IMG/VR virus record: IMGVR_UViG_3300014838_000008
Length of the DNA: 38,824 nucleotides
Direction: 5' to 3' (one strand)
DNA from: a virus
Shown here: in pieces, positions 1-38,824 of the stretch
How the letters are laid out: each line of letters begins with the position of its first letter
How positions within the stretch are numbered: position 1 is the first letter of the stretch
Notes under the pieces: generated by a model
The model's database searches: none
The model's input: the letters and a program-made list of their open reading frames with translations, nothing else
What the model was told of the DNA's origin: nothing
Program-made: the position numbers and the translations under genes

Positions 1-123
1 GACCAATGCCCTTAAAGAATTGATCTATAAAGATGATAATCAGATATGCGAACAGCATATCTATAAAGTCTATGATGAGCTTCCCCGAACAGAAATTATT
101 GTGAAAACGATCCAGACCGCTGA
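1..123. repeat. Terminal direct repeat, copy 1 (exact copy of 38702..38824); circular-closure or terminal-redundancy overlap
   Basis: Read base by base: 1-123 (gaccaatgcc...ccagaccgctga) is identical to the last 123 nt of the window, giving a unit length of 38701 bp. Confidence 0.95.
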
Positions 124-154
124 GAAATATGGGTTAACTCTCCCATGCGAATGA
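1..154 (+). CDS. rusA: RusA-family Holliday junction resolvase, C-terminal part (continues the ORF that starts at 38412 across the circular junction)
   Basis: Same frame as 38412..38824. ...KPDADNLAYLVTNALKELIYKDDNQICEQHIYK... is the RusA-type D-x-D-N / DD-x-Q core. Stop TGA at 152-154. Confidence 0.75.
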   Translation, partial: TNALKELIYKDDNQICEQHIYKVYDELPRTEIIVKTIQTAEKYGLTLPCE

Positions 155-324
155 TTTTTGAGAATGATGGCCAGGAGGATTTTTTCGAGATCATCCTAAG
201 CGACGAAGAGATCGAAGAACTGAAGGCAGGGAGGGGGATTCAAAAAGATTTCCCCAAAGGACTCTATGACCTTCACAATTTAAATGTGTTCATTAGACCA
301 GAAAATTTAACCAGTGAGGAATGA
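151..324 (+). CDS. Hypothetical acidic protein, 57 aa (MIFENDGQEDFFEIILSDEEIEELK...)
   Basis: ATG 151 overlaps the rusA stop (ATGA). The ORF is open to TGA 322-324. It is below the 60-aa track cutoff. Confidence 0.5.
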   Translation: MIFENDGQEDFFEIILSDEEIEELKAGRGIQKDFPKGLYDLHNLNVFIRPENLTSEE

Positions 325-476
325 TGCCATTAGTAAAAGGTAAAGCTGCCAAGAGCAAGAAAGGTTTTTCAGAGAATATCAAGAGAGAAATGGAAGCCGG
401 CAAACCCCAAAAGCAAGCCGTAGCGATTGCCTATAGCGAGGCGAGACGCGGTAAAAAAAAAGCGAAGAAAAAGTGA
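321..476 (+). CDS. Small basic protein, 51 aa (MMPLVKGKAAKSKKGFSENIKREMEAGKPQKQAVAIAYSEARRGKKKAKKK)
   Basis: ATGA overlap with the previous stop. The G-K-P-x-K-Q-A-x-A-I-A motif recurs in small phage and bacterial proteins of unknown function. Confidence 0.5.
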   Translation: MMPLVKGKAAKSKKGFSENIKREMEAGKPQKQAVAIAYSEARRGKKKAKKK

Positions 477-614
477 TGCTTGGAACTCGACTGATTAGAG
501 AAGTCGATTTATTCCCCGACTTTAGAATCTATTTTCAGAATGTCTGGGCAAAGGGATCTTTGGCTGGGATGATCTATTTCATGATGTGGCGTTTATATTA
601 TTTGGAGATGAAGA

Positions 615-980
615 ATGGAGAAAGAAATCCTTATTACAGTCCTAGAGAGGGCAAACGATATGCTCGACTTCTTGAAGGAAATGCGATCGAATCTATTGAA
701 AGATCAAGAGAGAATGCTAAATCAGCAAAGAAGGTTCCAAGAGCAAGTAGAGAAAAGGCTGCAAGATTTGTCCGACACGGCAAGCTTTCAACAGCAAAGG
801 TATCAAAGCGAGTTGAAAAAAATAAGCGATCTGTGTCAAACAATGGACGAGACGTTGTGCAACGTATTGCTCGCGGTGCGGCAAAACGAGTACTTGCAGG
901 CGTGGTATCCCGCTCAAAACGGCCAGGAAGAGCAAAGAGTAATCGGAAAGTACGTTGAGGTAAAAGAGGAGGAGGAGTAA
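615..980 (+). CDS. Hypothetical coiled-coil protein, 121 aa
   Basis: ORF track entry. GGAG lies 8 nt upstream of the ATG. Natural-looking heptad-rich sequence, preferred over the overlapping basic ORF 473..958. Confidence 0.55.
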   Translation: MEKEILITVLERANDMLDFLKEMRSNLLKDQERMLNQQRRFQEQVEKRLQDLSDTASFQQQRYQSELKKISDLCQTMDETLCNVLLAVRQNEYLQAWYPAQNGQEEQRVIGKYVEVKEEEE

Positions 981-981
981 T

Positions 982-1062
982 ATGACCGCTGAAAGCATCC
1001 TATTTTTCATAGGGATTCTCGCTTGCATGTCGCTCCTTCTTCTTTTTCGCCCTGAAAATTGA
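982..1062 (+). CDS. 26-aa single-pass membrane peptide (MTAESILFFIGILACMSLLLLFRPEN)
   Basis: Strong SD (aggaggaggag) 4 nt upstream of the ATG. Hydrophobic core. Stop TGA at 1060-1062. Confidence 0.45.
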   Translation: MTAESILFFIGILACMSLLLLFRPEN

Positions 1063-1165
1063 TCCGAATTCAAAGCTCCGAAAAGCCGGAAAAAAGGCTG
1101 GGGATATGCGTAAATAACATAATAAGCATTATCAGACTGTATATAAACCTTTTAAACTGGAATTA

Positions 1166-1501
1166 TTGATGCCAAAATCCCACACCCTTCCAATCCCTGC
1201 AACGATCAATGAACCAACCGGCTTAACCGATACCCAACAAGAAAATCTTCTTTTAGTTGGGCTTCGCCAAGATATCTTCCGGCTTCAGAAGCAGATGATG
1301 TTTCATGATCGCTGTGTTTTAGCCGAGAATGAAATAAAATTATTGAAAGAAAAGATTGAGCAATATAAGAAGATGATAAGCCAACTAAAAAAAGGAAAGA
1401 CATCTTATGGAAGCGCCAATATATCCAACATATTTAAAAAGGTTAGAAGAACTATTAATCCAAGTAAAAAGCGACCTCGAAAAAGAGCCAAAGATCGTTG
1501 A
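1166..1501 (+). CDS. Hypothetical protein, 111 aa (true start probably ATG 1169)
   Basis: ORF track entry (TTG start). Coiled-coil middle. The basic tail overlaps the next ORF by 95 nt. No clear SD. Confidence 0.4.
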   Translation: MMPKSHTLPIPATINEPTGLTDTQQENLLLVGLRQDIFRLQKQMMFHDRCVLAENEIKLLKEKIEQYKKMISQLKKGKTSYGSANISNIFKKVRRTINPSKKRPRKRAKDR

Positions 1502-1820
1502 TTTCTATAAAGTCACTGAAATATTAGAATTATTGTCTTGGCGAACTTGCGGGATTTCTCTTCCTGAAAAAGAAGAAAAATGGATTACCACAACAGAATT
1601 TCTTAAAAAATATCCCATCATGCACCATTCAACTTTAACAGATATTTTAAAACTCTGTAGATCCAAGAATCTTCCATGGGTACAAAGAGAAGGCCATCGT
1701 TATTTAATTAAAGAAAAAGAAACTGTAGATGGTATCGCCGAAATATTAAATAATGAATATAAATATAGTATTAATCTTAAAAAAAAATATGACGATTTCT
1801 TTAAGAAATCGGCAGCATAA
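1407..1820 (+). CDS. Hypothetical protein with an excisionase/MerR-like HTH segment, 137 aa
   Basis: ORF track entry. WITTTEFLKKYPIMHHSTLTDILKL...REGHRYLIKEKE resembles HTH_17-type DNA-binding domains. Confidence 0.5.
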   Translation: MEAPIYPTYLKRLEELLIQVKSDLEKEPKIVDFYKVTEILELLSWRTCGISLPEKEEKWITTTEFLKKYPIMHHSTLTDILKLCRSKNLPWVQREGHRYLIKEKETVDGIAEILNNEYKYSINLKKKYDDFFKKSAA

Positions 1821-1834
1821 TATGGAGATCCATC

Positions 1835-1975
1835 ATGTCAGACCAAAAAAAAGAACTGCCAAGCTTAGAGTACAGCGCAAAATCAGTGAGCTGGCATCTC
1901 AAGACCCTATCGGACGAGTTGAAGTTGATCAGAGAGACATTACAGAAGATGGCGGAGAAGCAGGATATATTTTAA
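1835..1975 (+). CDS. Hypothetical 46-aa protein (MSDQKKELPSLEYSAKSVSWHLKTLSDELKLIRETLQKMAEKQDIF)
   Basis: GGAG lies 8 nt upstream of ATG 1835. Stop TAA at 1973-1975, just before the terminator hairpin. Preferred over track ORF 1753..2022. Confidence 0.45.
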   Translation: MSDQKKELPSLEYSAKSVSWHLKTLSDELKLIRETLQKMAEKQDIF

Positions 1976-1983
1976 AGAATGAT

Positions 1984-2008
1984 GAGGATGATTTTAGAAA
2001 TCATCCTC
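1984..2008. terminator. Bidirectional terminator hairpin between convergent plus and minus operons
   Basis: Perfect 9-bp stem gaggatgat / atcatcctc with a 7-nt loop, placed between the last plus gene (stop 1975) and the last minus gene (stop 2019). Confidence 0.6.
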
Positions 2009-2018
2009 CGAATTGTTC

Positions 2019-3353
2019 TTAAGCTACAAAGTAAATTCCACTTCCACTAAATGTGCTATTATTAGCCCAAGCTGTATCCGCTAATGCTGCTGCGGATTGG
2101 GTACTTCCATATTGCAACGGTTGAATAGTTGATGCCCCAGAGTTTACAGAAGCTCCAACAGAAGTATATAGAGCCGTCAATGTCAACACCTCCCATCTAG
2201 TTGCCAATTGTGGCCCATTTCCTGTATCGGTTATCATTGGAAAAGGTAATCCAGCTATTGATGAAGATCCTGTTGAAGATCCTTTGCTTGATAAAGCAAT
2301 TTTAAAAGTCACATAACAAATATTTCCAATTCTTGTATAACGCCCAACTTGGGTGGCATATGTTATACCTACAGAAGCACCACCAAAAGATAAAACTGGT
2401 GTCCAAGTTGAAGTTGAGTAAGCGGATAATAGGTTTGTTCCGCCATCAAAACTGATGCTCCCCATGCTCGTATTATATGCTGTAAGAGTAGTAGTATTTA
2501 TTTTTGAAGATGAGCCTATAAAAGTTACGGAACTATAAGATAAAGTGCCTGCACCTGTTATAGCATTTGTATTTGAGGAATTTATAGATGCGTTTGATAG
2601 CCCTAAAACACTTCCAACAGATATTGCACTAGCTGTTCCTGACCCCAAAGCATCTCCTTGAGAGTTTCCATTTCCAGATCCTCCAACTGTTAAACAAGTA
2701 GTATTTGATGCTATATAAGAACAGCCTATGGAATCGTGAGATGCTGTGCCTGAAGTAGTAATAGGAAAATTTATTAAGCAATATCTTAAAGTTAATGTTC
2801 CTGCGCTTGCAGTACTTGCTGTTGTTGAACTTCCTGTATTTGTTATCCTAGTATATCTGAATAATAAAGATCCCGCACTTGAACATGTAAATGCAGAAAT
2901 CCCAGTTGTGCCTATATCTCCATTGCAATAAAAAACATTTATCTGAGAGGAAGACGAAGAAGAAGTATAACTAATAGCTGTATTATTAGTAGCGTTAATT
3001 GTGCAATCTTCTAAATTCAAAATAGAGGCAGCAGATCCCGTAACAGCAATAGCGAAATCTGAATTTGTTTGAAGTCGGATATTCGATATTGAAACGCTTC
3101 CAGCAGCGGTAAAAGTGCATTTACCAGAAATCGTGACATTTGGTGTATCATCATCACATGTGAAAGCTGTTAAATTCACTCCAGCTTTTAGCGTGGGATT
3201 CTCCGTATAAGTTCCAGGACGGATGAATATGGTATCCCCAGAAGAGGCCGATGTTAAAGCCGTAGCAATAGTGGTATGCGTACCTTGTGTGGCATCGGCG
3301 CTTACAATCCATTTAGCGCATCCAAATGTATTTGTTGAAATTTGCTGAGGCAT
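2019..3353 (-). CDS. Tailspike / tail fibre with an N-terminal right-handed beta-helix (pectin-lyase-fold-like) and a C-terminal fibre-tip domain, 444 aa
   Basis: SGDTIFIRPGTYTEN is typical of beta-helix spike proteins. Long S/T/G/N-rich repeats. C-terminal W-T-P...G-I-T-Y...G-R-Y-T-R-I-G-N...G-L-P-F pattern is common in fibre tips. Confidence 0.6.
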   Translation of the reverse strand: MPQQISTNTFGCAKWIVSADATQGTHTTIATALTSASSGDTIFIRPGTYTENPTLKAGVNLTAFTCDDDTPNVTISGKCTFTAAGSVSISNIRLQTNSDFAIAVTGSAASILNLEDCTINATNNTAISYTSSSSSSQINVFYCNGDIGTTGISAFTCSSAGSLLFRYTRITNTGSSTTASTASAGTLTLRYCLINFPITTSGTASHDSIGCSYIASNTTCLTVGGSGNGNSQGDALGSGTASAISVGSVLGLSNASINSSNTNAITGAGTLSYSSVTFIGSSSKINTTTLTAYNTSMGSISFDGGTNLLSAYSTSTWTPVLSFGGASVGITYATQVGRYTRIGNICYVTFKIALSSKGSSTGSSSIAGLPFPMITDTGNGPQLATRWEVLTLTALYTSVGASVNSGASTIQPLQYGSTQSAAALADTAWANNSTFSGSGIYFVA

Positions 3354-3361
3354 CGTTTACC

Positions 3362-3958
3362 TTAAGTTACTGTCCAATTTCCGATTAAGCTATCTGATCG
3401 CCAGACGGTTGAAGCGCCTGCTGTGATGCAAATAAGTTCTATGCAATCGCCGACGTTTGTACCTGCGACTGATCCACCAACGCCCACTGTACTTGATGCT
3501 GAGCCGATCAAAATTTGCTGGTTGGCATTCTGAGCGATGGTTGTGATGCCCAATTTACCAACGATTTTGATGATATCGCCAAGAGCTCCAGAGGCAGGAA
3601 GGGTATAAGTGACGTTTGTGTGGTCGGTCACATAGCCATTTTGGGCAAGAAGCGCTTGAGTAGCACCAGTGACATCCGTCCAAGTAAAACCACCGCCTGT
3701 TGAAGCGATTGTGATCGTGCCAGCGCCATTCGTGATGGTGATACCAGTACCAGGAGTAAGGGCTGCTAAAACGGGATCAGCACCGGTTGAGCCGATTACT
3801 AATTGACCATTGGTAGCTACGCCTAATGAAGCGATATTATTGGAGGCTGCGCCGATAACAGTGCCGTGCAGGGTGATTGTAGGAGCAGAAAATGTCCCTG
3901 TCCCATTATAATAGGCTACGCCCTGAGCCGAGAGATTGATTGCATTATTTGTTGCCAT
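3362..3958 (-). CDS. Tail fibre protein, 198 aa (paralogue of 3961..4509)
   Basis: G/T/A-rich. Shares the GGGFTW... C-terminal half and the G-N-(W/F)-T-V terminus with the adjacent ORF. Confidence 0.55.
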   Translation of the reverse strand: MATNNAINLSAQGVAYYNGTGTFSAPTITLHGTVIGAASNNIASLGVATNGQLVIGSTGADPVLAALTPGTGITITNGAGTITIASTGGGFTWTDVTGATQALLAQNGYVTDHTNVTYTLPASGALGDIIKIVGKLGITTIAQNANQQILIGSASSTVGVGGSVAGTNVGDCIELICITAGASTVWRSDSLIGNWTVT

Positions 3959-3960
3959 AT

Positions 3961-4509
3961 TTATACTACCGTGAAGTTACCGACGGGTTGAAGAGCAATC
4001 CACGAAGCGCCAGGGCCGGAAGCCCAGCAGACGAGCATTAAAGTATCGCCTTTCTTCGTGGATGTAATAGAGCCGGTCGTCACGGTAGTCAGGTCAATGC
4101 CCAACTGGATTGAATCGCCCGCATTTTGATTTAATTTAAAAAAGTTGCCTCCGATATCTGCGACGATGAATGTATCGCCAACAAGAGGAGAAGCGGGCAT
4201 TTGTACTTGACGTACACCTGCGCCCGTTATCAGATAGCCGAAGCCTTTAACGGCAGTGAAATCTGTAGACTGAACGACCCATGTAAATCCTCCGCCTGGC
4301 AGAGAGATCGTTTCGGTATTAGTCTCAGGATTACCCGTGACTAAGATACCGCCTCCAGCTGCACCAACGAGATTAATGACACCCGACCCATCAGGGCCGA
4401 CTTCTACGCCGTCATTGCCTTTTAAAGAGGTAACCGTACCAGGAGGGCCGATGACGTTATCGACCTGATCGAGCTTTTTGGTGAAGGGATTGAATCTATA
4501 TTGGCTCAT
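3961..4509 (-). CDS. Tail fibre protein, 182 aa (paralogue of 3362..3958)
   Basis: Same GGGFTW core and GNFTVV terminus. Sits in the fibre cluster. Confidence 0.55.
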   Translation of the reverse strand: MSQYRFNPFTKKLDQVDNVIGPPGTVTSLKGNDGVEVGPDGSGVINLVGAAGGGILVTGNPETNTETISLPGGGFTWVVQSTDFTAVKGFGYLITGAGVRQVQMPASPLVGDTFIVADIGGNFFKLNQNAGDSIQLGIDLTTVTTGSITSTKKGDTLMLVCWASGPGASWIALQPVGNFTVV

Positions 4510-4516
4510 CTAATCC

Positions 4517-4804
4517 TCACACATAGGTATAAGTGGCGCGATCATCCCATTCGAAGACATAATCATTGCTGGCATTGCCCAGAGCATTTTGAGGCCAAAT
4601 AATCGAAGTGATATTATTTGAGCCGTCATAAGTGAGTTTGGCTATCTGCCAGACATCATTTGATGTTGGGGAGCCAGGACGGGCAAACCCCTTATAAATC
4701 AGATTATTGCTACCATCATATTCACCTCGGAAGGCCAGATCATCGACTGAGTCATAGATAAGGCGATTCTGGGCGTCTAAGTAACCTAGCGGTCGATTGG
4801 TCAT
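4517..4804 (-). CDS. Small fibre-module protein with two YDG-S-NN-(L/I) repeats, 95 aa
   Basis: ORF track entry. Repeats EYDGSNNLIYKG and TYDGSNNITSI. Position between fibre genes. Confidence 0.45.
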   Translation of the reverse strand: MTNRPLGYLDAQNRLIYDSVDDLAFRGEYDGSNNLIYKGFARPGSPTSNDVWQIAKLTYDGSNNITSIIWPQNALGNASNDYVFEWDDRATYTYV

Positions 4805-4811
4805 GAATTAC

Positions 4812-5624
4812 CTATGCGTTAATGATCCACCAATTGAAGGTGCTGGTTTCATTTCCAGTGCTGGTTAATGTGAATCCTGTTCCATCTTGAGCAGTGATCG
4901 ACACTTGGCCAGGTGTTCCGCCAGTAGCAGCGCGGGAATAGAATATTTTGGCTGTTGCGCTCGATGCAGTTGTTGCAACGGTGACCGCTCCAGGAGTACC
5001 ACTCATCGCACCAGAAGTACCTACAGAGGCATTTGAGCCGGTAGCGACAACAATTTTATTGCCGGCTGTTCCTAAAACTACGTTTCCATTGGTAGCAGTG
5101 ATTGCGCCTGCGGTAGCTGTTATTGTAGTTGCAGCTGTGACGGAGCCTGCAAAACTTGGAGATCCATTAAAGGCTGGATCTGATCCAGATACTCCCATTA
5201 AAGCCTGCCCTGTTGTCCCTGGAGTAGTAGCTACGATTGAGCCTGCTCCTTCTCCAATGAGAACGCCGTGGGCGGTATAAGTTGCTGGAGTATATGGCCC
5301 GATTGTAGAAAGAGTGACTGTATGGCCGGCATTAGCAATTCCAATTTGATTGGCTGTGCCCGCTATGATAATATTACCCGCTACTGCAGAAAGGCCGTTG
5401 ATAGTAGCAACCGCTCCACTTGCTCCACCGAGGATTGCCCATGTAGTGACTCCGCCGACGAGGGAGACCGCACCATACATGATGCCGGTAGAGTTAACGA
5501 CTGCGAGAGTCCCTAGCTTTACTTTCAGATTGGCAGAAGGTGCTGATGTTGGAAGGATGACATTGGCAGGATTTGGGACTTGAACTCCGCCGTAATATGG
5601 GCAGGTAACGCCGAGTGTGGTCAT
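4812..5624 (-). CDS. Tail fibre-like protein, 270 aa
   Basis: Extreme G/A/T/S composition, repeated AGxxxIxxT motifs, position at the head of the fibre cluster. Confidence 0.5.
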   Translation of the reverse strand: MTTLGVTCPYYGGVQVPNPANVILPTSAPSANLKVKLGTLAVVNSTGIMYGAVSLVGGVTTWAILGGASGAVATINGLSAVAGNIIIAGTANQIGIANAGHTVTLSTIGPYTPATYTAHGVLIGEGAGSIVATTPGTTGQALMGVSGSDPAFNGSPSFAGSVTAATTITATAGAITATNGNVVLGTAGNKIVVATGSNASVGTSGAMSGTPGAVTVATTASSATAKIFYSRAATGGTPGQVSITAQDGTGFTLTSTGNETSTFNWWIINA

Positions 5625-5656
5625 GAGGGCCTCTTTTATTGTATTGTATAAACATT

Positions 5657-5685
5657 ATTTTAATTCAAAATAAGTTTATATACAA
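5657..5685 (-). promoter_or_regulatory. Sigma70-like promoter TTGTAT-N17-TAAAAT inside an AT-rich imperfect palindrome
   Basis: Minus strand: -35 at 5685..5680, -10 at 5662..5657. Lies in the 62-bp gap upstream of the fibre cluster. SD aaagagg precedes ATG 5624. Confidence 0.4.
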
Positions 5686-5686
5686 T

Positions 5687-7345
5687 CTATTCTGAGGCTA
5701 TGAAATTGATCTTTCTCTTTTCTTTGGGTTTTTCTTCGCCTAATTTATTGGCTGCTGCTCTTATGGCGGGAATATTCTGCTCGGCGAATGCTTTGCTTAA
5801 TTCATGGAAATTTTCTTGAAATCTAGGACGAGAATAATATTGGCCTTTGATCCATTTCCAGGCTGTAGGAATGCTGAAAACGGCTGCTTTTTTACCGAGA
5901 CCTGGAATTAAAGCCAATAGAGCATGCTTCATAGCATGACCGGCCAGATCTTTTTGAGGGATTTGGCTTAATGAATCACGAACTTTATATAGATCTTCTA
6001 CAGTCTGTTTTAATTTTCCAGATTCTTCAGGGCCGAGGAATCGATCGAGACTTTCCCAATTTCTCTCATTTTTGAGAAAAGATTGAAGTTGAGCATCTGT
6101 GACATTGCGCTCTAGGATTGGATCTAAAATATTGCGAGCAACTTTAGTATTTTTAAAAGTAGAATAAGAATCATTCAATCCTTCGAAAGTTTTTAACCAG
6201 AGACTTGATTGATCTCCGCCCTGACCTGGAATTGCAGGCAGTTTTTCAGATAAAGACCCTCGGAATGATTCTTTGATCGCATCATTCATGCGAGTCAGAA
6301 AATTCAATTTCTCTTGATCGAAAGAAGATAATTTCTGATAAGGAGGCTTGTTTTCTAAGATATCTTTAAAAACAGAATTATTTAGGCGATATCTCTTATA
6401 AGCATTGTAAAGCTGATCTGCTCCATTCTGCTGCCACCCTTCAACTTGCTCTTTGATGAATTTTCCAATTTCAGTAGGAGCGCCTGTTTTAGAGTAAGCT
6501 TGAGCTTCTTTTGCTAAGAACTCATCCAAAGGAGCTAGATTGATTTTTGGGTTAAACTCTTTAGCAGCGCCTTCTAATGCGTCGAATGATTTATTAAATT
6601 TCTGTTGTATTGGGCGATCAGCTTTTATCGCTTCACTGACGGTCTGGAATTTTTTATTTTCTTTTCCTACGTCTTTTACGATTTCAGCAGCTTCCTTGTT
6701 AACTCGATTGATCTGAGATTCAAAATGAGCTGGGGTGATATGACCTGCTTCTTTAGGGTGAATCCCTTTTTCTAATATTCTTGGCTGTTTGATCCTTCCT
6801 TGTGCAGCAGGTGCTTTTGGCTTAAATCTTAAAGATCCCAATGTTTCAAGGACATCTTGCCCTCTCTCACCAACTCCAAGAGTTTTACCGGCTTCAGCTG
6901 CTAATGTGCCTGTTGCTGCCAATGGAGCTGCTGCAACTGGATTGAGACCACCGGCTATTCCTGATCCTAATCCTCTGCCGAATCTCCCCCCAATTTGTTC
7001 TCTGCGCGTTCTTTCTTCTTTAGGGAAACCTAGAAAATCTAAAAATTGAGAAACCTGAGTTGATGAAGGAAAAGTACCGAAATTGGGAGCGACATCTCCT
7101 GTATCGCCTAATGCTGCTAAATCAATATCCGAGGCTTTCGATTCGACTTGATGTTGAGCTTTTTGGCCTGGTAATTCTTGGCCGGTTTTATATCCAGGGA
7201 TCAGATTTAGAACATTTCCATAAAAACCTGTTCCACCTTCAACCGCGCCACGCGCAATAGCTTTTTTTACCTTTTCATTGACTGGCTTAGTTGGAGTGCC
7301 AATCGATTGGGATTTTCCTGATTCATCTATGAAAGTGAAAGCCAT
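5687..7345 (-). CDS. Putative internal virion / ejection protein, 552 aa
   Basis: Position between nozzle-like and fibre genes as in T7-like gene order. G-rich N-terminal part and helical C-terminal part. No enzymatic motif recognised. Confidence 0.35.
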   Translation of the reverse strand: MAFTFIDESGKSQSIGTPTKPVNEKVKKAIARGAVEGGTGFYGNVLNLIPGYKTGQELPGQKAQHQVESKASDIDLAALGDTGDVAPNFGTFPSSTQVSQFLDFLGFPKEERTRREQIGGRFGRGLGSGIAGGLNPVAAAPLAATGTLAAEAGKTLGVGERGQDVLETLGSLRFKPKAPAAQGRIKQPRILEKGIHPKEAGHITPAHFESQINRVNKEAAEIVKDVGKENKKFQTVSEAIKADRPIQQKFNKSFDALEGAAKEFNPKINLAPLDEFLAKEAQAYSKTGAPTEIGKFIKEQVEGWQQNGADQLYNAYKRYRLNNSVFKDILENKPPYQKLSSFDQEKLNFLTRMNDAIKESFRGSLSEKLPAIPGQGGDQSSLWLKTFEGLNDSYSTFKNTKVARNILDPILERNVTDAQLQSFLKNERNWESLDRFLGPEESGKLKQTVEDLYKVRDSLSQIPQKDLAGHAMKHALLALIPGLGKKAAVFSIPTAWKWIKGQYYSRPRFQENFHELSKAFAEQNIPAIRAAANKLGEEKPKEKRKINFIASE

Positions 7346-8349
7346 TATTGACCCTGAAGTTTATAACCATAATCTTGAATCGCTTCTTGAACCTGATTTT
7401 TTGGAATTTTCCCTTGTTTGCCATCAGGACTAATGACTGGAACTAACTCGTCTCCATATTGGAGAACTTGAGCAAATTTATCATAATAGGGCTGCATCCT
7501 TTCTGAAATGTCCAATTCAATATCGCTTGCTCTCTCTTTGCCTGTGCGATTTTTACGAGCATCTTTAAACACTTCATAGCGGGCTTTTGCCAGATTATCG
7601 AAGTAGCGCAATGTATGAATGATGCGTTCTTTACCATCTTTAGAGTTCAGGAGAGAAGGAATTGTCTTTAAAAACTCCGTAAATTCGGTCTGCAAAATGC
7701 GTCCAAACCCATAGGCAGAAGCGACATTTAAGCCTCTTTGAGCTGCCAACTTTTGAAACTCTTCTGTATCTGCATTGGAAGTTAAACTTACCGGCGCACC
7801 GAGAAGATCAGTGAGGTATGCTCCCAAAGGAGAGATGATTTTATCTGAGTCTATGAGAGATTGCATTTTATTGAGGTTAGCATCGCTGACGCGGGCACTA
7901 TCATAGCCATCCACGATATCTTTTTGGATCTTATCTAGCTTATTTGATTCCTCATGAGCCGTTTTTCTATCTTCAGCGCGAATCATCTGTGCTTCTTTCT
8001 CATGAAGCTTAGATTGATCTCGGATATTTTGGATCATCTCTTTAGCGACATCTTCTCCATAGCCTTTCTTGGCTAAATCATAAACTTGAGGAATCTGATT
8101 TATATTCAGTTTTGGAGGAGGTTGATTGATCGTATCAGGAGTTCCTTGGCCTGGAGCAGTATTTTGTCCAGCAGGAGGAGGTGGATTCTGCTGAGGAGAA
8201 TTAAAAAGCTTATCAAGAGCTGTTCGGGCTTCTTGAACGCCTTTTTTCTTATAGTGAGCTTCCCCTACATCTCCTACAGCGCCTCCGATAGCCTGAGCAA
8301 GCTTGCTTCCAAATGTCGGCACTGCTGGTAAAACTTGAATCTGGGGCAT
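7345..8349 (-). CDS. Putative internal virion protein, 334 aa
   Basis: ATGA-type coupling on both sides. Pro/Gln-rich linker then a helical domain. Called on position. Confidence 0.35.
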   Translation of the reverse strand: MPQIQVLPAVPTFGSKLAQAIGGAVGDVGEAHYKKKGVQEARTALDKLFNSPQQNPPPPAGQNTAPGQGTPDTINQPPPKLNINQIPQVYDLAKKGYGEDVAKEMIQNIRDQSKLHEKEAQMIRAEDRKTAHEESNKLDKIQKDIVDGYDSARVSDANLNKMQSLIDSDKIISPLGAYLTDLLGAPVSLTSNADTEEFQKLAAQRGLNVASAYGFGRILQTEFTEFLKTIPSLLNSKDGKERIIHTLRYFDNLAKARYEVFKDARKNRTGKERASDIELDISERMQPYYDKFAQVLQYGDELVPVISPDGKQGKIPKNQVQEAIQDYGYKLQGQ

Positions 8350-8564
8350 TATCGACCTCTTCTGCTTGGCTTTTTGATTTTAGGGCGACCATAGATACCG
8401 GAAATTCCTGGTCTCGCTTGAGTCTGAAATCCTGGCGCTACGCTATCTCTTTTTCTCATGGCAGAAGGCGATCCTGCTTCTCTATTTTCCATAGAGTGAG
8501 GCATCACATGCTGCTGAGGAGCGGTTTTATTCTTGAATTGGCGTTGAGGAGTTTTGAGCTTCAT
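8349..8564 (-). CDS. Small basic Pro/Arg/Lys-rich virion-module protein, 71 aa
   Basis: ORF track entry. Start and stop both overlap neighbours by 1 nt. Confidence 0.4.
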   Translation of the reverse strand: MKLKTPQRQFKNKTAPQQHVMPHSMENREAGSPSAMRKRDSVAPGFQTQARPGISGIYGRPKIKKPSRRGR

Positions 8565-9115
8565 TAGACTCCTCCGCCTGCGGCTGCCGAGGCTACTTTT
8601 CCGCCTGCATTGATAGCAGCGATAGTCGCATCTTGCCAGAATGGAGTTGCTCTTTGCTGATAAGCGAATGGAGCTACATTCAACCCTGTTTGAGCTTGTT
8701 GGAGAGATTGCTGTGCTGGAGCTGCTGCTAGATTTCCTGCTTGACTTGATGCTTGCAATCTTAACTGAGCGAGCATTGATCCTAGACTTGAATTGAGGTT
8801 CTGACCTGCGTTGCCTAATGCTTGGTTTAAAGCGCTGCCGCCTTTGCTGCCCTGGCCGAAGGCATTAAGGATATCGGGCACGGTTTGCTGCTGAAATTGA
8901 CGCTGAGCTTCCTGCTGGATTGGAGCGAAACCATTTCCACCTGGAAGGAGACTTTGAGTTCCCTCAACTGCTTGCTTATAGAGAGGGTTATTTTCTAAAC
9001 CGCCTTGCTGCTGAAGAGATTGAAGAGCATTCTGAAGAAGGGCCTCAAGAGTATTTTCTCCAGTGCCAGTCAGAGTTGATTGCTTAATATATCCGCCACC
9101 TTTAGGAGCGCCCAT
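8564..9115 (-). CDS. Gln/Gly/Ala-rich putative internal virion protein, 183 aa
   Basis: ORF track entry. First gene downstream of the 9116-9205 promoter gap. No SD before the ATG. Confidence 0.4.
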   Translation of the reverse strand: MGAPKGGGYIKQSTLTGTGENTLEALLQNALQSLQQQGGLENNPLYKQAVEGTQSLLPGGNGFAPIQQEAQRQFQQQTVPDILNAFGQGSKGGSALNQALGNAGQNLNSSLGSMLAQLRLQASSQAGNLAAAPAQQSLQQAQTGLNVAPFAYQQRATPFWQDATIAAINAGGKVASAAAGGGV

Positions 9116-9125
9116 AGTATACCTA

Positions 9126-9149
9126 TATAATTATAATTATAATTATACA
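9126..9149. repeat. Hexamer microsatellite (TATAAT)x3 + TATACA in a divergent promoter gap
   Basis: Read directly: tataat tataat tataat tataca. The reverse complement also reads as phased TATAAT boxes. Confidence 0.9.
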
Positions 9150-9205
9150 TATTTTAGAATTAGACAAAAAGGCAAAGCTGAGCTAAGATCGAACTAAAAG
9201 GAGTA

Positions 9206-9412
9206 ATGATGGATTTCTTTAAGAGACATCTCGATGCTGTGATGATGATCGGATCAATGTGTTGCGGACTCATCTTTATAAATGGAAAATTTAATGATTT
9301 GGATCGTAGACTGGTGAAAATTGAGACTATTATGTTCTGCAAAGAATATATGCATCATACTGCCGAGCAAACCTGCTTGAAAGAGAAAGAAGTTTCAAAA
9401 AATAACATTTGA
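9206..9412 (+). CDS. Small membrane protein, 68 aa (moron gene 1)
   Basis: SD aaggag lies upstream. Hydrophobic segment AVMMIGSMCCGLIFI. Opposite strand to the surrounding structural genes. Confidence 0.5.
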   Translation: MMDFFKRHLDAVMMIGSMCCGLIFINGKFNDLDRRLVKIETIMFCKEYMHHTAEQTCLKEKEVSKNNI

Positions 9413-9425
9413 TTTAAAGGAAATA

Positions 9426-9680
9426 ATGAAATATCTAATCATATTATTTTGTTTAATTAATATTAATTTGAATTCTGTTCAAAGAATTGAATTAGATTCT
9501 TCAAAAGATCATCGTATTTCAAAGTTCATTATTGAAAATCATACTTACATTCATATTAAGAATATATGGAATGGCGCTGATTCACATATGTGGCATGATT
9601 TAGACTGTGAATATTGCAAAAAGAATATGAAAGATGCCTTAGACAAACTTAATCAGGGCACTCCATCAAAACATGCTTAG
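9426..9680 (+). CDS. Secreted small protein with a signal peptide, 84 aa (moron gene 2)
   Basis: N-terminus MKYLIILFCLININLNS looks like a signal peptide. Locally AT-rich. Its 3' end overlaps the convergent ORF 9649..10128. Confidence 0.5.
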   Translation: MKYLIILFCLININLNSVQRIELDSSKDHRISKFIIENHTYIHIKNIWNGADSHMWHDLDCEYCKKNMKDALDKLNQGTPSKHA

Positions 9681-10128
9681 ACCTTTTGAATCCATGCTTG
9701 ATGAAGAATTTGTCGTTTGTTGTGATCCAGAATGCGCGTGGGCACTTGAACTTCTTATTAATGCTTCGGAGATGTTCTATCAACTTCGGAATGGCAAGTC
9801 CCTTATGCCAGTAATCCTTACTGATAGAAAAAGTATTTATGAAGAGAGTATGGTCGAGGCTGCTGAGTTCAGCCCAAAAGTATCCCTCGATCTTATTTGA
9901 AGGGGTGACGAGCATATAGAGAAGATTGCCAGGATTATTATATTTGATCTGATCTTCTTGATATTTGTAAAATTGATCAGGCGTGAAAGTCTTGCCTTTT
10001 ACCCCTTCAATAAGCGATTTGGGGATTAATCTGACATTTTCTGGGATTCTAACCTTTACAAACTCTAAATCCCATTTTGGGGCTTCATTAGAGGCTTGTG
10101 GTTGATCTATCGTCTCTGTACTAGACAT
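9649..10128 (-). CDS. Putative GNAT-fold acetyltransferase, 159 aa
   Basis: FSISKDYWHKGLAIPKLIEHL resembles GNAT motif A (x-x-G-x-A followed by a helix). C-terminal FFIKHGFK resembles motif B. Confidence 0.35.
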   Translation of the reverse strand: MSSTETIDQPQASNEAPKWDLEFVKVRIPENVRLIPKSLIEGVKGKTFTPDQFYKYQEDQIKYNNPGNLLYMLVTPSNKIEGYFWAELSSLDHTLFINTFSISKDYWHKGLAIPKLIEHLRSINKKFKCPRAFWITTNDKFFIKHGFKRSKHVLMECPD

Positions 10129-10167
10129 ATGGTACTCCTATCATCATTTAAGTGATCTTGAGCGTTC

Positions 10168-10608
10168 CTATTGAGTTCCTATTACTCTGATATTGAAATT
10201 TCCGGTCACTCCGGTTCTATTATGCTTAATTTGGAAATTTGTGGCTGTTGAAGTGATGGTGAGGGCATTTCCTGCCCAGGCGCCTGTTCCAACTTGAGAT
10301 CCAAGGACTGCAATTGATCCGGCTGCCGTATCATCAGCTTTACATAAGCTAGCAGTAATAGTAGGGAGATCGGGATGCATCCCGCTTACGCATATGATAA
10401 AAGCCCCAAAATTCGGCATATCCAAGATGTTCTGGGCTGTAGATGTGATCGCCATCGGGTAAAAGGAATTATCCTTACCATTCACATTTAGAGCTATGGC
10501 TTCATAAAGGCGATTAAAATAAGGAATAAAAAGCGCCCAATCCTCTGGGACAATTGTCGTAGTTGGAAGCTGATAATATTGAGGGAAGATTGTGCTGCTC
10601 ATGCTCAT
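10168..10608 (-). CDS. Virion structural protein, 146 aa
   Basis: ORF track entry. Coupled to the 642-aa gene. Beta-rich sequence. Confidence 0.4.
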   Translation of the reverse strand: MSMSSTIFPQYYQLPTTTIVPEDWALFIPYFNRLYEAIALNVNGKDNSFYPMAITSTAQNILDMPNFGAFIICVSGMHPDLPTITASLCKADDTAAGSIAVLGSQVGTGAWAGNALTITSTATNFQIKHNRTGVTGNFNIRVIGTQ

Positions 10609-12533
10609 GGAGTTAATCTTCCTGCTGGACGAGCATAGAGAATCATTCCATTAATCGAAAATGGAGCTTCGGAGTTGCTTTGGACTTCTAATTGAAGGAA
10701 TTCTCCGATAGCATTGATATAGACTCTTTTCATGGCATAATCTGAAAGGGCATTAGCATCATTGCCGCTGGCATCGAGCGTGAGCGTTCGAGTTGCATTT
10801 GGTGATCCTGAATTGTCCATGAAGAAATTCAGGTTAAGTACGCAATCAGGCTCTCTTGTATAATAAAAATCGATGTGTCCAAATTGAACTTTTTGGCCAT
10901 TTTGAATAAAGGGGTTCCATCTAATTGACTTGAATTTAGTCGTGATTGGAGTCCCATTATCAGTGAGAGAAGATTCATTATCCATCCAGTAAACATTACC
11001 TGTCGTATCTCCCGCTAAAAGATCAGGTGCGCCTTTTTGGTTGCTATAAGAGAACCAAGGATATTTCTGAGAACCCCATGAAACGGTGAGATCCGCCCAT
11101 GAATGCCCCACGAACACATTATAAACACCGAGGCAAGTTAAAGGGATAGAAAAAACATAGGTAGCCCAAGTATTTTCAATAAAATTATAAACCAGGGCTT
11201 TGTCAGATCCAGGGGCCACATTCCCGACTGAAGGAAAGATATTATCTTCGCTAACATAAAGAGTCCAGGTTTCAGAGTTGTTATCATAGCGCTGGGAGAA
11301 TGCTTGGCTGAAAAACTGCTCGCTCATCTCTGTTTCATAGAAGTCGATGATGTTGATGTCGAAGCGCTGAACATTCACCCCATCGGTAGCTGTGATACCC
11401 GTTGATCCGATGCCCGTCTCTCGCTCATCATACTGGACGCTGGCATATGGGCAAGTAGTGCGTTTGGAGACGTTGATCTTTTGGAAGACGAAGGGAGAGA
11501 ATCGATATCCCGTGAAGCGGAAAATCCATACGGATTTGGTGAATCTTACGATGCAGATATCTCGAAGGAAATTAAAACTCACAATCAGATCGCCGGTAGC
11601 AGCTGAGAGTGATCCTCCATTACCTTCGATATCATTGACAAAGTTGAAAGGATTAAATTCTGCACTCCAGAAAATTGCTTGATTAGATGAATTACTCGCT
11701 GTATTAAGAGTAGGTTTGATGAAGAGCAGCCGATTTTGATAGACCTTCACATCGAAAGTTCTGGTTATCCAGCTAGTGCCCACGCTATTGGTAAAGAAAA
11801 CAGGGCGAGAAAGAGTAGTCCCATTAAATAAAGTGACCGGATCTTTATTATTGGTCATATAAAGATAAGAAGTACTCGAAACAGTCGTCGTAGGATCGGT
11901 TGGCTGCCAATTAGTCCAATTAAAAAAATTACTAATGTTTCCCGTGAAATAATTTGTCGCCGTGGCAGAAATGGATAAGGATTGATTGGCTAAAGCAGCG
12001 ACGAAATTAAGTGTTACTACTCCAGTAGTATAATTTATCGATCCGCCGGCTGCAAAATTGCCTGCGGGAGCTACTTGAGCGCCTATAGGAGTGGCTGCGG
12101 TAAAAGTGATAGTCGATGTCCCATCTGTAATGGAAACAGTGCCAGGAGTTAAACTATTGGGCCAAAAAGTTGGAACAGTGATGGTTAATCCCCCTGGGAT
12201 TGTTCCTGTCCAAAATACTGATCCAGCAACTCCAGTTATCGGAGCAAAAGTATTGGTGCTATCGGTATAAAGGTAAGCATTCTGGGTCGTGGCTACGACT
12301 AAATTTTCTCCACCGGTCGATTCATTCTGGTAAGTCATGATCCCCATCACGGGATTATGATCGGCTAATTGATTGCCGAGCTGGATATACCCATTGCGTT
12401 TTGTAAGTTGCCCTCGGTAAACCTGAGCATTTTCAAGAGGATTAAAAGAATCATTTGGACTGATCCAAGGCTGGAGATAAGTAAAAAAACCTGTTTTCTG
12501 GGCAGTGATGGGGAATGCCTGGAATTCAGTCAT
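10605..12533 (-). CDS. Large tail structural protein (nozzle / tail tubular B-like), 642 aa
   Basis: Size and position downstream of the adaptor-like genes. Carries an inserted I-N-Y-T-T-G-V-V-T-L-N-F motif shared with the 375-aa protein. Confidence 0.4.
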   Translation of the reverse strand: MTEFQAFPITAQKTGFFTYLQPWISPNDSFNPLENAQVYRGQLTKRNGYIQLGNQLADHNPVMGIMTYQNESTGGENLVVATTQNAYLYTDSTNTFAPITGVAGSVFWTGTIPGGLTITVPTFWPNSLTPGTVSITDGTSTITFTAATPIGAQVAPAGNFAAGGSINYTTGVVTLNFVAALANQSLSISATATNYFTGNISNFFNWTNWQPTDPTTTVSSTSYLYMTNNKDPVTLFNGTTLSRPVFFTNSVGTSWITRTFDVKVYQNRLLFIKPTLNTASNSSNQAIFWSAEFNPFNFVNDIEGNGGSLSAATGDLIVSFNFLRDICIVRFTKSVWIFRFTGYRFSPFVFQKINVSKRTTCPYASVQYDERETGIGSTGITATDGVNVQRFDINIIDFYETEMSEQFFSQAFSQRYDNNSETWTLYVSEDNIFPSVGNVAPGSDKALVYNFIENTWATYVFSIPLTCLGVYNVFVGHSWADLTVSWGSQKYPWFSYSNQKGAPDLLAGDTTGNVYWMDNESSLTDNGTPITTKFKSIRWNPFIQNGQKVQFGHIDFYYTREPDCVLNLNFFMDNSGSPNATRTLTLDASGNDANALSDYAMKRVYINAIGEFLQLEVQSNSEAPFSINGMILYARPAGRLTP

Positions 12534-13144
12534 TAATAGCCTATGACGCTAAATGAATAAAGAATTGAAACAGTTGGCCCCATTTTAGTGATAGTAATGT
12601 GAGTAGAATTGACGATCGCTAAATTCTGAGGGGTTGAGACGTTGGCAGTTAAAAGAGAAAAAGTTGGTGAGAAGGTTCCTACACCAGTATAAGTGTAGCC
12701 CGCTGGGAAAATTATATCAGCAGTATGAGGAGCATTTACAGCATCGGTTATAGTTAATTGTCCGAAATTATAAATTATATTACCTTGTTTAAAAGAATAT
12801 AAAGTTCCCGTCCAATCTGCTCCAGATAATGCTGTGGTGATAATATTCCCAATTAAGGGATAATCAGCCGTAGCATTTGCAAATTGAGGAAGAGCAACTC
12901 CATTGAAAAAGCCTGATCCAGCGGTAGTTTGATGATAGATCCCTTGGATACCTGTGGCAGTTGGGGATGTGGATGTTGGAAGGGTGACTTGTTTATGAAA
13001 GCCATTTCCATTCGATCCGCCTGTTTCATAAGCTGAATGATCTATCCCAAATTGAGAATTCAATTGGAAAAAGTTTTCCAGAATCTCACCTTGAGAATTA
13101 GAAATCAGATCTGCTGATTGTGGAATTGCCGGATTATAGGTCAT
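12533..13144 (-). CDS. Virion structural protein, 203 aa
   Basis: ORF track entry. The N-terminal ...NF..L...F..DH......G.H..V.L pattern is seen in fibre/adaptor proteins. Confidence 0.4.
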   Translation of the reverse strand: MTYNPAIPQSADLISNSQGEILENFFQLNSQFGIDHSAYETGGSNGNGFHKQVTLPTSTSPTATGIQGIYHQTTAGSGFFNGVALPQFANATADYPLIGNIITTALSGADWTGTLYSFKQGNIIYNFGQLTITDAVNAPHTADIIFPAGYTYTGVGTFSPTFSLLTANVSTPQNLAIVNSTHITITKMGPTVSILYSFSVIGY

Positions 13145-14271
13145 TAAAACCTCTCAACCGATTGCTCGGCCTGGTATTGTTGGATCGTGCGAGCAAGGGC
13201 CACATTCTCATAGCGCTTAAGCACGGGATAATATCTGTTGTAATTTTCGAGATCACCTCGATCGGAGAAGATCTCTAAAGCTGCTCCATAGGCAATCAGC
13301 GGCCCCCATTCTTGGAGAGTAGGGGATTGGGCTAATGCTGTGAGCAGATCAGGCTGGATATAACCCTGCATCCTGATCTGATAGACCTGATCAGGGACGG
13401 GCATGAAGGTGAATTGATTCTCAAAAAACATCACCCCTTGAGGGCGGTTTGGCTGATATCCCTGATATTTGGCGTAGATTACAGCACTGGAGGGAGGAGC
13501 TGCGTTGAATTGGATGCTGAAGGCCCCTGTGATATAATTGAGGGTTCCAGTGCCATCTCCCGATAAAACTCCGACCTGTGAATCCACAGTGTATGTAGCC
13601 ACGATGGCAATTCCCACGGCAACGGCTGCTGCGAAGGTAATATTCCAAACTCCTGTTGAATAGACGATCGTTCCGGTTCCACCAGCTGATCCAGTGAGAA
13701 GACCTGCTCCATTATCTGAAAAAGTCTCTGTCCCATCAGTAATGGAGAGAGTTCCTGATTTAACGGGGGTATTGAAAAGAGTGCCCGAATAAGTTGTCCC
13801 GCCATTGCCTATAGCGATAGTTTGGGTCGCTTGCGGCTCTCCTGCATCTGAAAGTACCTGATTTCCATCGGTGAAGAAGGTCGTGCCTATAATTATCGGT
13901 GGGTTCTGAAGACCCCCAGTAAATGAAGCGATCGATCCATTGCCAGTCGCTAGTTGATCGACGGCATATTGCTGAGGGAAATCCTGGTAAAAGATATCGG
14001 GGTCTTGATAAAAGATCAGCGGGAAGCCATCTGCATAGGCTCCAGGTTGATCAGTGAGGAAGCTGCCGGAGAAGGGATAAACATTGACCCCTGGGAAAAC
14101 CTTAAAGTCATAGAAGGTGAGCTGAATTTGTTCTTTCAGCTCAAATGGCATCGTGAAGACGTAATAGTTATTTATATAATTAAATAAGTCAGAATCACTC
14201 AGCTGATCATCGCTGGGAGATCCTGTGACATTTCTAACTTTGATTCCTATCGACTCTAAGTCCCATGCCAT
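13144..14271 (-). CDS. Virion structural protein (putative head-tail adaptor / tail tubular A-like with an inserted repeat domain), 375 aa
   Basis: Called on position. Two copies of a G-T-(I/L)-x-Y-x-T-G-x-x-x-I-x-F motif (IVYSTGVWNITF, LNYITGAFSIQF). Confidence 0.35.
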   Translation of the reverse strand: MAWDLESIGIKVRNVTGSPSDDQLSDSDLFNYINNYYVFTMPFELKEQIQLTFYDFKVFPGVNVYPFSGSFLTDQPGAYADGFPLIFYQDPDIFYQDFPQQYAVDQLATGNGSIASFTGGLQNPPIIIGTTFFTDGNQVLSDAGEPQATQTIAIGNGGTTYSGTLFNTPVKSGTLSITDGTETFSDNGAGLLTGSAGGTGTIVYSTGVWNITFAAAVAVGIAIVATYTVDSQVGVLSGDGTGTLNYITGAFSIQFNAAPPSSAVIYAKYQGYQPNRPQGVMFFENQFTFMPVPDQVYQIRMQGYIQPDLLTALAQSPTLQEWGPLIAYGAALEIFSDRGDLENYNRYYPVLKRYENVALARTIQQYQAEQSVERF

Positions 14272-14279
14272 TTTTAAAC

Positions 14280-14687
14280 CTATGCAGCTTTATCGCGGAC
14301 AACTTTGCAGGTGAACATATGCTTATAACCAGAGATGTACATGACGGGATGACCATCAGGCCCTTTTCTATAAGCGTAGAATGGGATCTTGCGATCCTCT
14401 AGGTGTTCGACAATCTCAAGAGGTAAAGTATATTCTTGACCGTGGTAGAGTTTGTAATGCGCGAGATGATGTGTTTTAGAGTGATAATGAAACTCATGCA
14501 TTACTCCTGGGTCTCTATCATTTCTAAATAAAATTCTTTCCATTTTTGGCATTTTTTTAACGACCTGCACTTTTGGAGCGTCGGGATTTAAGCCTTCTGG
14601 ATTTTCTTTGAGGATGTTATCCTCAATAATCGCTGAATTAGCGTCATTTAGTTTGGATTTGGGTCTTGCCATTTTTGCCTCATGCAA
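14280..14687 (-). CDS. Hypothetical head-module protein, 135 aa
   Basis: ORF track entry. His-rich core HEFHYHSKTHHLAHYKLYHG. Confidence 0.4.
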   Translation of the reverse strand: MHEAKMARPKSKLNDANSAIIEDNILKENPEGLNPDAPKVQVVKKMPKMERILFRNDRDPGVMHEFHYHSKTHHLAHYKLYHGQEYTLPLEIVEHLEDRKIPFYAYRKGPDGHPVMYISGYKHMFTCKVVRDKAA

Positions 14688-15060
14688 TGTTGTGGAACGG
14701 TGTATTTAGCGTCTGGAAGCTCAAGGTCTCCGATGGAGGCTGGCCCGTTATCACGCTTATTACCCCACCGCTCGTATAGGGGTAGAAATTTGTTGAATTG
14801 ATATAGACTTTGAAATTATTAGCGTCGACGATCTCTGAAATGCGTCCTGGGAGGCCGTTGATCTGGCGCATTCCCTTGACTTGCAGAAATCCTACGCTGG
14901 TTAAATTCACGTCTGCCGAGGTAAATCCATGCGCTGTGCAGGTGACTTTCGCTGATGAATCATTGGTGATCCCGCTGATGGTCTTGATTGTTTCAGGCCA
15001 TTCATTTGGCGAGGGAAAGGTCACTGAAGGAGGATTTGCTGGGTTTATTACCATTTTCAA
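14680..15060 (-). CDS. E1-FCCH-like domain capsid decoration/fibre protein, short paralogue (126 aa; likely true start ATG 15054)
   Basis: KVTCTAHGFTSADV...VKGMRQINGLPG...FKVYINSTNFYPYTSGGVISVITGQPPS matches the FCCH pattern (VTC..HGF...V.GM..LNG...F.I..DTS.F..Y..GG) and the C-terminal half of 15245..15952. Confidence 0.55.
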   Translation of the reverse strand: MKMVINPANPPSVTFPSPNEWPETIKTISGITNDSSAKVTCTAHGFTSADVNLTSVGFLQVKGMRQINGLPGRISEIVDANNFKVYINSTNFYPYTSGGVISVITGQPPSETLSFQTLNTPFHNIA

Positions 15061-15244
15061 CCTGTAAGTGATGGAGGAGCGGATAGGGAGACGGAACCCC
15101 CTATCCTTCCACGCCCAAGTTCACATTTTTTAGCTCTTGGACTTGAGGGGCAGAGACTAGTTACCCCTCCATTAACAAAGTTTGGCGGCCAGAAAACTGA
15201 CCCTTACGCCCTAGCTACGCGGCCGGCGAACCGACCCACCCTGT
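15061..15244 (-). other. GC-rich (~57%) structured intergenic spacer with at least four hairpins
   Basis: I counted 102 G+C in the first 180 nt, against my by-eye estimate of roughly 40% for the genome. Minus-strand stems: gggtcgg-UUCG-ccggcc; gagggg/cccctc; tccaag/cttggg; ggataggg/ccctatcc. No ORF. Confidence 0.6.
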
Positions 15245-15952
15245 TTAATCGCTCGTAAACGATGCATCAAGCAGCGCCAGGTATTCCCATACATCGCTTG
15301 TGTTTACCATCAGAGTTGTTCCGAGCGTCAAACCTTGGAAAGACACGTTTTTCAACGGTGTATTGAAGATTTGGAAGCCCTGAGTTGTACTTGGTGGTAC
15401 ACCAGTGATTACGTTCGCAAACCCGCCGCTTGTATAAGAGGAGAAGCTTGTCGAATTAATATTCACTGTGAAACTGGTTGTGGAAGTTACGCTCTGGATC
15501 ACACCGCTTAAAGTGTTGATCTGAGTCATCCCAACAACGCCGTGGAAGGTCACGGTGGTCACGCCGATATCCGCTGCTGTGAAAGCATGGGTAGCGGTTA
15601 CTGATGCATTAGCAGCTTTGCTGATGCCAGTGATTGTCAGGTTAGTGCTGGTTGCTCCTGCTGGTAGCCCTGTGAGGGGAACGAATTCCCGACCTGGTGC
15701 TGGGACATAAGGAGTTACGCCATTACTTGAGATATAGCTCAGAGCTGGAACGCCAGTCGTATAAGTTGTGATATACGCTGATGCGTTGGCCATATCATTC
15801 CACCACTCGACGTTAGTTACGCCGGTGATAGTTCCAGATGTCTGGATCGTTTTATTAACCATTCTGAAATAACTTGGGATGAATCCTAAGTTAAGATTCT
15901 GAGCGGCTCCGCCTGTTACAACGGATAAAGTGCCTTTTTTTACAATTGCCAT
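15245..15952 (-). CDS. Capsid decoration / head fibre protein with a C-terminal E1-FCCH-like domain, 235 aa
   Basis: Immediately downstream of the MCP gene. SVTATHAFTAADIG...VVGMTQINTLSG...FTVNINSTSFSSYTSGGFANVITGVPPS. Confidence 0.55.
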   Translation of the reverse strand: MAIVKKGTLSVVTGGAAQNLNLGFIPSYFRMVNKTIQTSGTITGVTNVEWWNDMANASAYITTYTTGVPALSYISSNGVTPYVPAPGREFVPLTGLPAGATSTNLTITGISKAANASVTATHAFTAADIGVTTVTFHGVVGMTQINTLSGVIQSVTSTTSFTVNINSTSFSSYTSGGFANVITGVPPSTTQGFQIFNTPLKNVSFQGLTLGTTLMVNTSDVWEYLALLDASFTSD

Positions 15953-15961
15953 ATGTCCTCC

Positions 15962-16903
15962 TTATGAGTGTGTTGCGAGCAACTGAGTGATCCAGTTGTC
16001 ATTGAGGATTCTGGTTGCAAATGGGTACTTGTAACCTACTGTGCCTCTTTGGTTTAAGGGGTCAGCGGTTCCAGATGCGCCCAAAGGTTTCACGATAAAT
16101 TCGGCTTCTTTCGCGCCTAACCGAACAACCCCATAAGCCTCTTGGCCCAGGATGAAGCTAGAATAAACAGGAGGAGATGCAGAAGTGCTGTATCCATTTG
16201 TGTTTAAGAGCCAGCGCACGTTACGGGTAGAACCCCATTCCGCCTCAAGCCCATTTAAAGGATTAGGATAATTAGCAACTGATATAAAAGAAGAAACTGC
16301 TTCTAAATCATCTTGTAAATCAACTGACATAAATCCCCAATAAGAACTTCTTACTGGTGCAGTTCCAAACTTATTCTCGCCAGGTAAAGGATTCGTCATT
16401 AACCGTGCATTACCTTGACGCAATGCAATTACAGCTAATTGAATATCTTCATCTGTTAATTCTGTTGGAGTATTTCCATTTCCGCCGTGAGTACAATTAA
16501 TTACAGAACTAGTTGAAACCATCATATCTCTAATTAGAGTATCGATAGTCAAACCTAATTGTAATGAAAGAACTTTAGTTGCTTCATTTAATACGCGGTC
16601 TTGTACAACATACTGAACTTGGTCAGTAATTGTTACAAAGTCGCCATACCATTGGATCTGAGCCAAAAAGTCGGTAACTGAAAGTTGATCTCCAGGTGGT
16701 GTTTGGCCATCTGTTAGAGGAACTGTTGCAGCTGTGAGTGTGCCATATCGACGGAAAACCATCATATCCCCAGAGTTCAGAGGAATCTGACGCTTTTGGG
16801 CGAAGAGGTCGTAGATATAATATGGCCGAGCCAGAGCTAGAAGAAGACGGTCAAAATATTGACGGACTTCAGGTGGCAGCTGGGTTAAGGTAGTGATTGC
16901 CAT
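15962..16903 (-). CDS. Major capsid protein, HK97 fold, N4-gp56-like family, 313 aa
   Basis: Follows the scaffold gene. The N-terminal pattern ...RQYFDRLLLALARPYYIYDLFAQKRQIPLNSGDMMVFRRYGTL.A...PLTDGQTP is characteristic of that MCP family. Confidence 0.8.
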   Translation of the reverse strand: MAITTLTQLPPEVRQYFDRLLLALARPYYIYDLFAQKRQIPLNSGDMMVFRRYGTLTAATVPLTDGQTPPGDQLSVTDFLAQIQWYGDFVTITDQVQYVVQDRVLNEATKVLSLQLGLTIDTLIRDMMVSTSSVINCTHGGNGNTPTELTDEDIQLAVIALRQGNARLMTNPLPGENKFGTAPVRSSYWGFMSVDLQDDLEAVSSFISVANYPNPLNGLEAEWGSTRNVRWLLNTNGYSTSASPPVYSSFILGQEAYGVVRLGAKEAEFIVKPLGASGTADPLNQRGTVGYKYPFATRILNDNWITQLLATHS

Positions 16904-16918
16904 GTGAGGATCTCATTT

Positions 16919-17704
16919 TTAGATCTCCCCAAGGTTTTTAGTGGCTATTCTCATGAAATCGGCATCAGACATCGTTGCATAGTAGTCGGCCTGGCTAAGC
17001 ACGCTTTGACCTCCTGCCTGAGCAAGAGTGGCGGGTTTGCGGGCGTTTTCTACTATCTTCTGTGCGTTAGTGTTTAGTTGAGCGGGCTTCGGTGCAGGTG
17101 CTTCCATTCTTGATTGAGCCATCTTACCGAGATCATAGGCCGTTAAAGCCGGATTAGATGATCCACGGATTGCTTGGGCAAGATGTGGTTTTTGTTTAAG
17201 TAATGGGCCAGTAAACTTTTCCAATACTTCCGCATAATCGGGGTGAGCTGATGAAACCTGGAGTTCTTCAATGCGCGAATGATACTCTTGCTCACGTTGT
17301 TCAAAAGCGCGGCGAATTTCTGCCACATTTGGAACATCGTTGTCGCTTAATCCATCGAGAAATTTCTTAGGCTCGGGAGCCTCATATCTCTGTTGGGGCT
17401 GCGCATTCGCTTTAAATAGCTCTAGGTTTTGTCGGTACTCTTGTTTTTCAACATCCCTTTCTGCTTTTAGTCTTTCAATTTCTTCTCGAAGTGCTGCGAA
17501 GTTCTGCTCTTGTCTGGAGGGTTCTTTTGCCTGAACAGATTCAGCGCTCTCGAGAGGCGCTTCTGGAGGAGGCGATAAAAACTCTTTGTAGACGTGAGCA
17601 TCATCATTAGCTAATTCTTGCTGATAAGAATTTGGACTTACCTGTTGAACCGCGGCGGCCGGATCTAATATCTCGCCCGAATAATCTTTCATATCTATCG
17701 ACAT
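16919..17704 (-). CDS. Scaffolding protein, 261 aa
   Basis: Acidic, helical, coiled-coil rich (EEIERLKAERDVEKQEYRQNLE). Directly upstream of the MCP. Confidence 0.6.
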   Translation of the reverse strand: MSIDMKDYSGEILDPAAAVQQVSPNSYQQELANDDAHVYKEFLSPPPEAPLESAESVQAKEPSRQEQNFAALREEIERLKAERDVEKQEYRQNLELFKANAQPQQRYEAPEPKKFLDGLSDNDVPNVAEIRRAFEQREQEYHSRIEELQVSSAHPDYAEVLEKFTGPLLKQKPHLAQAIRGSSNPALTAYDLGKMAQSRMEAPAPKPAQLNTNAQKIVENARKPATLAQAGGQSVLSQADYYATMSDADFMRIATKNLGEI

Positions 17705-17768
17705 AGTTTCCTTAGCGTGGCGACCGCTATTTTACGCCCAATTTTTTGGAATCTAATTTTTCTCATTT

Positions 17769-18149
17769 TCAAGAGAGAAGAACATTCAACTCTTTTCCTT
17801 TTTCCATCACTGATGGGAGCGCGTCTTCCGCTTTTTCCCCCAAAAGACTTGGATCAACGGGTACGTCAGGCGGAGCGGATAGATGAGGTTGAAACTCAAA
17901 AATCCCCAACGGGTTATTGACGAACCAAACGAGAATCCCCAACATTGGTGTTGGTCTCTTAAAATACGCTTTCATGGTCTGCTTATAGACACCCTGCTTC
18001 ATCCTTGCGGACTGAACATTATCCATCTTGGCGGCATACACAATGTAGAAGGGCTTGACCTCATTTTTCATGTTGTTGGCGAAATCTTCCGCCATCTTCA
18101 TGACATCTCGTCCCCATTTCTCTCTTGCTTCACCTATAAGCGTCGGCAT
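17769..18149 (-). CDS. Hypothetical head-module protein, 126 aa
   Basis: ORF track entry. Lies between portal and scaffold. Confidence 0.4.
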   Translation of the reverse strand: MPTLIGEAREKWGRDVMKMAEDFANNMKNEVKPFYIVYAAKMDNVQSARMKQGVYKQTMKAYFKRPTPMLGILVWFVNNPLGIFEFQPHLSAPPDVPVDPSLLGEKAEDALPSVMEKGKELNVLLS

Positions 18150-18398
18150 CTAATATCCTGAGTTAGCATCCCAGCCATAACTTTTGAATTGGCTATGGAT
18201 TTTCTTTTCATCGGATGCGCAACCATGTTTGCCGGCTTGACCGTAGGCGGTGTCCATTGCTTCGCCTTTATAATCTTCGCAATTTTCCATAGGCTCATTT
18301 TTACGAGACTTTGGAACATGCGGTTTTTCTACTTCATTCTCATACATCGCATGGCCGGAATGACCCATATGACCATCCATGTGCTTATGTTTTTTCAT
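18150..18398 (-). CDS. His-rich small protein, 82 aa (MKKHKHMDGHMGHSGHAMY...)
   Basis: ORF track entry. 7 His in the first 17 residues plus two Cys. Confidence 0.4.
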   Translation of the reverse strand: MKKHKHMDGHMGHSGHAMYENEVEKPHVPKSRKNEPMENCEDYKGEAMDTAYGQAGKHGCASDEKKIHSQFKSYGWDANSGY

Positions 18399-18404
18399 AT
18401 GCCT

Positions 18405-18587
18405 CTACTTGTGCATTTTTTTTAACGTTTCAGCGAGTCGAGCGCGTTTGCCCTCTACCCCTTTCTTTTTTGCAGCCATTGCCAGCTTTTTAGCTGGGAT
18501 AGGTTTGCCTTTTTTAGCGTGGAGTTCTTTTCTCAACGCGCCTTTATTTTCAGGCTTAATTGCATCCTGAATCCATTTTTTAGCCAT
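18405..18587 (-). CDS. Small basic protein, 60 aa
   Basis: ORF track entry. The KGALRKELHAKKGKPIPAKKL...KRARLAETLKK pattern recurs in small phage and bacterial proteins. Confidence 0.45.
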   Translation of the reverse strand: MAKKWIQDAIKPENKGALRKELHAKKGKPIPAKKLAMAAKKKGVEGKRARLAETLKKMHK

Positions 18588-18596
18588 TTGATCTCT

Positions 18597-18812
18597 CTAT
18601 CGTTTATGTCGTGGGTATTCTTTATGGCTTTCTCTCGCATATTCGTTATAATCGCCGGAGTCAGCAGGAGGAGATGGGGGCAATAAATAGCCATATGGTT
18701 TCTCTTGAGCCTGCACATACATGTCGAGCTGACGACTTTGCGATTCTGGAGGCATCACATGCGAGAAGGATTCTGGATAAACGTCTGGGAACTTTTTATT
18801 CTTGTCTTTCAC
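18597..18812 (-). CDS. Hypothetical protein, 71 aa
   Basis: ORF track entry. First gene after the internal promoter at 18850..18878. Confidence 0.4.
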   Translation of the reverse strand: MKDKNKKFPDVYPESFSHVMPPESQSRQLDMYVQAQEKPYGYLLPPSPPADSGDYNEYARESHKEYPRHKR

Positions 18813-18849
18813 GGGAGCCTCAATAGTAATATGTATAGATTCAAATTTA

Positions 18850-18878
18850 ATTTTACATTATTAAGCAATATTGTGTAA
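18850..18878 (-). promoter_or_regulatory. Sigma70-like promoter TTACAC-N17-TAAAAT
   Basis: Minus strand: -35 at 18878..18873, -10 at 18855..18850. Lies in the AT-rich 82-bp gap downstream of the portal gene. Confidence 0.45.
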
Positions 18879-18894
18879 TAATTATTTGAATATA

Positions 18895-21009
18895 TTACGC
18901 TGCTGTGGCTTCAGAAACCGCTTTAGGGACTGGTGCTTGAGGTTTCGCGTTCTCAGGAGTGTTCCTATCCTCTTCAGCTTTTTGACCGCCTTCTAGGGCC
19001 TTTAAAACTTGAATTTTCTGCATCAGATTAGATATATCTAACCCTTCAAGCTCTTTTACGGCTTTAATCAGGTTGAGGACTCCGCTGGTGCGGTCTTCTT
19101 CTGCTCTGGAGATACGCTCTGCGGAGAGGGCTGCGTCGAGCTGGACTTTATTGAGTCGTTCGGCTGCAAGGGCTTGATCGCTCTGAGCTTTAGCATTAAG
19201 AGAGTTAGTGACGGTCTCTTGCTGCTGAAGTTGCTGACGGAGCTGCATGTCTTGAACCTGCTGTGCCATCTTCGCTTTGGCTTCGAGGCGATCTTGTAGA
19301 TCTTTTTTATTGTGGAGGTTAGAATTCTTAATAATAAGCGCATCATCGACATCGACTCCCATCATTTTTAGAGCAGTCAGCTGTACGAATTGAGATTGGC
19401 GCTGAGTATCTGTGAGTACGCCTTCTTCCACAACCACATCATATTTAGAGAAGGTTTTGGAATAGAATTCAGGAGTTGGCTGCTTTTTGGTGATTAACTG
19501 GATCTTTTCTGGGGTATAATTGGCTTGGATCAATTTGAGGACTTTTCGACCTAAGAGCTTTTGAGAATCGCGGAGTCCATCGAAGATATCTTGTAGATTG
19601 ACGAGACCTGCTGCCTGACGCATTTTAGCGAGGATACCAGCTGTTTCGATTTTATCATTCTCTGCCATACCGAGATTTTCTGGGCTGATACCCACGTTCT
19701 CGATCATGTCCTTGTTGAACTCATTCTCTAACTGAAATAAAGAGGGATGGATGCCTGGAGCTTCGATTCTCTGGATGTCGGTCATTTGAGCTTCCGGCTT
19801 GAGGAAGATGACCTGACCATTACCTGACTTGAAGAGAGAAGCGTTATTGGTGACCGCGCCTGTTTTTGCGATCCATCCAGAGTTCAGCTGAGCGTCGATG
19901 ATATCGACCATTTTCGAGCGACGTTTATTGAGTTCTGTCTGCGGATCACGAATGAGGCGGACTAGAGATTGAATTTTCCAGGTATATAGATCATAGGAGG
20001 GTTCAAATGTGCAGAGGAATGGAACCATGGGGTATTCATTAAGGCCGCCTGGGTCTTTTCCGTAATAGAGGAGTTCTCCTTCTACGATAATCCCCAGCTC
20101 CACGCTTTTAACTGGTTTGCGAACGATCTCAATTTGAGGGAATGCCTCACGGAACATACGGAGGCGTTTGCGGTCTCCATTCCATTCTTTTGTTTCCCCT
20201 GATTCCATATCAACCAGAACATCTTTTGTCTCCCAGCGAGTGCGCCAATATTCTGTATAATTCAATAACTTCTGCATACCCCATTGGCGGGCATAAGGCA
20301 TATAAGTGAATTTATCATCTCTCGATCCCCAAGGTAGCACATTGATTTTATCCTCTTTATCGGGAAGGAGAGAGATTACTTCGGTGCGGGAGAGAAATTT
20401 TCTGCGAGCAACGAAGCTACAATCTGAAAGATCCTTCTTTGTGAAGAATGGATCTAGGATTACCGCATTCCATTCATCCAGGTGGAATTTAACGTCTCCA
20501 GAGATAGGGTCGGAGCGGTAATCCATGTACGGAGAGACGAAGGAGATGCCAGTTGTAAGAGCGCCTTTAAAAGCGTCAGAGATGATCGTATAGCCATCCG
20601 CTGATTCCATGACGTGCTGAATGGTATCAGTGAAAATATCTGCTGTGAGATCAGCAGCATCTTCCACGGGAGAGATGATTGTCGCAAGTCGGTTTTTGCG
20701 CTGATATCCCTGAATGAGATTGATGATTCGGCGGATTTTATTGTATGTGAAGGAAGATCGACGCTGATTATTAAGATACGCCAGTTCTTCCAAAGACCAC
20801 TGATTCCCGAGGTAGTAGGAAAGGTCTTTGTATGCTTCAGCGTAATAGGTATTCCAGAGCTGATAGGCTCTCTCATAAGATTCACCGAAGTCCTGAATGA
20901 TGTCTTGGTGGAATTCCAGGCGATCATCATTAGCGATCTTTTTCTTGTAATCCCCTAGAAAATCGCGGGTATCCTGCGATTGGGAATAATCGCTCATGGG
21001 GCTGGCCAT
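18895..21009 (-). CDS. Portal protein, 704 aa, with a long C-terminal helical (barrel-like) extension
   Basis: Size, position in the head module, and a Q/A/L-rich ~120-aa coiled C-terminus reminiscent of the P22 portal barrel. Confidence 0.7.
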   Translation of the reverse strand: MASPMSDYSQSQDTRDFLGDYKKKIANDDRLEFHQDIIQDFGESYERAYQLWNTYYAEAYKDLSYYLGNQWSLEELAYLNNQRRSSFTYNKIRRIINLIQGYQRKNRLATIISPVEDAADLTADIFTDTIQHVMESADGYTIISDAFKGALTTGISFVSPYMDYRSDPISGDVKFHLDEWNAVILDPFFTKKDLSDCSFVARRKFLSRTEVISLLPDKEDKINVLPWGSRDDKFTYMPYARQWGMQKLLNYTEYWRTRWETKDVLVDMESGETKEWNGDRKRLRMFREAFPQIEIVRKPVKSVELGIIVEGELLYYGKDPGGLNEYPMVPFLCTFEPSYDLYTWKIQSLVRLIRDPQTELNKRRSKMVDIIDAQLNSGWIAKTGAVTNNASLFKSGNGQVIFLKPEAQMTDIQRIEAPGIHPSLFQLENEFNKDMIENVGISPENLGMAENDKIETAGILAKMRQAAGLVNLQDIFDGLRDSQKLLGRKVLKLIQANYTPEKIQLITKKQPTPEFYSKTFSKYDVVVEEGVLTDTQRQSQFVQLTALKMMGVDVDDALIIKNSNLHNKKDLQDRLEAKAKMAQQVQDMQLRQQLQQQETVTNSLNAKAQSDQALAAERLNKVQLDAALSAERISRAEEDRTSGVLNLIKAVKELEGLDISNLMQKIQVLKALEGGQKAEEDRNTPENAKPQAPVPKAVSEATAA

Positions 21010-21019
21010 CAGAACCTCG

Positions 21020-21059
21020 GGTAAATAATAATTTGATTATATTCAAAAAATTATTTACC
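21020..21059. promoter_or_regulatory. 10-bp perfect inverted repeat (ggtaaataat / attatttacc, 20-nt loop containing TATAAT on the minus strand) just upstream of portal
   Basis: Read directly. Lies in the 57-bp gap between 21067 and the portal start at 21009. Confidence 0.4.
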
Positions 21060-21066
21060 TTCTAGT

Positions 21067-21294
21067 CTAATTGCCCGTTAATACGCTCGCTAGTTGATCT
21101 AATTCAATTAGAGCTTCATCTTTATTAGAAAATTCAATTGCAAGAGAGGTTCCATTTAAATAAGTGACCAATATTAGATACTTCTCTGCTTCTTCATCGA
21201 AATTGGTTGAAACCACATGAATATTCTCAATCAAGAAAATATGATCTTTGATTCTATAAAATTCAGTCTTTCCAAGTTTTTTCTTTATTCCCAT
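21067..21294 (-). CDS. Hypothetical protein, 75 aa
   Basis: ORF track entry. Confidence 0.4.
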   Translation of the reverse strand: MGIKKKLGKTEFYRIKDHIFLIENIHVVSTNFDEEAEKYLILVTYLNGTSLAIEFSNKDEALIELDQLASVLTGN

Positions 21295-21479
21295 ATAAAA
21301 TTAGCCTTGATGATGATGTTTTCGGGCTTTCCCTTGAAGTTGGCGACCGCTTGATCGATTAAGCGTTTTAAATCGGCGCTTTCATGGGAAATTTCTATGG
21401 GACTATATACTAGAAAATCCTGTTTAAAGGAAACATCTTCGCTTTTGATCTTTACTGAGATGGTTGTAGGCATTAGCAC
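21285..21479 (-). CDS. Hypothetical protein, 64 aa (probable start ATG 21473, TAATG-coupled)
   Basis: ORF track entry (GTG start). The internal ATG shares its A with the upstream stop. Confidence 0.4.
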   Translation of the reverse strand: MLMPTTISVKIKSEDVSFKQDFLVYSPIEISHESADLKRLIDQAVANFKGKPENIIIKANFIWE

Positions 21480-21667
21480 ATCGCCTTTTTAGCTTTTTTG
21501 AATTTATCGATCATTGGATCTCTCTTATCGCGATCTTCTACTTTTAGCTTTTCATTCTTCTTTTCTGCTTTCTTCAGCACTTTTACAGCAGCCTTCGGTT
21601 TGCCCTTCTTGACATCCTTCTCCGCTACTTTCATATTTTCCGTGATCTTGTGAATTTTCTTGTCCAT
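21473..21667 (-). CDS. Lys-rich small protein, 64 aa
   Basis: ORF track entry. Its stop is coupled (TAATG) to the next gene. Overlaps the tail of 21552..21839 in another frame. Confidence 0.4.
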   Translation of the reverse strand: MDKKIHKITENMKVAEKDVKKGKPKAAVKVLKKAEKKNEKLKVEDRDKRDPMIDKFKKAKKAMC

Positions 21668-21839
21668 CTTCTATCCTTATAAATTCTTCAGCTTGTTGAA
21701 TTTCAAATAACTTAAAAAAGCAGTCTGTGCAATAGAAATACTCTATGCGTTCCTGCTTTTCATCATGGGAGATCATCAGATTTCCCTCTATGAAAATCCC
21801 ATTGCATCTACCGCAAACATATTGGGCTTCATCTTCCAT
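21552..21839 (-). CDS. Zn-ribbon protein (CGRC...CTDC), 95 aa as an open frame; the C-terminal ~35 aa may be read-on through the next gene
   Basis: ORF track entry. Two CxxC pairs in the first 50 aa. Purine-rich tail overlaps 21473..21667. Confidence 0.4.
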   Translation of the reverse strand: MEDEAQYVCGRCNGIFIEGNLMISHDEKQERIEYFYCTDCFFKLFEIQQAEEFIRIEDGQENSQDHGKYESSGEGCQEGQTEGCCKSAEESRKEE

Positions 21840-21840
21840 C

Positions 21841-22005
21841 TTAAAACTTCTTCTGAATTAAGGGAGTGATCGGAGTGACCTGAATATCGACCCCTTCATT
21901 CTTTTTCAGAACGGTCTCGGTGAGTTTTTCCATCTCATCGGATGGTTGGCTCTTGTTAAAAAGGGTGCAACTGCATAAAGTTGTTAAAAGTATTAAATAT
22001 TTCAT
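21841..22005 (-). CDS. 54-aa putative lipoprotein (MKYLILLTTLCSCTLFNKSQ...)
   Basis: ATGA overlap with the RNA ligase stop. Signal-peptide-like N-terminus with a lipobox-like L-C-S-C. Below the track cutoff. Confidence 0.45.
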   Translation of the reverse strand: MKYLILLTTLCSCTLFNKSQPSDEMEKLTETVLKKNEGVDIQVTPITPLIQKKF

Positions 22006-22670
22006 TGAAACTCCTTACATTTTAATTTAAACATAATTGGTCTACCATTACGGAAAAGCATGAGAGGTGCGGAACGTGCAACAACCCCTTCCATCATTTG
22101 TGGAATTTCAGAGCAGCGACTTAGTGGCTTTGACTTCACGAAATCCACAATTTCATCTTCTGTCATTATCCCGATATGAGGTACAGCAGGAACAGATATT
22201 TCTGATGCTATGGCCCGCATATCTTGACTTTGTAGTACCCAATTGCCGACCACTACGTCAAACATGATAAATCCTGGGTGTTTGCGGTAATTTCCTCCGC
22301 CAGCCTGGATTTTTGGGCCATACCCCTCTCCAAAGAGAGTTACCTTCTGAGCATCTTTAAAAACGCTCTCGATCTTTTCCAGCGTAAATACTGTTTGTAG
22401 ATAAGTGAGAAGATGCGGGGCGATCTGCGCATTATCTGTTCTTCCAGCGATTCTAAAAGACTTGTCCCTTTCATATTCTATCCTTATATTGGTTCCATCG
22501 ATCTTTTCTGAGACATCCCATTTCTTGATATTCCCAAACTCTTCATCTGCATAATCACCGATAATTAAAGATTTAAGAACATTTGGATAAAATGATGATT
22601 TTTTCTTATCTTGATCGAAATACCAGCCTTGTCTCTTCCATAGGCTATTTATCTTGTAATACTCGCTCAT
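22002..22670 (-). CDS. ATP-dependent RNA ligase (minimal Rnl / DRB0094-like nucleotidyltransferase), 222 aa
   Basis: Ligase motifs I SEKIDGTN, III LFGEGYG, IIIa FIMFDVV, IV EGVVAR and V MFKLKCK occur in the canonical order and spacing. Confidence 0.7.
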   Translation of the reverse strand: MSEYYKINSLWKRQGWYFDQDKKKSSFYPNVLKSLIIGDYADEEFGNIKKWDVSEKIDGTNIRIEYERDKSFRIAGRTDNAQIAPHLLTYLQTVFTLEKIESVFKDAQKVTLFGEGYGPKIQAGGGNYRKHPGFIMFDVVVGNWVLQSQDMRAIASEISVPAVPHIGIMTEDEIVDFVKSKPLSRCSEIPQMMEGVVARSAPLMLFRNGRPIMFKLKCKEFQ

Positions 22671-22908
22671 CGCCTATTCCTTTCTTTTTCCATTGAGAAA
22701 ATCCGTAAAAGTTAAGCCATATTGAAATGAGGCAAAATGCGCCTTGTGCATAGAGGCCGATGTAAAAATCTCTGACCATCCAATAGATCGCTCCGAATGC
22801 CCAGATTAGAAAACATACTCTTCGCCCCTTCGCATTCAACCATCTTGCCCATTTACCAGAAAGGGAAACGACTGTATCAAGTGCTTCCCCGATCCAATTA
22901 ATTTCCAT
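22645..22908 (-). CDS. 3-TM membrane protein resembling one half of a PnuC nicotinamide-riboside transporter, 87 aa
   Basis: FLIWAFGAIYWMVRDFYIGLYAQGAFCLISIWLNFYGFSQWKKK matches the PnuC pattern (...GLYa.a.l.......iyGw..W) as I remember it. Confidence 0.4.
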   Translation of the reverse strand: MEINWIGEALDTVVSLSGKWARWLNAKGRRVCFLIWAFGAIYWMVRDFYIGLYAQGAFCLISIWLNFYGFSQWKKKGIGDERVLQDK

Positions 22909-23105
22909 TATTCAGTTAATTTTAAAGTATAATCACTAATTTGATCTAATGATGATAATTTAAATATTATATAATTACAATTTCCCTCATCATCTTTACT
23001 ATTTAAATATTGTGGCAATTCTTCAGGTTTTGAAGTATATTGTGCAGCATTATATTCTCTTCCTGAATCAGCTCTTAAAATTAGATATATTTCTTTTTTA
23101 GACAT
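22908..23105 (-). CDS. Hypothetical protein, 65 aa
   Basis: ORF track entry. Confidence 0.4.
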   Translation of the reverse strand: MSKKEIYLILRADSGREYNAAQYTSKPEELPQYLNSKDDEGNCNYIIFKLSSLDQISDYTLKLTE

Positions 23106-23122
23106 AAAGCTCCATTTATGTT

Positions 23123-23317
23123 TTAAATAATGACTGTTAATTTTAAAGGATGTTCAATACAGTCAATAAATGAACTCCCGTCATCTTTTGTGGTCTTGCA
23201 AATGTTTTGCCCATTGCCACATCTAGTACAATGATGTCTTACCCAGGATTTATTCTTTTTATCAGGCAAAAAAGTTATTAAATGCTCTACTACTTCTATA
23301 TATTTTATATTTGGCAT
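23123..23317 (-). CDS. Cys/His-rich (Zn-binding-like) small protein, 64 aa
   Basis: ORF track entry. HHCTRCGNGQNIC...C..H. Confidence 0.4.
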   Translation of the reverse strand: MPNIKYIEVVEHLITFLPDKKNKSWVRHHCTRCGNGQNICKTTKDDGSSFIDCIEHPLKLTVII

Positions 23318-23320
23318 CTA

Positions 23321-23410
23321 TTACTTCAGTTTTAAATTAGGGACAATTCCAGGAGGTAAAGGTATCCTGGGTAACGGGATGAAAGGACTCTGAACGCTAT
23401 TCTGAGTCAT
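23321..23410 (-). CDS. Proline-rich mini-ORF, 29 aa (MTQNSVQSPFIPLPRIPLPPGIVPNLKLK)
   Basis: ATG at 23410. Stop TAA at 23323..23321, 3 nt before the next ATG. Contains PPG. Confidence 0.3.
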   Translation of the reverse strand: MTQNSVQSPFIPLPRIPLPPGIVPNLKLK

Positions 23411-23438
23411 CGGGCTTATCGGCGACCTCTGAGGTGGC

Positions 23439-23678
23439 CTAGGAATCATTGGAATGCAGATTGGCATGATGTGCCTTATAAATATGAATCATTTTTTCTA
23501 AACAATCTTTAATTATATCAGTAGGATTTAATTTTAATTTTTCTCCGTGATACCCATTCCATAAATACATTAAATCTATATCTTCCAGCAATCCTTGTTT
23601 CCAAGCAATGCAAGCACCTTTGCCAAATGCCCATTCACTAAATTCAGGGTCTACAGAGGTATCTACTATTGCTCTCAT
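23439..23678 (-). CDS. Hypothetical protein, 79 aa from ATG 23678 (the track version starts at TTG 23726)
   Basis: The first ATG sits in an ATGA overlap with the stop of the Pro-rich mini-ORF 23675..23785. The TTG start has no SD. Confidence 0.45.
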   Translation of the reverse strand: MRAIVDTSVDPEFSEWAFGKGACIAWKQGLLEDIDLMYLWNGYHGEKLKLNPTDIIKDCLEKMIHIYKAHHANLHSNDS

Positions 23679-23785
23679 GATCTCACTGGAGGGGTTGGCA
23701 AAGATCCTAATGGCTTTGGCGCCCAAGGCCCTTGCGGGAATGAATTTGGCGGCTTCGGTGGTTTTGGTGTAATTACTCGTCCCAT
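23675..23785 (-). CDS. Proline-rich mini-ORF, 36 aa (MGRVITPKPPKPPNSFPQGPWAPKPLGSLPTPPVRS)
   Basis: The ATG lies 1 nt after the GroES-like stop. Ends in an ATGA overlap with the downstream gene. 12 Pro in 36 aa. Confidence 0.35.
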   Translation of the reverse strand: MGRVITPKPPKPPNSFPQGPWAPKPLGSLPTPPVRS

Positions 23786-23786
23786 G

Positions 23787-24053
23787 TTAATTATCCTTTA
23801 ATATCGCTAAAACCTGATTATCCGCTATTGAAAAGTAAATTTCATCATCAATATTAATTAAAACCCCTGATTCTCCAGGTAATATAATTATATCGCCTTC
23901 TTGCACATTTTTATCGACTTCTGATCCTACAGCGATAACTACCGCATGCAACTCTTTTTTTTCTCTTTCAATCAGGAGTATTCCCTTTTGAGGCTTTTCT
24001 TCTTGGGGGATTATCTGAACTACGATTCTTTTTCCGGCGGCTGCTATTTTCAT
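23787..24053 (-). CDS. groES: GroES-like co-chaperonin (Cpn10 / gp31-like), 88 aa
   Basis: GKRIVVQIIPQEEKPQKGILLI...HAVVIAVGSEVDKNVQEGDIIILPGESGVLINIDDEIYFSIADNQVLAIL follows the Cpn10 pattern along its whole length. Confidence 0.7.
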   Translation of the reverse strand: MKIAAAGKRIVVQIIPQEEKPQKGILLIEREKKELHAVVIAVGSEVDKNVQEGDIIILPGESGVLINIDDEIYFSIADNQVLAILKDN

Positions 24054-24291
24054 AATTCCTCTCTATTTTTTTTAGGCAATCTGGGCATTGATAATGAGTT
24101 GTCATATCTAAATCCCAGTCATATATCCCTATGATTCTGGAAAATTGCTTAGGCGATTCTTTCGTCCATCCATAATGCGAGGCCGTTTCTAGGGCTTTTG
24201 CTTCATCGCCATATTTCTTAAGAAAGTGCTGGAATATATCGCCTGAATCTAACACGGTCTTGCAATGCGGGCAATGTGAGGGATGGGACAT
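23968..24291 (-). CDS. Zn-ribbon protein (CPHC...CPDC), 107 aa; its basic tail overlaps the groES-like start by 86 nt
   Basis: ORF track entry. Two CPxC pairs. Confidence 0.45.
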   Translation of the reverse strand: MSHPSHCPHCKTVLDSGDIFQHFLKKYGDEAKALETASHYGWTKESPKQFSRIIGIYDWDLDMTTHYQCPDCLKKIERNYENSSRRKKNRSSDNPPRRKASKGNTPD

Positions 24292-24306
24292 TTTATCCTT
24301 TAAATT

Positions 24307-24381
24307 TCTGGGTGGAAGGATTTGAACCTCCGACCTGCCGGCTCCAAACCGGACGCGCTAGCCAAGCTGCGCTACACCCAG
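24307..24381 (-). tRNA. tRNA-Pro (anticodon UGG)
   Basis: Hand-folded cloverleaf: acceptor CTGGGTG/CACCCAG; D arm GCGC-AGCTTGGCTA-GCGC; anticodon arm (T)CCGG-TTTGGAG-CCGG(C); variable loop AGGTC; T arm GGAGG-TTCAAAT-CCTTC; discriminator A. No encoded CCA. Confidence 0.85.
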
Positions 24382-24382
24382 A

Positions 24383-24455
24383 TAAGAGCGGATGGATTTG
24401 CACCATCGATCACTTCCTTATAAGAGAAGGGCTTTGACTGCTTAGCTACGCTCTT
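24383..24455 (-). tRNA. tRNA-Ile (anticodon UAU), atypical D and T loops
   Basis: Hand-folded: acceptor AAGAGCG/CGCTCTT perfect; 3-bp D stem GCT/AGC with loop AAGCAGTCAA (no GG); anticodon arm CTTCT-CTTATAA-GGAAG; T arm GATGG-TGCAAAT-CCATC (G at position 55). Ends 1 nt before tRNA-Pro. Confidence 0.65.
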
Positions 24456-24569
24456 CCATATCTTTTTAAGCCGAGCCATTTGCGATAGTTTCTCACTCGG
24501 CAATCACAAACAAAGTTTCCTTCTCTATGAAGATTCTCTTTTTTTAACTTCTTGTCGTCGAATTTCTTT

Positions 24570-24767
24570 TTAGAGAGTTGTTTTATCTTTTTTATCGGAG
24601 ATATCAATTTTAAAAATTATCTTTGCTGCGCTTGACATTGCTTCATTTATTGATGTAATATTTCTGTCTTCTTCTTTTATACACATTAATTTTAACATTA
24701 ATATCATAGAAAAGCCCTTAATATTATCTTCTAATTCTTTTTGAGTAAATGTATAACTAGTTTCCAT
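24570..24767 (-). CDS. Hypothetical protein, 65 aa
   Basis: ORF track entry. Lies between rtcB and the tRNAs. Confidence 0.4.
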   Translation of the reverse strand: METSYTFTQKELEDNIKGFSMILMLKLMCIKEEDRNITSINEAMSSAAKIIFKIDISDKKDKTTL

Positions 24768-24778
24768 AATTTCCTTTC

Positions 24779-25987
24779 TTAATCTTTATAAGGGTCATGA
24801 TCTCGGCTATCTGCCATACAAACGCCTATGGGCTTGAGATATTCTTCGATTTCAATTGTTTCTGCATGTGCTGCCAGAATCTCTTCAATGCGCTTGTAGG
24901 CTTGAGGGGCTTCGTCAACGTCGGCTCCTCGGAGTTCGACTCCTTCTCTTTTAATCCAAGCTTGCATCTCATCTCTGCTGATAAGTCCAGCTTTGATAAT
25001 ATTGCCTCGCTTATCTCGCTTTCCACGGGCTTGAGTTCTTCCCATTGCACGGCCTGCTCCATGTATGGTTGAAAATAAGGATTGGGCCAATATAGAAGGT
25101 TGCTGCCCTCCTTCTTCAGATATTTTCTCTTTTCTTCCACGTAGGATAACTGATATATCTCCCATAGATCCTCCAACAAAGCCTCTTTGACCAGGAAAGG
25201 CAGGAGTGGCCCCTTTTCGCAGGACCCAGAGGTCTCGACCAAAATGTGTTTCTCGCCAAGCGAAATTATGGTGATTGTGAACTTCTTCGACGATATTTCC
25301 TCTAAGGATTTGCGCAACGCGTTGGCATACCCAGTCTCTCCCTGCATAAGCATAGCGCCCAGCAACCTCCATGCACCGCAAATAAAGCTGTCCGAGTTCT
25401 GAATGGTCATCAAATAATACTGGTTCTGCGTGGACTCCATCTTTTCCGCCTCCTGCCTTTACGAAGTGAGTAGCAATGCTGTGGCCAAGTCCACGGCTGC
25501 CAAAATGCACACCAACCCAAATGCGGTCAGCGCGATCAACAAAAATGTCCACATAATGATTTCCGCTGCCGACCGTACCCAGCTGGGCAACCGCTTTGTC
25601 TTTGAGTCCTTTGAGAAGATCGATTTCGTCCCATATAGGTTCATCGAAGATCGGATGATCCACACGCTCATTATTTTTCCTGCCAACTCCGAAGGATATT
25701 TTTGATTGAATTTCATTCATGATCCTATAAATATCTTTTTTTATTCCTTCTGCGGGGCAATCCAATCTTACGGCCTTATTACCGCAAGCAATGTCATAAC
25801 CCACGCCATTAACGCAAATCTTGCCTTCGTAGGCTATCACGCCCCCTACGGGCACGCTGTAGCCAATATGTGCATCAGCGCATAATACTGCATGAACTAC
25901 GGGAGATTTTTCACAAACCGCATTCATCTGTGCTAAGGTTTCTGGATCTGCATTACCAAAAATCTTAATATCTACGTCATGATTCAC
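24779..25987 (-). CDS. rtcB: RNA 3'-phosphate/2',3'-cyclic phosphate ligase RtcB, 402 aa
   Basis: Full-length match to RtcB hallmarks: CADAHIGYSVPVGG, GYDIACG, GSGNHYVDIF, VHFGSRGLGH, NHHNFAW, HGAGRAMGR. Confidence 0.9.
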   Translation of the reverse strand: MNHDVDIKIFGNADPETLAQMNAVCEKSPVVHAVLCADAHIGYSVPVGGVIAYEGKICVNGVGYDIACGNKAVRLDCPAEGIKKDIYRIMNEIQSKISFGVGRKNNERVDHPIFDEPIWDEIDLLKGLKDKAVAQLGTVGSGNHYVDIFVDRADRIWVGVHFGSRGLGHSIATHFVKAGGGKDGVHAEPVLFDDHSELGQLYLRCMEVAGRYAYAGRDWVCQRVAQILRGNIVEEVHNHHNFAWRETHFGRDLWVLRKGATPAFPGQRGFVGGSMGDISVILRGRKEKISEEGGQQPSILAQSLFSTIHGAGRAMGRTQARGKRDKRGNIIKAGLISRDEMQAWIKREGVELRGADVDEAPQAYKRIEEILAAHAETIEIEEYLKPIGVCMADSRDHDPYKD

Positions 25988-26442
25988 TTTTTACCCCATT
26001 GATCTTTGAAATATCGCTTAATGCGAGCCATTTTATCCTCGGTCGTCTCTTCTAGTGACCTAAATTTTATTCCATCGCCTGTAGAATATAAGATACACAC
26101 TTTAGAATTTATCGATTCATTTTCTTCTGGAAGAGGATTTTCTTTTCTTTCAGGGCAGAAATAGCGATCATCTCTATTATGGCGAACCCAATTCAGCAAT
26201 CCCTCTTTTTTATAGGTGGGATCATCTATAAAATACTCCCTCTCATCAGCAACTCGCCAATGGGTAACTATTTGCAAAGCGCACGCCATTTGATTGGCAG
26301 TCATTGAAGGCTCATCGAAAAACCAGCTGCCTAGAGAATTTATTTGGGCATATCCCACGCCGTTAGCCGTCAACACCTCTACAAAAATCTCCTGAAGCGG
26401 ATAACCTTCATCAATTGGAATCCATTCGCCTTTTTCACTCAT
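25984..26442 (-). CDS. DUF551-like phage protein, 152 aa from ATG 26442 (the track version starts at TTG 26547)
   Basis: EWIPIDEGYPLQEIFVEVLTANG resembles the DUF551 W-I-x-x-x-D-x-x-P...V-L-V motif. The ATG sits in an ATGA overlap with the upstream Pro-rich mini-ORF. Its stop overlaps the rtcB start. Confidence 0.5.
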   Translation of the reverse strand: MSEKGEWIPIDEGYPLQEIFVEVLTANGVGYAQINSLGSWFFDEPSMTANQMACALQIVTHWRVADEREYFIDDPTYKKEGLLNWVRHNRDDRYFCPERKENPLPEENESINSKVCILYSTGDGIKFRSLEETTEDKMARIKRYFKDQWGKK

Positions 26443-26600
26443 GGATTCCCTCCGCCCCCTGGAGGAATCTTCATCACTTGAGGAGTGGAGTTGACTTTTG
26501 GCTGATTCGGAGCCGGCTGAGGGAGGGTTTGTTGAGGGTTTGGCCAATATTTTGGACGAACCGGAGGGGGAATAGGCGTAGTTACGGTAGATTTAGGCAT
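26439..26600 (-). CDS. Proline-rich mini-ORF, 53 aa (MPKSTVTTPIPPPVRPKYWPNPQQTLPQPAPNQPKVNSTPQVMKIPPGGGGNP)
   Basis: The ATG shares a base with the upstream TAA (TAATG). Stops in an ATGA overlap with the DUF551-like gene. 16 Pro in 53 aa. Contains PPP and PPG. Confidence 0.35.
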   Translation of the reverse strand: MPKSTVTTPIPPPVRPKYWPNPQQTLPQPAPNQPKVNSTPQVMKIPPGGGGNP

Positions 26601-26854
26601 TATTTCACCAAGTTTTCATAGATCATATAGGGTAAGTTAGAATGCTTGCAGATCCAATATGGCAGATAAAATCCAGCAAAGATCCAATGTAAAATCGCCC
26701 ACAAGACGCTCTTATTGACGCTCCATGAGCAGGCGACCGCTGCAATGGAGATTAGATCGCACATTACCGAGCGGATCTTTATGGTTTTCTTCTCTTCACT
26801 CACTTTTTTCTTGTCCTTTAGTAAGGTAATCATATAAATCCCTGCTATCCTCAA
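26600..26854 (-). CDS. Small 2-TM membrane protein (start ambiguous: TTG 26854, ATG 26833 or ATG 26764)
   Basis: ORF track entry. Hydrophobic segments LISIAAVACSWSV and VLWAILHWIFAGFYLPYWI. Confidence 0.4.
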   Translation of the reverse strand: MRIAGIYMITLLKDKKKVSEEKKTIKIRSVMCDLISIAAVACSWSVNKSVLWAILHWIFAGFYLPYWICKHSNLPYMIYENLVK

Positions 26855-27068
26855 ACACTTCTTTTTTTAATAGGGCATATATCTCAATCAGATCCGCCAT
26901 TGCATAGGCTCTACGCATCGGGGGTGTATTGGCTATTGCCGAGGGGAAGCAGGTGAGCATCATTGCCCTTGCATTATTGACATAACCAGCATTCATCAAC
27001 CCTACATAGGCATCAACAAATAACGCCGACGCTTCCCTTCCAACTTTATCGGCCTTTTCCTGATCCAT
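26796..27068 (-). CDS. Hypothetical protein, 90 aa
   Basis: ORF track entry. Confidence 0.4.
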   Translation of the reverse strand: MDQEKADKVGREASALFVDAYVGLMNAGYVNNARAMMLTCFPSAIANTPPMRRAYAMADLIEIYALLKKEVFEDSRDLYDYLTKGQEKSE

Positions 27069-27591
27069 CCTTCACCCAAACTTCATTGCCATTCACACGG
27101 GTAGCAAGATATCGGAACCCTTTTTTCTTGATATCACGACGGATATCTTCTTTTTCAGATTCTGAAGTATTAGTGAATTCTTTTTCTCCTTCATAACCTT
27201 CATAATAACCGTTAGTAATCTCATACATATCAGGGCAATTAAGAGCTTTTCTAACCATTGATATATTTTCGTTAATAGCACTCTTAACCTTTTCAATGTC
27301 TTTAATTACTTCTGATTCAGTATTACATACTCTACTAGCTAAATTAGAAACCCTTTCATCTAATGCTTTATAATTGTTAGTTATTCTATGTTCAATAGAT
27401 TGCATCTTTTCTTGTAAATCACTAACTTTTAACTTAGTCATATACCAATCATGGTATAACTCACCGAATCTCTTTTCTAATTGATCTATTCTTTGTGATT
27501 TAGACATTTTTTTTGATTTCCCTCTGATTGTATTTAAGTGATAGATTGATCCATCAACCAGTTTTATGCCTGGCGGAAGTGTTACCATCAT
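27046..27591 (-). CDS. Coiled-coil protein, 181 aa (paralogue of 27588..28154)
   Basis: Shares the C-terminal module ...ITNGYYEGYEG...KKKGFRYLATRVNGNEVWVKD with its neighbour (...ITGYYGSGPQ...KDKGFKHLHTKADGVEVWVKD). Confidence 0.45.
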   Translation of the reverse strand: MMVTLPPGIKLVDGSIYHLNTIRGKSKKMSKSQRIDQLEKRFGELYHDWYMTKLKVSDLQEKMQSIEHRITNNYKALDERVSNLASRVCNTESEVIKDIEKVKSAINENISMVRKALNCPDMYEITNGYYEGYEGEKEFTNTSESEKEDIRRDIKKKGFRYLATRVNGNEVWVKDGSGKGR

Positions 27592-28154
27592 GCTACTGCG
27601 GGTTTAGGATCTTCTTTTACGGGCAGAGTAGGATCTTTTACCCATACTTCCACTCCATCAGCCTTGGTATGAAGGTGTTTGAAACCTTTATCTTTAGCCT
27701 CGGCACGCGCTTTATCCATTCGAGCTTGCTCATGCGGATCGTGCGTATCTTGAGGGCCTGAACCATAATAACCAGTGATTTCCATGGTTTGAGGCGCATT
27801 GACTGCCTTCTTATGGATGAATAGTTCTTCTCTAGCTTCTGCTATTTCTTTACGTCGTCTATCCATTGAATATTTTAGATTATCTTCTAATTCTCTAATT
27901 CTCTTAATAATAGATCTTTTAGACTTGAACCAATGTTTTACAATATCGCAAATACTCATCTTTCTCCTGCTAATTAAGTTAATTCTTGCATCGGGTGGCC
28001 CTATATATGCGTACTTACCGCTAAACCTTATCCCGATAGTTGGAATGCAAATTTCTGTACTACTTTCATCTTGATACTTATTTTTCGATTGACTTGCAAG
28101 TATTTTTTCTGGCATAAAGTTTGGATCTACAATTGCGCTCATGTTATTTCTCAA
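27588..28154 (-). CDS. Coiled-coil protein, 188 aa (paralogue of 27046..27591)
   Basis: See the paralogue. ATGA-type overlaps with both neighbours. Confidence 0.45.
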   Translation of the reverse strand: MRNNMSAIVDPNFMPEKILASQSKNKYQDESSTEICIPTIGIRFSGKYAYIGPPDARINLISRRKMSICDIVKHWFKSKRSIIKRIRELEDNLKYSMDRRRKEIAEAREELFIHKKAVNAPQTMEITGYYGSGPQDTHDPHEQARMDKARAEAKDKGFKHLHTKADGVEVWVKDPTLPVKEDPKPAVA

Positions 28155-29580
28155 AGATAGGTTGGTATTTATCGCGCATTCGCTCTACCTCAAAGTCGGT
28201 AGGGCCTTTACTGCTTTCAGCGTAGCGTTTGATCCCTAGGGCCATATATCGGGCTGCATCTGCCCCGTGGCTCGCCCAATCGTGAACGGGGCGCGTCTTA
28301 TATACGTTGTGGATTTCATCGAACTCTTTGCGGTAGTTTTCTAGGCAGAGGATGAGTCGCTTGCAGTTCTTTTCATCGATCCAGATTCTAGGGAATATCC
28401 CTCGAAGGCTCTCGATACCGCTTTCCACTGATAATTTGAGAGTGGGCAGAGTAATGAACTTGATCCCAAACTCCATCGCCACTTCTTTAACGGAATTACC
28501 CCATGAGATATGGTGGTTTTCGATATCCTGTGGCCCATAATGATCCGCATAGAGGTACTTCTTTTTAGAAATGACTTGAGCGTAATGCGGAAAACCCTCT
28601 CCATGATTTTCATAGTAGTCAATAATGTGTATCTCTTGGCCAATGATCTGGAAGAATATAATACTTGTGGAGTCGCCGAATCCAATATCCCATGCTGTAT
28701 ATACACGACTTGTTTCTTGCCAAATGACGTTTCCAATTCGGTTTTCGTCTCTTGCTCGCTGAATATTCTTGGCATAATAGCTTCCCTCAATACCCATCGT
28801 GAATGAGCAATAGAACTCCTGTTGGATATAATCCTCGCTCATCCCCTGCTCGCGCTCTGATTGAACGTCGGCTTCCGAGATAACGGGTGAGCCATCCTCA
28901 CGCTTGGTATCTTTAACCGTGAGCAATTGGGTGAACCATGAGTCATTGCCCTTGGCCATGTCATATAGCTCTTTAGCGTGGTTAGCACCGCGAGGGGTGA
29001 AGTTGAACACCGCCCATCCGCCATTTTCTACTAAGATAGGGCGCATGAGCGTCCATGCTGCAGGCTCTTGAAGGGAGAATTCAGAGTAAACGCAACCCAT
29101 CGGGTTAGTACCAACGATCGAGTCGATATTATCCGTGCCTATGATCTGAATGATTGAGCTATTGCGTAGAACGATCTTCATTTCTTGTTGGTTTTTAGAG
29201 CGGATGATCTGTTCGGGGATATGATCAAGGACTTTGAACCCCTCTTTGTCTATGAAATCCCATAGCACCTTGCGCCCTTGAGCAAATGAGGGGAAGAAAT
29301 AGAAATAGACACCGACCTTGAGTAGAGCTTGCTTAATGACGAAGTTCCAGCACACCTTCTCTTTACCTGCTCGCCTATGCCAAACAAGGATCGCTCTGCG
29401 GATAGCATCGGGATGAGAGGATTGAGGGAGATGAGCGTATTGCATTGCTCGGAAGAAGTCTTTCTGATAAGCCCTTGTTTTGAAGTTGAAAGGTATCTCA
29501 ATATCAATCGTCTTGACTTTAGAGGATTCGCCGTTAGGAGTTTTGGTGAAGTGAGGAAGTTTAGAATACTTTTCTTTCAT
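28144..29580 (-). CDS. terL: Terminase large subunit, 478 aa
   Basis: Walker-A-like VWHRRAGKEKV. C-terminal RNaseH-like nuclease signature YTAWDIGFGDSTSIIFFQ. Size, and position next to terS. Confidence 0.8.
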   Translation of the reverse strand: MKEKYSKLPHFTKTPNGESSKVKTIDIEIPFNFKTRAYQKDFFRAMQYAHLPQSSHPDAIRRAILVWHRRAGKEKVCWNFVIKQALLKVGVYFYFFPSFAQGRKVLWDFIDKEGFKVLDHIPEQIIRSKNQQEMKIVLRNSSIIQIIGTDNIDSIVGTNPMGCVYSEFSLQEPAAWTLMRPILVENGGWAVFNFTPRGANHAKELYDMAKGNDSWFTQLLTVKDTKREDGSPVISEADVQSEREQGMSEDYIQQEFYCSFTMGIEGSYYAKNIQRARDENRIGNVIWQETSRVYTAWDIGFGDSTSIIFFQIIGQEIHIIDYYENHGEGFPHYAQVISKKKYLYADHYGPQDIENHHISWGNSVKEVAMEFGIKFITLPTLKLSVESGIESLRGIFPRIWIDEKNCKRLILCLENYRKEFDEIHNVYKTRPVHDWASHGADAARYMALGIKRYAESSKGPTDFEVERMRDKYQPIFEK

Positions 29581-29609
29581 AACTACTAGTTTTGAGATTA
29601 TTAGTAGTT
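29581..29609 (-). promoter_or_regulatory. Hairpin abutting the terL start codon (8-bp stem AACUACUA/UAGUAGUU, 13-nt loop); no SD
   Basis: Read directly. The 3' arm of the stem ends at the base before the AUG. The loop auaaucucaaaac has no purine-rich SD. Confidence 0.4.
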
Positions 29610-29629
29610 AGTTAGTATTTGAGGGTTAA

Positions 29630-29797
29630 TTAGACTGCATTAGAGGCCATTGCAAGGGCTATCTGCTTCTCTACCCTATCAACTATCTCCTTATCAGTCA
29701 TAGCGCGCTTGTAGGCTCTCCAATCGCGTTTGGGACGGCCTGAACCGAATCGAGAGATGAAGGCCTTTCTAAGCTTCTTGACTTTTACTTTGCGCAT
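29630..29797 (-). CDS. Small basic protein, 55 aa (MRKVKVKKLRKAFISRFGSGRPKRDWRAYKRAMTDKEIVDRVEKQIALAMASNAV)
   Basis: ATG at 29797, 1 nt after the upstream TAA. Below the track cutoff. Confidence 0.35.
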   Translation of the reverse strand: MRKVKVKKLRKAFISRFGSGRPKRDWRAYKRAMTDKEIVDRVEKQIALAMASNAV

Positions 29798-29798
29798 A

Positions 29799-29894
29799 TT
29801 AATAATTATCTTTAAACATAGCTATAAATAAAGAAATAATAAGTAAACCAACTCCCACGACAATAACATATTGTAATAACAATTCAGGGGTCAT
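29799..29894 (-). CDS. 31-aa single-pass membrane peptide (MTPELLLQYVIVVGVGLLIISLFIAMFKDNY)
   Basis: ATGA overlap with the terS stop. Confidence 0.35.
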   Translation of the reverse strand: MTPELLLQYVIVVGVGLLIISLFIAMFKDNY

Positions 29895-30400
29895 GGTATA
29901 TTGGCTATGTTAATGTTAAGGATGGTGTTAGGTACTTCCTCGGCGGATCGATCCTTCATTCCAAGATATTGTTTGCTTAACCAGATCAACATATTGACGT
30001 GCCCTTGCATTGCTACATCGTACATCTTGCGCCTTAGTGCCTTGCGACCATGGTCACGCGCCAATGCAATTAATGGCCCGAAGCGATGAGCGACCGTTTT
30101 CTCATCAATTCTCAATATTCCAGCCAATTCAACATTGGTACATTGCAACAAAGCCAAGCTATAAATAAGCTCTAAGTCAAACTTTTGTCTTGGCCGACCT
30201 GTTTTCTTTTCAGGCGTGACATATTGCTCTAAATCTTTAGGTATTCCTACATTCTCTCTAACAGTGAGTATACATCTATCATTTTGTCTCTTTTCGATAG
30301 GGACATTAGATCTATGTTTTATAATAGATTTTTTTTCATTATCTATAGATTTAGGACTATATATATCACTCATTATTTGAATATATCTTTTATACCTCAC
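29891..30400 (-). CDS. terS: Terminase small subunit (HTH type), 169 aa
   Basis: KKTGRPRQKFDLELIYSLALLQCTNVELAGILRIDEKTVAHRF, then GHVNMLIWLSKQYLGMKDR, matches the common terS pattern (GRP...HTH...I-[FW]-x-x-K-x-x-x-G-x-x-D). First gene of the late block. Confidence 0.65.
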   Translation of the reverse strand: MRYKRYIQIMSDIYSPKSIDNEKKSIIKHRSNVPIEKRQNDRCILTVRENVGIPKDLEQYVTPEKKTGRPRQKFDLELIYSLALLQCTNVELAGILRIDEKTVAHRFGPLIALARDHGRKALRRKMYDVAMQGHVNMLIWLSKQYLGMKDRSAEEVPNTILNINIANIP

Positions 30401-30436
30401 TTTACAATTAAATTAATTTTTATCAAGCAAAAAGTG

Positions 30437-30465
30437 TTGCGATAAATCCATATCTTTTGCAGAAT
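30437..30465 (+). promoter_or_regulatory. Early promoter: A-tract, TTGCGA-N17-CAGAAT
   Basis: -35 at 30437-30442, -10 at 30460-30465, 45 nt upstream of ATG 30510 (SD agagagg). Same -35 hexamer and upstream A-tract as the promoter at 34395. Confidence 0.5.
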
Positions 30466-30509
30466 ATAGCTTTTCAACTTCAAAAACTACAAAAGAAAGA
30501 GAGGTTAAC

Positions 30510-31058
30510 ATGAGAGTAATAGAGACTACAGTATACAAGTTTGAAGAGCTATCCGATGAGGCTAAAGATAGAGCGATAGAGAAATATCAATCTAAAATGA
30601 ATGTGTGCGAATTAGCCTTAACAGATGGCGATTGCTATAATTTAATGTGTGAAGAAGCGGGCTTTTTAAATTCAGAGATAGAGTATTCAGGTTTTTACAG
30701 TCAAGGAGATGGTGCTTCATTCATGGCTGATATCGATACAGAGAGCTTTTTAGTAGGGAAGTATGAGTGCTTAAAAGAGCTAGACTTTCATTTAGAAATT
30801 AGAATAAGGCGAAATAATACTTATCATGAATATAGCAAGGTAGTAGTTCCTCTATACGTTGAAGATGCTATAGCGGAAGAACATATGAAATTAATAGAAG
30901 AATTAAGCGATGAGGTCGAGCAATTAAGAGTTGACCTTTGTCATGATATTTATCGAGCCTTAGAGATTGATTATGAATATCAAACCAGCAATGAGGCGAT
31001 ATCAGAAACACTAATCGCCAATGAATATGAATTCGATGAGCAAGGAAATATGGTGTAA
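30510..31058 (+). CDS. Highly acidic early protein, 182 aa
   Basis: By my count 43 D+E against 15 K+R. The N-terminal TVYKFEELSDEAKDRAIEKY and C-terminal IANEYEFDEQG motifs recur in phage and plasmid proteins of unknown function. Confidence 0.55.
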   Translation: MRVIETTVYKFEELSDEAKDRAIEKYQSKMNVCELALTDGDCYNLMCEEAGFLNSEIEYSGFYSQGDGASFMADIDTESFLVGKYECLKELDFHLEIRIRRNNTYHEYSKVVVPLYVEDAIAEEHMKLIEELSDEVEQLRVDLCHDIYRALEIDYEYQTSNEAISETLIANEYEFDEQGNMV

Positions 31059-31060
31059 TT

Positions 31061-31342
31061 ATGGGTAATTATAGTCAAATAACCACAACAAACCTAGCTG
31101 ATTTTGGATATATAGAGCGTGAAGAGTTAATTAGACTCCTCACTGCTTGGCATAAACAAGGTTTGCCCGATGGATTTTGTAAAGAAAAAGTCGAGATTAT
31201 GTTCAATCGCAATAGTGGATACGTATTCCTCACCAACTCTGAATTTCAGGTAGCTATGATGAATGGAGATCTTCTTGCAATTTGGTACAATTGCCCGAAA
31301 TGCGGTTATGAAGGTTTTGAGGAAGATTGTCCATTTGAATGA
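31061..31342 (+). CDS. Hypothetical protein with a C-terminal CPKCG...C motif, 93 aa
   Basis: ORF track entry. Confidence 0.45.
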   Translation: MGNYSQITTTNLADFGYIEREELIRLLTAWHKQGLPDGFCKEKVEIMFNRNSGYVFLTNSEFQVAMMNGDLLAIWYNCPKCGYEGFEEDCPFE

Positions 31343-31375
31343 TGAAAGATGCAATAAATACATAGGAGAGAAGAT

Positions 31376-31777
31376 ATGAAAGTCTTAAAAATCAAAAGAT
31401 CTACCAGCCGTGGGAGAGATTCTTACGGCTATACCCTGTTCACCTTATGGGATGGGGATAAGAAATACCGCACCTGTGGGGGCGGCTATGACATGCTAGG
31501 GGCAGTATTCGGAGAGTGGCTTAAAGACAATTACCTTGAAAGGTTGAAGGGATTAACTCCATATGATGAGGAATACAGCATGAATTTCTATAAAGAGCAT
31601 GGATATCAGCCCAAACAAGAAAATTATGGCTTATTTTGCAGAAATGGCAGATGGGCAGTCGACGGGGCATGCGGAATGAGCAGTATGGAGAGATTAGCAG
31701 GCAATATCGGCCTTCTTATCAGGCTGGTATATTGGAAGGGGGCATTAGAAACAATAATCATAGAGGATCAAGCATGA
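31376..31777 (+). CDS. Conserved hypothetical protein, 133 aa
   Basis: ORF track entry. STSRGRDSYGYTLF...YRTCGGGYDMLGAVFGEWL is a motif I recall from plasmid and phage hypothetical proteins. Confidence 0.5.
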   Translation: MKVLKIKRSTSRGRDSYGYTLFTLWDGDKKYRTCGGGYDMLGAVFGEWLKDNYLERLKGLTPYDEEYSMNFYKEHGYQPKQENYGLFCRNGRWAVDGACGMSSMERLAGNIGLLIRLVYWKGALETIIIEDQA

Positions 31778-32013
31778 GAACACTTAAAGAATTCCGTGGA
31801 GTTATCGGCAATGCAACAATTTTCCATTGGGAAATAAGCACCTCTTTTATGGGTCAATATCGTTTTTTGATCAATGGAAGAGTAGAGAAAGAAAGTGAAG
31901 ATTTATCAAGCTGCATGTATCATTTAATGAGTGCGCTTGAGTGCTTTTTAAAGTACGAAGATAGCAAAACCCTAAGAATAGAAGGAGTAGACCATGAAAA
32001 AAAATCAGCGTGA
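31774..32013 (+). CDS. Hypothetical protein, 79 aa (MRTLKEFRGVIG...)
   Basis: ATGA overlap with the stop of 31376..31777. The part of track ORF 31636..32013 upstream of this ATG overlaps the previous gene. Confidence 0.45.
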   Translation: MRTLKEFRGVIGNATIFHWEISTSFMGQYRFLINGRVEKESEDLSSCMYHLMSALECFLKYEDSKTLRIEGVDHEKKSA

Positions 32014-32293
32014 GTGTAAGGGGTGCGGTGCGCCCCTTTCCGATGAAGAGATAAAACAAGCAGAGGAGAGATACAATGAGTTCCACAATGAATTTGAAGC
32101 TCTGCTTCATAAATATAAACTTAATCCATCAGAAAGATATAATTTCTCTGTGGCGGTCGCCCTTGCGAGTATAGCAACTCTCTTTGACACGCGAGCAGAA
32201 GGCGCTTGCGCTTTCATTTACTCTCTTTTTAAAGAGTTTGAGCGTGATATGGAAGGAGATGAAGTTGTTGGCGTGAGGAAATCGTATGAGTGA
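31994..32293 (+). CDS. Member 1 (most divergent) of a 4-gene tandem paralogue family, 99 aa
   Basis: ...YNEFHNEFEALLHKYKLNPSERYNFSVAVALASIATLF... aligns with the Y-P-x-F-x-x-E-L-x-x-L-L-N-K-H-x-V-x-P core of the next three ORFs. Confidence 0.45.
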   Translation: MKKNQRECKGCGAPLSDEEIKQAEERYNEFHNEFEALLHKYKLNPSERYNFSVAVALASIATLFDTRAEGACAFIYSLFKEFERDMEGDEVVGVRKSYE

Positions 32294-32531
32294 AGAATAC
32301 ACCCTTGATTCAAAATATCCTGGAATGAAAGAGAAATTATCTATTTTATTTAGAGAGTTTAAAGTAGATGATTGTGACAAATTTCATATTGGTTGTAATT
32401 TCATTTTTCCAGTTTTATTTATGAATGGTAATGATTTTGATAAAAATCTTAGTCTTTTATTAATAAAAATAAAACAAGAAGCATATTCAGCAAAAGATTT
32501 AATCGATTCAATTTTGAGGAAAGATGTTTAA
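32286..32531 (+). CDS. Member 2 of the tandem paralogue family, 81 aa
   Basis: KYPGMKEKLSILFREFKVDDCDKF... 8-nt overlaps with both neighbours. Confidence 0.45.
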   Translation: MSEEYTLDSKYPGMKEKLSILFREFKVDDCDKFHIGCNFIFPVLFMNGNDFDKNLSLLLIKIKQEAYSAKDLIDSILRKDV

Positions 32532-32760
32532 GAGAATGAACGCGGAAGAGCATTACCCTGGTTTTATGGAAGAGCTTATCGCGCTATTGAATAAGCACAA
32601 CGTGACCCCAGGCGATTTTGTCGGCTTTGCGGTTGAAATGATGGCAGATATATGCGTAGAAAAAACCGATGCGCCCTATGAGGCTCTCAAGCGGACTCGA
32701 ATGGCTTTAACCTATGTAGTAGATGAGAAAATCAAAGAAAAAGAGGGGATAATGAAATGA
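32524..32760 (+). CDS. Member 3 of the tandem paralogue family, 78 aa
   Basis: EEHYPGFMEELIALLNKHNVTPGDFVGFAVEM...DAPYEALKRTRMALTYVVDEKIK. Confidence 0.5.
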   Translation: MFKRMNAEEHYPGFMEELIALLNKHNVTPGDFVGFAVEMMADICVEKTDAPYEALKRTRMALTYVVDEKIKEKEGIMK

Positions 32761-32999
32761 CAATTTTTCCTATGAAAAACATAAAAGAGGAATACCCTAA
32801 TTTTAGGCAAGAATTGCATGACCTGCTTAATAAACATAAAGTAAAACCTACGGATTGGCAAGGGATATGTATAAGCTTTGCAGGGGCGCTTTGTGTCTAT
32901 CTCAATGAAGATCCTTATCCAGCATTGGAAAATAGCCGAATGGCGTTAACTGAAATTGTAGACAATCTAATTAAAATAAAAGAGGAAGGCCCAAAATGA
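32757..32999 (+). CDS. Member 4 of the tandem paralogue family, 80 aa
   Basis: KEEYPNFRQELHDLLNKHKVKPTDWQGICISF...DPYPALENSRMALTEIVDNLIK. Clear similarity to member 3. Confidence 0.5.
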   Translation: MTIFPMKNIKEEYPNFRQELHDLLNKHKVKPTDWQGICISFAGALCVYLNEDPYPALENSRMALTEIVDNLIKIKEEGPK

Positions 33000-33244
33000 C
33001 CAAAAAACTTACCTATGAAGTACAAAGAGAAGTTTCCAGCTATCTTTTAAAGGCTGGAATCAGAGGGCTGCTATCCAATGAGGTAAATCGATCTATTGAA
33101 AAAGGGGTTGAATCGGGCAAATGGGATGCTACATTTGCAATGGACGGCATGAAGATCTTTGAAGAAGATCTGAAAAGATTCATGAAGGAAGCAATCGACG
33201 AATGCCGAAAAGAGATTCGCGAGCAATCAGAAGGCAGGCATTGA
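32996..33244 (+). CDS. Hypothetical protein, 82 aa
   Basis: ORF track entry. ATGA overlap with the previous gene. Confidence 0.45.
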   Translation: MTKKLTYEVQREVSSYLLKAGIRGLLSNEVNRSIEKGVESGKWDATFAMDGMKIFEEDLKRFMKEAIDECRKEIREQSEGRH

Positions 33245-33245
33245 G

Positions 33246-33335
33246 ATGCTTTATCTTTTAATTTTAGGGATATGGCTTTTTATCTATGCCCGCATATTAA
33301 TTTCCAGAAAAAAATCAATCATGGAGAATAAATGA
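33246..33335 (+). CDS. 29-aa membrane peptide (MLYLLILGIWLFIYARILISRKKSIMENK)
   Basis: The ATG lies 1 nt after the previous stop. A TM segment followed by a basic tail. Confidence 0.3.
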   Translation: MLYLLILGIWLFIYARILISRKKSIMENK

Positions 33336-33478
33336 TAGCCGTTCTTATCATAGCATGTTGGTACTTCATCGATACCCAAAACAATCGGATAACGAGCATG
33401 GAGCGTTCAATTCGCGAGCTTAAAGATCAAGAATTTGATCCTTATGCCGACTCATATGACAATTTTCATGGCGGTTAA
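33332..33478 (+). CDS. 48-aa N-terminally anchored peptide (MIAVLIIACWYFIDTQNNRITSMERSIRELKDQ...)
   Basis: ATGA overlap with the previous mini-ORF. Its 3' end overlaps the convergent rep gene by 27 nt. Confidence 0.3.
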   Translation: MIAVLIIACWYFIDTQNNRITSMERSIRELKDQEFDPYADSYDNFHGG

Positions 33479-34348
33479 ACGCGCCAAAACCTGCTTTTCA
33501 AACTCAGGATCGGTATATTCAAAAATTACTGATCCTGTAGCAAAATTGAAAGCTAACCCTTGTTGTTCAGCAATGATATTATGTTTTTCTCCATGCTTAT
33601 CTGCGATTTTCTTTGCTAACTCTATATTTGCTGATGATGATGGCTTTGAAAAAGCATCCGGATTCAAATGCACACCCTTCCTTACCATTGCTAGCACGTA
33701 ACCCCCTAAATTCTTCTTACAAGCCCTCCTGATCGCTTCTCTATCATTCAAGAACCATACCATACCGGCCCCCGCCGTGACTTCATCCAATGAAGAATAA
33801 AGGGCCTTCCTGACGATTTCATTCTCTCTCTCTATGGGATCGAGCTTTTCCTCAACAACAACCTCTTTTTCAGGCTTTACCGGCAAAGGCTCAGGCTTTG
33901 AAGGGGTAGGGGATGATGTTGTTTCTTGGTTAAGTCTATCTTTAGTTAAGTCATTCTTTAGTAGTTGCGGGTTATCCGCTCGCGGTTCGTCCGTTAACGG
34001 AAAACCCGTTTGCGGTAATCTTTTCTTGAAAATTCCTGGACATTCTTTTAAATTTGATTCTTCTAACATCTCATAATCATAAGCAAGGAATCGGCCTTTT
34101 GGATCTTTCGCTTGAACTCTTTCACAATAGCCAAAATGAATTAATTCATTTATCGAAGAAGTGATTGCTTCTCGCCCTTCTAAAAGAACTTTTTCTAATT
34201 GTATAACATGAAATTCCCAATCATCTGGTTTCGACATGCAATAAGCCCAAAATCCCTTTGCTTTGAGGGAAATTTTATCATTGAGAAGCATTGCTTTATC
34301 TAAAGTGACGAAATTTCTTTGACGTTTTCTTTTGCGAATTACAGACAT
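33452..34348 (-). CDS. Replication initiator / replisome organiser with an N-terminal winged-helix domain, 298 aa
   Basis: FVTLDKAMLLNDKISLKAKGFWAYCMSKPDDWEFHVIQL...GREAITSSINELIHFGYCER is typical of phage and plasmid Rep wHTH domains. Strong SD (aggag). Iteron-like repeats lie inside the linker-coding region. Confidence 0.55.
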   Translation of the reverse strand: MSVIRKRKRQRNFVTLDKAMLLNDKISLKAKGFWAYCMSKPDDWEFHVIQLEKVLLEGREAITSSINELIHFGYCERVQAKDPKGRFLAYDYEMLEESNLKECPGIFKKRLPQTGFPLTDEPRADNPQLLKNDLTKDRLNQETTSSPTPSKPEPLPVKPEKEVVVEEKLDPIERENEIVRKALYSSLDEVTAGAGMVWFLNDREAIRRACKKNLGGYVLAMVRKGVHLNPDAFSKPSSSANIELAKKIADKHGEKHNIIAEQQGLAFNFATGSVIFEYTDPEFEKQVLARLTAMKIVI

Positions 34349-34394
34349 TTTTTCTCCTAAAATTAGATTTTTTCAGGAGTTTCTAAAAAACCTC

Positions 34395-34422
34395 TTGCGA
34401 TTTATTCGCAGTTTCTTAGAAT
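34395..34422 (+). promoter_or_regulatory. Promoter: A6 tract, TTGCGA-N16-TAGAAT
   Basis: -35 at 34395-34400, -10 at 34417-34422. No ORF follows before the terminator at 34489-34518. Confidence 0.5.
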
Positions 34423-34428
34423 TGAAGT

Positions 34429-34518
34429 AACAACAGAATGCTCCTGAAAGTTCATTCGGTTGCTTTCCTTTAGACCACTTATTCTCTACCCCATCGAAAG
34501 ACTCCGATGGGGTTTTTT
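34429..34518 (+). ncRNA. Candidate ~90-nt small RNA (5' hairpin with a CUCCUGAAA loop plus an intrinsic terminator)
   Basis: Bounded by the promoter above and a canonical terminator. Hairpin 34431-34440/34453-34462 has 10 bp with 1 mismatch. No ORF. Confidence 0.35.
34489..34518 (+). terminator. Rho-independent terminator
   Basis: ccccatcg-aaagactc-cgatgggg followed by tttttt. Confidence 0.7.
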
Positions 34519-34639
34519 ATTGTTCTCTTTTCCGATCCTACTCAATTTATTATTTTAGCCCAAGAAAAATTTATCTTCCCCTAAAAAGCTCCTTGCGCTT
34601 TAATCTCTATCTAAAATTCTAACTAATAGGGAGGATTCA

Positions 34640-35092
34640 ATGCGTCAGTCATATTTACATTTAAAATTCATCGAGTTTAAACAGAAAATTAAGGATTTTT
34701 TATATCAAACCAAGAAGGTGAGAGCGCTGGAAAATTATCTAAGCTGCGCCCCTATTCCAATGCACGCCTATCTATCCAATAGACAATACCTGAACCATAT
34801 CACCGAGCTATTGAAGCAAGATTTTATCGACCCGATCGAGGAGCGCTATCTGAATGACCGTATCGCCAGCCTTGAGATCGATGCTTTGACCTGGGCGCAT
34901 AAAACTCCCTGGGTTAAAAGAGAGATGGCTAATCTAAGGCAGAAGCGCGTCAGCCGGAAGCAAGATCGTCAATCCAAAAAAGAAGCAAGCCAGATCATGT
35001 TTCCTTTCGTGGATCTGGACAAGAAGCACGCTATCGCCGTTCCGCTTAATGTGCTGGTCGCTAAGTCCAAACAACAACAAGCGAGGGTATAA
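34640..35092 (+). CDS. Hypothetical cytoplasmic protein, 150 aa
   Basis: ORF track entry. Strong SD (agggagg). Confidence 0.5.
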   Translation: MRQSYLHLKFIEFKQKIKDFLYQTKKVRALENYLSCAPIPMHAYLSNRQYLNHITELLKQDFIDPIEERYLNDRIASLEIDALTWAHKTPWVKREMANLRQKRVSRKQDRQSKKEASQIMFPFVDLDKKHAIAVPLNVLVAKSKQQQARV

Positions 35093-35613
35093 TGACCTCA
35101 GATGTGATAATCTTTATTTTATCTAGCGTTATGTTTGGCTGCTCGTTGTTTCTTGTGGCCTACTTGGCAAATAAAACTCAGAAATTAATAATTGAAATTA
35201 GTGATATTAAAAAATCTCTTATCAATCTATCTGAAAATACAGTTGAAAAAGTTAATACTGATTTATATGAAATCAAATTAATGAAGGATACTATCTTAGG
35301 GAATGTCGTCCAGTCTTATAAAACACCTATAGCTCCGGCGGAAGTCCGGCGAACGGTAAAAGTAACTCCTGCTCAAATTCGAACAGGTATAAATAATTTA
35401 AATAAGCATAGAGAAAAACAGCTGGCTCTTAAACAAGAAAAGCTGAAGCAAGAGGCTGAAAGAAAAAATGAAAGAAAATATAAAAATCCTCCAGAAATTC
35501 GAGAAGTCAATAAGTTGAAGGCTCGGGAATATAGAGATAAGCTAAAGAAAATGGGCCAGCAAAGAGCTGACCCACAAGAGACCGACAACATCATAGCATA
35601 TGTTAATGACTAG
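35092..35613 (+). CDS. N-terminally membrane-anchored coiled-coil protein with a basic C-terminus, 173 aa
   Basis: TM segment IIFILSSVMFGCSLFLVAYL, then heptad-rich and K/R/E-rich sequence. The start overlaps the previous stop. Confidence 0.5.
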   Translation: MTSDVIIFILSSVMFGCSLFLVAYLANKTQKLIIEISDIKKSLINLSENTVEKVNTDLYEIKLMKDTILGNVVQSYKTPIAPAEVRRTVKVTPAQIRTGINNLNKHREKQLALKQEKLKQEAERKNERKYKNPPEIREVNKLKAREYRDKLKKMGQQRADPQETDNIIAYVND

Positions 35614-36467
35614 GAAGCTTTCCTCTTAGACGATCCGTTGATCATCCAGTATCGGGCAGAAAGCTTCTTATAATCGTTCAGGTTTATACCATCGGCACGC
35701 ATTTTCTCAAAGTCATAACTGGTATTCTGGCTTTGATAAATTTTGACTCCATCGAGGATAAAGTTGCGCTCAGGGCCTAGTTGAAGCAACTCTTCTTTTA
35801 TGGAGTCTTTTTTGGCTTTCAAGGCTTTCTCTTCTGCCGTGATTGCTTGGTATTGCTTCAATAGATCTGACCCGTGAGGGTGATCAAATTGAACATAATC
35901 CCTATCGGTGAGGGGAGGCGCTTCATTATATTGGAGGCAGTTGTAGAATTCCTCCTCGGCCTTATGGAGTTTGGCGATGAATTTATCATCCCGATCTACA
36001 GTGCAAACAGTGATTTCTCCTTCATAAAAACAGCAATAGAACGCTTTCTTTATATCAGTGACCATCATCTGATGCTGCATTTGAGCCATATAATATTCAG
36101 GGATCTCTCCATTATTGGCTGCAACGAAAAGGCGTGCGCCCCCACATTTGATCTCTAAAATGAAATCTCCATCGATCCCATCTAAGCTCGCCATCTGCCA
36201 GCCATTATCAGCCTCATAGACTGCCGGCTGCATGTTCATCTCCCAACGCTCATTGAAGAGATTGCGAGCGACCGGCTCATTGTCAGAGCCTATTTGCATG
36301 GCTGCATTGACGGCGGTTTCTGCCCCAGAGATTTTTTCTTCCCAGAGCTGATAAGGCGTTTTCCAAGGGGATATCCCTAAGACAACTGCTGCCTCGGAAG
36401 CGCCGATACGCTTTCGGCGATACTCCTTCCATTCGAGAGATCCCTGCTCTAATTCGATCTTTTTCAT
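35610..36467 (-). CDS. YqaJ-like (lambda Exo-type PD-(D/E)XK) recombination exonuclease, 285 aa
   Basis: QGSLEWKEYRRKRIGASEAAVVLGISPWKTPYQLWEEK is the YqaJ N-terminal signature. ...LDGI...LEIKC... supplies the D...E-x-K core. Coupled to erf. Confidence 0.75.
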   Translation of the reverse strand: MKKIELEQGSLEWKEYRRKRIGASEAAVVLGISPWKTPYQLWEEKISGAETAVNAAMQIGSDNEPVARNLFNERWEMNMQPAVYEADNGWQMASLDGIDGDFILEIKCGGARLFVAANNGEIPEYYMAQMQHQMMVTDIKKAFYCCFYEGEITVCTVDRDDKFIAKLHKAEEEFYNCLQYNEAPPLTDRDYVQFDHPHGSDLLKQYQAITAEEKALKAKKDSIKEELLQLGPERNFILDGVKIYQSQNTSYDFEKMRADGINLNDYKKLSARYWMINGSSKRKAS

Positions 36468-37111
36468 GCTGCACCCTCACGCTTTAAGGCATGAGTGATC
36501 AATTTTATCACGTCATTGTATTGAGTCTGGGGGATGTCAGCGATGAGATCTTGCTGAGTGAATTTTAAGATCTCTCCTCTCATTTCAGGCAGATCCTTTA
36601 TCAATAGCTTGATATTATCGATCTGGCCCTTATTGAGAGTGGGGCTCTCAGGTTCAATCGCAACTTTAGGCTTTATTGGCTCAGCCTTTTTCTTTGGCTC
36701 TTCTTTTTTATCCTGATAGGCATCTACCTCATCCTCATCTCCAGATTCCAGCACAAATGTTTTCAGAAGGATATATTTATAAGCATAGGACATCGCCTTG
36801 CCATAGCCTTTATCCTGGGTGTCGAGAGCATAGCCCCAGCCCTCTACCGTGATTTTTTCATCGGGTTTATCGATATTGATGAAATCGACGGTTAATTGAA
36901 TCGAATGTTTATTCTCGGTAATCACATAGCTGATCACATGAGGAATCGGCATGATCCCATGATTGGCCAAGGGCATGTGCATGAGCGAGCTAACGTCATC
37001 ATGACTGACGAAGTTATACTGCATTCCCTGCTTGCGCTCTCTTTTTTTGATGTAGGTCACTTCCTTCATCACGGCATTCATTCTCTGATAAATATTCAAG
37101 ACTTTTTCCAT
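36464..37111 (-). CDS. erf: Erf-family single-strand annealing protein, 215 aa
   Basis: IYQRMNAVMKEV.YI.K......YNFVSHDDV and GYGKAMSYAYKYILLKTFVLESGDEDEVD match Erf conserved blocks. Confidence 0.7.
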   Translation of the reverse strand: MEKVLNIYQRMNAVMKEVTYIKKRERKQGMQYNFVSHDDVSSLMHMPLANHGIMPIPHVISYVITENKHSIQLTVDFINIDKPDEKITVEGWGYALDTQDKGYGKAMSYAYKYILLKTFVLESGDEDEVDAYQDKKEEPKKKAEPIKPKVAIEPESPTLNKGQIDNIKLLIKDLPEMRGEILKFTQQDLIADIPQTQYNDVIKLITHALKREGAA

Positions 37112-37119
37112 AATTTTCC

Positions 37120-37248
37120 CTAAAGGTAATTGATTAATTCATTGTAAGGGGCATACTCTCTATCCAGCCCGAAAAACACACTCATGCACTCATGCAGATC
37201 GAAGTCGGCAGGATTCAATTCGCGCCAATGCTTGATCCAGTCGCTCAT
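37120..37248 (-). CDS. Hypothetical 42-aa protein (MSDWIKHWRELNPADFDLHECMSVFFGLDREYAPYNELINYL)
   Basis: Internal ATG of track ORF 37120..37326. The upstream part overlaps 37190..37381 in another frame. Confidence 0.3.
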   Translation of the reverse strand: MSDWIKHWRELNPADFDLHECMSVFFGLDREYAPYNELINYL

Positions 37249-37381
37249 CGTAGTCGATGTCATCATCATCTTCGTCGTAAAAGTCGTCATCTTCCTCCAT
37301 CGGTAAATTATCGAGGCATTCTTCACAAATGCCGCATGTGCAAAAGATTGGATCAGGCTCTTCGAGGTATCTATCTATCAT
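37190..37381 (-). CDS. Acidic Cys-rich small protein, 63 aa
   Basis: ORF track entry. FCTCGICEECL followed by a D/E run. SD aaaggag. First gene of the leftward early operon. Confidence 0.45.
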   Translation of the reverse strand: MIDRYLEEPDPIFCTCGICEECLDNLPMEEDDDFYDEDDDDIDYDERLDQALARIESCRLRSA

Positions 37382-37464
37382 AAAAACTCCTTTAAAACCT
37401 GATATATTCTTTTTGCGATTTCTTTTCTATCCTCAAACCTTTATGATTTTTCGGATGCTTAGGG

Positions 37465-37494
37465 AATATAGCTTTTCTACTGATTTTTACACAA
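37465..37494 (-). promoter_or_regulatory. Leftward early promoter TTGTGT-N18-TATATT
   Basis: Minus strand: -35 at 37494..37489, -10 at 37470..37465. Back-to-back with the rightward promoter. Confidence 0.4.
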
Positions 37495-37504
37495 CATTTT
37501 TTCT

Positions 37505-37533
37505 TTGCATTATTTTTTTCGTCATGATTTAAT
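37505..37533 (+). promoter_or_regulatory. Rightward early promoter TTGCAT-N17-TTTAAT with TG extended -10
   Basis: -35 at 37505-37510, TGa + TTTAAT at 37525-37533, 22 nt upstream of ATG 37555. Confidence 0.4.
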
Positions 37534-37554
37534 ATTCAAAAACTATAGGATGGT

Positions 37555-37761
37555 ATGAAGCTGAAAGAATATTTAGATTTATCTGATTTCAGTCCGAAAG
37601 AGATCGCTGCTCAATGGAAGATTCCCTATTGCACGCTACTGGCTTATGCGAGAGGTGATCACTTCCCTGGCCAAAAGAGAGCTGAGGAGATAGAGAGAAT
37701 GACCAAAAGACAAATAACCGTAAGAGAATTAAGAGGCAAAGATGAGCGATTCAGAAGATAG
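37555..37761 (+). CDS. Cro/YdaS-like HTH regulator, 68 aa
   Basis: SPKEIAAQWKIPYCTLLAYARGDHFPGQKRAEEIERMT fits the Cro/CI-type HTH pattern. First gene of the rightward operon. Confidence 0.55.
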   Translation: MKLKEYLDLSDFSPKEIAAQWKIPYCTLLAYARGDHFPGQKRAEEIERMTKRQITVRELRGKDERFRR

Positions 37762-38164
37762 AGGATCGATGCTGACGTTGAGAAAAGCATCAGAAAAATG
37801 CAAGGTCAAGCGGCAGGCTATCTATATAGCCATAAAAAAAGGGCAGATCAAAGCCGTGCAGAATGAAAAGAAGCGCTGGTATATGTGGGAGAAAGATGTT
37901 GATGATTATCGGATCACCAAATACAGCCGAGATAAAAGCACCTTCAACGGCGCTCCTCTCTATGATCCTGCTAATGAAGAGATGGGCGTAGGGCATGTGG
38001 CTAAGATGCTGGGGATAGATAAAGCCCGCGTCTATTATTTAGCCAGAAAGGGCGAGATCCCTCACACCAGAAAGGGCACTGTTTATGTTTTTAAGCGAGC
38101 AGATATTGTTAAAGCCTTTGAAGAGAAGCCAGCAGATCCTAATCAGCAAGTAATGAATATATGA
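37742..38164 (+). CDS. Protein with two excisionase/MerR-type HTH (HTH_17-like) repeats, 140 aa
   Basis: LTLRKASEKCKVKRQAIYIAIKKGQIKA...KRWYMWEKDV and GVGHVAKMLGIDKARVYYLARKGEIPHTRKGTVYVFKRADI. Confidence 0.5.
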   Translation: MSDSEDRGSMLTLRKASEKCKVKRQAIYIAIKKGQIKAVQNEKKRWYMWEKDVDDYRITKYSRDKSTFNGAPLYDPANEEMGVGHVAKMLGIDKARVYYLARKGEIPHTRKGTVYVFKRADIVKAFEEKPADPNQQVMNI

Positions 38165-38361
38165 TCCATATAGTTATATTTATGAGCATAGTTATGCTAC
38201 TTGGAGCAATAGCAATTGGCTGGTTTTTCGGTGAATTTATGGATCTATTATTCTATGAATTTAGAAGGAAACACCGTTGGGTTGGCAGTCTTATTTCTGG
38301 TGTATTAGGTGGCTTATGGGGTCATTATTGTTTCTTTATAATCAAGAAAATAAATCTTTAA
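38161..38361 (+). CDS. 2-TM small membrane protein, 66 aa
   Basis: ORF track entry. Hydrophobic segments IVIFMSIVMLLGAIAIGWFF and LISGVLGGLWGHYCFFII. Confidence 0.45.
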   Translation: MIHIVIFMSIVMLLGAIAIGWFFGEFMDLLFYEFRRKHRWVGSLISGVLGGLWGHYCFFIIKKINL

Positions 38362-38411
38362 CTTAATTATTGAATCTTCTACATATCCAATTAAGGGTAG
38401 TAGGAGATTTA

Positions 38412-38824
38412 ATGTTCCGGTTCGAAATCAGCGGCATCCCAGTCGCTCAAAAGCAAACTCGCTTTTCTGCTAGAGGAGGAATTCCTCGGGCATATGATCC
38501 CAGCAAAAAGGATCTCGAACGCATTCGATGGCAAATACGTCCATTTGCCCCTAAAGATCCCATCTTAGGCCCTATTGCCCTTACCCTTATTTTTTTCATG
38601 CCTATCCCGAAGGCTACCTCGAAAGCTAAGCGAGACCAGATGCGAAGGCGCATCATTCTACCGGTAGTCAAACCCGATGCGGATAATCTCGCCTACCTAG
38701 TGACCAATGCCCTTAAAGAATTGATCTATAAAGATGATAATCAGATATGCGAACAGCATATCTATAAAGTCTATGATGAGCTTCCCCGAACAGAAATTAT
38801 TGTGAAAACGATCCAGACCGCTGA
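38412..38824 (+). CDS. rusA: RusA-family Holliday junction resolvase, N-terminal part (runs off the window end; resumes at position 124; 147 aa in total)
   Basis: AGGAG lies 7 nt upstream of ATG 38412. MFRFEISGIPVAQKQTRFSARGGIPRAYDP...ALTLIFFMPIPK...KPDADNLAYLV. Absent from the ORF track because it has no in-window stop. Confidence 0.75.
   Translation, partial: MFRFEISGIPVAQKQTRFSARGGIPRAYDPSKKDLERIRWQIRPFAPKDPILGPIALTLIFFMPIPKATSKAKRDQMRRRIILPVVKPDADNLAYLVTNALKELIYKDDNQICEQHIYKVYDELPRTEIIVKTIQTA
38702..38824. repeat. Terminal direct repeat, copy 2 (identical to 1..123)
   Basis: See copy 1. Confidence 0.95.

Follow-up and report, generated by a model that had tools for sequence, protein, structure and literature searches.

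Bacteriophage T4 undoes the damage done by the anticodon nuclease PrrC with two enzymes: Pnkp heals the RNA ends and Rnl1 seals them. The ligase restores the cut tRNA so that late translation proceeds. Phages that combine RtcB, Rnl1, Rnl2 and tRNAs were described by Iyer, Anantharaman, Krishnan, Burroughs and Aravind in 2021 (PMC7824862), who proposed that the ligases are not redundant but mend what different RNases leave behind. Their survey covers jumbo phages of more than 200 kb, in which the ligases usually occur with polynucleotide kinase, phosphoesterase healing enzymes and RlaP. The window studied here is a stretch of 38,824 nucleotides and represents the complete 38.7-kb genome of an uncultured phage, with an exact 123-bp terminal repeat. 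Like the surveyed phages, it carries an RtcB, an ATP-dependent RNA ligase and tRNAs, and the interpretation given below, non-redundant ligases for ends from different RNase classes, is likewise theirs. Unlike them, it is small, has no recognisable healing enzyme, and its ATP-dependent ligase lies outside the Rnl1 and Rnl2 families proper. It differs from T4 in having neither Pnkp nor Rnl1; its RtcB would directly seal the same kind of break. Because phage combinations of RtcB, Rnl-type ligases and tRNAs are already published, the initial annotation overstated the case in calling the arrangement "not a textbook module".

No cultured relative of the phage was found. Megablast of the window returned zero matches, and no portal protein of a cultured phage exceeds about 25% identity to that of the window. 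RtcB, a 222-aa ATP-dependent ligase, two tRNAs and about 18 small ORFs occupy a hypervariable accessory gap (21010..28143, minus strand) between the genes for TerL (28144..29580, minus strand) and the portal (18895..21009, minus strand). Unrelated genes, encoding a GroES, a Zn-ribbon ORF and a lipoprotein-like ORF, are interspersed in the gap. The ORF list and ARAGORN place both ligases and both tRNAs on the minus strand, in keeping with the co-orientation first noted, but not specifically with the single operon proposed along with it: the RNA-repair genes share their orientation with the whole late region (29580 to 2019), and promoter- and terminator-like sites do not exceed their frequency in shuffled sequence. 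The RNA-repair genes run in the late, structural direction of transcription, whereas those of T4 belong to the early to middle phase of expression; this speaks against the interpretation favoured below.

The RtcB gene (24779..25987, minus strand) encodes 402 aa and begins with GTG; its first 4 nt also belong to the upstream ORF. Its product is full-length, matching positions 12-424 of 426 of Pfam PF01139 (E 7.7e-62, 210 bits, cut-off 27), and it also matches PHROG 1075 'tRNA splicing ligase' (E 2.9e-72) and the P. horikoshii RtcB structures (E ~1e-24). The motifs CADAHIGYSVPVGG, GSGNHY, HFGSRGLGH and HGAGRAMGR are present. The catalytic residues are all retained: D65, C68, N143, H144, H161, H240 and H309 correspond to P. 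horikoshii D95, C98, N202, H203, H234, H329 and H404, as counted on the alignment. None of the seven varies among 63 distinct phage homologues with 53-75% identity, a sign of selection for activity. From its sequence, the enzyme is predicted to join 3'-phosphate or 2',3'-cyclic-phosphate ends to 5'-OH ends. RtcB is known from cultured phages in 675 GenBank records, for example as a mycobacteriophage 'RtcB-like RNA ligase'. The closest of these, from Tunturiibacter phage Tunturi_5, Sinorhizobium phage AP-16-3 and Microcystis phage Mwe-JY26, have full-length identities of 49-56% to the window RtcB.

The second ligase (22002..22670, minus strand) consists of a nucleotidyltransferase domain only. 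It matches Pfam RNA_ligase PF09414 (E 2.9e-15, 57 bits, cut-off 27) over positions 2-170 of 171 and PHROG 548 'RNA ligase' (E 1.4e-17). The motifs KIDGTN, LFGEGYG, FIMFDVV, EGVVAR and FKLKCK make up the full set of covalent-nucleotidyltransferase motifs of an ATP-dependent RNA ligase, and there are no accessory domains. K56, R77, E115, F137/D138, E194 and K215/K217 are invariant in an alignment of 22 homologues, and these K, R, E, F/D, E and K.K residues align with the T4 Rnl2 motifs. In a structure search with the AlphaFold model (pLDDT 82.7), RNA ligases rank above DNA ligases and the top match is the nucleotidyltransferase domain of T4 Rnl2 (E 6.8e-9, TM 0.63). That domain (PDB 1s68, 2hvq) shares an N-terminal Y-x-x-I/S-S-L element with the 222-aa protein, but identity is only about 17-19% (phmmer E 0.19, profile E 1.6e-4), and archaeal Pab1020 gives a stronger profile match (E 1.7e-5). 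The 222-aa protein ends 5 residues past motif V. It lacks the C-terminal domain of T4 Rnl2 (residues 244-329), the Rnl5 OB domain and the Rnl3 flanking domains, and it scores far below the cut-offs of the NCBIfam Rnl2, Rnl5 and Rnl3 families. A conserved, family-specific N-terminal insert of about 20 aa (residues 12-37) precedes motif I and is modelled with low confidence. The enzyme is expected to join 3'-OH to 5'-phosphate ends. Ho et al. reportedly found in 2004 that T4 Rnl2 needs its C-terminal domain to pass AMP on to the 5'-phosphate. Full activity of the 222-aa ligase is not assured, because it is without this domain, which T4 Rnl2 needs for substrate handling; the domain also sets substrate specificity (PMC4599027).

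The family of the 222-aa ligase is very large, with 1,109 clusters at 50% identity (counted at E <= 1e-30). Its members are consistently about 220 aa and comprise the catalytic domain only. Genes of this family and size (~215 aa), labelled "RNA ligase", are present in phages of Streptomyces (BillNye, Circinus, Comrade and others), in the crAss-like phages cr116_1 and IAS virus, and in Manatee Spring podoviruses; their products align over their full length to the window ligase at 34-37% identity. Their genomic contexts are different; BillNye and ctKR88 have no RtcB within 7-8 kb. No biochemical characterisation of the family was found in the literature searched.

A tRNA-Ile with anticodon UAU, which reads AUA (24383..24455, minus strand), and a tRNA-Pro with anticodon UGG (24306..24382, minus strand) lie between the two ligases, as initially annotated. 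Both were identified by ARAGORN and by Rfam RF00005 (62.0 and 58.2 bits, gathering score 29), which gives anticodon loops of CUUAUAA and UUUGGAG, respectively. The two are arranged head to tail with a spacer of 0-1 nt, and neither encodes the 3' CCA. Both are intact, intron-free and of canonical length, and no Rfam introns or ribozymes were detected across the whole window at gathering thresholds. Per 1000 codons the phage uses AUA 15 times and CCA 14.8 times. ATA makes up 22% of its Ile codons, with 20-23 per 1000 in the early genes and those of the island, and CCA makes up 36% of the Pro codons in structural genes. The phage itself thus uses both codons substantially, and codon supply suffices to explain the tRNAs.

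Two further genes lie close to the ligases. A GroES/Cpn10-like co-chaperonin (23787..24053, minus strand; Pfam Cpn10 E 4.9e-11, PHROG 3188) is probably unrelated to RNA repair, though it is inside the island; the order tRNA-Pro then GroES is kept in relatives L046/L161/L202 and L170. The other gene (22645..22908, minus strand) encodes an 87-aa membrane protein similar to the N-terminus of PnuC (Pfam NMN_transporter 26.8 bits, cut-off 27.3) and overlaps the ligase start by 26 nt. About 10 relatives have a homologue of it next to the ligase or RtcB, but its membership in an RNA-repair system is uncertain. Pfam scans of the ORFs in the window detected no kinase, phosphatase, 2H or HD enzyme, and at that sensitivity the reported lack of end-healing enzymes is borne out genome-wide. 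Pfam and PADLOC found no nuclease or toxin in the island.

About 180 related loci were surveyed (80 selected by the ligase, 80 by RtcB and 19 sampled by the portal). Across these, gains and losses of RtcB, of the 222-aa-type ligase and of tRNAs are largely independent of one another. A distance of 10 kb or less separates RtcB from a 222-aa-type ligase in 5/80 ligase-selected and 6/80 RtcB-selected loci, only about 6-8% of related loci, and the two occur together on only 6 contigs. The tRNA sets vary, and the Ile/Pro pair is not conserved. Gap content differs in each portal-sampled relative (RtcB in 2, ligase in 6, phosphoesterase in 7, tRNAs in 5). tRNAs are found within 500 nt of RtcB or the ligase in 10/34 cases, barely above the 22% expected under uniform placement; the clustering may therefore reflect a common insertion hotspot and not joint function. 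A different ATP-dependent ligase, an Rnl5-like protein composed of Pfam RNA_ligase and a PHA02142 OB fold, is present in 16/80 RtcB-selected loci, usually directly downstream of RtcB (16/81 RtcB-bearing records after addition of two ligase-fetched loci and the window). A calcineurin-like phosphoesterase (metallophosphoesterase) accompanies it in 15 of the 16, with a tRNA array and TerL commonly coming next, and the order RtcB, Rnl5-like ligase, phosphoesterase, tRNA array is found in at least 13 loci. The Rnl5-like and 222-aa-type ligases never co-occur in 161 locus records, as expected if both fill the same role. The 222-aa-type ligase frequently neighbours a calcineurin-like phosphoesterase or an AAA_28 P-loop kinase in relatives; in several loci the portal gene follows it directly, and it has no conserved adjoining partner. 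The coherent two-ligase-plus-tRNA module of the initial annotation is therefore not supported, its parts varying singly, but the pairing of RtcB with some ATP-dependent ligase, and hence of two chemistries, is a recurrent design in the lineage.

With moderate confidence, the locus is interpreted as an RNA-repair and translation-support set with two resealing routes and tRNAs, assembled from mobile accessory genes. It is rather less probable that RtcB, the ligase, the GroES and PnuC-like genes and the tRNAs are unrelated passengers, acquired separately in an insertion hotspot, with the tRNAs supplying AUA and CCA codons and no layered counter-defence. The varying gap content and tRNA sets, the rarity of RtcB with a 222-aa-type ligase, the near-uniform tRNA placement, the codon use of the phage and the interspersed GroES, Zn-ribbon and lipoprotein-like ORFs are all consistent with such passengers. 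However, the synteny in at least 13 loci and the mutual exclusion of the two kinds of ATP-dependent ligase are difficult to account for if the RNA-repair genes are functionally unlinked, and the catalytic residues of both enzymes are strictly conserved.

It is unlikely that RtcB is the only bona fide repair enzyme and that the 222-aa protein performs a partial reaction (self-adenylylation or sealing of pre-adenylylated ends), depends on a partner, or has another substrate (nicks in RNA-DNA hybrids, RNA 5'-adenylylation). Its early C-terminus, missing domains, sub-cut-off NCBIfam scores and poorly modelled conserved insert would suit such a role, and the phosphoesterase and AAA_28 neighbours in relatives hint at partner dependence. 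Against this, the catalytic motifs are invariant in a very large family of constant size, so the short form appears functional in its own right. There is also no conserved neighbour, and the 54-aa ORF downstream of the window ligase has no homologues in relatives. The ranking of RNA ligases above DNA ligases points the same way, and the exclusion of the Rnl5-like ligase suggests an equivalent role. Very improbable is a function in the phage's own RNA processing or self-protection, on transcripts, tRNA precursors or rRNA, or against a nuclease that the phage itself would direct at its host or at rival phages. The fused, CCA-less tRNAs need processing, and RtcB relatives also act on cellular rRNA and mRNA (RtcB2-PrfH, XBP1/HAC1-type pathways), but both tRNAs are intact, and neither a nuclease or toxin in the island nor an intron or ribozyme in the window was detected by the searches above.

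In the favoured RNA-repair and translation-support interpretation, infection would bring host nucleases into action against tRNA or other translation-apparatus RNA, and two routes would reseal the breaks. RtcB would directly rejoin 2',3'-cyclic-phosphate or 3'-phosphate ends with 5'-OH ends, such as those left by metal-independent RNases (PrrC, RloC, colicin-type and HEPN enzymes). The small ATP-dependent ligase would directly seal nicks with 3'-OH and 5'-phosphate ends, made by metal-dependent nucleases such as Toprim, PIN or HNH effectors. Both enzyme identities hold, as does the earlier proposal that the phage carries ligases for opposite end types. The genome may do without a kinase or phosphatase because neither route requires one. 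The Toprim nuclease P2-OLD cleaves tRNA, leaving 5'-P and 3'-OH ends, and a single nick of this type is sealed by T4 Rnl1 or Rnl2 without end healing (PMC12445682). The two tRNAs would add AUA and CCN decoding, replacing depleted host tRNAs or simply supplying codons. We infer a counter-defence role, with codon supply by the tRNAs as a possible alternative. The region is a real accessory gene set for RNA repair and translation support in the variable TerL–portal slot; its parts are individually mobile genes, reassembled repeatedly in varied combinations, and not a fixed cassette. Most likely it keeps translation going when the host cuts RNA, a strategy known in other phages.

An exact 123-bp direct repeat is present at both termini of the window (1..123 = 38702..38824), which makes it a complete genome with 38,701 unique bases, either circularly permuted or with direct terminal repeats. 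The genes for the large terminase, TerL (28144..29580), and the portal (18895..21009), both on the minus strand, are separated by a gap of about 7 kb that is packed with roughly 20 small ORFs. Located in this gap are an RtcB gene (24779..25987), the gene for a 222-aa ATP-type RNA ligase (22002..22670), and genes for tRNA-Ile(UAU) (24383..24455) and tRNA-Pro(UGG) (24306..24382). All the features named in the initial annotation are present at the positions given there, and all are on the minus strand. They had been described there as co-oriented in one operon. The co-orientation stands, but it tells little, since the whole stretch from 29580 down to 2019 has a single orientation; the single operon is unproven, scans of the window for consensus promoters and terminators having returned the counts expected from shuffled sequence.

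The RtcB ORF (minus strand) has a GTG start and encodes 402 amino acids. Its product is a full-length member of Pfam PF01139 (E 7.7e-62, 210.3 bits against a cut-off of 27, profile positions 12-424 of 426), and it matches PHROG 1075, 'tRNA splicing ligase' (E 2.9e-72), and the structures of Pyrococcus horikoshii RtcB (E about 1e-24). Counted on the alignment, window residues D65, C68, N143, H144, H161, H240 and H309 correspond to P. horikoshii D95, C98, N202, H203, H234, H329 and H404, which are the metal ligands and the GMP-accepting histidine. The residues that bind metal (Asp, Cys and His) and the histidine that accepts GMP are thus retained. Identity to the window protein is only 53-75 % across 63 distinct phage homologues, yet all seven residues are unchanged in every one, which indicates that RtcB activity is under selection. 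The enzyme is predicted to use GTP and Mn2+ to ligate 5'-OH ends to ends bearing a 2',3'-cyclic phosphate or a 3'-phosphate. RtcB is frequent in cultured phages, with 675 matching GenBank records; the nearest are from Tunturiibacter phage Tunturi_5 (56 % identity), Sinorhizobium phage AP-16-3 (54 %) and Microcystis phage Mwe-JY26 (49 %).

The identification of the second enzyme as an ATP-type RNA ligase was likewise borne out. The 222-aa protein (minus strand) matches Pfam RNA_ligase PF09414 over profile positions 2-170 of 171 (E 2.9e-15, 57.3 bits against a cut-off of 27) and PHROG 548, 'RNA ligase'. It has motifs I, Ia, III, IIIa, IV and V of the PF09414 covalent nucleotidyltransferases, lysine nucleophile included, and these line up with the motif residues of T4 Rnl2 in the HMMER alignment. 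K56 (motif I, EKxDGTN), R77 (Ia), E115 and G116 (III), F137 and D138 (IIIa), E194 and G195 (IV), and K215 and K217 (V) are unchanged in an alignment of 22 homologues, and an N-terminal element composed of Y4, K6, I7, S9, L10, W11, K12 and R13 is also invariant. The AlphaFold2 model (pLDDT 82.7, pTM 0.80) is confident except at residues 12-37 and 123-126. Its top Foldseek match is the nucleotidyltransferase domain of T4 Rnl2 (E 6.8e-9, TM 0.63), followed by Naegleria Rnl5, trypanosome REL1, archaeal Rnl3 and T4 Rnl1, with DNA ligases lower.

Because the protein terminates five residues past motif V, it lacks every accessory domain by which Rnl2, Rnl3 and Rnl5 are defined. Unlike the Rnl2 family (T4 Rnl2, kinetoplastid REL1), it has no helical C-terminal domain, which in T4 Rnl2 comprises residues 244-329 (PMC4599027), and it scores 20.5 bits with TIGR02307 against a cut-off of 197. 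Members of the Rnl5 family (DraRnl, NgrRnl) have an N-terminal OB-like domain, whereas the window ligase has only about 47 residues before motif I, gives no OB-fold match, and scores 16.5 bits with TIGR02306 against a cut-off of 151. Rnl3 proteins (Pab1020, MthRnl; COG1423) are about 380 aa long and have N-terminal, dimerisation and C-terminal domains around the nucleotidyltransferase core. The ligase profile covers only residues 97-221 of Pab1020, and TIGR01209 gives 21.2 bits, far below its cut-off of 137; the JGI name for the 222-aa ligase, 'ATP-dependent RNA circularization protein', is therefore an over-transfer. The ligase-family profile matches Pab1020 with E 1.7e-5 and T4 Rnl2 with E 1.6e-4, which places the family about equally far from Rnl3 and Rnl2 at the sequence level. 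It is best described as a separate PF09414 clade with a nucleotidyltransferase domain only.

This clade is large. Exhaustive profile searching returned 3,240 representatives of 50 %-identity clusters at E <= 1e-3, 2,145 at 1e-10 and 1,109 at 1e-30. Nearly all the best family matches are 205-250 aa long, and the clade is not a truncation artefact. Among the cultured phages with members, which are 34-37 % identical over the full length, are crAss-like and Prevotella phages, spring-water podoviruses and Streptomyces phages (about 40 records). The genes are annotated there plainly as 'RNA ligase', and no biochemical study of the family was found in the literature searched. The gene neighbourhoods of these ligases, and likewise those of the nearest RtcB genes in cultured phages, gave no further clues. 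Very short Rnl2-like proteins have a precedent in the 203-aa protein of Diplonema, which has been modelled (PMC4599027).

The other ORFs of the gap are likewise on the minus strand. A GroES/Cpn10-like co-chaperonin (23787..24053; Pfam E 4.9e-11), possibly a capsid-folding helper like T4 gp31, is overlapped for 86 nt by the Zn-ribbon ORF upstream of it (23968..24291), and the order tRNA-Pro(UGG) to GroES is kept in the related IMG/VR loci L046/L161/L202 and L170. The ligase start is overlapped for 26 nt by an ORF for an 87-aa PnuC-like membrane protein (22645..22908) with roughly three transmembrane segments. This ORF falls just short of the Pfam cut-off (26.8 bits against 27.3) and aligns with the PnuC nicotinamide-riboside/NMN transporter solely over the N-terminal 40 %; that it is a half-size transporter that dimerises is speculative. 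Homologues of the same size adjoin the ligase or RtcB in about ten loci (L005, L006, L018, L113, L122, L132, L148, L151, L153 and L169). Just downstream of TerL are two tandem ORFs (27046..27591 and 27588..28154) that are paralogous over the last 70 residues (39 % identity, E 5e-12) and both terminate in KGF(K/R)xLxTxxxGxEVWVKD; neither could be assigned to a family or has homologues in the related loci. In the structural region (2019..18400, minus strand), Pfam searches with 40 otherwise unannotated ORFs matched only K1-lyase_C (one ORF, E 1.4e-10) and E1_FCCH (two ORFs, E 1.5e-7), domains typical of tailspikes and tail fibres, which suggests a capsule-degrading tailspike.

The phage has no cultured relative: megablast of positions 20000-38824 against GenBank phages gave no match, and the portal reaches only about 24 % identity with P22-like portals. 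A scan of 185,579 species genomes with the ligase gave matches in MAGs only. Ligase copies are present in a Dependentiae MAG (L086-L088), and a 5.5-kb contig from a Chlamydiia MAG bin (L090, PMZB01000021.1) carries TerL, the 222-aa ligase, tRNA-Trp and the portal of the same phage type. These bins are weak hints to the host and could be binning artefacts; the Chlamydiia contig was judged too weak for naming a host.

The related IMG/VR loci that were compared comprise 80 fetched by the ligase (of 144 relatives found), 80 by RtcB (of 224) and 19 by the portal. Most are on contigs of about 40 kb, which points to a populous uncultured phage lineage. The two-ligase-plus-tRNA module proposed initially is not upheld, the parts being combined differently across relatives. 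RtcB lies within 10 kb of the 222-aa ligase in 5/80 ligase-selected and 6/80 RtcB-selected loci, and after merging loci from the same contig both enzymes are found on six contigs, the window included. The 19 close relatives sampled by portal contain RtcB in two cases, the ligase in six, a metallophosphoesterase in seven and tRNAs in five, every tRNA set being different. The window order of TerL, RtcB, tRNA-Pro, GroES, ligase and portal recurs in only one relative (L202 = L046 = L161), which has no tRNA-Ile. Given this low co-occurrence, the variable tRNAs and tRNA distances close to the null, the window arrangement is one of many combinations and not a conserved cassette.

A different set does recur. 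Unbiased clustering of 4,303 ORFs from the fetched loci identified another ATP-dependent ligase in 16 RtcB loci, usually as the gene immediately after RtcB. This 324-aa enzyme combines Pfam RNA_ligase (E 2.5e-20) with a PHA02142 OB fold (E 8.5e-9), an Rnl5-like architecture. A 221-aa calcineurin-like phosphoesterase (Metallophos, E 3.4e-12) is present in 15 of these 16 loci, and the recurrent order is RtcB, Rnl5-like ligase, phosphoesterase, two to four tRNAs, TerL (L113, L117, L123, L124, L131, L133 and others; for example, L131 5702..10700). Sixteen loci combine this phosphoesterase with the 222-aa ligase; in L017 and L038 the phosphoesterase lies between RtcB and the ligase. The Rnl5-like and 222-aa ligases occur together in none of 161 locus records, as expected if the two are alternative fillers of one role.

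Pfam scans of the genome's ORFs detected no polynucleotide kinase, phosphatase, 2H or HD enzyme, in agreement with the initial annotation that end-healing enzymes are not recognisable here. The window gave no tblastn match to the relatives' phosphoesterase or AAA_28 kinase, and their Rnl5-like ligase is absent from it. It thus differs from T4-type heal-and-seal repair by Pnkp and Rnl1 in having no polynucleotide 5'-kinase/3'-phosphatase. In L020-L023 and L041 the gene for the AAA_28 P-loop protein runs into the ligase start (L020 9406..10011, 201 aa). This protein may be a polynucleotide 5'-kinase or a nicotinamide-riboside kinase, since AAA_28 also includes NadR-type nicotinamide-riboside kinases and the same islands hold NAD-salvage genes and PnuC-like proteins. 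In the GenBank podovirus ctKR88 (MW202524), the ligase copy lies about 6 kb from genes for PRPP synthetase and nicotinate phosphoribosyltransferase.

The reading that we favour, if by a modest degree, is that RtcB, the 222-aa ligase and the tRNAs jointly counter RNA damage. RtcB would directly reseal the 2',3'-cyclic-phosphate or 3'-phosphate/5'-OH breaks made by metal-independent RNases, and the 222-aa ligase would reseal the 3'-OH/5'-phosphate nicks made by metal-dependent nucleases. Cleavage of tRNA by the Toprim nuclease P2-OLD yields 5'-P and 3'-OH ends, and a single such nick is 'seamlessly repaired' by either T4 ligase, Rnl1 or Rnl2 (PMC12445682); as such nicks can be sealed without healing, the missing kinase and phosphatase are no paradox. 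The window tRNAs may stand in for host species that have been depleted, a role suggested in general terms by van den Berg et al. (2023, PMC10264068), or may simply supply decoding of AUA and CCA. The rival reading that the genes are unrelated passengers and the tRNAs serve codon supply seems unlikely to us. ARAGORN and Rfam agree on the tRNA pair; both are canonical elongator tRNAs with 7-nt anticodon loops (RF00005, threshold 29), tRNA-Ile scoring 62.0 bits with the loop CUUAUAA and tRNA-Pro 58.2 bits with UUUGGAG. They are spaced by 0-1 nt, and neither encodes CCA. The ATA codon is used at 15 per 1000 codons overall, at 20-23 in early and island genes and at only 1-3 in capsid and portal genes; CCA is used at 14.8 per 1000 and makes up 36 % of Pro codons in structural genes. 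The tRNAs near the ligase or RtcB in relatives are highly varied, Asn-GUU, Asp-GUC, Thr-UGU and Ile-UAU being the commonest. Their distances to RtcB, ligase or TerL are only slightly below a uniform-placement null (for example, 10/34 are within 500 nt of RtcB, against 22 % expected), so a specific tRNA-ligase linkage was rejected as independent evidence. ARAGORN also reported oddities near RtcB or the ligase in relatives (L165 about 7761, L019 3363, L065 11010, L025 11685); L165 has a putative suppressor tRNA with anticodon UUA, which reads UAA, and several tRNA-like genes have 4-base anticodons (cgat, gtaa, cgtt).

That the 222-aa protein is something other than a self-sufficient repair ligase is improbable in our estimation. 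Its N-terminally extended family members (P0132, P0179 and others) have no recognisable extra Pfam domain, so fusion (Rosetta-stone) support fails, and the adjoining downstream ORF for a 54-aa lipoprotein-like protein was dismissed as a trans-acting partner, having no homologue in relatives. A role in self-processing or self-immunity is very improbable; neither Pfam nor PADLOC identified a defence-type nuclease or toxin in the island, and a phage-encoded one was rejected on that basis. Beyond joint counter-damage by RtcB, ligase and tRNAs, it can be suggested, quite tentatively, that the 222-aa family represents widespread, mostly phage-borne and smallest self-sufficient RNA ligases, each a bare nucleotidyltransferase with a short conserved N-terminal insert. 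Paired with RtcB, they might form a healing-free two-chemistry kit for small phages, RtcB serving cuts by metal-independent RNases and the mini-ligase 3'-OH/5'-P nicks from defence nucleases that depend on metal (Toprim enzymes including OLD and PARIS, PIN, HNH).

The initial annotation considered the arrangement not to be textbook, but the idea of two ligases with tRNAs was already in print in the survey of jumbo-phage RNA repair by Iyer et al. (2021, PMC7824862). New here are the occurrence in a 38.7-kb phage from an uncultured lineage, the lack of healing enzymes, and an ATP-ligase from a large, uncharacterised, domain-minimal clade. Systems of tRNA-cleaving immunity (PrrC, RloC, retron/PtuAB, PARIS, OLD, Septu, Schlafen, Cas12a3) are being found rapidly, and the phage answers to them are less well mapped. 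An environmental phage lineage with genomes of about 40 kb repeatedly builds RNA-repair sets beside its packaging genes, drawing on RtcB, either kind of ATP-ligase, variable tRNAs and, in many cases, a metallophosphoesterase. RNA repair is thus no speciality of T4-like and jumbo phages. Should the mini-ligases be active alone, they would be of practical use as enzymes and would reveal how small a protein can seal RNA nicks.

Follow-up and report, generated by a model that had tools for sequence, protein, structure and literature searches.

The window analysed here, the whole 38,824-nucleotide stretch of viral DNA catalogued as IMG/VR record IMGVR_UViG_3300014838_000008, is a complete podophage-type genome of ~39 kb with a terminase, a P22-type portal and an N4-type capsid protein. 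Between the terminase and portal genes lie three short open reading frames, here termed A, B and C, which are real protein-coding genes (Table 1). They share the strand of the head genes and are located upstream of them. Among the 334 ATG-started ORFs of the window they rank as the top three for proline richness, and ORFs of at least 30 aa with at least 25% proline were observed three times in this genome versus never in 60 Markov-shuffled genomes. An independent run covered ORFs A and B and the part of C from 23347 to 23467 with zero differences.

Gene A starts within the sequence TAATG and ends in an ATGA that overlaps the ATG of the next gene at 26442. Gene B starts at TAA-c-ATG and likewise ends in an ATGA across the next ATG at 23678. 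For these two ORFs the preliminary description was confirmed in length, proline count, start and end. Gene C had been described as a 29 aa ORF (23321..23410) with its ATG placed after the previous stop. Its true start is at 23467 instead, as homologs align across 19 added residues, and this ATG is located 29 nt within the gene upstream. The distance from C to the following gene is +3, so C lacks the stop-start overlap seen at A and B. PPP or PPG motifs had been attributed to all three peptides; B contains neither and C a single PPG only.

Table 1 Features of the peptide genes and their surroundings in the window
Feature	Position	Strand	Remarks
Gene A	26439..26600	(-)	53-aa basic Pro-rich microprotein, 16 P; WPxP invariant, Gly run C-terminal
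Gene B	23675..23785	(-)	36-aa basic Pro-rich microprotein, 12 P; C-terminus PVRS
Gene C	23321..23467	(-)	48-aa basic Pro-rich microprotein, 14 P; C/D family, motifs SPxSP and PRIP
GGAGGG ribosome-binding site	26448..26453	(-)	embedded in Gly codons of A; next ATG follows after 5 nt
GTGAGA, likely ribosome-binding site for the following gene	23681..23686	(-)	encodes Val-Arg in B; mostly GTGAGG in homologs
152-aa accessory gene coupled behind A	25984..26442	(-)	this genome only; no relative in viral contigs
79-aa accessory gene coupled behind B	23439..23678	(-)	family in 6/35 loci
tRNA-Pro(TGG)	24306..24382	(-)	accessory, missing from most peptide-carrying loci
Terminase large subunit	28144..29580	(-)	upstream boundary of the interval
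P22-type portal	18895..21009	(-)	downstream boundary of the interval
Major capsid protein, N4-gp56 family, HK97 fold	15962..16903	(-)	proposed peptide partner

Distribution, families and selection

The complete peptide set, in the fixed order A/E, B, C/D, is present in 35/35 clade loci spanning terminase to portal. Fourteen of these loci were selected by terminase alone, and all 14 carry the set. The next commonest family of the interval, GroES, occurs in 11/35 loci, which leaves A/E, B and C/D as the only genes of this interval shared throughout the clade. Peptide carriers form a single terminase clade (98/96), and no peptide homologs were found in six outgroup phages examined. The nearest annotated terminases, with 33–47% identity, belong to Alteromonas phage ZP6, Pelagibacter podophages and Manatee Spring phages, all of which fall outside the peptide-carrying clade (at least 53%). 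This environmental clade of ~35–40-kb podophages is undescribed, we found no cultured member of it, and A, B and C count among its core and probably late genes. As fragments of the clade were found in two Chlamydiota assemblies, the clade may represent tailed phages of Chlamydiota, and the host of the window phage is probably a member of this group, an assignment resting on assembly bins. A comparison with 400 Chlamydiota genomes, scoring only about two candidates per genome, gave no spacer-like match, and literature searches returned no description of this clade or of tailed phages of Chlamydiota.

Two layouts of the peptide set occur: A, B and C as three separate genes, or a fusion of A and B through a Gly linker, termed E, together with D, a homolog of C. 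The fused layout predominates in the clade, E being a protein of 91–100 aa whose first module is homologous to A and whose second is homologous to B, and split forms appear at two separate positions in the terminase tree. In total, we defined three unannotated microprotein families with at least 15 A, 64 C/D and 145 E clusters and ORF lengths of 35–100 aa. Gene callers often miss them: B and C are mostly uncalled, and so is D. An N-terminal motif, roughly GxVx[IVT]PxPP, is shared and repeated among the peptides and represents a short hydrophobic strand plus Pro, followed by an arm that is basic, rich in Pro and almost free of acidic residues and that carries aromatic anchors. The peptides contain ~30% Pro, 5–8% Arg and almost no Asp or Glu, and their net charge is +4 to +5. 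Searches of Pfam, PHROG, NCBIfam, PDB sequences and the ESM Atlas yielded nothing usable for the peptides, and neither sequence nor structure comparison linked them to a known minor capsid protein. A search of all representatives with C/D returned short family members only and no fusion to a known domain; a 714-aa repeat protein among the matches was rejected as a chance match. An AlphaFold2 model of E reached a pLDDT of 50 and a pTM of 0.14, low scores that suggest, without proving, disorder; in this model E has no fold of its own.

Codon-level comparison confirmed that the Pro-rich frames are conserved under selection. Mismatch at third codon positions amounted to 0.61–0.67 versus 0.20–0.32 otherwise, uncorrected pN/pS values of the peptide genes ranged from 0.27 to 0.47, and 81/84 invariant columns were encoded by several codons. 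Selection spans the whole peptide length, and the alternative reading frames are mostly interrupted in homologs, an outcome that favours the Pro-rich frames by the test set out in the preliminary description. The third-position pattern also rules out a non-coding RNA as the source of conservation; Rfam matches were tRNAs only. Mean pairwise identity was 71% for D, 72% for the portal and 69% for the terminase. Peptide divergence correlated with that of portal or terminase (rho 0.26–0.64) and less with that of the capsid protein (0.11–0.18), which barely varies and is unusually constrained, with 87–92% identity within the clade and a mean identity of 93%.

Junctions with downstream genes

The next start codon lies within −8 to +3 of the stop for 59/70 peptide genes versus 98/225 other ORFs of the interval, a baseline that includes spurious ORFs. 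What follows changes from phage to phage: the genes behind 8 A copies fall into 5 families, those behind 7 B copies into 5, behind 6 C copies into 6, behind 20 D copies into 12 and behind 24 E copies into 14. Often the downstream partner is another of the peptides, and in locus L206 the gene next to D is the portal, 61 nt away. The peptide neighbours include RtcB, RNA ligase, GroES and tRNAs, which are accessory and clearly non-structural, and the peptides frequently have small membrane or lipoprotein genes next to them, each family in 3–7/35 loci. A tRNA-Pro was found in three phages only (the window, L001/L005 and L004/L153), and a general linkage to tRNA-Pro was rejected on this ground. Matches to promoters and terminators were at chance level only.

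In B, the C-terminus reads P-[VIL]-R-x-stop in 7/7 homologs; a penultimate Arg is likewise found in 77/120 E, 1/64 C/D and 0/15 A. This C-terminal Arg is mostly encoded by AGG within TGAGG before the next ATG (18/32 versus 41/261 internal Arg, p=1.5e-6), and by CGN in 6/32. An SD formed by the AGG codon may therefore explain much of the penultimate Arg. The most plausible reading of the tight stop-start coupling is that accessory genes, on entering the terminase-portal interval, take over a ribosome-binding site embedded in the peptide gene: they would find an SD and an overlapping ATG ready at the peptide-gene 3' ends. The longer, TTG-started versions of the two coupled genes have no SD, as noted before, whereas the ATG at 26442 is preceded by GGAGGG. 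These extended frames were rejected, as their genes are also not conserved behind the peptides. The ribosome-binding sites of A and C themselves look weak in the window genome.

Candidate roles and known analogues

The preliminary description had favoured stalling leaders, which would gate the coupled gene by EF-P or Pro-tRNA status; here the model is taken in a general form that acts on any downstream gene. Coupling above background, at least one PP in each peptide and the tRNA-Pro inside the interval of three related A/B/C phages agree with such a function. However, it fails on the changing downstream genes, on the rarity of tRNA-Pro, on the A+B fusion, which abolishes one stop-start junction, and on the stall motifs, which are not conserved: PPP occurs in 9/15 A (at varying positions), 10/64 C/D and 8/120 E homologs, PPG in 16/64 C/D and 0/120 E. 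Moreover, conserved Trp, Gln, Ser, Gly, Val and Ile residues lie far from any stall site, all four Pro codons are freely used, and known Pro-sensing leaders are far shorter, such as MgtP with 16 aa (PMC8092293). We consider this explanation highly improbable, including a readout of Pro-tRNA through the phage tRNA-Pro. The other branch of that description, small Pro-rich effectors, stood as far as small Pro-rich proteins under codon-level selection are concerned. An effector action, in which cationic peptides would hit the ribosome tunnel, release factors or DnaK of the host in the manner of insect PrAMPs and reshape or stop translation late in infection, is rather unlikely. The cationic, nearly acid-free composition, the translation-related neighbours and the C-terminus, which resembles the PIRV of drosocin, a peptide that traps release factors through its penultimate Arg (PMC13233979, PMC11549390), speak for it. 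Yet the SD may account for much of the C-terminal Arg, the CGN codons notwithstanding, A and C/D practically lack this residue, the Arg content of 5–6% stands against 4/19 in drosocin, and the neighbours are accessory. At 47–100 aa the peptides are also longer than the 15–34 aa apidaecin-like ones, and the PRPPHPRL and PRPT pharmacophores are absent from the alignments. The likeness to apidaecin is one of composition only.

Envelope- or eukaryote-facing peptides, i.e., mimics of WW/SH3 or Pro-directed-kinase motifs in a eukaryote sheltering the host, or lysis helpers for an unusual envelope, appear quite improbable. The Chlamydiota assemblies, PPxY in 77/120 E homologs and the repeated PxSP of D would fit, as would the adjoining membrane and lipoprotein genes and the lack of a recognised endolysin among the proteins scanned. 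On the other hand, neither a signal peptide nor a membrane segment is apparent in the peptides, PPxY is missing in the B of the window, both motifs arise easily in Pro/Tyr/Ser-rich sequence, each flanking family is confined to few loci, and the host assignment comes from bins. More broadly, it is unlikely that these cationic Pro-rich peptides, as core products of a widespread clade of tailed phages of environmental chlamydiae, act outside the capsid lattice, either on the bacterial ribosome or chaperones as animal PrAMPs do or on WW/SH3 proteins of the sheltering eukaryote.

The peptides are kept in every examined member whatever gene comes next, which suggests that they are probably structural parts and not switches of the next gene. 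Our leading explanation, which we regard as having an even chance, is that A, B and C act as proteins, namely as minor head components lining or cementing the head like P30 of phage PRD1. The analysis established coding, selection, core presence, gene order, fusion, composition and the variable neighbours; virion location and binding partner are what we infer here. The peptides, without a fold when alone, would consist of a hydrophobic strand-plus-Pro start and a rigid basic Pro-rich arm, would follow an extended course along the capsid or the portal vertex, probably facing the DNA, and could cement or pace head assembly. A and B would act near each other, since Gly-rich linkers join them in most relatives.

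Several observations touch on such a role. In its favour are the universal presence in fixed order within one terminase clade, the position on the head-gene strand, the portal-like conservation of D, selection along the full length, the correspondence of A and B to the halves of E, the missing fold of E in the model, the positive charge, the constrained capsid protein and the precedents of P30 and phiKZ. Against it, no known structural protein matched in sequence, and peptide divergence follows portal or terminase better than the capsid protein, little as the latter varies. The genes lie among non-structural accessory genes and not beside the capsid gene, and the weak ribosome-binding sites of A and C seem unfit for a high-copy cement, both of which speak against a head role. 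Core status and selection are equally compatible with a conserved host target. A complex predicted for A, B and C together with two copies of the capsid protein scored 0.00, a value obtained without controls that speaks neither way.

As the sole invariant genes of their interval, the peptide genes can serve as a clean marker for membership of the clade and suggest an essential step. Should they prove structural, small tailed phages with an HK97-type shell would gain a cement of three modules resembling P30. Synthesis is feasible at these peptide lengths, so that both the structural and the PrAMP readings can be tested without phage culture.

Literature searches retrieved no paper on phage-encoded Pro-rich peptides. 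MgtL and MgtP (PMC8092293, PMC11611912) are also short ORFs with several Pro codons ahead of a gene. MgtP, however, is part of the 5' leader of a single fixed operon (PMC8092293), whereas the phage ORFs encode 35–100 aa, are operon-internal and are conserved as proteins with changing genes behind them. Type II PrAMPs such as apidaecin and drosocin (PMC11549390, PMC13233979) are similarly cationic and Pro-rich, and a penultimate Arg is frequent in B and E. These insect peptides are cut from precursors, Arg-rich and equipped with a fixed C-terminal pharmacophore, in contrast to the phage peptides, in which the C-terminal Arg codon doubles as an SD.

Closer to the proposed role, the fibre-like minor proteins gp93 and gp162II of phiKZ cement an HK97-type shell as extended chains that hold the capsomers from inside (PMC11297242). 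They belong to a jumbo phage, arise by cleavage of larger precursors, have not been described as rich in proline and gave no homology to the peptides. PRD1 is a tailless, membrane-containing phage with a different capsid fold. Its protein P30, which is proline-rich, mostly disordered and extended (PMC7602432), is the closest functional analogue for a head component. While the present case involves three modules, a tailed phage, an HK97/N4-type shell, a capsid binding that is only proposed and no sequence match, the likeness lies in a small Pro-rich protein that is disordered alone, extended once bound and required for capsid maturation (PMC7602432).

The proline-rich gene families and their fusion

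The window represents a complete genome with terminal redundancy, its start sequence being repeated at 38701, and podovirus-like tail genes lie on the same minus strand as the terminase, portal and capsid genes. Among the proteins scanned, neither an endolysin nor an integrase was recognised. The DNA derives from permafrost metagenomes, and contigs from a second study are identical to A, B and most of C (0 differences).

Coordinates of the features discussed
Feature	Sequence	Position	Strand
Complete genome of a widespread undescribed clade (also L068, L195)	window	1-38824	
Terminase	window	28144-29580	minus
Gene A (53 aa)	window	26439-26600	minus
Swappable accessory genes	window	22002-25987	
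tRNA-Ile	window	24383-24455	
Gene B (36 aa)	window	23675-23785	minus
Gene C (48 aa)	window	23321-23467	minus
Small lipoprotein-like gene	window	21841-22005	
P22-type portal	window	18895-21009	minus
Three small genes, portal-scaffold gap	window	18150-18812	
N4-gp56 family capsid protein, HK97 fold	window	15962-16903	minus
Small lipoprotein-like gene	L014	14238-14405	
Collagen-like protein	L007	5457-6146	
Collagen-like protein	L024	8900-9679	
Seven-tRNA array	L182	1775-2608	
tRNA-like gene	L006	11685-11758	
Split capsid gene	L206	14084-16496	
Split capsid gene	L218	12954-14162	

Terminase and portal enclose an interval of 7 kb that contains all three proline-rich genes. Their sequences and proline counts agree with the preliminary description; they are the top three of the window's ATG ORFs by proline content, and no comparable ORF was produced in shuffled genomes (n=60). 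The third ORF exists, but not with the 29 aa first assigned to it: conservation in relatives places its true start at 23467, and the additional N-terminal part ranks among the best-conserved stretches there.

Relatives of A at 66-71% identity were found in other viral contigs that also hold B and C, and the wider family was uncovered by scanning loci retrieved via the terminase alone. One group of the clade carries separate A, B and C, and a larger group carries a fused protein, E (91-100 aa), together with D (50 aa), a homolog of C. In profile comparisons the first module of E corresponds to A (probability 72%) and its entire second module to B (probability 61%), with Gly-rich linkers connecting the two. 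Protein searches yielded 15 clusters for A, 64 for C/D and 145 for E; among the matches listed, no contig exceeds about 42 kb.

Comparing synonymous with non-synonymous changes in related phages, a check proposed at the outset, revealed that the Pro-rich frames are kept and that third codon positions take most substitutions (0.61-0.67 versus 0.20-0.32). The uncorrected pN/pS ratio is 0.27-0.47, synonymous sites being almost saturated, and two or more codons occur in 81 of the 84 invariant columns. A, B and C are real, conserved and undescribed microprotein families.

Core genes and exchangeable neighbours

The peptide genes are core genes of the clade. The full set was present in 14/14 terminase-selected loci extending to the portal and in 35/35 loci spanning the interval, the gene order being A/E, B, C/D throughout; full-span loci beyond the 14 were found through a peptide, so that only the remaining set members count there. 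The next most frequent interval family reaches at most 11 of the 35. Peptide carriers form a single terminase clade (support 98/96); the peptide profiles found no match in six outgroup phages, whose terminases are at 46-52%. D is conserved to the same degree as portal and terminase (means of 71%, 72% and 69%), the latter two being far exceeded by the strikingly constant major capsid protein (mean 93% within the clade). Between the clade and its nearest outgroups, capsid identity is only 41-45%. Some relatives have a split capsid gene, probably interrupted by an intron; in L206 its parts flank an oppositely oriented LAGLIDADG endonuclease gene.

The interval neighbours of A, B and C, namely RtcB (4 of 35 loci), a second RNA ligase (9), GroES (11), a PnuC-like gene and two tRNAs, are swappable accessories. 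The tRNA-Ile, whose anticodon TAT (UAU) is unusual, directly abuts tRNA-Pro and also occurs in L167. The L182 array, immediately upstream of E, does not include tRNA-Pro, and in the L006 gene ARAGORN called four bases (gtaa) for the anticodon loop without being able to assign the gene. The position immediately behind D is often taken by a small lipoprotein-like gene whose product has a Pro-containing tail and is possibly spanin-like, and in L007 and L024 collagen-like (Gly-X-Y) proteins with Cys-rich N-termini are inserted beside D. The unstructured-looking genes of the portal-scaffold gap, also found in relatives, are candidate additional head-internal proteins; one contains PYGY and PP.ADTGD, another is rich in Lys and the third in His and Met.

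Coupling to downstream genes

One of the two readings offered in the preliminary description was that of stalling leader peptides that gate the coupled genes. The gene downstream of each peptide, however, differs among phages: for the window's gene behind A the viral collection contains no relative, the one behind B recurs in 6/35 loci, the neighbour is frequently the next peptide gene, and in L206 the gene after D is simply the portal. PPP/PPG motifs, ascribed to all three ORFs, are missing from B and only sporadic across homologs, and the tRNA-Pro pointed out in the same operon occurs in three related phages only. Given also that residues distant from any stall site (WPxP, SAxQG, SPxSP, PRIP) are invariant, gene-specific stalling leaders were rejected. 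Pro-sensing leaders such as MgtP (16 aa) are short and precede one fixed operon (PMC8092293), whereas the clade peptides precede changing genes.

Tight stop-start coupling itself was borne out, including the ATGA overlaps of A and B with the next genes: starts lie within -8..+3 of the stop in 59/70 peptide genes versus 98/225 of the remaining ORFs, a background set in which false ORFs are counted too. The terminal codons of A make a ribosome-binding sequence (SD), GGAGG in a Gly run, and the final Val-Arg codons of B and E make the SD TGAGG, with AGG enriched (p=1.5e-6). We infer that the stable peptide genes provide an initiation signal reused by incoming accessory genes.

Probable host and possible function

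The sole clade-level terminase (62%) among 185,579 species genomes comes from a Chlamydiia bin, on a contig that also encodes E and D. In another bin of the phylum there is a clade fragment of 2.4 kb (capsid N-terminus 84%), and related capsids at 41-48% occur in a further three. Phage RtcB shows 68-71% DNA identity to chromosomal genes of six Chlamydiota genomes, compared within that phylum alone. As this evidence comes from genome bins, a Chlamydiota host is rated only as fairly probable; the clade, with genome-bin matches in Chlamydiota only, possibly represents tailed phages of environmental chlamydiae.

The peptides have a net charge of +4 to +5, almost no acidic residues and no apparent signal sequence, and share a short N-terminal hydrophobic-plus-Pro motif, of which E, itself without predicted fold, has two copies. 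Most likely they are minor virion proteins, a reading to which we give an even chance. They would then be chains folding upon a partner lattice, which fits core status in a head operon, portal-like constraint, the repetition of binding-like modules that bear aromatic anchors, and a flexible linkage that only some relatives have. The penultimate, drosocin-like Arg of B and E is one real hint at insect-type Pro-rich antimicrobial peptides (PMC13233979, PMC11549390), but it is partly accounted for by the SD and missing from A and C/D, and Arg content is low, which leaves this function unlikely. A role facing the eukaryotic cell, or in lysis, would suit the likely host and PPxY in 77/120 E proteins, and appears quite improbable to us.

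For minor virion proteins, PRD1 P30, a Pro-rich, extended capsid cement, is a precedent (PMC7602432), which the clade peptides resemble in proline richness and, for E, the lack of a predicted fold. In phiKZ, fibre-like cements lie upon an HK97-type shell (PMC11297242), the fold also found in the window capsid.
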